This document shows positions 1 to 64,000 of a stretch of DNA of 64,000 nt, piece by piece. A program made the position numbers and the translations under genes. Source of the DNA: Fimbriosthenelais zetlandica (taxonomy: Eukaryota); contig OZ365115.1 of NCBI GenBank assembly GCA_977030845.1, forward strand, positions 6,324,001 through 6,388,000, given 5' to 3'. Below the pieces are notes generated by a model. The model saw only the letters and a program-made list of their open reading frames with translations. It did no database searches and was not told the DNA's origin. Position 1 is the first letter of the stretch. Every line of letters starts with the position of its first letter.

Positions 1-479
1 ATTCCACCTATACTTCTGCATATATAAACTAGTGGATTGGATATAGTGTGTCAGACTTTGACATCTTCCTTCACCCAAGTAAATTGAAATCTGCTGGTGG
101 TGCTTCACTTTACTATCTTCAAAACTAGATCAATTCCAATTTGCAGAGATGGTCACTGGAGGGATCCAGGCTTCATCCTGGGGTATTTTGTACTATACCC
201 CTGATTTGTTTGTCCTCGGTACCCCCCCCCCCCCCGAGACTGACCTTTACCCCGTCCTCCAGGGTGCCACTGATAAGCCTGATCCTATATCAGCCTATTC
301 CGTCCCTTCTCGTATATAAGGCTCCTCCATTATAGAACTGTACTGGGCAGAATCTACATTATCACAACGATTCCCATTCCCCCATATTCTCTATCATGAT
401 ACATCTTAATATGTAACACTTTAATGCATCCCATCCCAAATCCTAAAATGATCTGTATGAGCTTTTCATCTTAGATTCC

Positions 480-600
480 AATGGTACACACTTATAGTTG
501 CCAAGTCTATAAGCATAAGTCAATTTGAGAGTATGTGGTCCATAGATCTAGGATAATTCACTGGGCTTGCCTCATTTATGGGATATGCCATATGAGAACT
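480..600 (-). mobile_element. possible decayed LINE RT fragment
   Basis: Minus strand INEA..RSMDHIL*LMLID resembles the LNE.Q.GFR...ST.DHIF.L..LID region; short and degenerate. Confidence 0.25.
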
Positions 601-3600
601 ACATAGAATAAGATTTCCTATAAACTTTATTACAGATATGCACCCTTTATATTGGGCCTAGCGAATGTTTAGTGGATAAGTTTGCGATATTCCAATAACT
701 TTTTGCTAAGGGCCCTATTCTAGTGGAGAATGGCGACAATAAGATAACCCATGGAGGGTTATATTCTCGGCTATCTGGCCAGACCACGCCCGCATCACAT
801 CAATATTCACCAGCCTATCTCCTCATCTATTTACAATAATACAAGTCTAGCATTGATTGACTGCAAGTTTAGTCTTTTCTGCTGGTTCTGCCACTTCTCC
901 CTGCTCAACGGTATCTCTATTGAGAAAGATGTTCATTAATTTAGATGAGATCGAGATGGGGGATCCATAAGACTAGTAATATACAATATTATGGTAAAAG
1001 TCTATTATAAATCACTAATTCCCTATACAGATGGTCATTTCCTCAGTTAGATATGTCCTTATTCTGAGGACATGCCCTGGCCATACTGCCCTTCTCACTT
1101 AGCAAACATGGACTGGATATCTAGAGTGAAGTATTAGGTTAACACATTGGGAGTGAAGTGTATTAGCTTTGATTTTTGCTTGTGACTTGAGGTCACCCAG
1201 ACACACTTGGAGAAGTATTGACTGTATGGCTGTTTTCAGGGCTGTTATCATGTGAAGGGGCAGAGGGAATCAACCTCCATCTAATCCCTCACTGTCCCGT
1301 CCCTTCACTCTGAGCTGCTCCATGTGACCTATTAACATAGAGCTATTATATTTAAGACAATTACCGGGAGGGGCAACCCAGCAAATTTAATGTCTGCGGT
1401 GGATCAAAATGTATAATGTGAAGTAATGTCCATGTTGATTAATTAAGCTTAGGTATTTTACTATTGTGGGAACTTTTTGAGATTTTGAGGTTTGGAAACG
1501 CCCCAAGAATTAAATGGAGGAATCCAAATTGTATATATAGGCTGGGCTATTGAATGAAGGTTTACAGATAGACATGTAACGTTTAATATTTGAATCACTT
1601 GTATGGAGACATAGTGGCTACAGTATCTATGAGTTAATGACCTTAGGGCATGTATTGCCTCAAGTCCCCTCTCCTAAACTGAGTCACTCATATTTGGTCA
1701 GCTTCTCCCCCCCCCCCCCCCACCCACCCCATCATCCCCCCACACACATCCCCCTCCTCTACGATGGAGGGATAATATTGATCTTCAGTACCCTCTGTTG
1801 CCCCCATTCATCCATTATTTTCACGATCTTAATCAGAAAATGCCCTGAAAAGGGACATCTGGAATGCGTCCCAAAACTTCTCATTGCTGAAGGATGCTCA
1901 AATGTCTAGGACAACGGCAACATTGATATTTTTTTTAGAATAGTTCTGCAACTTGAGACAATTCTTTTTAGGAAAAGATGTTCATATCTTCTCATGTTAG
2001 AGCAACATGATATCCAAAGCTAAATGTTGCAGGAACATGCTTGTCCTGCATTCATTACATTAGCCTGTTCACACAGACTTCTGGTAGAGATTGAGCCTCT
2101 ACCACCATGATAGTATATCTCCACCACAAACCCTGACCTCCCTCTCTATGCATGGTCCACATTGTCAGTAGTTCTCTCCCCATCCACGACTCCCTCCACC
2201 ACCAATCGTCCCCCTACAAGACTTGTGCCTGTGCCTCCACCCTCCACTCCCTCTCCTGTGTCTCTCTATGGAGACATCTTCTGGAGTTTCCTCCAGTGTG
2301 GAGACACCTATTACCTTGATCCATTAATCCATTGATGCTCCTGGGCCTACTGTCTATACTATACAGTACAAAGTCCAGCTTCTCTGGAAGGATTTTACCA
2401 CTTCATCATCAAGGCACTCTGTATATATACCCCTAGAGGATATAAGGTAGGTAGGATTGGGATATGTGTGTGGATGGGGAAGGGGTAAGAGATCTGCGAG
2501 AGCTCCAGGCTATTGTGCTGATGCTGTCAGAAAAGAGATGGTTTGGTGCCATGGTTTGGGAATACATATCTATCAGTATCTCAGACGCTAAACTCTTCTA
2601 TCATCACATTTGACGTATATATTCTCAAAGACATAGAACTTCTTTATCTAACATCACATTTGAGATATTGGGACCTGAATGAAGAAGATATTTGAACTAA
2701 AAGATGAAGCATAATTATACGGATGTATATGTTTACTACTCCTTCCTTGTTTGCTTGCACCAACTCAGCAGAATAAATAGTTTAAAGAAGGATACAGAAA
2801 AACCTTTATTCTCCTAAACCTTGCTATACTGGACCCCTCATTCCCCATTAGTGATAAAAAAATAAAATAGAGCTAAGTTTTGCTGATAGAAAGTTTAGGA
2901 TATGGCAGTAAAAGCGTTCATAGCATCGCAGATTTTGTTGCCAGAAGTTGACACATTGATGGATTTCTAGCAATCAAGTTCTGGCCTAAGGCAGTTATTT
3001 ATTTCACATGAAATATTTCAGTTGGGCAGTTAGGTTACACAAATCAAGGCATCTACCCCCAGGCCATTATACAGGCACCCAGCCATGGACAGATCTGAAG
3101 GTTGAAGCGAACCTCTGATCATTTAAATGCTTACAGGACCTCATCAGCTCATTACAATGCAGTTCAAATAATTACATCGATTTCAAGTAGAGTATCATAC
3201 TTGTATACGGTTCTGCTTGTCCTGCCAATATACTGAATTGGGCCCACCATTATGACTTTCCCACGAATGGAAGCCTGTCATAGCCAGCCCTGATGCCACT
3301 TTTTGACAGGTAAATCCTAGTAGGTGTTTTTTTGTCTGTTGTGTGAGATAGGGGGAGGTCTGGTGGTATCCAGGTGGGGTGGTGGTATATGGGGATATGT
3401 ACTGGGGTGGAGGGGGAGGGAGGGGAGGAGATATGATTTCACTACCCCAACACTCTCTCCCCAGGACATAGGTTCACGGTTGATAAACAACCAGGGCTAG
3501 GAGAACACTCAGACTGGTGGAGAGAGAACGGGAGATATCTCAATGTTTGCTTTGGTTTGAGGTGGGAAATTATAGATCTGAAAACAGTTTAACCCAGTGC

Positions 3601-5704
3601 CACTAAAACCAAATTGGAAATTGAGATTCTGTAATATCATGTAACATGGGAAATAGTTTGTTGGTGAAATAGGGCCTACAATTCCCGTTTTAGGATTGCT
3701 CTATATATCGATATGGAATTGATAGATTGACGCATTTTTTAAGAAGCTTTTCCCTTGGTCCTTTCTAAATCATTTGATACTAAGAATTAGATTTAATATA
3801 GATTCTTCTTTTTGGCTTGGTGTTCTAGGAAGTGTCAAGTAGGCAGGAGCTTTCTCATACATACATGTATGTCCCTGACTCCAGGAAATATGAACCATAA
3901 GATACTGTAGTATTGTTTGAGGTTGCCAGGCAGCATCTTTAGTGGTTATGATGCATTGCTTGGCAGCACGGCCATGTATTTACACAGTCAGTACTAATCT
4001 ACATGTGTAGTTGTGAAAATTGACCGGTCCCGGAAGCAATATGTCAAGTGCACACCAAGCCGTAAATAATATGATGTGTAAATTAAGTTTTCTTTGGGGT
4101 TGTTTTACCGAAGAAAATATAACGATTTTTAATCATTATAAAGTAATGATTTTTCATTCATTCAGTCAGTTAATTCTTTAGGCGTCCCCTCTTAATATCT
4201 TTTACGATGTACCTCTATACTATCATGTCTCATTCCTCTCCCCAGCCCACCCACCTTCCCCCAACCACCAGCATATCCTTGCCTGCAAATAGGCTGCATG
4301 ATAACCCACTACTAGTACCGGATACTGTTAGGAAATGATGGAAGATAAAAACGTGGAATGAACAATACCCAGTCTTTGTAGTTGACACCAGCTGTTTGCA
4401 TGGCCCTCTATCCTCCAGCCAGTGTACCGTGTTCACCATTCCTTCACCTATTAACACTTTTTATCAACAATGTTTAGTTACGTAGACTTAGACACTGAAC
4501 ACTCCATTGTCCTATACCCTCCAGACCCGTTCTAGTTAGACGTTTATTTCCTGATGAAAAAGACTCTTGTCTGGCTAATTTTTCAGCCTTTTAATCATTG
4601 GATCTTTTGCAGTATTTATCCACACGAAATTGGTAATTACCCGAGTAAAAGACATTTTAATTAAAAGTTTTAAACATATGAATTATATAATTAAAAGTTT
4701 TAAACCTATAAATTACATTTCTATCTGATACCCTGCTCTACACTTATGGAGTATGTTTACTTGACCTCATATTTTATGTGTCGAGTGTAAATAGTGCATC
4801 ATGTAAAAGATGAAAAAAATCCCCTACTATTCAATGAGTGAGCGGCCACACATCCCATAGCTGATCCTGTGGACATGGCTGTAAATGAAACCTAACTGTA
4901 TCCAGAGCTGTCTATGGTTCCCCTGGCTTACACCAGAGGGCAGCATCTGTTGGATTGTGGCCACAGTTGGGCCCAATGTACATGCAGAGAAAGAACTTAT
5001 TCCTTTCATAGTAGCAAGAATTATGAATTAAAATATTCAAAATATTGGAAATGGACTGGAATCATATCAGTCATATCTTGCCTGTATAAGCCATAAGCCA
5101 TAATCTGGAATTGCCTAATTTTGTTGATATGTGGTGAAGAAACGTAAGATTGTACAGTTGAGGTTCACTAGCAAATAGCCAGACATGGAGTAAAAGGCCA
5201 GTGACCAGCCCACTTTGTTGTAACAGAATAGAATGAGTGGATGACTCAGTTGTGAGGGAGCCAACATGTGGTCTGAATCTGCTGCTATCTTTGTGATAAC
5301 CCATCTAAACCAGTATGGCTACAGTCACTGTCCCATTCCACTCTCCCACAACATGATGTCTTCCTGGAAGTACCTAGAAATCCTAGTACACTATGGTCAG
5401 AAACCTCAGACCAGAATATGAAAACAAACTTTTAAAAACCATAACAAAAGGTGAGCTATGCCTATTCCAGAGTCAGTTCTCCATGTGCTTTCGAAATGGG
5501 AAAGACGTCTGAAATATTCTACCAATTTCCCTGGTTTATATATGCCTCAGGAATATTTAAATTAACTGCCACCATCTGGAACTGTATTAAGTACATCTTC
5601 TCCTCTCCCCCCCCCCCCCCCCCCCATTCTTTCTAAGTTCTACATAAGCTAACTGAAGTACTCAGTTTAAGCACCTGACTCAGGCAGTAAACCCGTGGAT
5701 TATA

Positions 5705-5849
5705 ATGCCAGGAATTCTCCCGATTACTGCCAGAGTACTCCCCAGACTATCATGCTTCCCGGTACAGCCCTGACCCGGAAGCTGATCCCAGGGATCGTGC
5801 TTTCACTTCCTGCGGTCATGACCTCACGGAAGTGAACCGAGAAGCTAGG
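5705..5849 (+). CDS. candidate additional alternative 5' exon of liprin-beta
   Basis: CpG-rich patch. Either ATG5705-5761 (MPGILPITARVLPRLSCFP|gtacag, phase 0) or 5712-5849 (EFSRLLPEYSPDY...VNREAR|gtaaga, phase 0); both are frame-compatible with exon 13074. Confidence 0.35.
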
Positions 5850-8800
5850 GTAAGACGATCCTGACAGCCTGAAATACGTTACAGTAAAATGGCTGAAAAA
5901 TAAGCTGTAGAGATCTATCATCTGTGATCTGAGAATGTGAAAATTCCTGTCACTTACAAAAAATAGAGAAAACCAGTAAAAATATTCTCGGTCGCGTAAA
6001 TAAACCAATCAGTCATGGGGTTGCAATACTAACACAAAAAAATAGTTAAATGTAGAAATGATATTACCCACAATGCTAAAAGTTCTCATGTGTATAAAAA
6101 ATGGAATTATCATTTTATATTATCATTGGGAATAAAATAACTTTATGACTATGGCTATTAGTATAGCCCTAGCTTTTATGAGTAGAAGTACAGTGTACAT
6201 GTATACCAAAAACTGGCCACCAAGTTTAGAGTGAGTTGAATCATGACCACCCCACCCACACCTATATCATACTGTCTATATAATGAGGTACATAAATCAG
6301 AGCACCTGACACACTACTCTGTCAGGGGTCGCTAGCTGCAGCCACGGTGGACAAAGGCTGACCTTTGATCTAGCTGTCACAAATCAGACCTTTACATTGT
6401 TACATAGACACAGATATTCTTAAACTACCGTAATGCTTCAGCTGAATGCTCAGACCATTTGATGGTGGCCATGTTAAATTAGCCATGTGTTACTTTGAGT
6501 ACTGTAATTAAATTAAAGTTACAGTGGATATTGGTTCTGGTCGGCCTCGACCCTTGCAGCTTGGGCTTGATATGTTTGATTATTTCTTGAATAATCTTTA
6601 CTCAGTCCCAGAAAGCTAATTTGGGGTGTTAGTTGTGTACCTGGCTCCTAAACGAGTCATTGCGGTATACCATGGTTAAGTGTCAAGAGACAGAAATGCA
6701 GAAACTGTGCCCAGCATACTAATAATATCCTGCTGGGCTCAACCTACCATTCAACCATGTCATGTTAGAACATGGAATCAAAACATTAACCTGGGTAAAT
6801 GACAATTAATAATATACATCTAGCTCCACCTTAGATACTCGCTATTGTCCATCTTGCATATTCCATTGCTGATATATTCCCTGGGAGGAATTTGCCATAA
6901 ACACCCTTGAAATATGACAAAGATCTCTACTCCCAAAAGTATGCCCTTTACAATGGAAATTATGACATGTATTTTAATACATTTGTAATGGCAATCGAAT
7001 GATTTGTCCATGTCCTTTAGGCCCCTTTAAATTGAATATTTGGAATTATCACACTGTTCAAAGCACATAAAAGTAAATCATACTTAGTACCTCCACCAGT
7101 ACAAATCGGTCAAGAGGAATCTGATGAAATACCTGTGTAACTTAGTGAACACGAACGCAAGACAGAATCACTTGTAGTGGAGAAGGAACAGCAAAGCACG
7201 AGCCTCATGATGTGTTAGAACCAGTAAAGCATGAGGCTCATAGACTCCGCTGTGTTTGCTTTCATAGGGTTATCTACCATTTAGTTCACATGTAAATTAA
7301 TGTTTTTTTACCACTAGCCTATCACTGTGATGTTAATGTTTGATATGATATTTACCTAACTTCTCAAAGGATTTTGATACATTTATGAATTTCGATCTCT
7401 TTGTACTGATTACTTAAGTTTGGTATGGAAATGACTGATAAGTAGAAAATTTTTTTATGCCACTTGTTGCATTCCATATAAAATACCTGCTTCTGTGTCA
7501 AAAAGCATAACAATTAATGTTGACTGTTTTGGGCCAAATATTGAAATACAGGACCTTGGGCAGTGGCATTAATGAGTACATAGGTGAACTTGTTATTTGG
7601 CCTTTGGAATTCGAAAATAACCTTCAGGCCAAATCCGATCCTATAGTTCATACCTATATTGTTACTGCCCAAGGGCTGGTAACTCTTGAAATACCATCAA
7701 GATATGCATACGTGATGCTAAAATTATCCAATTTCGTATCAAATTTTAAGATCAGTTGTTAGAATAGAGTATTAGACCTAACGATTATGCTCTGTCATAT
7801 TTGAGGATTCATATTTGAGGAAAAAATATTGCCACAGGTCTGAAAAGGTCTTGCATGCCAAGTATTCATAAGTTTGTAGTGCCAAAATGGTAGGAAAAAA
7901 AGAGAAATGTTGTTTACAGTTCCATTGCCGGCCAAAATACCTAGTTTAGTGGGTGTTTACCTTGCAATATTGCAAGTCAATGTGGCGTTATGAATTCAAG
8001 TGAACAGACTGGAAGCTTTTGGATATTTATGTAACAAATATGATGAAGAGGGTCCAATAAAATGTCCATATGCATTTGTGTGCTCTGCACAACCCTGAAA
8101 GCATGGGATATTTCAGTAATAAAACTTAACTGTTCCCATGCTTAATAACCCTTGCTGTTTATAGCATTGCCCCCTCTTCACTTCACCCCCATTGTCCATC
8201 AGGGGAAGGAAGTCAATAGACAAGCTAAATAGCTCTTTACACATCCATGACAGCGGTCAAGCGTGCTCATTTACAGTGGTCACTCACCCATTGTCTGGTC
8301 ATTGTCATGTGATCAGGGGGTAAAGCTAACCCGATAATAATCACCTTACAGTGTATCCATTTTTGGATTAGGTTCGGTTCTACTTACCCACGCCTCTATG
8401 CTTCTCTTACAGTGGTATAGGCCTATTCGCCCCAGGTCTTACTAAATAGTTCTAGTTTCTGTCAATAGTGGGCTCACTGGTAGGTTTCTGCCTTGGGGTA
8501 AAAACTTGATTGGTTTAGGTTTACCATAGGTCTACCCTGTGGACATTTTCCTCCAGATTAAAGAGATATATCTTACAAATACTTGGGCCTAACAAAGACC
8601 TTGATCACTTTGATGGTATGTCCAAAATCTTTAGAACTTTGTGAACTAAATGCTCTCATATTCGAAAAGGATATGTTTGAGAGCAACAAGAGAAAATGCC
8701 TGGAAACAACATCAACAAGGATGAGCTTGCAATATGTGATTCCATGTCATGTATAGGAATCTCTATTAAGCTGAAAATACCCAGGCATGTATTACACAAA

Positions 8801-9319
8801 CCATTGCTGTATTGATTCCTGTGCAGACATTGTGTTGGCCATTATGACCACCTTGGGACGTGTCTCTTGAGCGGTATAATGCTTACACCACAGGGCGAGA
8901 AGGCCAACGATTAGCTGGCAAATTGAGAGATTGGATTTAACCCTGGGCTATATCACTACCTTTTAAATTGATCGAAGTGTGGGCAAAGAAATTCGGGTGA
9001 GATATCGAACAGAGAGAGTGTAGCTTAGTGCTAAACGGTGGAGGCATGGTAGAGGACGGGAGGGTGGGGTGAATGATTTACTGAATAGTGCAGAAAGTGA
9101 TGAAAGGAAGGTATTGGGTAGAGGGTTGTGGAGGTGAGAGAAAAGGGAAGGCCATTTAGAGAAAACCCTAAATGAACATAGATCTATATAGACCCCAAAG
9201 AATCTTCCTATATTTTCCTTACCATAAGAAACATACTTGATGGAACTTGTTTGTCCTGCATTTGGTTATGAAGTGCTGGGAATATAGTGTAGCGGCTCGA
9301 GTTTCTGTTTAAAGTTGAT

Positions 9320-9890
9320 GTGTGCTGAGGGTGAGGAGAGAGGGTGGGGAAGAGGGAGGGAGGGGTTGAGGGGTCAGAAAGGGCATATCAGGTGTGGTGA
9401 GAGAGAAATCTGGGAGAGGTGAAGGGAGAAGGGAGATCCAGAGAGAAGACAGGGAAAGATATAGGTGTATGTATCTGAATGGAGAGGAAAAGAGGTTCAA
9501 AAGATCCAAAATAGACAGGTGGACAGATTGGGTGTATGGAGGGTAAGTGATGAATGGATGATCATAGGACGGGACGTGTCTGATAATAGGGTTAGATGTA
9601 AACAGATAGACTCACTGACATCCAGACAGACAGAAAGGCTGGGAATGATGACTTTCTGGTGCTGGAGGGTTTTCTAACATTGAACCCTAACCCTCTCTAC
9701 CTCTCTTCATCTCTACCTCTTCATCCCTCTCCCGATCTCCCTCTCTCTCCTCGCCCTCGCCCTCCTTCTCTTTCTCCTTCCCTGTCACTCCCTCTCTCCC
9801 TCCCTTTCTACCTCTCACTCTCTCCATCCCTATCTCCCTCCCTGTACCTCTATCTCCCCCTCTTCCCCCTCTCTCCATCCATGCCTGACA
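9320..9890. repeat. low-complexity purine-rich then pyrimidine-rich tracts
   Basis: GA-rich at about 9320-9490 and CT-rich at about 9690-9880; accounts for the spurious ORFs here. Confidence 0.85.
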
Positions 9891-10149
9891 AGCTGCATCA
9901 AGCACTCCAATAGTAGTAGTAAGGGGGAGTGAGAGAAGCACTGGCCTCCCCTATAGACAACCAACTACTCCACCATTCTATTCACATGTACCTCAGTCTG
10001 TTACCTGCACCACATGGTGTGTAATAAGCTCTATGATCAGCTCCACTAACTACTACAGGCACCTGGACCTGACAAGGCAGGACGTACATGGTGGAATCAC
10101 ACTGTTAGACGTCCTACACTTTATATGGAACTTCTAAAATTGGAATCTT

Positions 10150-10480
10150 TTGTGATTTTGTGGTTTATGGATGAGGAAGAAGGGAGGAGTGGTCGTACTT
10201 GGAAAGTAGAGGAGTTGTTACTTTCAGTTAGGTTGTTGGTAGTTGTTGTGTTGATCATTGATGAGATCAGATTGATTTTGTTTGGAATAGTCAGAATAGT
10301 CAATCCGAAAATGACTGATTGACTGTCAGACAGACCAGTGCCTGGACAGACAAGGAGTTGAGCATTGCTTATGAGCTTATCAAAAGGAATGGTAAATCTA
10401 CTGAAAATCGTCAAAGTGGATTTGTGAGGATTCTTTCCATCCCATGTGTAAATGCCAGAACTTACTAAATGCATTTCAGT
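10150..10480 (-). mobile_element. highly decayed CR1/L2-like non-LTR reverse transcriptase fragment
   Basis: Minus-strand TIFSRFTIPFDKLISN...LSDSQSV and PLL/FLIH loosely echo DFSKAFD..LLSKL...LSDR.QSV and GPLLFLIYIND. Confidence 0.4.
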
Positions 10481-11361
10481 TTGTTCCATTAAGGAGATCT
10501 TATTGGAGTGATATATTTGAGTTGAAGTTTCTTTAGGATCTACTCAGTAGGGATCCAAGCCAAAGCTGGGATACACAAGTGTGTCAGAGGTGTGTATAGG
10601 CCACCTCGTCACACATAAAGGAATCACTTGGTCTTGCTAGAAAAACAAACCTACATTCAGACGATGTCCATTGTTATTCTCGACCCACACCCCACTCTCT
10701 ACTCCCTGAACAACCATTTCACAGGGTTTTCTCCATCTTGAAATAGCCCTGCCCGATCTAATGTTTGTGTGTGGGGTACAGAGCTGAGGATTTTGAACTT
10801 GGATGGGATTACTGTGATAGATCTGTTCACTTGTTACAGAATCAATACAGACTTTCTTTGAACCAACGCCATCTGTTTCTTATAAGTGTTTTAAGGACTT
10901 TTACTGATCTACGAATTTACAAAGTACATACCTGACATTCAAAGTGGAAATGTTTATTTGATCTGAGAGGAAGCGACGGTGAATGACGCGGATGTGAAAT
11001 CACCCCAAAGAAATAGTGAAGCCAAAGAAATAGTGAAGAGCTTGAAACACCAAGGAATGAGTTGGAACCTTCAGTAAACAACAAGCAAAAGTGAAATCAT
11101 TGAGGAAAATAACATGACGATTGAAGTTCTTGATTCAATGAATTGAAACCTAAGGCTTAAGTCAGGATAACTTAAAGTGGTCAATTGTGATTTCCATTTT
11201 TTATTGGGATATATCAATTGAGAAATCTTACTTCAGTTGATGACCTCTCATATCCCGTATGCTACTGGGAAAGTCATCAGTTTAGGATCTGGATTTATGA
11301 ATCGTGAATAGAGTGACTATTTTAGGGATTATCGTGATATCATCCTATATAAGCATTGTCC

Positions 11362-11430
11362 ATGGCTCTATGTGGGTGTGTGCCCGGGCGGAGTCGGCGG
11401 GCAGCCCGGGAGAAAACAGAGCACGACCCG
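11362..11430 (+). CDS. candidate alternative first coding exon of liprin-beta MALCGCVPGRSRRAAREKTEHDP
   Basis: ATG at 11362, CpG-rich, 69 nt, strong CCG|gtatgt donor; phase 0 matches the 13074 acceptor. Confidence 0.6.
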
Positions 11431-13073
11431 GTATGTCAACCTGCCTCAATGTGGGGGTCCATAACTAATATAATCTGTCCTTTTGTTTGTTTAGTTGCTC
11501 AGCTACGTCTGTCCTCCCATCATCTGTCCCTAAACTGTGCATATATTATAGAGTTAAAATGATGGTTTGTCAACTTTTATACGTTGCCAATCATTGAGGC
11601 CATTTTGATGGTTTGTGTAACAGCTTTCAAAATTTAACTTGCATGGGTTTAAAAAAAATGATTTAATTCAAAGAAAAATGTATTCTTGATCTCTAAAGTA
11701 AAGATCCTATATCTATTATTTAGACTATATGACATGGATTGCTGAAACGGTATTTCCCTTGCACAAAGTTGTTTAATGATTTTATTAAGTTTTCTATTAA
11801 GATTCTCTTGCCTAAGCTCTGCTATATATAGACGATCTATTTCTTGTATATTACAAAGGCTGACCCTAAACTTTGACCCAGTTCTGTCCTATATTAGGGC
11901 AGTATGTCACACCAGCTAGTCCGCCATAACCAAAGACTATACACATAGTACTCAGAGATTGTGTCAACAGTTGATATAGTAAAGAGGTGACAAAGTTCCC
12001 AGGTATATTGTACATATCTCCTAGAACTAAATCATTGATTTTACTGGAGATAATTGGATTCACTGACTGTTTAAACAGAGTTTGGAGTAAGTACAGCAAA
12101 CAGTATCTCATTGACTTGGCTGTTGGCATCAGATAGTAGTCACAGTGTTGGAGATTCATCTACTGTTTATATGTAACTAGTGGGATATTTTCCTCATGGA
12201 CCCCTTCTTCATTCACTCATACAATATTGACTAAAATCAATTGCTGATGACAATCCTGTGCTTTGAGGCGGTGTCACCAAATGGATTGCAGCAGTAGATA
12301 GTAGTCTATTCTAGATTGACATCATCTCTTTAACAGTTTTATATTTCGTGACTGATTGTCAATTTATTGCCCAACAAGTTTTGTCCTTAAATCTGTCACA
12401 GTTCACATACTAATTCCATTTATGACTTTCATGATGTCATAAAGTTTGAACCAAATGTTGCAGTTTTAATGTTTTAACCACCATATCTGTAACAATTTGA
12501 ATTTGGCAATAATCTCCATTATGAATAGGCATTATACATGTCATGTATGTATACATGACATGAAATCATCTATCATATAATGTTTTTCCCTGTCTAGCAT
12601 TCATGACTCTATATTGAATTGACCTCTATATGGTGGGTTGTTGATAGGATCATTTCTGTATAATGTGATACACATGTATATATGGGGAATTCTCTCACTG
12701 GGGGCACTGGTTCACGTTCCTGCAGGGAGACAGCTGTCTGTGGCACCCCTTTGTACTCTTGTTAGGTTTACCCTTAGTTAATTGCACGATACATCGAGTA
12801 TACATTGTATACATCTGTAACACTTGGTTTAACAACTTCAAGGCTGTGGTCCCCATGAGAATATCCCAATTTCAATCTAATACGTAACACAAATTTATCA
12901 TGGCATAAATCTTTTGACATTGGAAGAACAATGCCTGAAATTATAGTATTCATTAGAATATGAAAAATTCTGTATTTTAACCAAAAAAATATATATTATT
13001 CTTGTAAATAATTTACATAACTTTATTTCAGTGATTTGTTATATTAATGTGGCATTATTTTGACTATTTTCAG

Positions 13074-13205
13074 GAGCTGATAAGTCGCACGACTCTCGAG
13101 ACCCACAAGCTGGACCTGATGGCAGAGATATCCAACCTCAAACTTAAACTGGCCACCTCCGAGAAAGACAGGCGGGAAGCGGCAGAACGCCTCGCTCATG
13201 CTCAG
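13074..13205 (+). CDS. PPFIBP1: liprin-beta exon (coiled coil) ELISRTTLETHKLDLMAEISNLKLKLATSEKDRREAAERLAHAQ
   Basis: ttttcag| and |gtaaat; 132 nt, phase 0-0; close match to recalled vertebrate ELLSRTSLETQKLDLMAEISNLKLKL. Confidence 0.96.
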
Positions 13206-16200
13206 GTAAATTAAACCATGGAATTACTCAATTACTCATTCACAGACCCTGATATAAATTATACTCAGTCTGGGCCTTCTGAGATCAGAAGCCAGCTAAA
13301 ATAAAGGTCTAAAATTTCTCGAAATATTAAAATGTTAGCATTTCTCCACAGCCTGAAAAACCTTACTGCTTATCTAATCAATTGCCATTTGATTTGTTTT
13401 AGAAACGAATCGATGAACTACAAGCGAGACTTAACGAGAGGACGATAGAGGTGACTGACCTCCGGACGAGGATCACCAAAAATGGCACAACTTTACAAGG
13501 AAGCCACACAGAACCACCAGGTTGGACTCCATGAACAAACATTCATTATTACCATCTTAAACATAAACAGATAAGCTTCTTATCATTTAAATGCCTTTAT
13601 ATTTGTTCAGGCATACTGACAATTTGAACTAAGAGTAATTCCTTAGCTGTTTCTTGATTCGGGCAATGGTTTTTGCCATATCACATATGGTCTTAAGTTT
13701 TTGACGTTTTTATCTTTAAGTTAATTTCATTCGCTGGAGAATAAGTTGCCATTAAGTTTGATTCAGCCATCAGCCCACAACATTAGTTAATTCCCTTAAT
13801 GCCCACTTCACTTTGCTTTGACCATTTGTTCTACCTTTCAATCATTAGTTCCCTAAGTTTTCATAATTTTACTTCCTTTCACATTTGAAAACACTTTGAG
13901 TTGAGCTTTTCCTTTGTCAATGCAACAAATATACTAAATGTATTTTTTTTATGCCGATGGAAAGTTTTGTCTACCACTCCCCCTCACTCGTTTTCAATGA
14001 TTTAACTTGATGTGTGCACAGAGTGAGAATGTGCTGTATCATTTGACTGCATGTTTTGTGTTTTAATGACTTGGGTTTTCAGTGTTTGCTGGCTACGGTA
14101 AGACGTGGGCACACGGCAGTCACGGTGGATCTCAGGAAGCCTGGCGTCGCTGGTCATCTACCGGACTGGTCAGCCCTTCAGCTCATGAATTTACAAACAA
14201 TAATCAGGGTAATATTGACAGGCTTTGTTTTAGTCAAGACCTAAACCCTGACTTCTAATATTGAGTCTACCCTAGGGATACCAGGCGCACGTAGAGCTGC
14301 AGGGTTCACGGCCAGCTAACCAGCCTAACTCTGGCTCAAAGGCATGGCTCAAAACCCGGGTCCACAAACTCCAAATTATCTATAAAGAAATGTCATCAAA
14401 TTGTATCTTGTATCAACTATTTTCCCAATTTTCTCATCGGAGGACTTCCTCTTGGAGTTGCCTTCCTTTCACTTGTTTAGTTCAATTGCTAGGACAAAAT
14501 GAAGTTTCCTTTGGAAAAACTTAGGTTTTGAGCCATGTCTGTCGGTCAGTCCACACAGAAGTCCCAATCCATGTATGTGTCAAACTTGTGTCCTTTGCTG
14601 AGAGGTTTTTGGTTTTGGTTTTCAGTGAGAAAGCGTCACGTGTCGGAAAGTGACAAAAGCGGGGGTACGTGACTGGACGTGCATGCTAACATGTATAGAT
14701 GTGGTGCTTTCTAAAACACACACCTTGGGGCCCGCAGTCATCTTGAATCTATTTTTAAGGCTGAACAAAGAAATTGTGTTTTTCTGTTCTCAAAGATTAT
14801 AATTTCACTTTATTAATCTTCCAAAAAGGGTACAAATATTCCTATAATATATGTATCCTCGAAATACAACCCACATGAGTGGTTTTTCGCTATCCAAAAA
14901 ATGACCGAAAAACACAATTCCGAAGGTTTAGAAATTATTGGTTGATATATGGAGGGTTAATTTCAATATGGATCAGCAAAAGCTCAACAATGAAAAATCT
15001 TGGATCTTTTAATGATGTCTGAATCAGCGATGTGAATTTCCTGATCCATGTTGCAAAGTATCCCATGAATAGCGGCACTCTTAATGCATAGGTGCTATGC
15101 ATGTCACAGTTATATCATTTCATGACGTTAAATGTATATAAAATGCAGGTACGTTTTAGAAAAAAAAAATCTATTGAAGCGAGCAAATATTCCTGACTTT
15201 AGAACCTGCTGTTTTTCCTGTTTGATACTTTCTAAAAGTTTAGATGCTCGAATTAAATTTAAATATTTTTTCCTGTGCTTTTATTCATAGCCTTTGGTAT
15301 GATGAGTTACTGTAGTCAGATATTCTGGAGTGTAGTGGTTGTAGTAGTGGTAGTGGTTCTACCTTCTTTCCTTCCGTATTTTAAAAAAAAGATAAATTAT
15401 TTCAAAGAAAATCACTGAAAAGAATTTTTGTCTCGCATCAAGGTATGCATGGTCACGGCTCATTGTACAAATCAGTCGCATGAGCTATTTATAACAAGTC
15501 ACTTTTTTCTCCATATTCATTTGGCATGAAAAAATGTGGTGTCTATTTGTCTTTCAAAATTTAGTTACCCTGTCGTTTTCCCCGAATTTGTTATCTTTGA
15601 AGTGAAGAATTGTTGCAGAGATACAGCAAAAATCTGGTCTTCTTCGTAGATCTTTTAGTAGATATACACATGTATTGTTCTTTAAATTTAAAATCTGTTA
15701 TAAAGGTATTAGTATTCAAATCCATCCAGGAGATTTGCTGGTATCTCTTCAAGTCTTCACCTTTCTTTCCCTCCTTTCTTTACTCATTTCCAGTGGTTTC
15801 TTTCATTTCAACCAGATGCAGTAACTCGAACTTTGGAAAGAGAGAAAACGTTGGACCGGCTAAAGAGAAAACGTAAGCTGTCCCCCATAGCACTGTCTGA
15901 GGGACTAGATCTTGATTCCACTTGTCCACCACGCCCTCTCTTGTTTCTCCTCATTGATATTTCTATGTGTCTTTATAATGTGTCTCTTTGTCTCCTTGTA
16001 CTGTGTTTTCAATCTTTGTGTCAGACGCTCAATGCATCATGAAGCTCATCTTCACTAACACTACAGCAGAATTCTCCCATTCAGCCACATGCAGACTGCC
16101 AGCCGAAAAGAATGTTTTTAATTTTAAGATTTTCGGGAATTGTTCAATGTTCAGAGCTATGTAAAGTTATGTTTGAAAATAGATTAATTTTTGGAACAAA

Positions 16201-19200
16201 ATTTAATATTGTTGGTTGTGGTCTGGAGATTCCATTTAGCAGTCTGTATTGGGTATGGGAACTCTTTCAATTAAGGTGTTGTCACAAGCATCAGAGATAC
16301 TGTAGATTCACAAAAGCAGTATCTTTATGGTTGTGGTACTCGGGGAGGTTTATATATTACTAACCAAATACATTTCAACTCCTCAGCACAAAATATAAAC
16401 TTAGTTCCAGCCTGTCATGTTTAATACTTAACATTAAGCTACTTTTTAACAGGAATGGGATGATTGTTTGTGCCGTTTAAGTACAGACAGAACTAACTTC
16501 TAACTTGCCATGTTGCTCGCTGCATTCTAGGTGACTAAGGAGACTTTTTGCATCCCATGGCATTTTAACATTAATTAATCTCTTATGTGGTGAAGGTTTT
16601 TATTTTCAACTTGCTCCAGCGTGTGACTTTTTAAGTGCATCTCTTGAAACTTTTTAAGGTTGAAGCACCTGTTGATAATCTTCCTTTCAGATAGGTTACT
16701 TCACATACACCAAAGAGGAGGGCCAAGATTCCATTACAAATTCATTAAATTCTAATCATATTTTATTCTTTAAAAACAAAATTTTATCAACTGACATACT
16801 TGCAAATACACTTTTATTTCATAACATTACCCGAGCATAAAATGTGCATTCCGTTTTAATATTTATTAAGTTCAAGTCCTTAAAAGGCATTTTAATTTTT
16901 GTCCAGTTTTACCCCCCACCCTCTTAATAATTCTATCCCCTTTCCATTTTTTGCCCTGATTTTTGTTTTTCTTTGCTTCGTAACTTCTTAAATCTTTTTA
17001 ATTTTGATATTAAACCCAAGGAATGGGAATTAAAACTAACATAATATATTTATTTCCTATCATCCACATGCTGCATTAAAACATGAAATTTTAACGTACA
17101 TCGTGGTTAGTACAACATATTTTCAGGACAAGTAATTGTTTGTTTTGTCAACCTTTTCTCCGTTTTGTGTGTCAGAACTTAATTTCCTGAAGAAAGCGAA
17201 AAAGAACGATATGAAAGTCATATATGAAATTTCTTAAACCCAACATTCTATTACATGCTTTTGTAGATTTCAATTTATGTATATGTATAAGACAAACAAA
17301 TTGCAATACAATGAATCCTATCAAATTAGTGCATGGATTTTTCATTCCTACATTTCATTTGTGTGGATTGAGTGATGAATGAATTTGTCATTTTGAGTAG
17401 ATGGAGGTCCCTGCATGCATATCTACCCTTTGTTGAATATCTTATTTTTCTAAAATAAAGAGACCTAAAAAGATTATTAAAGACATAACATATCACCTCT
17501 TAACCTGGTAATATCCTCTTTTTATTTGGGATTTCTTAAAGTAAAGAGTTTTCTGTACTAAAACTTTTAGAGAAAAATTGTCTATCGGAGTAACTTTCGT
17601 TCTCAGAAAATTAAGTTTCCCATATTTTATTTCCAGATTCTGAAGTTGAAAAACTGAAAAAGGCAGTTGAAGCCTTGATGCAAACGAATAGTGAAAAGGT
17701 ATGTTACAAACCTCGAACCATTCATTAGTTATAATATGCTAACTTAAGCCTGGTTCCAAGTCATTCGGAAAGTCTTAAGATTACACTGAACTGTTCTTTC
17801 TTTTCTAGGATCATCATATTGAAGAACAAAGGAAAATGATCAAGAAATATCAGAAAATAGAAGAACTCTTATTAGCAACACATGGGAGAAAAGGTCTAGA
17901 ACAACTTGGTCTTCCTGACGATGCTGGCAGCGACTCCAGTTCTACTCACAACTCTTCCTCCTCCAATGAAAACAATGTAAGACCTTTAAAAATATTTAAA
18001 TCACGCATATAGATTTTGATATTAGTTTTAACTTCATGCTATTTTCTACATTAGTATATTTTTCCTTTTGATAATTTGACATAAGCAGGTGAACTGTATT
18101 TCTTGGTATTCAGTGTGCTTCTTTCTTCTGTTCGTTAGGGCCACCATGATGCTTTTGATATGGTGGATCGCAAGATGCCAGTACCTTCTGCTACCAGTAC
18201 CCCAGGAAAAGGTACATTTATCCCGGGTATATACAACCTCTAACACATATTTCGATTTTTTTGCATTAACTCACTTGCATGGCTATTTTAGTTAGTAAAG
18301 TTACCTTTCTTCTAAGCTTCAATGTAGTTTCTATTTTCCTGACTGGATTAAATGTATAGTAGACATATAAAGTCTAGAATAAGGTTTTCTCTTCTTTCAG
18401 ACGTATTTAAATACCATGGTACGAACGGTATTCATCATCCAGAGACGCTCACTCCGCCATCCAGAATCATGAACATACACACTCCATCTCCCAGGAAAGT
18501 AACCGGTGGACTCGTCCGCTCCAACAGTGCAGAGGACCTCTCCCCACTTCCATCTAAGGTCAGTATCAGGGCATCATTGTCTTGTAGGGTATCATCAGAG
18601 ACACTATATTAGACTGATATAAAGTGTCTGGTATCTCTCTGACTGTGTAATGACTGTAATAAGACAAAAAATGTATCTTATGATCAAGAGTCAAACCTGG
18701 ATCTCTGTACCCCCACTAATGCCAGTGCTGATGGAGTTGAACTAAATGGTACTGATCTTTTGGGAAACTGGAGGAATTGTATTAATTTTAACAGCTGGAT
18801 AAACATTATCAGGGGGTGTGAATTGTGTCTAAACACAATTGTTATAGCAGAGCCGTGCGACCCACAATGTGGGGTGGGACGCCAATATCTTATACCGTAC
18901 TAGAACTAATAATTTCTCTTCTCACTTGTTTTTTTTTATTCTTGCAGACTCCTCCCACCTCTCGCCGTCATGGAACTGGCTATGGTACGTTACCCGCTAC
19001 CCTGTCATCTCCTGGTATGGACGGCAGTCCCGGGGCGGTACCCCGCTCTGCCTCCACCTCCGTCATTACCTCACGACCCCCGACTGGAGCTAAATCTCGT
19101 AAACCACCCCCACACCAGTCCAGCCCCTCCCGGGCTCGCTCCAACACCACCACTACCACCAGCAAGCACCAAGCAAGCCCTAGTCCCGTCAAGAACCGGG

Positions 19201-22200
19201 GATTCCCGTCTTTTGGTAAAGGGTTGTTTAAGTTGCGCACTGGAAAATGGAGCTCGTCTGCGCCGAACTTAGGTGACAAAGACCCGCCTTTGTTTCAGCC
19301 TGCGGTTGGCTCTCGTCTAGGTTAGATTTCTGTCTCTATCCCCACCCCCTCTGTCTGTCTCTCTTGTCTTCTGTCTCTCTCCTTCCTGTCTGTATTTTAT
19401 GTGCCTGGAATAATCTTTAAGTCAGAAAATTATTGAATTCTTTTTATTGGAAATTTTACTGAGAACCCCCCAAATTTTCTACAAAATATATTAGTTTCTA
19501 CACATCTGGAATTATCTCTATACATTTCAAAGAAGTTTTAAATTTAAAGGAACTTTAATTGGTGCATGAACACTGTTTTTTCTGGACAGTTACCTTTCTT
19601 TTGGGCTCAGTAATGGAAATGTTCCTATTTTGAACATGGTAATTTTCCCTATTGGAGTCGAAAAATTGTTTAAATTTTATAGGCAGATTTCTTTATTTTG
19701 ATAATAGATGAACCTTGTTAAGAAGGCCAGGCCGTCTGTCTCTCTGTTCTGTCTCTTGTTCCTCCCACTGACCATCTCCCTCCCTGTGGGGGAGAGAGTC
19801 GGTCTGTGTGTGTGTGGTTCTAACTGATCATTCTCTCCCCAGTCATCGTGTCTAACTCATCTACATTTACACTGACCATAACACTACCAGTCATCAGCAT
19901 GTTATACCATCACTTAACATGGTTACTTAACCTCTTAACGCACCATCTCAACTCACTATTTAATCTTATATGTCCTCATTATAATAACATCAGTCGGAAA
20001 CCAAGCTATTACAATGAGGATTTGGGGGAATCATTTTGTGTAGTCCAAGCAATAGAAAAATCGGATTGGACAATATTTTCCAAATTTTTCAAAGAATCTT
20101 TTAGTTCCTCGGACAAAATTTGTAATTCATATTTAATAAAGTAGATTGAGATGCTGTGTTAAACAAACGCCAGAAACAAACATCATTGATTAACAAACTC
20201 ACAATCTTTTCACTTTCAACTCACATCAACCTAGAGAAGTTAAGACAAGCAGCAAGTATTCTTGGATAAGGCATGTTTTAAGGATATTATTTAAAGAAAG
20301 AGTGAAGTTTGAATCCTTGGACGAGTTATTGTAAGAATCGGTGGTGATTCTTTACAATACAGAGCTTATAATGCACGGCATGATGTGTGATATAATAATG
20401 CCTTGATTTGTTAGTAATCAAGAAAAGAATGAAAAAGGATATGTTTAAAAATTGCGACATTTAAACTGGGGATTTTTTTTATTAAATATATTTTATTTAA
20501 GGAATTCTGTTTTATCAACATCAGGGGTAAATAATTATGGTCATATTCTCATATTTTTGATAAATTGTTGATTTCTTTATTTTTACCTAACATACAAGAG
20601 AAAAACGAACATCCTAGTAGAAGCTGGGAGTCATTTTAATTGCCTTTTTTTTAATATAAAAACTTCGGTGTGGCTAGATATTTAAGGCTGGCAAGATTGT
20701 CAGATAGGCTGGCAGGCCAACATCTGAATCGAGGTGGAAATTTAATTCAATTCTATTAATTGAACTCAACGTTAAGTCCATATTGTGTCAGCTATTTTCT
20801 TTATTGAGTTTAAGCCAAATCTGATGATTCCTTGATGACAGATTTTATGGTAAAATAAGTACATCTTACTTGAAATGGATTTAGGATTCAAGCAAGGTAA
20901 GGTTAATGTTTCAGGACATTTGCCGAGGACACTATTTACACTACCTACTTCACATCATTGTGCCTCTTTGAGAACAAATCAGTCGTTAACATTATACAAT
21001 TCATCATCATAATATCAATCCATATTCCCCCAGAACAAAATAATCACTTTCTTCTCCCTGTCTCTGTTTATTCATACAAAGGCTTTGGTTCTCTCACACC
21101 ATGATTTTCTCCATCAAGCTTCTTTGGTTTACATTTTCCTGCTTTCACACTTTTAATTGTGTTGCTGTCCAACCATTTACTCACCATTTTGGTTTTCCAT
21201 TGTGCTGTACATTTCATAACATTATGGTGTCTGGGTTTAACCATTCTCAGTTGTCTCCTATTCTATTGTATGTGTCTTTCATCCATCTCTCACAGGGGCA
21301 ATCCACCATCCTTTTTTATGGCATTTTTAGAGAAAATGTTTGTTATAGGTCTTTTCCTCAAATATATCAATTCTTAAGGCTTTAACATCTACGAACTTTC
21401 TGGTCGTGTTGAGTTTTCGAAATGGAAAGGTAACTTAGCCATGATATCTAAATCTTCTCAAAATTGTTGCATATCGTTCTCTAACATCAGAATCAAGCTA
21501 AATTTCTTGATGTATTCATTGGTCTAAGTGGATTGCCCCTTTGGTTGTCTGATCAGTTGAAGAGGGTCACCCGTTCTGTCGTATGAGGAGTTCCATTCAA
21601 ATACCAGTGGGTAAGGAAGGTCTGCGAAGTGACGGATTTTCGCCCTAAAGATAAAGGCTGAGGATCGATCTATGACTTGCTTGGTACTTAGTCTGGAAAA
21701 ATAATCTTGCCACATAGTATACTTTATCCTAGCTTGAAAGGTCTCAAGCCTTTAAAAATTCATTCAGTATCTTAAAGTTGAAGTTAAGTGCTTCACTAAA
21801 GGACTAGGAAATTTTGGCTTTCCTTCCTTTAGTCTTATAGCTACCTTTATTAATTTTGTCCCTATTTCTAATTCTTAAAATAAAGCTTATCAAAGAGGAT
21901 GGTATTCTGACGATGAAGGAGGTAAAAATATTTTGAAATGTCAAAATGTGATTCTTTATTTTTAGAACAGTTCTTATGTACATATCCTTTTCTTTTTTTA
22001 GAATTTTAGTATTGATTTTATTCAGGGTGGATTTTCATTTTTGACCATCACTGATATTTATTATACTGTTTTAGGTTTAGAGTAGTTCTTAAAGTATCCC
22101 TTCGGGACGAAAATGATAAAAACATGTGAAATTATTGGGTGGTTTTTAAATATGCTCAGTTTAAATTGAACATTAATTAAACTAGAGAAGCATGATAGAG

Positions 22201-25200
22201 CATGGTACAAGAGCATGAAGTTGAAGTTAGATTTTAGAAGAGTTAGATGATAATATTCTGCCATTTATTATAATGTGTGAACCATCTACCATTGAAATTG
22301 ACTATTGCGAATTCTTTAAGATATGTAACAATTCCACAACTGTTTAATAAGAGTGCACCATTTACTAAAGCAGGTTTGACTTAACTTTATAACTGTGTGT
22401 ATATATCCACCACTGTTGTCCGTACACTCTGGGTGTAATTATTTTTCTTACAATGAAGTTCAAATTTTGACTTAATCAGGGCAGGGGAATGTTAAGAGGT
22501 TCACAATTTGACTTATCGACTCATGGTTTACTTTTCCCTTATATAGCACAAAACACCGATTCGGAGGAAACCCTAAAGGACGAAATGGCCCAGCAATATA
22601 AGATGATGCAATCCCAGTCAAGAGATGTTCAGGGGGGTCCAGTTGCCTGGGACCAGAAAAAAAAGCAAAAAGGAATCAAGAAGTTCTTTGGGAAGTAAGT
22701 GAGAGCAGCTACTCGTACATGAACCCCCGGGAAAGTGATCATGTAGTGATGGTTTTACTCGACTAAGTGATCCATTGGCTGCACAGATTGTCACACTCAA
22801 ACCTCGTTTGGTTTTTGAAATATGATTTTTACTATAATTTCTGAAGTTTATTATAATATTAAGACATCCTCCTCACGTTGTTTAATGTCTTAGAGAATGG
22901 AATTCGTATAATATCTATTTATTTACTGCATTGCTTGCTGCCCATTGCCTACTTATGCTAGGGAATGAGTGAAGAATATTACTTTCTAAAGCCATCTATA
23001 CCAACATTTCAACTTCAGATAAGTTAAATATTGTTTCTCGAAATGACTACTTTCTTCTATTACTTTCTATTAGAGCTAAACAGGTAAAATCAGTGCTCAA
23101 GGCGCATATGTATCGATTTAAAATTTAGAAATAGTATCTGTAGGCAGTGCGCTGTTGGCATCAAACATTTTCTTGTATCTGGATGTATCTTTTATTACTT
23201 GTAATGTTAGGATATTATAGAATTAATATTGAACTTTATACCTCGTAGAAAATTGTGATAATCTTCATCCAGTCTGTATTATCTAATATTTTAAACTCCT
23301 TTAATTTCACTCAATATTCCCCTTCGTTAATTGTCGAATACTTTATTACTTATTTGTTGTCTTGTCATTTTACAAATGGTGGTCAATTCTTCATGTTGTT
23401 TTGTGGTTGTCACCCTCCTTGCCTTAGTAATGTTGTGTATACATTTTGCTCCCCTCCTCCACCCCCACCATCCCTTTTGTCCATTAATGTTAATTCCCCC
23501 GACCCCTAACGAAGCAAGCGTCCTGCTTTGTGATGCCCTTGCTTATTGTGACCTTGCTTCTTGTGACCTTGGGTGCACTTTAACCTTTAAAGGTTACGCC
23601 GTAGCAGCTCACAGGATATGGACGGTGAATTGGAGGACTTCCGACGGAACGGAATGCGTGCCACGGCAGGACCTCGACTAGGATGGTCGAAAGACTTGAA
23701 GTATAAGTAAGCAGTTCCGAAAACCTGCTCTCAACCTGGGGACCTCCTTCCTCTCACTTTTGAGACTTTTCTTTTCATTTCCATGACATAGATCTATACA
23801 TGTTTATTAATCAACTTTGTAAGACCCTGCTCCTACTTTCATTGCATAGACCACATCAGTTATTGTTCTCTACCATGTATATTAGTGATGTGTATTTTGG
23901 AGCCAGCATGGTGCATATATACCACTTTTTGAACACCTATAGGAGAGGCACCCCAATTTGCATCCATTCAAACAATCTTACCTTTGAACCTTGTAGTGTA
24001 GTCATTGATTTTTGATATACTCCTTGTATATTGATTTCAATATAAGTTCCCATAATCAACCAGAAAATATGGTTACTTGAGTGACTAGCAATTCAGGCAA
24101 GTGCCAATTTTTAAGCTATTTTTTAAAGATCCTTTCACCACACAACCAGATGCTCTGTAAATCCCTTAGAGTGCTGCGTAATGAACAATAGAACTTTAAG
24201 AACAATGAAGAACTGTTTTACATATATATGTTTTTGTGGTATTAGTCTATAAACGTCATTAATTTCCTTTCAGTGATTTAGACGTACCGTTTGCCCGATG
24301 GGACAGCGACCGAGTCGCGGCTTGGTTGCACTCCATGGGCTTGAGTATGTATGTTGGTGAATGTAAACGATGGGTCAAAAATGGCGACCATTTATTAAAG
24401 GCTTCACCTCATGATGTTGAAAAGGTAAAGTCATAGCTTTAGTCCAAAAACCCTTTACAAATGTCAGAGATCTTAGGAAAGCCAGGATTTTTCATGCCGT
24501 CTTCAATCCATTCAAATAAATTGCATTATTAAACTTTTCTATTTCTAAAGGAACTAGGAATGAGGAATTCCTTACATAGAAAGAAGCTACAACTCGCACT
24601 ACAGTCAGTGGGCTCCTCTGAATCACAGAGCCGAATCGATGACTTGGATCACAACTGGGTGTTACGTAAGTTCAGATTAAATACATGCATATTGATATTT
24701 TAATTCAATTTGGAAATAAATGTTAAGGACATGTATGTAGTCATCTGGATCTATATGGAGTTGGGTTTTATTAGTTGTTATTTTTGCCCGATATAGGATG
24801 GCTGGATGATATAGGTCTGCCACAATACAAGGACCACTTCAACGAAGCCAAGGTTGATGGTCGCTTGCTTCACTATCTCACTGTGGTAAGGATTCTATCA
24901 TGTACATTATAATGAATAGTAAATCAAATTCCCATCTCTTTTTTGGCCATTGGACATGATTGTACCGGATAGTTGAACTCTTTACCAACCAGATATATTT
25001 TGTTTGTAGGAGGATCTACTGTACCTGAAGGTGACCAATGCTCTCCACCATCTCAGTATAAAGAGAAGTATCCAGGTGCTCCGAAAAAACAACTGGAATC
25101 CAGGCTGTTTGAGACGGCGACCTACTCCAGGAGACACTGTGGTATGTCATCCCATTCATTCTTCCCTTCTCAATTGGCATTAACCAACCTCCACTTTTCT

Positions 25201-28200
25201 AATGAACCTTAGGGAGAGATCAATTATTTTCTTAATTTCTAAAATTAATGGGGTATGATTTGATGTGTTTGTAGCAACAGGGACCTCTGCGAGATGCAGC
25301 CAATGAAGTGATGTTATGGACTAATCACAGAGTCATGGAGTGGCTACGTACCATCGATCTTTCTGAATATGCTCCCAACCTTAGAGGCAGTGGTGTTCAT
25401 GGATCTCTTATGGTAGGAATTTATTTGCCAAAAATTACAAGTATTTTCAGCTTTGAATAGTCCTGATGTTCTCCATGATTGTAGCAGTTCGATACAATTG
25501 TCTGAATCTATGAATTGTTGTTCAGTATGTTCCTATCTCTTTCCTTAGGTCCTCGAACCCCGTTTCACAGCTGAACTTTTTGCATCTCTACTCTCTATTC
25601 CCAATAATAAAACGCTACTCCGTCGACATCTGAGTACGCACTTCGTTGCCTTGATCGGCAACGAGATGCAGCACAGAAAGCGAGAAGTTGAGGCCCAACC
25701 GGGCAACATCCCTCTCACACCCAACCAAAAGCTGAAGGTAAGAACACGCTCCTACTATGAAGTTGGACTATGCACTTAATCTGTCTCAATCATTTGTCCC
25801 ATTGATTTTTCTGAAAAACAGATTAAATTGTTTCTCTCATGAAAAATGTTCTTCAGAAAATGTACTGTCTTTTAGTATTCATCTATTTTGGTCTACTAAC
25901 TTTAATTGTCAGAACAAACTTTTGTGAAAACTGTCAGTCATTTTCAGTTTAATGACTTTAAACAAAGGGGATTTAAATCTACTTTCAACAGTTATTCTTC
26001 TTAAAGAGCACCTGTTTAAAAATTGGTTTCCTCTAAAGCATGCAGATGCGTATTGTGTAAGGGACTTTAAACATGAAATACATTAATAGACATAGCAAGA
26101 CATTGTCTGTGACCACAAAAATATATATCCATTCAGAACTTAGTACATTTCTAGATGTTGATGATTTGTGGTAGATGGCTATTGTACTTCTTCTACATGA
26201 TGTATATTATATTTCGTACGCCCCATGTATACATATGGCTTGCTTAGTGTTGCACTTTTAAGGTTTAAAAGACCATACATCTGGGTAAAGTACATAACAA
26301 TTCTAGAATACAGAGTGATTAAGTAAATGTTTGGGATATAAAGGCACAATTTTTGCTCGGGCGAATGACACTTAAATATATGATAACAGTTTAATACTTT
26401 CTAATGAAAATTCTTTCAAACAGAGAGCACCATCTGTGGTAATTAAGAATTACAATTCATACATATATATAGGCATACAATCACTGTATAACCCTTACAT
26501 TAAGACCAGTGTGTCTTGGTTGTTAGCTCTAAGCCTGTGAATAAAATTCTAACCACCCTGATGAAAGACACCCCCGATCACTGCATTTATAAGGTCACAA
26601 ACTTTCACCATAGCACAAACATCACTCCTTTAGCCCTGCCATTTAGCGCCAACAAGTTCACTTCTAATCAATTTAGATAAATTTCCCGTGCTAGTGTCAT
26701 GTCAAGTTGACTAGTTTTACTTATAAATTTGGTGGAGAACCATAAATCTTGCAAAGTCAGTTCCGTTCGGTCACCTTAGTAAAGTGCTTCTATGTCTGTT
26801 AAACATTGACTTTGCTCTTTTGGGTATCCTTAGGAAACACAATATGGTACCAGAAAATATGCTGCACTGCTAAGCTTTAAGTTCACAGTTCTTTTCTGTT
26901 TCAGTCCCACTCAAGAGTCAACCAGAAATTTTTCAAGAATTCCTTTCCTGGCCATTTTTTCTGATTGTATATACCATTTTTTTCTTCGGTACAATGAGGC
27001 ATTATGGTGTTACTTTTAGGTGTTCACCAATATCCCAGTGCAGATCCCATCACAGGTGGCTCAGATAGTCGTGCCTGTCCAAAAGGTGGGGGCTGGTCAA
27101 CACCACCATTGTGTTTGTGGCCGCCCTGGCTGGTTGATTGCTCCTCCTGAATGCTGTTTGCCCAGTCCCGATAAGTCATGACAAACACTAATTCCATGGG
27201 CAAAAGCTTTGTTTCTTTTTGAAAATGAAAAATTGGCTTCACCCTTCCTCACCATCATGCTGGACCAATTTCTTTTCAATGATCCAATTTGTTCATATAT
27301 AAATACAGGTATATCCACTGCACTTCACAATCATAAAAGCACACTATAGAAATAAATCTATTGGTGATCTTGTAATGATTGGTGATAGAATTGATCAGAA
27401 GATTAAATATATATATACAAACGTCAATATTTTTTATCTTAAAATAGTAAAAAAAAAAAACAATTTATAAGAATTAACCTTGTTGCAATTCATGACACAG
27501 GAACTATGACAAATAATATGAAAGTACCAAAAATGCAGACCATGATAATGCAAACATGTTCCAAGAAAAGTACTACAGAAGGTTTCCAAACATTTTCCCC
27601 CTTAGCATTACCAATAACAAATACATTGTGGTTTGTTATTATAATATTTTAACCCTTGTGTTGTGTTAGGATGATAGACTGGTTTGTTCTTCATCCTACA
27701 TTTCTGTCCATGGTTGATTAACCCAGTTGTTTATCCTTCAGGATTCCATTTGTCAAGTTGTAAGAATGCATGTATTATGGGTTTAAGCTCTAATATAGCT
27801 ATTAAGCCCATAGTAAGAGGTTTTCACATCTAAAAATAAACAGCTTTGTTAAAAAATATATTATTTTAAATCGGGTTATGAATAGTGATACATCAATTTC
27901 TGAATCCAATTTGATCCCATCTTATTCATTTAGAAAGACCTTAATATTAAATAGGAATTAAAATACTTAAATGGTCATCTTAGAATTTTGAAGAACCATG
28001 TGCTCGTAACTTTCTGTTTGCTAAGGGTTTTTTATTGATTGATTTTTAGTTGAAGAAGTTTGGACTGTTTGGCCACCGAAGAACCCGTTCAGACCCAGAT
28101 CTGGATGATTTTGTTTGTCCTATGGGATCTGACACGACAACCAACGGTTGGGCAGCTGGCGACAAGGTTAAAGATGAAAAGGCAGCCAAGGAGATTGGAG

Positions 28201-28448
28201 CTTACTCACAAGAAATCAACACATTGACCGTGAGTTGGATAAAATCTCCAAATATCTCAAACCAAATATTAAGTCCTACTCCCCAATGGACAATTCCTTG
28301 TACACATTAGCAATGTATATTACTCGTTTTACTAGGTTTCTGATTGTAATATCAGAACTTTTAAGATTCATCAATCTCTTTAATATCCTTCCAGACCATG
28401 TTGGCAAAAGACAAGTTCCTAGATGACGTTCCTACATCAGATGTATGA
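13074..28448 (+). CDS. PPFIBP1: Liprin-beta (PPFIBP1/2-like) gene, 5'-partial; join(13074-13205,13403-13520,17637-17698,17809-17976,18139-18211,18401-18558,18948-19272,22547-22694,23593-23706,24274-24424,24551-24665,24797-24885,25010-25141,25275-25412,25549-25737,28050-28229,28395-28448)
   Basis: All 17 exons have AG/GT boundaries and chain in frame (2346 nt, 781 aa + stop). Hallmark liprin-beta motifs: ELISRTTLETHKLDLMAEISNLKLKL, KKAVEALM, SFGKGLFK..SSAPNL, KGIKKFFGKLRRS, RATAGPRLGWS, three SAM domains, LEPRF, KTLLRRHL. Confidence 0.96.
13403..13520 (+). CDS. PPFIBP1: liprin-beta exon KRIDELQARLNERTIEVTDLRTRITKNGTTLQGSHTEPP
   Basis: gttttag| and |gttgga; 118 nt, phase 0-1; coiled-coil heptads. 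Confidence 0.9.
14083..14097 (+). CDS. candidate 15-nt cassette microexon (VFAGY)
   Basis: ggttttcag|TGTTTGCTGGCTACG|gtaaga; symmetric phase 1, stop-free. Confidence 0.6.
14626..14664 (+). CDS. candidate 39-nt cassette exon (VRKRHVSESDKSG)
   Basis: ttttggttttcag| and |gtacgt; symmetric phase 1, stop-free. Confidence 0.65.
15291..15296 (+). CDS. candidate 6-nt microexon (AF)
   Basis: tgtgcttttattcatag|CCTTTG|gtatga; symmetric phase 1. Confidence 0.4.
15816..15872 (+). CDS. candidate 57-nt exon (DAVTRTLEREKTLDRLKRK)
   Basis: tttcatttcaaccag| and |gtaagc; symmetric phase 1; charged helical sequence continuing the coiled coil. Confidence 0.75.
17637..17698 (+). CDS. PPFIBP1: liprin-beta exon (D)SEVEKLKKAVEALMQTNSEK
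   Basis: ttccag| and |gtatgt; phase 1-0; matches recalled EVQKMKKAVESLMAANEEK. Confidence 0.94.
17809..17976 (+). CDS. PPFIBP1: liprin-beta exon DHHIEEQRKMIKKYQKIEELL...SSSNENN
   Basis: ttttctag| and |gtaaga; 168 nt, phase 0-0. Confidence 0.9.
18139..18211 (+). CDS. PPFIBP1: liprin-beta exon GHHDAFDMVDRKMPVPSATSTPGK
   Basis: ttcgttag| and |gtacat; phase 0-1; required to keep frame between its neighbours. Confidence 0.85.
18401..18558 (+). CDS. PPFIBP1: liprin-beta exon (D)VFKYHGTNG...GLVRSNSAEDLSPLPSK
   Basis: tctttcag| and |gtcagt; phase 1-0; lies within track ORF 18352-18612. Confidence 0.88.
18948..19272 (+). CDS. PPFIBP1: liprin-beta S/T/P-rich exon TPPTSRRH...SFGKGLFKLRTGKWSSSAPNL
   Basis: cttgcag| and |gtgaca; phase 0-1; lies within track ORF 18825-19325; conserved FGKG.FK...SAPNL motif. 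Confidence 0.93.
20885..20896 (+). CDS. candidate 12-nt microexon (GFKQ)
   Basis: ggatttag|GATTCAAGCAAG|gtaagg; consensus donor, symmetric phase 1. Confidence 0.4.
21557..21610 (+). CDS. candidate 54-nt cassette exon (VEEGHPFCRMRSSIQIPV)
   Basis: ttgtctgatcag| and G|gtaagg; symmetric phase 1, stop-free. Confidence 0.45.
21886..21921 (+). CDS. candidate 36-nt cassette exon (AYQRGWYSDDEG)
   Basis: ctaat branch-like motif, ataaag| and GAG|gtaaaa; symmetric phase 1; GC-richer island in an AT-rich intron. Confidence 0.55.
22547..22694 (+). CDS. PPFIBP1: liprin-beta exon (A)QNTDSEE...KKKQKGIKKFFGK
   Basis: atatag| and |gtaagt; phase 1-2; lies within track ORF 22489-22698. Confidence 0.93.
23593..23706 (+). 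CDS. PPFIBP1: liprin-beta exon LRRSSSQD...RATAGPRLGWSKDLKY
   Basis: tttaaag| and |gtaagc; phase 2-2; invariant liprin RATAGPRLGWS motif. Confidence 0.96.
24274..24424 (+). CDS. PPFIBP1: liprin-beta SAM1 exon DLDVPFARWDSDRVAAWLHSMGLSMY...
   Basis: cctttcag| and |gtaaag; phase 2-0; SAM consensus W...V..WL..GL..Y. Confidence 0.97.
24551..24665 (+). CDS. PPFIBP1: liprin-beta SAM1/SAM2 exon ELGMRNSLHRKKLQLAL...LDHNWVL
   Basis: ctaaag| and |gtaagt; phase 0-1. Confidence 0.97.
24797..24885 (+). CDS. PPFIBP1: liprin-beta SAM2 exon WLDDIGLPQYKDHFNEAKVDGRLLHYLTV
   Basis: atatag| and |gtaagg; phase 1-0; invariant WLDDIGLPQYK. Confidence 0.97.
25010..25141 (+). CDS. PPFIBP1: liprin-beta SAM2 exon EDLLYLKVTNALHHLSIKRSIQVLR...CLRRRP
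   Basis: tttgtag| and |gtatgt; phase 0-0. Confidence 0.96.
25275..25412 (+). CDS. PPFIBP1: liprin-beta SAM3 exon ...EVMLWTNHRVMEWLRTIDLSEYAPNLRGSGVHGSLM
   Basis: tttgtag| (or cag| at 25280) and |gtagga; phase 0-0; invariant liprin SAM3 motif. Confidence 0.97.
25549..25737 (+). CDS. PPFIBP1: liprin-beta SAM3 exon VLEPRFTAELFASLLSIPNNKTLLRRHL...
   Basis: tccttag| and |gtaaga; phase 0-0. Confidence 0.97.
28050..28229 (+). CDS. PPFIBP1: liprin-beta penultimate exon LKKFGLFGHRR...DFVCPM...EIGAYSQEINTLT
   Basis: tttttag| and |gtgagt; phase 0-0; VCPM and IGA.S..IN.LT motifs as recalled for liprin-beta C-termini. Confidence 0.92.
28395..28448 (+). CDS. PPFIBP1: liprin-beta terminal coding exon TMLAKDKFLDDVPTSDV*
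   Basis: ccttccag| then in-frame TGA at 28446-28448; ends S-D-V (class I PDZ ligand). Confidence 0.9.
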   Translation, partial: TMLAKDKFLDDVPTSDV

Positions 28449-30675
28449 GAGGAGGGTCAGTCGACAGTTGTATAAATACCATCTCATCCAGAATACTGTA
28501 AACATCACTTCAACATGTCTCCACCCTCCATCCACCATCACCACCCCTCACCACCTCTCATCTCCACCTCCTCCAGATGACATTTCCCCCCGTGAAATGA
28601 GTCCTTGGTGGCCATACGCGTTCAGACTTCTCACCAACTTCACTTCCAGATCAAGCTGCTTCCTCCCCAGAAAGTAGATCCTGGCTGACCTTCACTGATG
28701 AAGGCCAAACGTCAAGAGTTCACTTACAACTTTGATGTGCCAAAACTTTCTTAACTATATTTTTCTTGCCATCAACTGTACCCTACCCAAATGTATTGCC
28801 ATTCTTATTTAGCATATTATTGATGTGCTAAATGCAATGTTTTGAGTTAATACATCGTCGTTATTGAGGTACAATAACCAGCGGTCCGTGCGCTGGTCCT
28901 CTTTGCTCCGTCTTAGGACATAAGTCTTTTACCTCTGGTCTTGGAAATCCCTGTGGATCAGGTTCTTTTTATAATAGACAGAGAGAGAAAACTTAAATGT
29001 TCATAGAAAAAAATCGTCTCAGACATAAATCTTTCTCTGAGGTTGTGGCGGTTCTTTCGTTAAAGCTTCTTGAAACAAAATGATGGCCTGCATGCCCTTA
29101 AATTATTTCCTCGGAATTTTTCCGCCTTAAAGGCTCCTCCGTTAAAAATGGTTTGGCAGTATTTATGAACTTTGTGCTGGTAGATTTACCTCAGGGATAT
29201 AAAAGCGATTAAGACACATTAAGAATAGGGAATCAGATTTGGATATTGCATGTTCGTCATACATTTTTCATACATTTATTATAAAATGAAGGAATTATTG
29301 CATTTCTTGTCAGGTTTTTATACAATAAGAATTTGAATAGTTATCCTCTTAGAACTGAATCTGCTGACGAGTTTCCAATATTTGAATTTGAAAAAATATT
29401 GTATAGTATAGTCTCTTGCTACTCTTTCTTAGGAAGATTTTGCTACATTCAGTTTTGAAATAACTATCTTTATAAAGGTGAAGCGAGGTTACCATGCGTC
29501 TGTCTACAATAATAATGAAGTCAAGTTTCATATTGTGTTTCATGTTCATTAGGGAGGATAATATAAACTTATCCTTTGATGATTGTCCTATATTTGGACT
29601 TAAATAATTATTATCAAAGTTGAGTTAAAACCTCGGGCTATATCATGGTAGCCATTGATCTTTCGCTCTTCTGCTAAGCTGCTCCGTTTGATTCATCCGT
29701 TAGCAGAGTCTTATTTTATTTGCATTTCTTGGGGGTTTCGACAAAAGTTGTTCACTTTTGTATCTCTTTTTTTCCTAGGTATATTTGTAATGAAAACAAA
29801 AGTGTGTGGACGTTTTTTGTACAAAGTAGAGGTTTGAAAGACAGTATGTAGTTTGTATAATGTGTGCCTCTGAGGAACTTGTGACTGGTGCTATTTTCAT
29901 GGGAATAGATGCTATTATAAGCGTCTATATAGATGGGTGCAAGTCATAGTACATACGGTTTATATAGACAAGACTGATAGACATAACATAGCATATCAAA
30001 CATGTAGCCTATAACTACCGGCATTTAAAAAATATCAGAAGCAATAAATTAGCATTTTCCAAAGAATTTTTACTCCAAGCGAGAATTTATTAATGCTTTG
30101 AAATTAAAAGTGTTAGCGGTACCTTGTAGAAAGCAATAACTTATATGAGCCTAATTAACATGGATTGTAGGTCTAGGCCTACATGCATTCACATCATATG
30201 TCATATTTGCTTTTAACATTTTTACTAATAGGCCTATAGACCTCGAGCCTGCATACCATTTACCACAGTATTCTGTATGTAAAGAATATCTTAATTACTA
30301 CCATACCTGTTCATTGCTTATTCACTATATATCTTTTCAAGTTTCTGGATTGCATATATGTACAAAAAAATCATATTATTTAACGGTGTTGGAAAAAATG
30401 AATTTATTTTGTTATGGGAGTCACCAAAAAAAAGTTTCCACATTTATAATATGCATGTATAGGATGTTGCTGAATGTTTCTTGTATGAACTGTACATTGA
30501 TTATGTTTCATTCTCGCTCACTGTGTCAGCACATTGCTGGCATATTGAAAACAACTGTCTGGTACCTAAAAAGAGGGAAATTCATGAAGGTAGTCAGGCA
30601 CTTTGACTTAACTTATGTTACTATACATAGTCTCCAGTAAGGACCTTACAACAGATGCCTTTTTCATCTTTGATG

Positions 30676-30760
30676 AATAAATCTATATTTTATATGATAA
30701 ACTCCTCGTTGGCGTTCTAATTTTGTTTAATTTTTCTTTCTATTTTTGTTTAATTTTGTT
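30676..30760 (+). terminator. probable liprin-beta polyadenylation signal (AATAAA plus downstream U-rich element)
   Basis: AATAAA at 30676-30681 followed by a T/GT-rich tract at about 30720-30760; implies a 3'UTR of about 2.2 kb. Confidence 0.5.
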
Positions 30761-30844
30761 TATGCTGATACGTAGGGAAGAACCACCGGAGCGCCACTGT
30801 TCGGAGTGTGCTGTTATCACTCAAGCTTTTGCAGGCGAGTTGTA

Positions 30845-31460
30845 GTGCGACTACCCCACCACCAGCAAATCTGGGAACTAACAGTCAATGCGATAATAGG
30901 GAATTTGTCCCGTGCGACTACCCCACCACCGGCAAAAGTGGGAACTAACGCTCAATGCTAAATCAATGGGGCGCCGCTCGGAACTTTCAGACGGCGTTTG
31001 TATAACTATAAAAGCACCAAAATGGAATACGTCGATAGATTTTCATGAAGAATTTATCACATCCAAAAGAACAGAGCTTACAAGTTTACAGCCAGAGAAT
31101 GAAGCAGTCTTGTTGTCGTGGGCGATAATAGGGGTTTTGCAGGCTACTTCCGGGGGCTGACCGTCCAGTGGCGCTCTCAATTTCTATTCGGCAAACGACA
31201 GAACTAACATAAGGTCAGTTTCTTTCACATGCCACTACCCCACCACCGGCAAAAGCGGGAACTAACACAGTCAATGATCGGGCGTCGCTTCGAATTTTCA
31301 AAGGGCGTTTGTAGATCTATGAAAGCACCAAAATGACTCAAACCCGAAATTCCTCGGTAAATTTTCATAAAGAATTTATCACATCCAAAAGAACAGAGCT
31401 AATCTGGCTGTAAACTTGTAAACCATGGCAATACATTTGCGGGCGATAATAGGGGCTTTG
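30845..31460. repeat. tandem duplication (period about 317 bp) plus a partial third head copy
   Basis: ACTACCCCACCACC at about 30850, 30917 and 31234; shared AAAGCACCAAAATG, AAGAATTTATCACATCCAAAAGAACAGAGCT and GGGCGATAATAGGGG blocks. Confidence 0.9.
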
Positions 31461-31922
31461 GCCGAAGCCTTATGTTTATGGATTGCAACGGGTGGCGCGT
31501 TACAACTCTCGCCATTTTCGATTAGTTTCATTTTTTCTCGGTGGTGGCGTAGCCGAAGCTTTAGCACGTGGCGCTATGTTCAATCATAGACCGTCAAGCA
31601 CCGTATTTCCTTTAATAAACGCGCTATAAAACATTAGACTCATTGCATATATTGTAGGCCTACAAATTCTTATTCTCCTAAGCTAGGGGATCTTGAAATT
31701 TCTTAAAATACATGCCCCTGGGGAGTAAATCCTGAACTAACTCCCATCCTCAAGCTTCCTTCTTTCCCCAGGTGGCGTGACCATCATCAACAAACCCTCA
31801 CATATCAGCCCAAAACAAAGGTGGAATAAAATCAAAGAGTGTAGGCTAGATATTTAGCAACATGACTATGCTATCGAAACCACTTCGAATAATTAATACA
31901 TGCAGGTTAGGTGATTTCTTGG

Positions 31923-32064
31923 AGGCTACTTCCGGTCAACAAAGTTCAATCTCTACGAAGGAGGTAGAAAAGTGCGTGTGTCATTGACCTTTGTTTTACT
32001 TCCGCCCACCAATCCAGCATGAAGAGGAAATCGTGGAAAGTGAAACAAAAATAGGCATGTAAGC
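31923..32064 (+). promoter_or_regulatory. probable DRAM promoter and first non-coding exon
   Basis: ETS-type ACTTCCGG (31928-31935), ACTTCCGCCC (31998-32007), CCAAT (32009-32013), then a donor CAT|gtaagc at 32059. Confidence 0.5.
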
Positions 32065-33277
32065 AGTCGAAACCATCATGTGACACCCAAACTTCTCCTC
32101 GTGATTCCAGTAGATGAAGTAATCTTTCACGCCAATATTCATATCTAAAGCGGTACCGACCCAAAGGTAATCTATTGATGATCCTACGACTTGGCTACGT
32201 ATAATCTCCAGTCCAGGCATAATCGTCAACTTTCAAGTTCAAGCAAACTAATCTACCGCAGTTTGCCAAAATTCTAAATCGACTATAGTCACTTATAATC
32301 CCCAAGGTGAGTTGCTGGACACCATAGCTCTATCATCCTTGTTAGGCCTAACTTTCATGGATATTCCTGAAGGCTACTAAAACATGCAAAATGATACAAA
32401 AAGTCAAAATGCAATAAGGTCACATGTGTATTCACCTAGTACCAGGTACCGTACTACTAATGTAGTAATGATGTCTAATCCGCGTAAAGGTATTAAATTT
32501 AATAATATGAAGGTGAGGGCATGTCCTGTCATATTCCGTAATATTACCTAACCACCCAACCCCCCACCCCCGACCAGCCACGTGCCCACCGGGCACCTGT
32601 GTATGCCTATTTGTTGATAAAGCCAATCATTTATAATAGCCTAAAATAGGCTAAATAGACTTAACAATAATTACTGTACCGGTACCTGTATATTGAATAT
32701 TTGATAAAAAAAAAAAAAAAAATAAGCATGTATTGCTAGTGCTATCTAATAATCAGATCTATAGGAGTAGATGTCGGTGATATAAAATTGGTCTCGTGCT
32801 TTGGAACAGCTAGGTTGTCCATTGGCATAGATAGGCTATAGTAGTTTTTGTATTGGTGCAAATTGGAAAAGACGAACATTTGGAAACGGTGAAACCCGCA
32901 CTTCTGCCGCTAAAATGACGGGATCGAAAAACAATAACTATAAGCCTTCAAATTTGAAGACAATATCTGGAGATGTATCACAAATGGGGGCACATATAAA
33001 TGCATTGGAGGTGAAAGAGCTTGACAAGGGACCAGAGGTTTGACAATAGCTTTTACAATAATTTTTTAATTTCTCTTTTTATTCTTTTGGGTAGGATTTC
33101 TGGACTTGCGATGGTTAGGTTTCAAATAAATTAACAATTTTGTCTCATATTTATACTTATTGCAGGGACAAATTTGCAAATCCTCATTAGCGGCCCCTCG
33201 TTGCTCTGGGTACTGACTATGTACAGTATTCTGACGGTTTTCATGGTTTGGTTAATAGTAATTTGTTAATGTTGTAG

Positions 33278-33399
33278 ATGTGTCAGGGGTTAGGATGGAT
33301 ACCTGCCCTTCTCGGCGTCCTCATGGTCACCTCTATTGTTACTACTTACTTTGTGGCCGTCATGAATGGCAATGTCGAGGCCTTCTTCCCGTATATCAG
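33278..33399 (+). CDS. DRAM2: DRAM coding exon 1 MCQGLGWIPALLGVLMVTSIVTTYFVAVMNGNVEAFFPYIS
   Basis: ATG directly after ttgtag; AG|gtacgt; phase 2. Confidence 0.92.
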
Positions 33400-36300
33400 G
33401 TACGTTCTTAGTCTCTCTTAATGATAACTTTTAAAACAATCTAAAAGTTGCACATTTCCTCCAGAAATTAATTCGAAATTTTCCATATCTAGTGACACTG
33501 GAGTTGGCCTACCAGAAAGCTGTATATTCTCCCAGTTCTTCAACATGGCAGCAGCTCTTGGTAAGTAGAATTGTTTGTTCCTGTCAGGGCTCCAGCTACC
33601 GTTCGCATTTCTCGGCAATTAATCAAATATTGGATGGCGACTATGGTCTTGCAGTTGGCTACACAATTGTCTACTTGTTTTGGTATTGACAGGCCACTCC
33701 ATATTTGTCATATACAGAGAACTTCTCTGACAGAGAGCGACCCGGATTAAATGATAGGATTTGGGATATTTAGTGGAGAAGATTATGGTAGTGGGTTCGA
33801 GGCACAGGACGCTGCTGTGTGTCTATAGAAGGACGGGGGTGTAGAGGGAGGTAGTGTAGTTGGAAGATACACCGGGATAGGGGTACTCGTAGACCAGTGC
33901 ATAAAACCAGTGGAGTGTGAAGCTATGACCCAGGCTGTGCTTCGAAGAGTCACCAGGAGTAGGGTGAGAGCATACTAGTAGAAACCAGTGAAGCTTGAAG
34001 CAAGCTCCTGGTAAAACTAAGGGTGAGGGGGTGACTACAAGCTACCAGCTATACCACCACCACCAGGTATACCACCCCTCCCCCAACTTACTGCCCCGCT
34101 GCTCTCAGACTGGGGTGTGTTTGGTTTGGTGGGTTTGGGGCGGGGGTAGCTGGTTGTGGGTTCGAGGCACAGGAGGCTAGCTTTCACACATGCAGCAGAG
34201 GCTCGGTTGTGTCCATTGGAGAGGTGGTCGGGGATTGGGGGGGGGGGGGTAGTTTAGTTGGAAGTAGTTTGGGGTGGGATTAGCTGATCTGGCTTTGAGG
34301 CACAGGACAGGCCTTAGCTTTCACACATTCAGCAGAGGCTCTGCCGTGGATAGGGATAGTGGAGTGAGGGTAGTTTAGTGGAAAGAGACACCTGGGTAGG
34401 GGTACTAGTAGAGATACTGAAGTAGTGCATAAAACCAGTGGAGCGTGATGGTAAAAGCTAAGACCGAGGATGAGCCTCGAACCGGCCACCATGGGAACAA
34501 ATTGATGACGGGGAGAGGGGTCCGGGATGGGGGCAGGGGTGGGAGGTGTGTTACTGATCGTAGCTGGTGGGTGGCTCGAGGCACAAGCTTATTATTTGGA
34601 AACAACAAACCATTCAGGTGAACATGCATTGTACTTCACAAGCACACCAGTCGGTAGAAAGCTTCACAGGGGGTCAAAAGCTAGGACATACGCAGTTCCA
34701 AACACCCCCTCCTCACCACTCCCCACTGGTTAGTCACAGCAGTGATGTCGGGTGAAATCTTCACTAGTCAACTGACACGACCAAAGCAGTTTATTAAACG
34801 ATCTTCGAGTAAGTTTTCGCGGTAGAAATGGCTCCTACATTTTGAGGTGTAGCTGGAGCCCTGCCTGTTTTTAATGATGTAATTTGTATGCTCATTTCCC
34901 GGTTCCATGACTTATATATGCATAATTTTATGAGAAAATAATTCTTCATATTTTATATATTTTCATGTTTGTATTTGTATGCATCTTCTCTTTGATTTTG
35001 GGCATGTAATGCATCTTATTCATGTTCTTTTTCTACGTTTCCGTTACAGCATTAATTGTGATGTACCTTCGTTATAAACTCATCTTTGGACTTACTGAAG
35101 GTGCTTACAGGAAGATTAACACCTTGTCTAAAGTCAACCTCGTCGTCGCCTGCTTTTCTTGTCTAGGTCTTAGTTTCGTGGCCAATTTTCAGGTTAGAAA
35201 CTGTTTCTTTTAATTACTCCGTCTTGCCCCAACTCCTGAAACCAAAGAGTCAAGATTTAGATTTCAAGTTGAATGATTAATATTTGAAATGTGCAAGTCT
35301 GGTTAAAGAACTGTATGGTATTATTTGAGAACAATTTTATATTTTCCGGTGCATTTTAAAATCCTTTCCAATTCCATATCAATTTTATTCATAGGCTTTG
35401 TATATGAAATACCGTACTTATAAGACTGTATCATAGGCATTTTACTTTGATTTGAACAGATAGAAATTGACTTAAAGAAATCATAATTAACAATATTAAA
35501 TGTATTTTCCCTTTCAGGAGACGAGTATAGAACCAGTGCATTTTACTGGAGCTTTCTTAGTGTTTGGTCTGGGAGTGGTGTATGCCTTTATTGACACGAC
35601 CATTTCCTACATCATGTACCCCTATTATAACGGCCTGGCCATCTGCCGAGCTAGACTAGCCATCGGTGTTCTAGGTCTCTTCAGCCTCCTTACATGTATC
35701 CTTTACCATCAAAAGTTATCAATATTTATCAATAATTATTTATATACATTAATTAAATTAATACATTTTTTTTAAATTAGTAAATCTTTTGTTTTATCAC
35801 GAGTTTAATATGGGTTATCACAAGTCTATTCTAAAAGATGAAGAACAATGAATGTCCTAGGTTTGGCAAATATGACGTCTGTTAATTTTTCACTTTTTAA
35901 TTTATTTCTACTGTGAATATGGTATATTGAGGTCTTGCTTAGGAAGTCAAGAAAAATTGGATCAGCAGCTTGTACTATTGGTAGCAAAACAGTTCTAACT
36001 GTGAGGTGTTCCTGCCTTCCTGGCTGTCAGACAGTGAGTCCCCCTACTGGATTTCCCCTTAACTAAGTGATCAGCTGTGATATCTGGTGCTATTTCTCGC
36101 CGCCAGTGGGCAGCAGCGCCGCCCAAAGACCATCAGAGATTACACTGGAAGCCTGATGATCCGGTAAGTCCCAACTGCATACATGCATGCTTTTAAATTT
36201 AAGAAATATTCTTAAGATTAATGTTATACCCTCGTCTCCCCACCTACCTACATTATGTACAGAATTTTGTGACACAAATGGACAGTAAGGTATTTTTTTT

Positions 36301-39300
36301 AATAATTGAAAATTGCAATGAAAGTTGCAATGAAACTGTACTGTACTTGAAACTTGATTACTGTACGCAATTTTATTCATCCACCCATCCATACAATCAT
36401 TCATTCACAGGGCTTGAAATTAACGGTGGTCTTGCATCTTTGCATCCAAAGATTGTCTGAGTTCTGGGTAGTTTGAAAACTGCGTTGGTTTCCTTACTAG
36501 AATTTTATTTCGCATTGATTGACCACAAAACTTAAGTTTAATTTCAAGCTCTGAATTCATCCATCCAATCATTTATTCAATCATTCGTTCGTCTCTTCTA
36601 CATATCCCNNNNNNNNNNNNNNNNNNNNNNNNNNNNNNNNNNNNNNNNNNNNNNNNNNNNNNNNNNNNNNNNNNNNNNNNNNNNNNNNNNNNNNNNNNNN
36701 NNNNNNNNNNNNNNNNNNNNNNNNNNNNNNNNNNNNNNNACTCGTCTGTTACGTCGTACATTCAATCACTCATTCAATCATTCTGTCATCAGTAACTCAA
36801 TAATAAACTATGATAATGTGCAGCTCAGCACTATCAACCTAACCAACTATGGGTCCTTATCACTCAGCCTTTGTGACACACGGGTCAGCTCAGATGACCA
36901 GTGTCCAGTGGCTGACCCTCGTGGCCATGTTTAGATAAGGAACATCTAACACCCACAACTTGTGTCTGGGCGTGTGTGATAGTAACACTGTCAGCATTGA
37001 TACTATCAGTGCCTGTATTATACAAGCCTTATTCAACCTGATACCTAAAGCACAGCTAATTTCACAGCCCAGGCTATTCTTGTTGAACGTGGTACCTATA
37101 GTGCTGCATATATTATGTGCTTTGATTTACTGGGAAATTGTGAAGATATTTATTTACTTTGAATATGGGTAGAAAATGTGGCTGAACAATTCTTGATACT
37201 CCTCAATATATCGTGCTGTTTCATAGGCAAGTGTGGCTTTAAATTTTAAAAGTGCTTTTCCAGTAATGACTCTTCAAGAGGGCAGGTTAAAATAGGGGCT
37301 TTTCCTTCTTCCTCGAAAAGTGAATTTTTGAGGGAGTGGCTGAGAACATGCATGGCCAATAAGTAAATAAGTTAGAAGTTAGGAGGAACGAGCGAGCGAG
37401 CTGTGTCATAAACCATGGTTGGATGAACCAAAAAGGGGAAGAGGAAGTGAGGCCTTCTATGTCTTAGAAAAGAAAAGCCAAAGGTATATCTGACATCTTC
37501 ATATTCAATGAATTCCTGTTTGAATTGAAAGAAAATGTGTCTAATGCGAGAGGGTTAAACATATAGGAATTGCCCATCAAAAATCCTTAATTTCTTGTGG
37601 AATAGTGATAAGAAATTCGACCAATTTTTTCATATTTCATCTGTCTCTGTGTGGAGGAGGTGTATAAGTGTGTGTCCGCGGGGAGTGCCTTTAATATTAT
37701 GACTAAGCATTATGGTAACCAGTTCTAGGAACGAAACCAACACAAAGAGAGTTCATAGCGTACGTTCGTTTGAGTATCTATTTGTTGACTTCTATTAGCT
37801 TTTCTTTCATCCCACTCTCTACCCTTTATGTGCACTAGAATTTATATCAATCGTAGCATGGTCATGAATCATGACAAATGTCATGGCTGAAACCATGTAG
37901 GCCTACTAGAGTCGAGAGATACATGTATGTCTACGTGGTCAAGAATCGGTAGGTCTTTACTGGGACGGTCGCCCTACTTCATTCTGCTACTTCTCTTCCC
38001 TCTCTTCCTACCTCTTCCACTTGAGTGTGTATTTATTTATACAGATGCAGCCTCTCTGCTCTGTTTGTCTAAGACTTCGTTATGTTTGGATCATGTAACC
38101 TCCCTCTTGGCCCCTCCTCCTGTTGATTTTAACAATAGTGGATGGCACCGCCACGGGCAGGATATCAGAGATCAACAATGGTGGACCCAGGTCAAATTTA
38201 CTGCTATCTCTCTTAAAAGTCCCACATCTCTGGCTATCATATCCCGAAGATCAATCTTGAGTCCTTTGTCATATAGGGTGTCTCCGCACAACAGATTCTG
38301 AATGTGTTGGACATACATAGGGCGTCTCTGTAGTTATGTAGGAGACTGAATCCAGTTTGTAGGTCCCAATATGACCCTACTCTGCAGTTGGTTGAACCAA
38401 GACCAGATCTGCAGGAGACCCCGAACTCAATCTGCAGGGTGTTATGCAAGTGTTAATGTTGTGTGCAAAAATTACATGTAGGAACGCCATCTGGAAAATT
38501 AGTTTTATTTTCGTAAAAACTTATGTGTTGAGGATTAGGAATATAATACCTACTGCTTAGGTAATAAATGGAGTGGAACAGATTGAGGGACTGAGGCTGA
38601 TGGTAGTGCAGAAGAGTGAAGGGGGAAGTAGCCCTGGGGAAGTAGCCCTGGGGAAGTTTCTGGAACAGGAAATAATCTGGAACCAGTTCCCCGAGGTGTG
38701 GCTGGGGTTCAAGGTCACATTTGTGACTTTTGTCATGAGCAAACGACGTGAATGCTGGTGTATGTGTGACCCCACTACTAACGACCTCTGTCACACAGTT
38801 GACAAATTGACATCTCTATTGACGGATGTCTGTCTCACTAGTTTACACTTTATGGCCAGCCTTAGTAAGTTGATACTCATCATAGGATTTTTGACACATG
38901 CATCTAGAGGATCACCGGATGTTAGTGTTTGCATCTTTCATGTTTAGTTGCGACATAAAGTTTCAATACTGTCTGATGAGTCGTTTATAGATCAACTACG
39001 TTTTCTAAATGTCTGGATCTCGAATCACTTTGTTTTAGGCTGCCACCATGGCGCCTGCGTTGGTTGAATTTTGTGCAGTATTAATTGAACGATCAGTCTC
39101 CTGATCTACCCAACATACTCAGGGTTCGACCTACCCGAGCGCCATGGTAGCCAATACGACTGTAGACATCAGTTTGGCTATTCATATTTCAATTTGGCTA
39201 TTTTTTTGGCTACTGGATTTTCTATTAACAAATGTAACCGGTAGCCCTTTTTTAAGGGGTTGCGAGCCCCTCTCAATTTCCTAAAAAGGAGTCAAACCTC

Positions 39301-41019
39301 ATAAGTGCCAGGAAGCCATATTATATACATACAATTTTATAAATGCTTTTGGACTTTGGGGCATTTTGCTTAAACACCTTTATCCAAATTTAGTAAAGGT
39401 AGCCCAGATATACCTTCTTTTGCCACCAACTTAGTACATACTGAGCTTGGCTTGAGTTCAGACTATTTGTCCATGACCAAGATTATAATATAACCATTAT
39501 CACTGGGGGCCCTGAAATGAGAGTTTTCAATTTCGTAGGCATATGAAAGGAAGGATAGAAAGACATTTCACCCTTGTTTTGTTAATAAACTTATCGAAGG
39601 GAATTAACGGACTCTCAGAGACTCAGCACTGAAGTGAGATAACTGTACATGTATTATTGACATTCGCATTAATAGACTGATGTTCTAAAAGGGAGAATAC
39701 AAGTATTATGTTATTAAAATGGTAACTTTCCCGTTTTTAATATGGCATCTGGATTATCAATTTGGCTACTGAAAATTTGATTTGGCTACTACTATGGCTA
39801 CCAGCTTCAGGGAGTTAGGTCGAACCCTGATACTGACAGAGTCTTCAGCTAGAGCAAGGAGATTGAGTGCAATCCCCTGAAAACCAACTAAGAATATCCA
39901 GTCTGCACCAGTCATAATACGTCCTTCACCTTGGTGAGGAGAAGAAGGACATGTTGATAAAAGTTGGAAAATCAGAAAGTTTTGCATAAAAAGTAGGAAT
40001 GATCAGTTTGAATCATTTCTACAGCAAATTTTTTCATATCTTATGCATCATTTTCTTTTTAAATAAGCATATAACATAGTGCAGTGATTAACATTTTACT
40101 ATTCTTCAGGAAATCCTTTCACGTTTAGTGAAATCTTATTGAAAGAGGTGTGTCAGTGTGGCTGGGTTCACAGTTCAGTCTCCTCGTGGTTTTTCCTTTC
40201 CACCTTTGACCTTGAACTGACGCTGCGGTGTGGCAATGACGTCACAAGTTTAGCCTTTGCCACCCAACAGGCGGCGGTGTCAGTCATGTATATATGAGAC
40301 TTATGAAATGAGGGAGGGGAGAAGGAAATGTGGACAGGATCTGTGGAGACAGTGGGAGAGGACTGACCCTGGGATGGGATGGGTTCTTTCCCGGGGAGGG
40401 AGGGATTCAATCTCTCTTCCCATCCCTAGGGACTCATTTTGTTCAATTTGGTTTTTGGGATTTTCCCTGTGGTTCCTTTACCCTGCTGCCTGAAGATCAT
40501 CTTTAGATTACTATATATATGCAGGATATGCATCTCCAACACATAATATGTTATTTGTATTAATTGTGAATATGGCAACTCTCCCAGTTTGATTTTGAAT
40601 CAGAAAAATGCATTTCTTTCTTATCATATTCCCATCTCATTCCATCCCATTTCATTTCATCATCTCACACCTGCTTGTTGATGCTTGGATGAAAGCTTTA
40701 ACTTATATTGTTAAAGGTTTTTATCTTTTCTTGCTTTCCCTTTTGAATGAAATATTCATTTTGGACTTGAGTCTGTATGGATTTGTTTGGTTTTTTCCAG
40801 GGCTATGACGCCCATCTGGTAAGCACGTTTGGAGAATGGGGCATGGCTGCGGCCTTCCTATTCTATTATGTCACTTTTGTTCCCGACTTTAACAAATTTC
40901 ACGTTGAAGTCACTCCGATCATTCACGATAGCTCCCAAGAGGTTCCAGATCAACCTGCCCCCATCAGAGATCAGGATCTTCACTCTACAGCTGGCGAACA
41001 CTCACGACTTGTCGTGTGA
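33278..41019 (+). CDS. DRAM2: DRAM-family (DNA damage-regulated autophagy modulator, Frag1/DRAM/Sfk1) protein, 272 aa; join(33278-33399,33493-33560,35050-35192,35518-35695,36075-36163,40801-41019)
   Basis: Six exons in frame (819 nt). Motifs FPYISDTG..PESCIF, LRYK, LGLSFVANFQET, VHFTGAFL.FG.G..Y, RLHWKPDD, GYDAHL.ST..EW. DRAM1 versus DRAM2 orthology is not resolvable by eye. Confidence 0.94.
33493..33560 (+). CDS. DRAM2: DRAM coding exon 2 DTGVGLPESCIFSQFFNMAAAL
   Basis: atctag| and |gtaagt; phase 2-1. Confidence 0.95.
33790..34590. repeat. degenerate G-rich tandem repeat array in DRAM intron 2
   Basis: GTGGGTTCGAGGCACAGG-like heads at 33791, 34156, 34291 and 34571; GTGCATAAAACCAGTGGAG at 33897 and 34425; CTAGCTTTCACACA..CAGCAGAGGCTC twice. 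Confidence 0.8.
35050..35192 (+). CDS. DRAM2: DRAM coding exon 3 ALIVMYLRYK...LGLSFVANFQ
   Basis: gttacag| and |gttaga; phase 1-0. Confidence 0.95.
35518..35695 (+). CDS. DRAM2: DRAM coding exon 4 ETSIEPVHFTGAFLVFGLG...LFSLLT
   Basis: ctttcag| and |GTATCCTTT (U12 donor); phase 0-1. Confidence 0.95.
35696..36074 (+). other. U12-type (minor spliceosome) GT-AG intron, 379 nt
   Basis: 5'ss GTATCCTTT; branch site TTCCCCTTAAC at 36053-36063, about 12 nt before the AG; no polypyrimidine tract. Confidence 0.92.
36075..36163 (+). CDS. DRAM2: DRAM coding exon 5 SVISGAISRRQW...RLHWKPDDP
   Basis: U12 branch CCTTAAC then tcag|; |gtaagt; phase 1-0; LHW.P.D motif. Confidence 0.92.
36609..36739. other. 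assembly gap (131 N) flanked by (TCAT/TCAA)n-like simple repeats
   Basis: Run of N in DRAM intron 5. Confidence 0.99.
38237..38449 (-). mobile_element. possible decayed LINE ORF2 3' end
   Basis: HNTLQIEFG...RIC resembles the H.L.IE.GR...RLC C-terminal motif of CR1/L2-clade ORF2. Confidence 0.25.
39120..39829. mobile_element. non-autonomous DNA transposon (MITE), 710 bp, 14-bp TIR, 5-bp TSD
   Basis: CAGGGTTCGACCTA (39120-39133) and TAGGTCGAACCCTG (39816-39829); ATACT directly flanks both ends; subterminal TTTGGCTA repeats. Confidence 0.85.
40801..41019 (+). CDS. DRAM2: DRAM terminal coding exon GYDAHLVSTFGEW...EHSRLVV*
   Basis: ttttttccag|; phase 0; lies within track ORF 40777-41019. Confidence 0.95.
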   Translation, partial: GYDAHLVSTFGEWGMAAAFLFYYVTFVPDFNKFHVEVTPIIHDSSQEVPDQPAPIRDQDLHSTAGEHSRLVV

Positions 41020-41911
41020 GTGTGAACTCCTTCCAACCTTCATCGCTTCTCTCAGCTCCAGTCATATGTGGGAAGTATATATATACAGTTTCAATAGTAC
41101 TGTCACTTCTCAAATTGTACAAATTTTGAATTGTGCAATGAACATGTATTTTGGCACTCGGGGATGTTAAAAGATGTCTAGAATTTTCCTCCACATGCAC
41201 TGTGATTGCAGTTGAAATATATATGAAGAGTGCTTTGATTATCTGTTGTAGAGGGGTAGGTCGATTATCGCAGAACATTCTGATTATGTCGAGTATATTT
41301 TATCGCTGAGGCATTCAGAATCCATTTGGATATATTTTGGGACCTTTTACAATCCTGCCACTGTACATTATTATGTTAATTGGTTTGTTTGATAATGTAC
41401 ATGTTTAATTTTGATGTAATGGCGGTGTTGCATATTTCGTATTGCAGTATATATATCATCGTAAATTTGTGAAAGAGAAAGCATTTGGCCTATTCTATTT
41501 TATGTACTTCAATGCGAGCCTCTTACGTTACAAGTAATGTGGAACCTGCATATCATGGTGTTTGTCATGAAAATGAAATTTAAAAAAAACAGTGGAAAGG
41601 CGAAGTGTTAGGGTGAAAACCACACTCGGGCCACTGTCACTTTTGTCCTCAGAAAGTTTGGCAAACTGCCAGGACCACCAGTTTTGTTATTTTGTTTAAT
41701 ACTTGATTTAAGTCTTGTGGCGGTATCAATGTGCCTGCTCTGTTATCATTTTTCCATAAAAGGTTATTTTTATATAAGTTAGGGATAGATTTTCATGTTT
41801 TTAGAGGTAATTTGAGAAAATGTCCTTTCACAAAGGAACCCTGGAAATGGAAATTGCGTGTGTTTCAGAACCAACGCCTGTAGCTTGATTATACATGTAT
41901 ATATTATGTGG

Positions 41912-41945
41912 ATAGAACCCTCTCTTGGCCAAGTGAGGGTTCTAT
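41912..41945. repeat. 34-bp near-perfect palindrome
   Basis: ATAGAACCCTC-T-CTTGGCCAAG-T-GAGGGTTCTAT; 16 of 17 pairs complementary. Confidence 0.9.
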
Positions 41946-44900
41946 TTGCTTTAGTCACCGACTTGTGTAAGAACCTCCGCCACCAGTCAGGGAGGTAATT
42001 ATGATCCCAGTAAATGACCGGTTTTGGTAGCTATAATGACCGCATGGTGACTAATGAAATCGAATCAAATTACACATAAACACCAAATAACCAGTAATGC
42101 ATTGTACGCATTTGCATTTATCACGTTGTTTAATATTATCTCAATAATATCCCAGTGTCTGCTTCATAGTTGTTACACCTCTACGGTTCCAAAGTAATTA
42201 TTGAGAACCATTGCTGATAAGGATAAGCTTGAATGTAATAAATAAGGAAATCTTTAATTCACAAACATGTTCAATATTTATCATGTAAAAATAGCCATGC
42301 ATGCCAGGATCATTTGTTCAAGATAATTTTTCTGAAATGGCTGCTGATACGTTGTGTCCAATTAAGACGATACCGAAACTAGTTAACCTTGATATGTGAA
42401 GCTATTTTCGTCATACAATTGTTGTGTAATTAGATTTCTAGGAAAATCTTGAAAGAAAAAAATATGACCAAAGCGTCGGTCTGTTTACCACAAGTGCCTA
42501 ATGACGGTGCTGCTCTATGCTTGTCAGATCTGGGTTGATGGCCGTCTGTAATCTATGCCTGTATGCCCAGTAGCATTGTGAGTTCATTAAATAGACTCGT
42601 GTTGTAGAATACAATCACGCACCCTGCTACTTCACTCACATGTGCCACTAATCTGCGTCCAATTCTCAGGTGTTATGTGATATCTAAGACACTACATGCT
42701 TTACTGGAATTCACACTTTGCCCTGTCAACATCAATGATCTTCTCAAAATAATGTTTTTTTCTTAGTTTCAAGCTATTTGAAACTTTTCAAAACAAATAG
42801 TTTTGTTGGTTCATTGAGAAAGACCAGTGTCTTGAGTTTTTCTCAGTGTCCAAGACTGATGTGTATAATATAAGGCTCAACAAACCTTCCAAAGTTCCTC
42901 AGACATCTTGAGACATCTTGAGGTGTTTTTGAAGCATGACATTTGTCTGTAATACATCTAAGACATTTTTGCATAAACCTTAATGCGTTCGCTTCAGCTA
43001 CCTTGCAATAATGTATCTATACACTTCCGAATGATGTTTATAAGTCCCAGTATTAGTACAGGTCTACTCTGGGATGATTTTAATGGTGGTTCATTTTTTT
43101 ATGCTGAAATATTAAATTTGAACCTAGAGTACCTAATGTAAATTAATAGTCAATTACTAATTATTTCAGGGTGTTTTATGACAAATTCCTTAATTTCCTA
43201 TGGACGTACCATGTACTTGGTTAACTAATCTTCTTGATTACAGTAATAGCATAATCTAGCCTTTCTGCTGCAAACTTGAAGAAATATTTATTGAAGCAAA
43301 TAATTACGATGTTTAATTATGTGACGAAATGTAAAGTTCTACATTTAATTTGTCCACAGTGATTTAATTGGCCATCACTGATTGTCTTGATGCAGCATGC
43401 TCGTGATAAGAATAAAAAACACTTTTGGGATAAAATGTATCATGACATTTTTTCTTGCTGTTTATGTGAAAAACATGTGATTATATTAGGCCTATTCACT
43501 GTATTTTATCTCGATATATGTATGACGTAGCCTACATTATGATACATAATATTAGCTTGTATTATCGTATTAATTATTAGGATATATATTATTTTGTAAT
43601 AATTTATCCATCTTATGATAGATGGAATGACATGGAGTAGGCCCCACAGAGGCAATCCAGGGACGCCTTTAAATTTAACGTAAATATGCCACATTGTACA
43701 TCTGTAATTCCAGAAGCCAATTATTACCATCGTTAAATATTGTAACCAACACAATCATTCATGATAATATCTCATGTTATCAGCTGTAATTAGTGATACC
43801 AGGGATGATTATGGTAATGACTACTGGTGGGGAAATCTCCGGGTTATCTGTGTTATCATTGGGAAGTGTGAGGGTAGGCCTATAGTACAGCAGTGGTGAC
43901 ACGGCTGATATCATCCGCCCTCTACCGGTCACCCGTGTCATGACCTTTACTCTGATGTAAGGCAGCAAGTGGCGAGGTGACGTTACTATAGGAACTGGCG
44001 TCCATATCTGTCACTACTTCTCCCCCGTCACATGAAAGGCGAGACAAGTGACAAATATATCAACCCTGTCTTCTTCATGGCCTTTGAACATGGAAACCAC
44101 AGAATTGTACGAGTACTGAAACGTATCCTCCTTTTCTATCTATTTTAACTGATTGTTACCCTCTGTTTTCTTTTGTGATACGATAAGCAATTAGAGATTT
44201 TATCAGAACTGTTAAAATATCAAAATTATTAAATATTAAAAAAAATATATTCACTTATCTGCAGTGAATAACGGGTAACCTTCATGGGACCTGTTTCATC
44301 ACCAAAAATATGCGACGTGAAAATATACTATCATTGGTAAATCTGAATTAGTGTAGTGCTTCATTTTTTTTCTGAAACTGGTCCCTGTGATTGAGGTTTA
44401 GGGTAGGGGTCTGGTGACCCATGGACAAAGTGTTCATGAACTCTAGATGCTAATATTATGGTAAATAGCTGACGTTGGTATTTACCATGGTTGATTTTCA
44501 TTGTTTAAAGTTAAGGAAATGCTGACAACCCATTCAGGACTCCCACATGTGGGTAGAGACCCTGGAATATTACACTGTATGTCCGGTAAAACGGGAAGAT
44601 AACATGCGAAAAATAGGATGAATGATATCAGGTATTATATAATGTACATGAGTCGAGATGGGGAATGCACACATGCGTGGGAGTAGGACTTAGCCTTATG
44701 AGGGATAATTAATATATTGATAAAATATCGTTTAAACACATTAAATGTCATGCAAACATATAGTGCAATTCAAATAAATATTAAGTGTTTTCCTGGATAA
44801 AATGTAAAAAAGGTTATAATTTAATTTAAATTAAAGTAGCATGGGAAATAGCTTCAAATAGTCAGACATTTAATGAAGTAATTTTCAATTAATTTTTGTA

Positions 44901-46179
44901 CAATTACTGGAGGTAGTAGACTGTATCATAAATGAAGGGGGTGGATTAATTGATCCGCTGTGTTTTAACAGATTTACCATACCACACAAACTGGTGTCTA
45001 GACTTTACAGCTTTTTCTCTGACAAATGTTAACAAACATATCTTCCACAAAATGACACACAACATGAAAAATCTGATGAAGATTGATCAGTCCTAATGTC
45101 CAAGACAAAGTGAGCCCTTGTGGAAGCTAACTTGTCCCTGTCTTCAGACATAAATATCTTTACTGTTGTGTTTAGAACCTCTCTAGAAAATAGATATTTC
45201 ACGAGCAGCGGGTGAGAATTGTTGTGTTTTCTGGCTGTCAGTTTTGTGTTGTGAGAGGAATGCATTCATTGGTGGTCTATGATTATGTTGTAAAACAGTA
45301 TGTCAGTGTTGGCACTTTACATATTGGTGCATGGTCACAGTGACAAGACGTTTTTGTATACATCGAGTAGTGAGGTGGGGGGCTATGTGGTCACCATACA
45401 TAGAAACGGGTGTCACTGGTGCCAGGTACTTCAATTTACAAAGTTGGAAACAATTATTTATTCTCAAGATTTCCAAGAGAAGTAGCCTAGCTCTATTACT
45501 CTATTTCTGCGTATCAAACCTGATTTGTGGTTATTTCCTGATTTTGTTCAGCTGTTTGTCCATTCTTGGTTTTGTTTGTTACTCCATTCTTACCCATCCG
45601 TCCACTCAAATCTCCACCATTTCCCTCCTATATATTTTACTTCCCTTCCTTCACCCCTTCGCCATTATTACAATATAGCCGTATTTATATAGTGGCTGAC
45701 CTTTTCATTCCTTGAGCATTTGACATACTTAATATTTATTCTCTCCCTCCTGAGTCATGGATGGCTCTTTCCAGTTTTAATTCTTTACCTTAACTCAGTT
45801 TTTCCTTCCCCTATCATTATGAATGTTTGTAGCTATTTTTGTAACATTAGCAAGCACCTGTAGACCACATAGCTTAGCCACAAACTATGCACCTTCCTAG
45901 AAGTGTGACCAAGGAGAATACTTCAATGGTTTAGGTGGGTGTCCATTGATTTACAATGGCTCTGTGGTTCACCAGGAAAAAAATTAAAGTTTGGACTATC
46001 TCATTCTGAGGTTTTCCTGCACTACAGTGCTAAAGCAAATTTGCTATTTGTTGATGTTACACTTCCAATTACATGCACAATACCTGTAAGGATTTTCAGA
46101 ATGTTGGAATGTGAGTTTCTGGAGAAAAGATTGCCTGGGGTGATTCCAGAAATGAAGGGTGGTGGATTGGGTACAGTGG

Positions 46180-46300
46180 ATAGATGTTTGGATTTCTGAA
46201 TGGATGGGTGGATAATTGATAGGTTATCATTGGATGGATGGATAGAAATGGATTGATATGAAGGTGCATCTATGGATGGGTGTATGGTTGGATGGAAATA
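46180..46300. repeat. (TGGA)n-like degenerate microsatellite
   Basis: Repeated tgga/tggatg units; the complementary (TCCA)n tract is at about 50790-50950. Confidence 0.75.
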
Positions 46301-46418
46301 TGGGCAAATTAAGGAAACAAAGCTGTTATATAGGTTGTCTTTTATTATACATAAATGACCAAGGATCAGCATTATGTCACATTGAACAGCCTAATCAATC
46401 TACCATAGACATATTAAC

Positions 46419-46464
46419 TGATCAGTCGTCTACTATAATGATCAGTCGTCTACTATAATGATCA
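46419..46464. repeat. 20-bp tandem repeat (TGATCAGTCGTCTACTATAA x2.3)
   Basis: Exact duplication; 12-13 bp of the unit recurs inverted at 46634-46646. Confidence 0.85.
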
Positions 46465-49400
46465 TACACTGTCCTGTACATTGTAGTAATGTATAGCTTC
46501 CCACATAGATGGCGTTAGTGTTGATTCTCTCGGCCAGACCTTCCATGGTCCCATCCTCTGTCTCATCTATCTTTCCTGTACCTAGTTGAACCCGTCCGGC
46601 CGATTATACCAGGCTACGACCGACTACACACACGACGACTGATCATAAACCAAAAGCTATAGCCCAGACTCGGACTTGCCCATTTACATAATGGATACTC
46701 GGTGCTCGGTCCGCCAGTGGCCTGCTGTATGCTGTTTTTCCTCTCATCTCCGTTCGGCGATTTGGAGTGATGGAAATGGGAAATACTCTAGTGAAAAGAG
46801 CAAGGATTTCACAGGAGCGAAGTGGCTCGTAAAGAATCGTACTATGGCATATAGGTTGTCTGGAGATGGGATATGGGATGCCAAACTGGCACACACAGGG
46901 GACTGTTTCATAAAATTTCCTCGCATTATCCAGAAAACTTACCTTTAGCTACTTTGGCAGATCTTTCTTATGAAACAGAACCCAGGCTCATTACAAGCAT
47001 TGTCTCTATTGCCGCTGAGATATAGGGTTTAAAAGTAGGCCTATGTATGTAGTAATCTGGCGTTCCATAGTAAAGGACACAGGGAACTAGGCCAATAGAT
47101 GGCCCCCGAGCTGTCCAGCCAATAACCACGGTGTCTCCCCTATTATGGCAGTCATTTATTATCTCTAAACTCTTCTCTGACTCTCATTGAGAGTGCAAAC
47201 GTCTAAATAATCCACATCTCGCCTGGTGCCTGCGTCCTTGGTCTCAGTTGGTGAATACTTGAACTAAGCTTTAGGTCGATGTTAAAGACATGAAGCGTGG
47301 CTACATTGAAAGAAAATTAATGTTGTACGGAGTAGCCTCCTAATAAAACTGATGTCCACCTCCGAATTACAGAGAGTTTTATGTAAAGAAAAGTTAGGAT
47401 TGCTCTCTATTATGTCCCACTCTTAAAGTGGCTCCCTCACCGTCCTACATGTACAGAGATCAAGATAGTCTCCACTCCAATATTTTCAATCTAGGTCATA
47501 CTGACATAGATTTCCATAAGTTCATGTGTAGGATAACGGCCCTGACAGATCGGTGAAAGTGCAGCTTTAAGTGTTTGAAACTGACTTTCCCAACTCTGGA
47601 GCGTTTTAAACGGATCCACTTTAAAACAAAAGTTAGTAATAATAAAACTATGACTAATTTTCTTTGGGGAAGGCAAACCATGCAATCTCCTTATTTCCCC
47701 ACAATCGTGAAAATAATAATAATAGCGTGAGATCTTCTCAATCGTTCTCAATGGAGGTGATAATGCTAGTTATTTAATAGTTTCTGGAAAGATCGGAGGC
47801 CGACCTGAGATAATTAATTTAGTCTAGCTCTAAGTAGGCACTTCCATGCGTGGTTAGCAATTATCATTTCCATAAAGACCAAAATTTTGCTGTGTCACTA
47901 AAAATTGCATCCATTGTGACTCAGCGCCTAATCGACCTCCAGAAGTCATCTGCCTCCACACCTTTTGTCTTTTGTTTATTTACTATTGGTCCAGGGAGTC
48001 CCAGCCACCAACCACCGCCTCCTCCCTCTTACCTCCTCACAGCTCAACCTAACCACAACAAAAAGAAGTCCTCTGTTTATTTCCGGCGAGCCACTTCCGC
48101 TTATTGCCCCTTGCTTTGCTGTGAGTCAGGCGCAGACAAGAGCAGCTCTGCTAATCACTAAAGGCAGAGGGAGCAGTAATTAACTCTTTCATCTCCTCTC
48201 TCTGCCATCATTCCTGGCGAACCCACGCCGCAGGTAGCCACTCTCCCAGCCGCCCAAGCAACCTACCTACATTCCTTGCACTTACTCATCCAGCTTTTTC
48301 TCCTTCTTTTTAACTCATAGCTTGCCCAACATGATCCATCGCTTGGTAATAAACCATTTGAAGATGATTAAACTTAATAAACCAACTAACATCTTTTAGG
48401 TCCACTATGAACTTTCATGGTGATCCGGGATGATGATTTTTGGTTGAGCATTAGAGGCTATTTAGAAATTGTGGGGTATCCCAGGACCACAGAACCTATT
48501 TTATTTTCATTTCCACAGCCACTTTGGTAGACCCAAGTCTTACCCATTTCATTAATGAATAGTACTATGGGTTTTTTTGTTCTACAAACATCACTTGTCA
48601 CTGGTGAGTGACATTTCCATTCACCATGAACAAATGACCAATTCCCTATACTACTTTGGGTAGTTTCCAGTGCTTGTCCTGGACCAACGTTTAATTCTTC
48701 TTTACATGATTAAAAAAAATATCAAAACACAAGGTCAGATGTCTCCCGCAATATAAACATAGTAAGATGTACAAGGATTTAATATAATGCACAAATGCCA
48801 GGGGAAAAACATTAGAATGCCTGGGACAAAGGATCATAACCATATACTACTTACAACTAATTATCCGCTAAAGTGACCGAACAGTACTGTTCTGCGACTT
48901 TAGATATTCCGCGACATTCAATTATAATGCCTTCCATTAATACCATTTCTTATGATTGCCTCAATAGTGATAATAATGCTATTGCAACATATTGCCTATA
49001 GCAAAAACAGTTACGTAGTATAAAATCTACATTCTCTATGTTAACGTCTGGAATTTGAAGAAAAAACAAGACATTTGGTAAATTTCTACATGACCAGGAG
49101 TTCTGGTTCATGAATAGAGTTGTAAGTGGGAATCTTATAACCTTGAAGTCTAAGGTCGAGTATTATGATGTCTTTTGCCCTCACCCTAGCACTTCCGGTT
49201 CAAGTGAGGGTGGTTCGGGGAGGGTTTCTTGTAGAGTAGCACTTGGTGGGACTGTGAGTGTTGGTTACTCTGTTACTGGGTGACTGGACTCTAGTCTCAG
49301 TGAACTACATGATTACATTTAAAACATGTAACAGTAAATGAAGGTGAAGAGGGCAAGCAGGCAGGTCAGGGCAATCAGCTGCTTACTATATGACAACGTC

Positions 49401-50789
49401 CGGGTACACACTGCAAGCTCAGGGGTTGTTGCTATGTGTTGCTATGGCTTTATTCTAATGTTCTAGGCCTATTGCAAGAGATTTCCTTGCCCTGCGAAAT
49501 TTTCTTTAAATTCTTATTCTTTCATGCTTTGACGTAAGTTTAAACATAGCTCAGCCAATTAAATACAAGTCAAAAAGTCCTGATCTAAAAAGTTAAAAAG
49601 TGAACCGCAACGGAGGCCTTTGGTGGGCTATTTTGGCCATTTTCACATTCAGCATTAAGATATTTTGGAGTAATGAGCAATGGTTGGAAATCAGAACATG
49701 GAAATTATAGTGCTGTTTTTTTTTGTGGTTTATGGTATGCAGGGATATGTAATTATTCTCACCAACGTTCACCAGGGTATGTTATTTTCGGTTTGATTGA
49801 TTAAACATGGAGCAAGTTCGAAACAATTTGACTCTGATCATGAAATTTGTTACACCATTTTACTCCGAAGAACCGAGTTAACCCCTGATTAACATTGATG
49901 TATGATCCCCACGCCCTTATAATAATATGCTAAACTTTTTTTATCCCAATCTTTGATATCCAGGGGACAATATCCCTTTGTCAATGTGTACTCGGTTAAA
50001 CTTGGTGCTTCAGGGACTGGATCATAGACGTATAGTATTCTTCTTTATAAGGATGATCAAACATATTTCCCTCATTTTTCTTCATTTTCTTGTCCATAAG
50101 ACAGCCATGTCTTTATATTCTGCAAGACGATCCGATGCCTCTTTTGAGGCATTTTAAATAATGTACTAGAAATTCTCCACGTTCGCCATATGTTAGACTC
50201 ATGGAATGTGTGCTATGTTGGAATGCATTTACCCCGCCTTATCATTAACAAAATAATTATTAAGAATGAATTATTTTATGGAGGTGTGTTTAAAAGAACT
50301 AATCTGATATCCAGGTAATGTTTTATATCCCTCTTATCACATTGTATCCATACCTTAAATACCTGGAGACCCCTGGGAGGTGTATGTAGGGGTCTAATGA
50401 TTTAATTATAAAAACACATTAATTGTTTATCGTGGACCAGAGACAGTCACTGCTTAGCACTATTGTGAAAATAGTATGTAAACTATGTTGAAAGGACTGA
50501 TGACTAATTTTACACCTATGTTATCAGAGTTAGAACTGTACAAACTGGATGAATCAATTCAGAGGTATACGTATAGACGAACCTGATAGCTTTTTGTGGG
50601 ATCTAAATATAGACGAGTACAGCTTTAATGAAGCTAAAACTAAGTCCGGTTCCACTCACAGACCAAACACTTGACCAGACGGTTTTTTTTGTGTGTGTTT
50701 TATTTATATATGTGCCATACGATATGAATGAGTTCAAATCTCTTAGACTGACGCCGCCAGGATTGAAGCAAGTAGTCCTACATGTATGC

Positions 50790-50950
50790 AACTCCCATCC
50801 ATGCATCCACCAATCTATATCTAGCCATGGTTGCAGCCATCCGTACATACACCTGTCCATTTACCAGTCCATCCATCCATCCATTCCCAGTGACTAACCC
50901 CTCCACCCTTCCATCTATCCGTCCACCCACCAACACACACACCCACCCAA
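50790..50950. repeat. (CCAT)n-like degenerate microsatellite
   Basis: ccatccatccatcc runs. Confidence 0.75.
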
Positions 50951-53184
50951 TCCACCTTTTGTCTTCATGACTTTCACTATATTTTGTAAATTTATCTTCA
51001 TAGGCAGGGGAGAGCAGTACCTGGTATATGCCCATCCTCTCCCTGTATAGATTCTCAAAGCGTTTAACCTAATTATTACACAATAATAGAGGCCGATCCC
51101 CCCAGTATAGGTTCTTCCCCTTTATGTACCATAATGCTGCCCTGCCAACTAGAGCATATAGACTATATTAAATTTGTTTACACAACTTTGGTTGATTAAT
51201 ACAAATCTTTATGAGACAACCACTGTCTTATCAGAGATAACAATATGAGAAAAATTTACATAGAAATGTATAGAGATAAAAGAAAATGTTTGTTTTTTTC
51301 CTGGATATTTTATTTTCCTGGAAAGGGATGAAATACAAACGTTTGAACCCACCCTGTGTGACCGTGATCACTGACCCATGTCATCAATTTATCTGCTTAC
51401 AAGGTGTGCTCTTATATTACGTAAATAAGACCCTATATACAGGCACCACTCCTATATACCCACCCCTTATATAGGACCGATGATTTCTAGAACGTTCCAA
51501 TGATTTTCAACTTTACAATCCATTTTCTCAAAAACTGTAGGCCATGTTTTCTTTGAGAAACAGGATTCAGTTCTATGGGTGAAAGCTATTTGCATTATAA
51601 AGTCTAAATGGATATTGGAAAAGAAGCCTAGTAAGTTATAATCTTCCGAAATAAATAATTTTCTTATCATTTTAAAATGAATCAATCAGCTGAAAAGGCC
51701 TTACATTGTGACTTTTATTGCAGGCTATGATCTTATCTTTATCGCCTGGATACAATAAAAAGACAGAATACTGGGCTAAAAATAAACTTTACTGACTGAA
51801 TCCATGGATTCAGTACAAGTGTTCCCCACTCCCCCACATGTCTCGAAAATAGACTGTGTGTATATGTTACACTTTAGTGGGTTACAAATGGTTTTTCTCT
51901 TGTATATCAACCCAGTTACATGAGTGTACCTAGTGACCCGGGGGCCGTTCCAAAAACAAGATATGCTACATTAGCCAATGTTAGGTCTAAACGATGTAGA
52001 ATAATGAAGAACCTTTTTCTTTTGACACGCCCCCAATCTTGGATATAGTCGATGCCAACTTATATAAAAAGCAGCACACCAATTAAAGGTATACATGCTG
52101 TTGGTAAGCTCCATACTGAACTAATGATGGCAAGGATTATAGTCCAATTGAAGGTAAACACTAATAGAGTGTACACTTCGTGTGAATGGTACCAATCAAT
52201 CATGAAAGGAGTTGTTCGATTTACTGCATGGGATTACGGGAACACACCCTCCCCCATGTTTAATCAATTCAAATCAAACATGGATACGAAAACTTCACTC
52301 ATATTTATAACAAGAACGCCGCCCTTATTTGTGACATTGTCATGCAGCAAGGCAGGAGATAGTTATTATTTTACGGTAAGTAGCTCCATACCTCATATAA
52401 GAAAGACATGAATGCACCTAGTGACCCCAGTAAGATATGGTTAATCCACTAAACCGCTGGTTTATATAGTCATTGAGCTAAAGCCTCGGCTCATCTTCCA
52501 TTCACTGCTGACGGTTACTTGCCTGCACACCTCTATTTTACTACCCCCAATATCCCCACCACTCTTACCTAAACTGGGATTTGTGCCTCCAGCCCAGCCC
52601 AGGAGAAGACAGGATTAAATTATAAAGAATGGGCCAAGTTTTTTTCCATTCCCAGGCAAAGGTATTGAGTGAGCTATCGGGGTAATATCCGCAAGATTGT
52701 GGGAACATATGTTAGGTATAATATTGAAAAGAAAAAAGATGAAATGGAATGGACCCGTCTGATTCACCATCCCCGTATGTTATCTTTTGAGAGATATTGC
52801 TCATTTATAAATAATTTAATCATAACATATTCTTACTATCGTTCTCCCCTTGTCTCTTTAATATACTGACTGCATGGCTCATCTTATGGCTTATCTTATC
52901 TCTTACTAGGGAATCATTCGTCACATCTATTTTTGCTCTCCCACATAGGCCTATATATATTTTTCCCTCGGGGTTGTAGTACACACGTCCATCCATATCT
53001 ATTTTAAAGCCTATACACCCTCAGCCACTTCATCGATGACCATCTGGTTCTCATCGGAGAATCATAAGTCACCATGTTGGAAATCCATAAGGTTCATCCC
53101 GCACTGAATAACCTTTTTAGCCAATAGAGGACGAGCATTCCCGTGAGCGCTGGCTGATGGATGGTTTTCCCGCGCTTTTTGCAC

Positions 53185-55492
53185 TTATCGTTTGCTTCGA
53201 TCCACGACCGACTTCTTCCCTCCTCCATGTTCATGATTTGAGTCGTTTGTCAGTTCCTGGAATCGGAGGGTGGGAGGAGATGGAGGACGTGGGTGATTCT
53301 GCCGTTGGGTGGGATTGCTTTAATCTCTTAAGTTCTTTCTCGCCCCACCCCCACCCCACTTAACCGCCCCCCGCCATGCAAAGAGTATCCACCATCAATC
53401 AAAAGTCAAAGAGTCAAAAGATATGGCCCATCATGTTCAAGAGCTAAAACCTACCATGTAGGCCACTCAAGTCATTCAGCAAAATCATTTGTCACTTTTC
53501 CTTGCAGTTTACCTTTATACAGATCTAAAATAACGTGTTATTTAAGTTTGAAAAAAGGTTCTTCTTGAGTTTTGTTGACAGTTAACCTAATATCGGCTAT
53601 TTTTACTTTCTACATTGATCACAGTTCCGAGCATTACCGATTTATTTCCTTGAACCAATACCTAGATGGCAAAGGGATTATTGAAACTTCCCAAATCAAT
53701 GGCTCCAAGCCTTAGAAGAAGTTATCAATAACTTACCTTATTTAACATCTTCAGCAGTGTCTGTATTGATGGCCTAAGATATTTTGGAACACATCTGTAT
53801 TAGGCAAAGGGAGATTCCCAAGGACATTCCCAAAATATTCCATGTATCCTCCAGTCTGCTACAGTAATTGGGGGTAGTGTTCGGGGGCTGGGGGGTGAGT
53901 GGGGGCCGCATAGTAGCTTTGATGGACACCTGAAGGTGATGGTTCAATGCTCCACCACCAGAGAGACCAAGACATATTTCCTGGCGTTCCGGGAAGTGAT
54001 TTCCAGGAACAGGGCCCATGCTTGCCTCTGATGGATTGATGGATCTTGACCTGTGGCTTGACCACTACCATAAAGTGACCACTTAACCCATTATCACCCC
54101 ATATACCGTGATCCGCTCACTGATCAAGGACCACAGGCTGGTGGTTATTCTCTGTTGTACTTGTTAACTCCATGATCCTGCGTTAAAGCTTGTATTTAGT
54201 GCAGAGAACACCAGCCTACAGCAGGTACCTAATAATTTGCCATCTATATAATATTATATAACTATTATGACAGCTTTAATACTAAGAACAGTACTGCCTA
54301 TCACTCTTGAAGTACAAATGAAAACAATTGCTTCATTTGAAGTAATTCACCTGTGTGTTTTGGAATGATTACAGGAATACTATCTATATGTATTCATTCA
54401 ATGGTTGTAGCACTATTGTGTGGTCACTCCAATTAATTAATCATTTCACTCTTTAGCAATTGAATTTACCAATAAGTTTGAAGGCAGATGATAAGAAAGG
54501 ATGCCATTCAGTCAAACAGTATTGCAGCCCAATCTGTGATAAGCGTTGGACCTTTTTTACGTCCTGGCCAAAGTATTTGTCGCATCTATGCATTTAATGC
54601 GGGTAATAGCAGGGAACTGTGCCACATTCCTCACAGCTGACTAGTCACTCTACAAGTCCTCTACAATCAGTCATTCTGTGACACTTTAGTTCCATTCATT
54701 CCCTCACTTCTCCTTTACCCTCTCCTTCTGACCTGGTTCCGTTTCCACCTTTTTCCTTATATTTGGCAGCTGTTCATCAAGTAACATATATGTTTACATT
54801 TTTTGAAGTATAAATTTCCAATTAGAAATTTGTAGTCATTATTTTTATCTTTCTTTGCTTGCCATTTGCGTACAAGTGCGACTGATAGATTCCACGAAAT
54901 GCAGATTCATAAATAGAAAATATAGTTGTTTGTCTGTTCTGGTATTGGCATCGATCCCTCCAGCAAGGCTATAAATAACCCAAAGCATACAGTATAGTAC
55001 ACTCGTTCTTCATATGTGACACAATAAAACTGCGCATTCATACACAAATACGCATATTATATATGTTCACAATTTCCCATATAAGTAATGCCATTCACTT
55101 GGCCTGACTCACTGGCCATGGATCGGACAAATAGATCTGTACATGTATCTGATCGCCATCCACTCATATATAACAGTAAAATACATATTTCATTAGGGGT
55201 ACAGTTGGTGAGTTGTGAGGTCATTAAGTACACAAACTATCCACTAGATCTCTCTGGACACCCCACTGAGTTACAGCCCCCACCCCTAGTCCTAAACACC
55301 CCTGCTTATTCACCGTTTCCGAATATTCATCATTTTCTTCATTTCCTCCTGGTCCATGTTTGTCCTCAGTGTACCCAGTGACCGTGCCAGTTTGTACTCA
55401 TCCCACCCCTCTCCGGAATTCCCCTCGTAATAGGCGACAACACCAACAACAACAATGCCCCCAATGAGACACCAATTGATGACCAAACTCAT
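53185..55492 (-). CDS. candidate secreted peptide precursor, 102 aa; complement(join(55492-55314,53794-53737,53256-53185))
   Basis: Phases chain 2-0 with good splice sites (CG|gtgaat, cctaatacag|, AAG|gtaagt, pyrimidine-rich ccgattccag|). Product MSLVINWCLIGGIVVVGVVA-YYEGNSGEGWDEYKLARSLGTLRTNMDQEEMKKMMNIRKR-CVPKYLRPSIQTLLKMLNKELTNDSNHEHGG-GKK-SVVDRSKR*. Confidence 0.55.
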
Positions 55493-58400
55493 TCCCAATT
55501 TCCACACTTGAATAAATTGGACAAGCTATGACTGTTGTCGTTATCGTCCTTTGTTGATGATGCAGTTTTTTGTTTATTTTTTTCTGAAGCAGGCGATTTC
55601 TGACTTTTCAAGTTTTTCTCCCAACAGTTTTGTGACTTCAAAGCTGGTCATATCTGATGTACTCGTTTGAACCCCGATGAAAGTTATCCGCTGCTTATAG
55701 CCTGTCACACAGACCTAAGCCATGGGTATTAAGGTCCTCTTTATAAACTAATTATTATTCATTACTTTCAACATCTATCCAAACTAACTGATACTGAGAC
55801 ATAGTCGGCAGAATTTACATTGTAAAATATGCCATTCCTATTTTTCCAACTGTCTCAATTGAAGTTTGTGCTCCAGTACACGTATTTATCTTTTATCTCT
55901 ATTCATTCTCGCCTCACTCTTTCGACCAAATGCAAAATTTTCAAATCCTCTCCTTAAAAGATTTAACATCATTAGGACAATGTAACGAAGCCTTATATCA
56001 TATACTTAAGACCACCCGAAGTTTTCAGAGAATTTTCATGAAAAGTGCACTTCATTTCAGTGTGAGCCATGTTGCCTTCATTGAGTGCAGTCTCCAGTGC
56101 TTACTCTACATGAGATAAGATGGAAATAAAGGCAAGAAGATGGCTTCATGGTTAACATTAAAGAGGGGAGATAACATGGTAGTTAATCCAATGATTACCC
56201 TCTTAACTCTGATCACTGAGACTGGTTTTACGATGACTTCAATTTACGGTGACCTGTAGGCTGCCAGAGTACAGCACTAGGAGCCGTGATTCACAGTTTA
56301 CTGGGAACTCTGATGGTTGTGTGCTATAGGTAGTATTAGAGCTTTTTAGTGGATTATATATACACTGGAGGGCTGAAACCCGGTCATCTGTCTCTCTATC
56401 CAGACTAGAGGGGATGCTGCTGAGAAATATTATACTATGGGAAATAATTCCCTGAATACTTTTATATATAATTTTATTTCCATGTTAGTTTATGTAAAGA
56501 GACTGCACTCAGACAAGGGAATGTGGTTCACCGTGGAATTGATAATCATTATTTTCCCAGAGATCAAACAAAACTTAATCAGCAATTAAATTCTTAAATA
56601 TAGTCCTGATTCACCTGATAAATCATAGTGGAGATAATATGACAAGAACCTGGCTTATTTATCCAGGTTGTAGGTTTATTCAGTTGTAGATAAATCTGGG
56701 AAGAGACTTCGCAAAAGGAGAGTGAATACCTTGTGTTTTTATGATATTGGTTTCAATGGCAGTCCCCTCCTCTAATATACCAATTCCCATGTGATTGTAT
56801 AACCTTGCACTCCACAGCTGGTATGGCACCTCTAAGAAGTGAAAAGTGGCTTTTTACATGTTTTGCTGAAAAGCTACGCCGAGAGATTTCACGGTCAGTG
56901 ATTGGCGAGAGGAGTTTGTGAAGGCTTGGATTGTGTAAGACGAACCATCCCTCGTCTTAAAGCTGTTTTTCTCTATTTCTGCCCCCATTTGAAATCCATT
57001 CAGTTTTTATCACTGTTTTTACCTGGATTCGAACAGTTTGCTCTCTGTATCTGCTTTTATCAACAATGAATCTGCCTTTCATGCCTATCCTTGAAGTTTT
57101 AAATATCTAATAGCTATATAACCAGTACAAATAATGTTTTTTCCCTGATAAACAACCTTAGACATGAAAATGCTTTGCTGTTGATTGAATGATTAATCCT
57201 TTTGGGTTCACTGAATAAGATCAATGAAAAACATGAATCGAACTCCAAATTCCAGGTGGCAGAAACTCCAGATAGTCTTACACACTCGTACCCAAGATCC
57301 TGGTCTAAACAAATTTTATGCTTTCAACCTAAAACTTTTGTGGATCTTTTTAGAAACGCTCCCAAAATACATTTTACCCACTGGGGATATTGCATAAAGA
57401 AATATATACTCCATGACTCGAAATGTTTTAATGAAAATTAAAAATATTAGGACATTTTGTGGGGTACAATGTATATGACCTTGGAAGGTCATCTGATGGA
57501 TGAATATCTAAAAATATTTCTTGGAATTGATTTTCCTAAACGTTAATGTGAATGACCTGTATATTTTGACTGAAGTTAGTAGCAAAACATATAAATGAAT
57601 TAAGACATGATTATATCTGTACGCCCCTGTGTAAGCATCCAGTCATATATTGGCAACGAAAGGTAATAATTTCAAATGGGATCATTGCCCTGGCAACGTA
57701 ATTAACATCCATGCAACCAACTCTTGGTCATTGAACTGAGAGAAACCTAACTGTTTGCCTACTATACTAGCGGGAGAACCTGTGTGTAGTGGATTTATTG
57801 TGTCTGACCCAGCTTTTGTGGATGTATACATGCTATATACCACAGCTGGTAGGTATGTAGTACACTGGGCCTATCAGCTGTTCACTCTACACCCTCTCCC
57901 TCTATCCTCCAAACCACACACACAATAACCAACATCTCATTTTCCCCTCTCCAACTACCAGGGGTCTTAAACAAACACCTGATTGTTCTTTTGTTTTGAT
58001 TTATTTTAAACAGAGAAGGAAAAAAATAACACTTTGTGGTGCAGAATTTATTACAGCTGATCTTTATGATTGTGGTCATGTACTTGACTTGACTTGGAGC
58101 AATATTTTTTCAGTATGAGGCCTTAATAAATTAGTTTCCTAACCAGTAATTAATCACCTTTTAAAAACTGCAGATTAATGTCTTTAGTTCTATAGTTGAT
58201 GAATGGAACCACTGGTAGAAGCCAAATATATAAATTTGATCAGAACATAAATCATTTTCCGAGCAAACAGGCTCAGACTATACAAGTGTAGATAGAGATA
58301 AATTAGGGTAAGGCTGGTGCAGCAATCATTGTGAGGTTTGTGGTCAGTTAAGTCATAAATTACGCTATATTGATACTTATACATTAGATCCCATAGATTC

Positions 58401-60399
58401 AAAGAACACTGTGCTCGAGTGCAATAAAAACATCATAGACAAATGCAGATAGTGTTCCATACAATAGAGCTGGCTATTGATGTAAGTGAAGATTTATAGG
58501 GGGTGAGTCTGGTGCTACATTAATGAGAGAGTTTGTGGTCAGAAGCAGTAAGTCACTGATGGCTTTAAACGAGCCGCTTATCAGTTCTACCACGTCTCTC
58601 TCACCTCCTCAGGTCAGAGGTCATGAGAAACTGGGGCAATGTATAGAGGGGTGAGTGTACTAGGCAGCAGCTGGGGATGCTGGAGGAGGGGGAGGAGAGG
58701 ACGTTATGAATCATTCAATCTACAGCCTCTATTCTACTAACATACAAGATCACAGCTCTCAGTTGGTTAAAATGCTGATTAATTAAAACTTGGATGATTC
58801 GAAAACTAAATATAGGCTGCTTGCAAATAGTCAGGCCTATCTCCACCAACTATATAGTGGCTAATATTAAGCTACTACACAATACCTTTTAGATAGTTAT
58901 AGAGATAAAATATATATTATGCCCCTTCTAAAAGGGTTTCCAATTTTATGCATAACATCATTCCACACCATGGAAATTCCTATAGGCCTACTTCCCAAGA
59001 AAGTTTCCATGATAAGATAGTAGACACCAGTGCAATATGCAGTCAGATGGACTGTAATTTAGCTTTGATTTAAACATTTTTTTATATATATGGACAATTC
59101 CCATGCAGGCCATGGCGAGGCGCTCTTGTAGTCGATGGGAGACCAGCAAAACAAGCGAGTGTGCGCGCTAGGTCTAGCAACTATTATGATGAATGGTGGG
59201 GTACACACTAGAGAAGTTTAATCAACAAGTTGTTATGACCTCATAGGCACCCAGGAGAGCAGGCAAAGAGTGCCTACACATCGATGTGTCACCTCCAGTG
59301 CACTAAAGGCAGTACGGGAGGAGGAGCTAAACCGGCAGGAGGAGGCACAGCAAGAGGTTGTTGGCATAATTGTACTGGAGTAGAATTGGGGTCGCCCAGT
59401 GCACTGCTGTTCTGAGGCAAAATAGTAGAAATTTAACTCCATGGCAATTATAGTCCCCACTCAAGCTTTCTGAACTCAAGTCTCAAGAGAACTTGATGAG
59501 TGCCTCCTCTATGGATACATTGACACCAAGGGTTATTTAAAGCTCCGATGCATTGAGTGGATATCTTGTAATTTTCTTATAGAAAAAATAAATGAATCCA
59601 TGATACTGATCCATATTACTCCGTCGCAGAATATTATACCCCTGGAAGAGGTAGAGCAGGAGGAGAAGGGGGCAAAGGGGAATCCCCTCTCACCTATAAG
59701 AGGTGCACCCACCAACCCCCATAGTGGATACCTCTTTTGAAGAGAGACCTGGGAATTCGTGGAAAGCCCAGATTTTTGTAGCTGACCCTGTGGTTAGGGA
59801 TTATGGGCCGTTGCAGGGTGAATGATGGTGTTGCGTGTTGTTGCATCGCCTCAATGCTTAGCACTCTGTTTGGCCATGCCTGGCTGAACACACGTGCAAG
59901 GTGTATTGAAAACAATAGTCAACCAGCCGTGACTGACAGAGATAGTTTGATTGTTGACTTGCTGTATAATGGCTCATTTGATGGATGATCAGCTCATTTG
60001 TGATGTCTATTCATGTGAGAAGCATGATAGATGACTGCGATATATCTTTTGGATGCACCGAAGTCCTGAGTGTTCCTCACTAATTTGTCAGTTATATGTT
60101 TAACTATTTGTTTTCTTTGATGGACAGTCTTGTTGCATCGGTCTATACTGTATACCTAGCTGTGCAGCTTATTTGAAGAACCCATTAGACTCTTTCCCCA
60201 TTTCAACCCATTTTCTTGCATCTATGAATGCATGTTGAGATGCATGATAAGATGTATGATAAGATGTATGATATTAGGCATACATCCATCTACCCTGAGC
60301 CACACCTATATCTACACATGCATCTAACGAGAACCCTTCATTGTGTCTGTCTTCTCTGATCGATCTATCTACACACCTATCCCACTATTTATGTAGCCC

Positions 60400-60720
60400 A
60401 AATCTCAACAATTCCATCAAATTAACCCAATTTCTTACACAATGTACCCACTTGATGGCTTTGTTATTAAGAGCATTAACTGATCCAATACAGGGAATTT
60501 ATGTCCTTGCACTTGAGTTAGTGCATAGAGATCCATCACCCGAGCTAGGCCCCACCTGAAGCACCTGTCCAATATAAGAGAGCATGATATTTGACATGTT
60601 TCAATGACATACTGACCTTTAGAACAGTATGCTAAGGTAATTACCCCAGCACATGTTGATACCTCAGTCTCTATACTTCCCAGGGGCTGTGCCATATCTT
60701 GATAAGTGTCTGCTTCCATC
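60400..60720 (-). mobile_element. possible decayed CR1/L2 ORF2 C-terminal fragment
   Basis: Frameshifted minus-strand NNKAIKWVHCVRN resembles the post-RT KA..MYK..NG segment; weak. Confidence 0.25.
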
Positions 60721-62899
60721 TATAACTTAACTAGAAACTTGCATGAATCATGGTAAATTATGAACGTAGGGAAACCCCCCATTCTCCCACTAATTATCAT
60801 GCACTTCTCTTTGTTATAGGTTAATTCGGCATTGTCCTGTCCACATCATGTGAGTAAGATTAGTTTACATTAACATATATTTTTAACAATATTATTTGCT
60901 ATTTATGAACATGTCCTTTCGTTTTGATTTCTTGAAAATCGTTAGGCAATTGGATATGGCTGAAGATAAGCCATGAAAAGTGCTTAGTATCAGTATGTGA
61001 ATGAATCATGACCTTTCCAAGAAAATCATTGAAGAAATTATCTACAGGTCGTCTATCATTCATCCCAGCACCTGACATCTAAACTGAAAATACCAACTGC
61101 CATGATTTTGATTTTTTCCCAAAAATTCGACCTCCAAATGTCTCCGCACCGTAAATGTGAGACGAAATATCACCGGCCCATTAGGTTTCTTTTGTCAATA
61201 GTTTCCAAGAAGGCAATTCTCCTAAAATATTCCCCATTTGAGTGTCTTTTTTCAAGCATACCAAAGGTCTGTTATTTTAAAGAGTCAAGTTCTTGGGAGT
61301 TTGGCATGTTGGATGTGTTGAAATATAGGCAGGGTTGGGATTTCAATAGACAGGTCCGTTTTTGGGGAGGGTGGAGACACAACCGCAGCGTCAAGTATTG
61401 GGCCATCCCTGGGGATTGTGGTTAAGGTGCCCTGATCCTTTCTAGAACCTGTCTGTCTTGGTTTTCTAGATCTAGATCCAAGAATTCTTTACAAATGGAC
61501 TGGGAAGATTAGCGATGCATCATATTATCCATTTATCAGTAACATTTACCCTTTGCAAAACTGGATTAACAGTTGAGTTGGGTTTAGGTATTTTGTGTAA
61601 GTTCATGAAGGGTCCAAGATTACTTGAGTATATTCATGGCCTTACTATACCTTTTAATGTCAAGTGTTTCCAAAAGGAGACTGTTAAATCTATTTTAAAG
61701 GTTTAAAAGTAGTTAGTGGAACTAGAGTGCAGATGGGACATGTAGCCATTCTTACTGTGAAATTGAATAAATGCAGCTGAATTACACAGGATGCATGTTT
61801 CATTTTCCTATTCTAATTCACATCCCATAGCAAATGCCTAATAAATGGTCTAGAGAGTATATAAAAAGGGACTGATTTCCACTTTCTAAAAATGTCTGGG
61901 TCAAAGGAGACTAATAGCAGTAATGCCATGGTCTTTATGACCTTTGGGAATGTCATCCATTAATATGCCTACTTGTTGGGTCATGCCATTTGTATTAGGC
62001 ACAAACCTGAAGTTGCTGTCTTAAAATTCATAAAAGCCCAGATCTTTCACTCTTCTAAATACTGTACTTTTCCTTTAAAGTCTGTTTAATCGATCCGAAA
62101 TCTAACGTGAACAATCGCCAGCAATACCTGTGTTAATCACAATGTGCTAATTACTCCAATACTGAGGAGAATCTTAAATGTTATCTCAGCCCAGTCACAC
62201 TGATCGTGACCTCTTGGAATTTAGCCACCTTGTTTTTTGCCATGTCATCAGCACTTTTGGTGACAACCACACAATTCTTTCAATTCACACCTACCTCGTG
62301 ACATTCGCCACCCGATCAATTGCCACTGCTGCCGCTGGTGGTGCTTGATCTGCAGAAGATGAAGGCTGCATGGTGGAGTGGGCGAGCACTGGTCAGTTCC
62401 AAAAAAGATTAATTAACCATGTTTAGGCAGACAAAACAACTGCTCTACAATGACTCACCTGTGTCATCCATTTGAGGGAGAGCAGATTGTTGAAGGTTAA
62501 CATGTTTTTGAGGTAAGATCAGCCACAACCTACTCAAGCCCACTGCAGCAGGTGCCAGTATTTGGTCAGAAGAGAAAACATGACCTGGTTTGCAGTGACC
62601 CCCAGAGAGTGGGATTTTGACCTATAACTAATTAGGGTAGATTAAGACGTTGGACAAAAGACAAACCATGACCTTAGAGTGACCTTAATGCTTTATTTTA
62701 AAAATCTGAGAACTTTGACTGTTTTCAGAGTGACCCTTCTGAGAGTTTTTTGATTTTGACCTCATTATTGAGGGTAAGGTCATGCTATATTGGTCATGTT
62801 AGGACCCGGATTTTGGTGGTCACGTTTGGACAGGAGAATTAGAGATATATGTCTGTACCTCATTTCCTCCAGTACTTCCAGGTGTTAGAACTAGGTTTA

Positions 62900-63060
62900 C
62901 ATTCCAGGTGCTCAAAGAATAATAGTTCACACAACCTTTGGTCCTTAGGGAACTATGGAACATCTAATGTGTCTAAAGCTCCAGGTGAGATGTCCAGATG
63001 ATCTCAATAGGCAATGTCTAGTTTTAGTATTGCAATTTATTAAGCAACTTCGGTAAGCTT
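62900..63060 (-). mobile_element. decayed non-LTR retrotransposon ORF2 3' end
   Basis: Minus strand IAILKLDIAY*DHL...FPKDQRLCEL resembles A..KLR.S.H.L.IE.GR..PR.QRLC. Confidence 0.35.
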
Positions 63061-64000
63061 CTATTGACTAATTCTTCACATATTGACTATTACCTTCGAT
63101 TTTGACGACCAACATATCTTGCATGAACTTTGTGCTTTCTGGATTCCATTTGGCTTGCCATAGTTACTCCCAGTCCTATCACATAAACTTACAAAATGGT
63201 TACAGCTTCCAAACCACAGCCCCGGCAACAGTGTTCAAAGGTGACCAAGTGCACATCGGTAAAAGCTGACGTCCAGGCAGACAGGCGTCCATTGGTGAAC
63301 TTTAGCTGAGGCTTGAGGAGGCTGAAGGGAGATGCGGGCTGGGTAAGAGCCTGGGATATTGGTTCTCTGTGGTTTTTTAAGCAATGGGAACAACATTAAA
63401 AAACATTCATCCTGCAGAAGGTTACTGCGTCTTGTCATGATCATAATTGCCCAGGGGAGATGGAACTTTCTGACAATCATCCTCAAGCTTTCCAATCATT
63501 TTCTTCATCAATATGGAGGTAATTATTTGGATGATTGCGTCATGGCGAGCAGTTAAAGACATGGCTCTCTGGGTCCTGGTTTGATGAACACGTGCTCATC
63601 TTGCACTTATTAAGTGCGTTTGATGTGATGAATCGAGATTATGGAAGCAACCTTAAGCACCAGGGTTGTGGCTCTGAATAACAAATTAATTAATTGCACT
63701 TTTGGAAATTTATGCCCAAATACAGTTGTATAGATCAACTTTTGGTAAATTTGAATATTTCTAAATAAATTATTATATTAGAGGACACTTCATAAACGTT
63801 ATCAACGATCACCAAAATCAATATAATATTTTAGGGAATTTAAGTACCATGAAAGGATTGAAATGAACAAGAATTACTGGGACAGATTTTGTTAAATCAA
63901 AGACTGAAAACACCAATGCTGAGTCACAAAATTGAGCGGAAATGCCAGTGCAATTCCATAGATTCTAAAGTGGGTTTAATTTTGGTTCTTCACGATACCA

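What the first reader, a model, noticed from the sequence alone, without database searches (positions are those of the whole stretch)
11362..11436. Internal first exon giving liprin-beta a Cys-x-Cys/polybasic N-terminus (possible palmitoylated short isoform)
Seen: ATG-GCT-CTA-TGT-GGG-TGT... encodes MALCGCVPGRSRRAAREKTEHDP and ends in CCG|gtatgt, in phase with the ELISR exon 1.6 kb downstream. Established: N-terminal cysteines next to basic residues are the S-palmitoylation signature of proteins such as GAP43 and SCG10. Inference: an N-terminally truncated, membrane-anchored liprin-beta made from an internal promoter. I know of no such described isoform.
Basis: partly seen in the sequence, partly recalled or inferred. 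Interest (0 to 1): 0.7.

Follow-up and report, generated by a model that had tools for sequence, protein, structure and literature searches.

The report
Conserved annelid liprin-beta Cys-Gly-Cys start exon
A 69-base stretch inside a huge intron of a worm's liprin-beta gene is a real, conserved alternative start exon; it gives a shortened scaffold protein a Cys-Gly-Cys plus basic tip that most likely carries fatty-acid anchors to hold it on membranes.

Summary
ATG 11362 to CCG 11430 encodes MALCGCVPGRSRRAAREKTEHDP. A GTATGT donor follows, in phase 0 with the liprin-beta exon at 13074-13205.

On its own this is at chance level: 39 similar ATG-ORF-plus-donor candidates lie in the same ~41.5-kb gap. 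Conservation is what makes it real. The gene tree places the window among annelids. The same exon (M-x-[L/F]-C-G-C-[V/I], then a basic cluster) lies 1.8-3.1 kb upstream of the equivalent exon in Capitella, Lamellibrachia and Ridgeia. In each case it has its own ATG, an in-frame stop 4-10 codons upstream and a phase-0 donor. In a metatranscriptome contig from a fourth annelid it is spliced directly onto that exon.

The short isoform loses the KANK-binding N-terminus and the first coiled-coil piece. It keeps the dimerising coiled coil and the three SAM domains.

S-palmitoylation is inferred, not shown. Annotated isoforms from other phyla carry other membrane-motif-like tips on the same exon: MGQGGSK in abalone, MDMCCFK in octopus, and a polybasic tip in Lingula.

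No RNA run for this species was listed, so splicing, promoter and start site here are untested. I found no paper describing a lipidated liprin-beta. The scan noted this stretch once more (s1-223659), not on other DNA.

The parts
11350..11352 (+). In-frame TAA stop four codons upstream of the start codon
   Evidence: Equivalent in-frame stops lie 4-10 codons upstream in L002, Capitella, Lamellibrachia and Ridgeia. The ATG is therefore a true start, not a continuation of upstream coding sequence.
11362..11430 (+). Coding part of the alternative first coding exon: MALCGCVPGRSRRAAREKTEHDP (23 codons, phase 0 at its end)
   Evidence: Conserved as M-x-[LF]-C-G-C-[VI] plus a basic cluster in four other annelid sources. 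G+C is 68% against 35% in the flanks. Single copy in the genome.
11431..11436 (+). Splice donor GTATGT
   Evidence: The orthologous donors are GTGAGT (Capitella) and GTAAGT (Lamellibrachia, Ridgeia), all phase 0.
11431..13073 (+). Intron of 1643 nt between the alternative exon and the shared coiled-coil exon
   Evidence: The orthologous introns are about 3.1 kb (Capitella), 1.8 kb (Lamellibrachia) and 1.9 kb (Ridgeia).
13074..13205 (+). Shared liprin-beta coiled-coil exon (ELISRTTLETHKLDLMAEISNLKLKLATSEKDRREAAERLAHAQ), acceptor ag at 13072-13073, phase 0
   Evidence: This is the first conserved liprin-beta exon inside the window. In many species alternative N-termini are joined to it.
13403..28244 (+). 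Remaining liprin-beta exons (rest of the coiled coil, Ser/Pro-rich linker, three SAM domains, C-terminus). Boundaries are approximate, taken from tblastn.
   Evidence: HSPs at 13403-13504, 17639-17698, 17809-17928, 18445-18558, 19191-19283, 23591-23704, 24269-24667, 24799-24885, 25010-25126, 25239-25415, 25549-25821, 28053-28244.
10860..11361 (+). Presumed 5' leader and/or promoter of the short isoform; its 5' boundary is unknown. A candidate acceptor ttttag| lies at 11320-11325 and a TATA-like tatataag at 11346-11353.
   Evidence: Inference only. The L002 transcript has a leader of at least 505 nt before its ATG. The 600 nt upstream of the exon are more alike between Lamellibrachia and Ridgeia (0.6-0.73) than the intron downstream (0.35-0.6). 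The acceptor-like repeat is D8.

Best explanation
This is the coding part of a conserved, annelid-wide alternative first coding exon of the liprin-beta (PPFIBP-type) gene. It lies in the roughly 41.5-kb gap between the first coiled-coil exon and the ELISR exon.

Transcripts that begin at or upstream of this exon splice 11430 to 13074. They are translated from ATG 11362 into a short liprin-beta. The short form lacks the canonical N-terminus (the ASDMLAAALEQMDG motif, which in mammals is the KANK1-binding piece) and the first coiled-coil segment. It keeps the dimerising coiled coil and the SAM1-3 module that binds liprin-alpha.

The new tip is Met-small-hydrophobic-Cys-Gly-Cys-Val/Ile followed by a cluster of Arg/Lys. 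It most likely works as a membrane anchor. The hydrophobic and basic residues would give weak, transient membrane affinity. DHHC acyltransferases would then S-acylate Cys4 and Cys6, fixing the scaffold to the membrane independently of KANK.

Shown: the exon, its phase, its start codon, its conservation, and its splicing in one relative.

Inferred: use in this species, an internal promoter, S-acylation, and membrane targeting.

My odds are about 0.9 that it is a real translated alternative N-terminus, and about 0.65 that the cysteines are S-acylated.
For: 1. Sequence: ATG, 23 codons, GTATGT donor, phase 0 with 13074, and TAA four codons upstream.

2. Spliced transcript in a relative. JGI metatranscriptome contig L002 is the closest relative found with readable DNA (68% identity over 532 columns). 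It reads MMSFCGCVPMKAKKVPSNS joined directly to ELLNRNTLETHKLD. It has an in-frame stop upstream and about 505 nt of stop-rich leader without liprin coding sequence. The public gene call (P0168) started at the internal Met and missed this N-terminus.

3. Genomic orthologues, each with an upstream in-frame stop:
- Capitella L020 8319-8369: MNLCGCIGKSRKVPKNR|gtgagt
- Lamellibrachia L021 28999-29052: MSLCGCVSARRKYLLKGD|gtaagt
- Ridgeia L023 619-672: MSLCGCVSAKRKYLVNND|gtaagt

4. M1, C4, G5 and C6 are invariant (alignment A2). The Gly and Val codons differ synonymously between window and L002, while the tail varies in length and sequence. That pattern fits selection on the peptide tip.

5. Statistics: score 45 versus 27 for the next best of 589 candidates; 0 of 200,000 shuffles reach it. 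The peptides find each other as the best cross-species hits in each annelid locus.

6. Between the two siboglinids the exon is 74% identical, against 45% for the next 100 nt of intron.

7. What the isoform loses and keeps, using mammalian liprin-beta1 P0215 as ruler:
- PDB 8iw0, a liprin-beta1/KANK1 fusion, covers residues 1-25.
- PDB 3qh9, a liprin-beta2 chain whose match falls in the coiled-coil region, covers 180-260, downstream of the ELLSR exon that starts at residue 158.
- PDB 3tad (SAM domains) covers 625-885.
- The window's canonical exon 1 with the ASDMLAAALEQMDG motif lies 53.6 kb upstream of the window start.

8. Precedent for the mechanism. PSD-95 (MDCLCIVTTKKYR), CaV-beta2a (MQCCGLVHRRRVRV), Grip1b and S-delphilin are scaffolds S-acylated at N-termini, some of them isoform-specific. 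S-acylated cysteines often sit next to polybasic stretches (PMC4035745).

9. Parallel cases on the same exon in annotated isoforms of other phyla:
- Octopus: MDMCCFKPSDFKFKH|
- Haliotis: MGQGGSKQ|
- Gigantopelta: MGNTNTKE| (like Haliotis, this fits the N-myristoylation consensus)
- Lingula: MFRSFRRKKKQKAEK|
- Biomphalaria: MHCVK|
Against: - No RNA or DNA sequencing run of this species was listed. There are therefore no junction reads, no start-site data and no expression level for the window itself.
- Only one spliced transcript exists, from an unidentified annelid in a metatranscriptome assembly.
- The start codon context is weak (T at -3).
- The 5' end of the exon is undefined. A plausible acceptor at 11324-11325 means it could be a second exon.
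- No lipidation assay or predictor was available. A Cys-Gly-Cys could instead serve another role.
- No CGC exon was found in Lottia's 35-kb orthologous intron, nor in nine metagenome contigs with 0.7-10 kb of upstream flank. It is not universal.
- Several other species' short N-termini on this exon have no lipid-like motif. The cross-phylum pattern is suggestive, not a rule.
Confidence: 0.62

Rival explanations
1. The exon is a real, translated alternative N-terminus, but the Cys-Gly-Cys/basic tip is not S-acylated. It might bind acidic lipids through the basic cluster alone, bind a metal or a partner protein, act as a redox-sensitive switch, or act as a nuclear-localisation-like signal.
For: - All the conservation evidence fits any function of the peptide tip.
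- Lingula's isoform on the same exon is purely polybasic, with no cysteine.
- No lipidation test could be run.
Against: - The invariant residues are the two cysteines and the glycine between them, not the basic residues, which vary in number and position.
- The hydrophobic residues flanking the cysteines are kept, as in PSD-95 and CaV-beta2a (PMC4035745).
- Octopus (Cys-Cys) and vetigastropods (myristoylation consensus) have other lipid-type tips on this exon.
Confidence: 0.2
2. The exon is conserved but mainly regulatory. It could be a non-productive or poison 5' exon, or a leader whose short ORF controls translation, with the peptide itself having no function.
For: - If spliced in from the candidate acceptor at 11324-11325, the exon would be 105 nt and would place TAA 11350-11352 in frame in the canonical mRNA.
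- The L002 leader is long and rich in upstream ATGs.
Against: - Conservation is at the amino-acid level, with synonymous codon changes and a variable tail.
- All five copies keep the ATG, an open frame and a phase-0 donor that continues straight into the liprin-beta frame.
- L002 contains no canonical upstream coding exon.
Confidence: 0.06
3. A chance ORF with a chance donor in a long AT-rich intron; it has no function.
For: 39 comparable ATG-ORF-plus-donor candidates exist in the same 41.5-kb gap, 11 of them with strong donors. No expression data exist for this species.
Against: - The same motif occurs at the same place in four other annelid sources, with ATG, upstream stop and phase-0 donor.
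- 0 of 200,000 shuffles reach the observed similarity, and it is a clear outlier among 589 candidates.
- Exon G+C is 68% in a 35% background.
Confidence: 0.03
4. A conserved RNA structure or DNA regulatory element (for example an intronic enhancer or GC-rich hairpin) that only happens to be open in one frame.
For: The exon is GC- and CpG-rich and holds two CCCGGG sites 15 nt apart.
Against: - Folding energies are no better than shuffles in any of four species (z from -1.3 to +0.5), and no structure is shared.
- Nucleotide similarity between window and L002 is confined to the Cys-Gly-Cys-Val-Pro codons, with third-position changes.
- L002 shows the sequence in a mature spliced RNA.
Confidence: 0.02

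Closest known systems
PSD-95 alpha versus beta (and SAP97 alpha/beta) N-terminal isoforms; PSD-95 N-terminus MDCLCIVTTKKYR
   Same: Both are scaffold proteins whose alternative 5' exons decide between a protein-interaction N-terminus and a short tip. The tip has two cysteines separated by one residue, flanked by hydrophobic residues and followed by basic ones. In PSD-95 the cysteines are S-acylated and target the scaffold to membrane (PMC4035745 Table 2; the alpha/beta isoform logic is from my own knowledge).
   Different: The protein family is different (MAGUK versus liprin-beta). In the annelid motif the cysteines are at positions 4 and 6 with glycine between them. Acylation here is untested.
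CaV-beta2a (CACNB2 N-terminal splice variant, MQCCGLVHRRRVRV) and GAP-43 (MLCCMRRTKQ)
   Same: Each has an N-terminal cysteine pair next to hydrophobic and polybasic residues, with no glycine at position 2 for myristate. For CaV-beta2a, only one N-terminal variant of the gene carries it (PMC4035745).
   Different: Those cysteines are adjacent (CC). The annelid motif is C-G-C. The octopus liprin-beta isoform MDMCCFK is the closer match to this type.
SH4 domains of Src-family kinases (Lck MGCGCSS)
   Same: Both contain the same Cys-Gly-Cys core close to the N-terminus (own knowledge).
   Different: SH4 acylation depends on prior N-myristoylation of Gly2. All five annelid sequences have Ala, Ser or Asn at position 2, so this route is not available.
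Annotated short liprin-beta isoforms of molluscs, brachiopods and nemerteans (RefSeq models)
   Same: Alternative first exons are spliced to exactly the same phase-0 coiled-coil exon. One type is conserved across molluscs (..RPASTGxYxSLWExKxxELM|). Others are short tips: MGQGGSKQ| in Haliotis, MGNTNTKE| in Gigantopelta, MDMCCFKPSDFKFKH| in Octopus, MFRSFRRKKKQKAEK| in Lingula.
   Different: None carries the annelid M-x-[LF]-C-G-C-[VI] tip. Lottia's orthologous intron has the mollusc-type exon but no CGC exon. The database names say nothing about lipidation.
Canonical liprin-beta1/2 (PPFIBP1/2) of vertebrates
   Same: It is the same gene family, with a coiled coil plus three SAM domains. The window's exons match throughout, and the gene groups with annelid liprin-beta.
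   Different: The canonical protein is recruited through its N-terminus to KANK1 (PMC4995097; PDB 8iw0). The short annelid isoform lacks that part. I found no paper describing a lipidated liprin-beta.

Membership tests
Liprin-beta (PPFIBP) gene | N-terminal liprin-beta-type coiled coil followed by three SAM domains, with orthology to named liprin-beta proteins | tested here: met
   tblastn of named liprin-beta proteins finds window exons from 13074 to 28244 in order. The relatives carry PF26022 CC_Liprin_beta, SAM_1 and SAM_2. The tree places the window in a supported (98/93) annelid liprin-beta clade.
Alternative first coding exon (internal start of a shorter isoform) | Own start codon that cannot be reached in frame from upstream coding exons | tested here: met
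   TAA lies four codons upstream of the ATG in the window. In-frame stops lie 4-10 codons upstream in all four relatives.
Alternative first coding exon (internal start of a shorter isoform) | Spliced transcripts joining the exon to the downstream shared exon and lacking the canonical upstream exons | tested here: inconclusive
   Met in one relative: in L002 the tip is joined directly to ELLNR, with about 505 nt of non-liprin leader. It could not be tested in the window's own species because no sequencing run was listed.
Alternative first coding exon (internal start of a shorter isoform) | A transcription start site or promoter inside the intron | not testable with these tools
   No CAGE or 5'-end data are available. 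The only hint is that the upstream flank is more conserved than the downstream intron between two siboglinids. The TATA-like motif at 11346-11353 is too close to the ATG.
N-terminally S-acylated (palmitoylated) soluble scaffolds of the PSD-95 / CaV-beta2a / GAP-43 type | Cysteine(s) within about the first ten residues, with no transmembrane segment | tested here: met
   Cys4 and Cys6 are invariant in five sequences. The tip has no hydrophobic stretch long enough for a signal peptide or membrane span.
N-terminally S-acylated (palmitoylated) soluble scaffolds of the PSD-95 / CaV-beta2a / GAP-43 type | Hydrophobic and/or polybasic residues flanking the cysteines, giving initial membrane affinity | tested here: met
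   Leu or Phe at position 3, Val or Ile at position 7, and 3-5 Arg/Lys within the next ten residues in all five. The rule is taken from PMC4035745.
N-terminally S-acylated (palmitoylated) soluble scaffolds of the PSD-95 / CaV-beta2a / GAP-43 type | Demonstrated thioester-linked fatty acid and cysteine-dependent membrane localisation | not testable with these tools
   This needs acyl-biotin or acyl-PEG exchange, metabolic labelling and cysteine mutants.
SH4-type dual acylation (myristoyl-Gly2 plus palmitoyl-Cys, as in Lck MGCGC) | Glycine at position 2 as the N-myristoylation site | tested here: not met
   Position 2 is Ala (window), Ser (L002 from its second ATG, Lamellibrachia, Ridgeia) or Asn (Capitella).

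The most novel reading that the evidence does not exclude
The long intron before the ELISR exon may be an old 'anchor-swap' site in lophotrochozoan liprin-beta. Under this reading, each lineage keeps a tiny first exon there that replaces the KANK-binding N-terminus with a direct membrane anchor of a different chemistry:
- dual S-acyl Cys-Gly-Cys in annelids;
- Cys-Cys in octopus;
- myristoyl-Gly in vetigastropods;
- a polybasic patch in Lingula.

The annelid and octopus exons (M-x-hydrophobic-C-x-x-x-P) might descend from one ancestral exon. This would reveal a lipid-anchored, KANK-independent mode of liprin-beta function that has not been described.
Probability: 0.3. Interest if true: 0.75.

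Novelty: new variant of a known kind. Interest (0 to 1): 0.6.

Why it matters
Liprin-beta is a core scaffold of cortical microtubule-stabilising complexes and of synaptic liprin-alpha assemblies. Its known route to the cell cortex is protein-protein binding, through KANK1 at the N-terminus and liprin-alpha through the SAM domains.

A conserved isoform that drops the KANK-binding end and gains a probable lipid anchor would be a second, direct way of placing the liprin-alpha-binding module on a membrane. It is easy to test with a 23-residue tag. It would follow the same logic that distinguishes PSD-95 alpha from beta.

The finding also corrects public annotation:
- the N-terminus is missed in the JGI gene call;
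- the Capitella gene is split into two models on either side of this exon;
- the exon is unannotated in the Lamellibrachia and Ridgeia models I could read.

Similar tips in annotated octopus, abalone and Lingula isoforms suggest the theme may be wider than annelids.

Tried and rejected
**Searches and fetches that gave nothing**
- Sequencing runs.
- Protein database searches for other CGCVP N-termini. The full-length L002 ORF restricted to residues 1-63, and the 63-residue spliced peptide, found only P0168, one mollusc isoform and a genomic ORF, P0225. Lengths of 110-424 aa were not covered.
- Metagenome scans. The first found nothing. The second gave nine contigs with the ELISR exon, none with a CGC exon in 0.7-10 kb of upstream flank. 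Most are not annelid-like.
- P0225 is the closest relative (its ELISR exon is 86% identical). It lies on a 294-kb ENA contig whose DNA could not be served. A 48-aa ORF is called 1.0-1.15 kb upstream of its ELISR exon but cannot be read.
- Loci for Owenia, Lingula, Tubulanus and Dimorphilus were not on record. The exon's age within and beyond annelids is therefore open.

**Ideas rejected**
- TATA box idea. The tatataag at 11346-11353 is 16 nt from the ATG, which would put the start site inside the coding sequence. It is not conserved in the other annelids.
- RNA hairpin idea (two CCCGGG sites). Folding is no better than shuffles and no structure is shared.
- Repeat or transposon origin. The stretch is single copy.
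- A mollusc-type alternative exon in this species. The candidate about 15.4 kb upstream of the window start (MYDMPNSTPSTPSPIALWDPERVFTLL|GTAAGT) has no counterpart in Capitella or Lamellibrachia and is probably chance.
- The internal CGCRIPGMRSDR stretch in scallop liprin-beta (P0013, P0110) resembles the tip. It lies far upstream of the ELLTR exon and has no Met, so I treat it as unexplained, not as an orthologue.

- The local Pfam copy lacks PF26022, so the coiled-coil domain limits come from precomputed hits and PDB matches.
Full report
**1. The observation**

The sequence is as described. ATG sits at 11362. Twenty-three codons encode MALCGCVPGRSRRAAREKTEHDP and end at 11430, followed by gtatgt. 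The next conserved exon begins at 13074 after ag and reads ELISRTTLETHKLDLMAEISNLKLKLATSEKDRREAAERLAHAQ up to 13205. Both junctions are phase 0 and the intron is 1643 nt. An in-frame TAA lies four codons before the ATG.

**2. Is it more than chance?**

Taken alone, no. I located the canonical upstream exons in the genome (window = G000:C25:6324001-6388000). In window coordinates, where negative numbers lie upstream of the window start:
- exon 1 (MSRNPATEASDMLAAALEQMDG...) is at about -53,650;
- the first coiled-coil exon (LETDRESLMLQVSVLTDQVEAQGDKIRDLE) is at -28,621 to -28,454.

The candidate therefore lies in a gap of about 41.5 kb before the ELISR exon. That gap holds 39 ATG ORFs of at least 10 codons ending in a phase-0 GTRNGN, 11 of them with strong donors.

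What singles this one out within the window:
- its composition: 68% G+C and 7 CpG against 35% in the flanks, reached by 0.2% of 69-nt windows;
- it is single copy in the genome.

**3. What gene and what organism**

The window exons from 13074 to about 28244 match liprin-beta proteins throughout: coiled coil, linker, three SAM domains. In a maximum-likelihood tree the window falls in a supported clade (98/93) with Capitella, Lamellibrachia/Ridgeia, Dimorphilus and several unnamed transcripts. It is therefore an annelid gene. Its nearest relative with readable DNA is a JGI metatranscriptome contig, L002 (68% identity over 532 columns).

**4. The key evidence: conservation and a spliced transcript**

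The public gene call on L002 (P0168) starts MKAKKVPSNS|ELLNR. Reading the contig shows that the frame opens nine codons earlier:
- it reads MMSFCGCVPMKAKKVPSNS joined directly to ELLNRNTLETHKLD;
- an in-frame stop lies shortly upstream;
- the leader is about 505 nt, stop-rich, and contains no liprin coding sequence.

From its second Met this aligns with the window as MSFCGCVPMKAKK / MALCGCVPGRSRR. Among 589 ATG..GT phase-0 candidates in the 41.5-kb gap, the window exon scores 45 against L002's tip. The next best scores 27, and none of 200,000 shuffles reaches 45.

I then fetched three annelid genomic loci. Each has the exon at the expected place:

| Source | Position | Peptide and donor | Distance to the ELISR-equivalent exon |
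|---|---|---|---|
| Capitella teleta (L020) | 8319-8369 | MNLCGCIGKSRKVPKNR, then gtgagt | 3.1 kb before DLSSR..THKLD |
| Lamellibrachia satsuma (L021) | 28999-29052 | MSLCGCVSARRKYLLKGD, then gtaagt | 1.8 kb before ELKNPS |
| Ridgeia piscesae (L023) | 619-672 | MSLCGCVSAKRKYLVNND, then gtaagt | 1.9 kb |

All three have an in-frame stop 4-10 codons upstream and a phase-0 donor.

Further points on conservation:
- In the four-sequence alignment M1, C4, G5 and C6 are invariant (alignment A2), and Ridgeia keeps the same residues. Position 3 is Leu or Phe and position 7 is Val or Ile. Three to five basic residues follow. The tail varies in length and sequence.
- The Gly and Val codons differ synonymously between window and L002.
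- Each peptide finds the others as the best cross-species hit in each annelid locus.
- Between the two siboglinids the exon is 74% identical, against 45% for the intron just after it. The 600 nt before it are also better conserved (0.6-0.73) than the intron, which fits a leader or promoter.

This excludes a chance ORF. It also makes an RNA or DNA element unlikely, because folding is no better than shuffles and no structure is shared.

**5. What the isoform would be**

Mammalian liprin-beta1 (P0215) served as a ruler. Its ELLSR exon starts at residue 158. The PDB matches are:
- 8iw0, a liprin-beta1/KANK1 fusion, covering residues 1-25;
- 8iw5, covering 42-89;
- 3qh9, a liprin-beta2 chain whose match falls in the coiled-coil region, covering 180-260;
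- 3tad, the SAM domains in complex with liprin-alpha, covering 625-885.

KANK1 binding to liprin-beta1 is needed to cluster cortical microtubule-stabilising complexes (PMC4995097). The short form would therefore lose the KANK-binding end and the first coiled-coil segment. It would keep the dimerising coiled coil and the liprin-alpha-binding SAM module.

**6. How the tip most likely works**

It is too short and too polar to be a signal peptide. It has no Gly2, so it cannot be myristoylated; position 2 is Ala, Ser or Asn. It does match the N-terminal S-acylation sites of soluble scaffolds: cysteines within the first residues, flanked by hydrophobic residues and followed by a basic cluster. Examples are PSD-95 (MDCLCIVTTKKYR), CaV-beta2a (MQCCGLVHRRRVRV), Grip1b and S-delphilin. 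The same review notes that S-acylated cysteines often adjoin polybasic stretches (PMC4035745).

The conservation pattern fits that reading: cysteines and their hydrophobic neighbours are fixed, the basic residues are present but movable, and the linker is free.

I rate S-acylation at about 0.65. It is an inference.

**7. Wider context found on the way**

Alternative first exons spliced to this same phase-0 exon are common in annotated lophotrochozoan genes.
- Molluscs share a conserved ..RPASTGxYxSLWExKxxELM| type. It is present in Lottia's 35-kb intron, which has no CGC exon.
- Several very short tips look like membrane devices:
  - Octopus sinensis X16: MDMCCFKPSDFKFKH|
  - Haliotis (three species): MGQGGSKQ| or MGQGESKQ|
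  - Gigantopelta: MGNTNTKE| (like the Haliotis tips, it fits the N-myristoylation consensus G-x-x-x-[ST]-K, from my own knowledge of the PROSITE pattern)
  - Lingula X11: MFRSFRRKKKQKAEK|
  - Biomphalaria X6: MHCVK|
- Others do not: Pecten MPGLNYSQ|, Lineus MAQYSHMNK|, Pomacea, Liolophura.

The pattern is suggestive support for a membrane-anchored short liprin-beta, not proof.

**8. Known or new**

Full-text searches pairing liprin-beta with palmitoylation, myristoylation or N-terminal cysteines returned no paper describing a lipidated liprin-beta. The annelid tip is absent from the protein records I could reach:
- P0168 is called from an internal Met;
- Capitella's gene is split into two models on either side of the exon;
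- the Lamellibrachia and Ridgeia models omit it.

The mechanism is a known kind: an alternative 5' exon swaps a protein-binding N-terminus for an acylated tip, as in PSD-95 alpha/beta. Its use in liprin-beta appears new, so I class it as a new variant of a known kind.

**9. Limits**

- No sequencing run for this species was listed. Use of the junction here, the 5' end of the exon, and the promoter are all untested.
- The 5' end could be a first exon with a long leader. Alternatively it could be a second exon using the candidate acceptor at 11324-11325.
- The TATA-like motif 16 nt before the ATG cannot serve this start codon.
- Only one spliced transcript supports the splice, and it comes from an unnamed annelid.
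- The depth of conservation beyond Capitella, siboglinids, the window species and L002 could not be tested, because the Owenia, Dimorphilus, Lingula and Tubulanus loci were not retrievable.

**10. Verdict**

The exon and isoform are well supported; anchoring and the promoter are inferred.
- The finding is a real, conserved annelid liprin-beta start exon with a probable dual S-acylation tip.

Noticed in passing
L002:506-562 (JGI metatranscriptome contig Ga0373523_00287): The public gene call P0168 starts at an internal Met (MKAKK...). The open frame really begins nine codons earlier with MMSFCGCVP, so the Cys-Gly-Cys N-terminus is missing from the protein record.
   Followed up: yes
L020:1948-15663 (Capitella teleta KB293180.1): The Capitella liprin-beta gene is annotated as two separate models: a 240-aa N-terminal coiled-coil piece and the 785-aa rest. 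The unannotated CGC exon lies in the gap between them at 8319-8369.
   Followed up: partly
Proteins P0275, P0281, P0283 (Haliotis), P0325 (Gigantopelta), P0285 (Octopus sinensis), P0245 (Lingula), P0349 (Biomphalaria): Annotated short liprin-beta isoforms of other phyla carry tiny N-termini on the same exon that look like membrane motifs: MGQGGSKQ and MGNTNTKE (myristoylation consensus), MDMCCFKPSDFKFKH (Cys-Cys), MFRSFRRKKKQKAEK (polybasic) and MHCVK.
   Followed up: partly
Protein P0190 (Logan transcript, unnamed taxon): A canonical-type liprin-beta transcript opens with MNCSCRLRVFSQEKKKK, 21 residues ahead of the usual start (MTSVSSPVSDASDMLAAALEQ). This is another Cys-x-Cys plus polybasic tip, here placed on the long isoform. 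It could instead be a translated leader.
   Followed up: no
Proteins P0013 and P0110 (Argopecten, Pecten), residues about 120-145: Scallop liprin-beta models contain an internal stretch CGCRIPGMRSDR that resembles the annelid CGCVPGRSRR. It lies far upstream of the ELLTR exon and has no Met before it. It is unexplained and may be coincidence.
   Followed up: no
G000:C25, about 15.4 kb before the window start (window coordinates -15482 to -15402): An ATG ORF, MYDMPNSTPSTPSPIALWDPERVFTLL, ends in a phase-0 GTAAGT and loosely resembles the mollusc ..LWExKxxELM alternative N-terminus. It has no counterpart in the Capitella or Lamellibrachia loci, so it is probably chance.
   Followed up: yes
window 9327-9362 and 9677-9880: A GA-rich block and, about 350 nt later, a CT-rich block of degenerate 8-10-nt repeats form long imperfect inverted repeats. 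This makes the most GC-rich kilobase (48%) of the region upstream of the exon.
   Followed up: no
window 11005-11038: A perfect tandem duplication of a 17-mer (CCAAAGAAATAGTGAAG, two copies) lies about 330 nt upstream of the start codon.
   Followed up: no
window 11314-11328 versus 13061-13075: The sequence TGACTATTTTAGGGA, 37 nt before the ATG, mirrors the acceptor of the ELISR exon (TGACTATTTTCAGGA). It offers a possible acceptor at 11324-11325. An exon starting there would be 105 nt and would carry TAA 11350-11352 in frame.
   Followed up: partly
G000:C25, about 42.7 kb before the window start (window coordinates -42747 to -42706): A conserved small exon, YPYYYQTLPRRRKK, matches alternative N-terminal exons of scallop, octopus, abalone, oyster, Lingula and Lamellibrachia liprin-beta (..Y[YF]QTLPRR..). 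This is another alternative 5' module of the gene.
   Followed up: no
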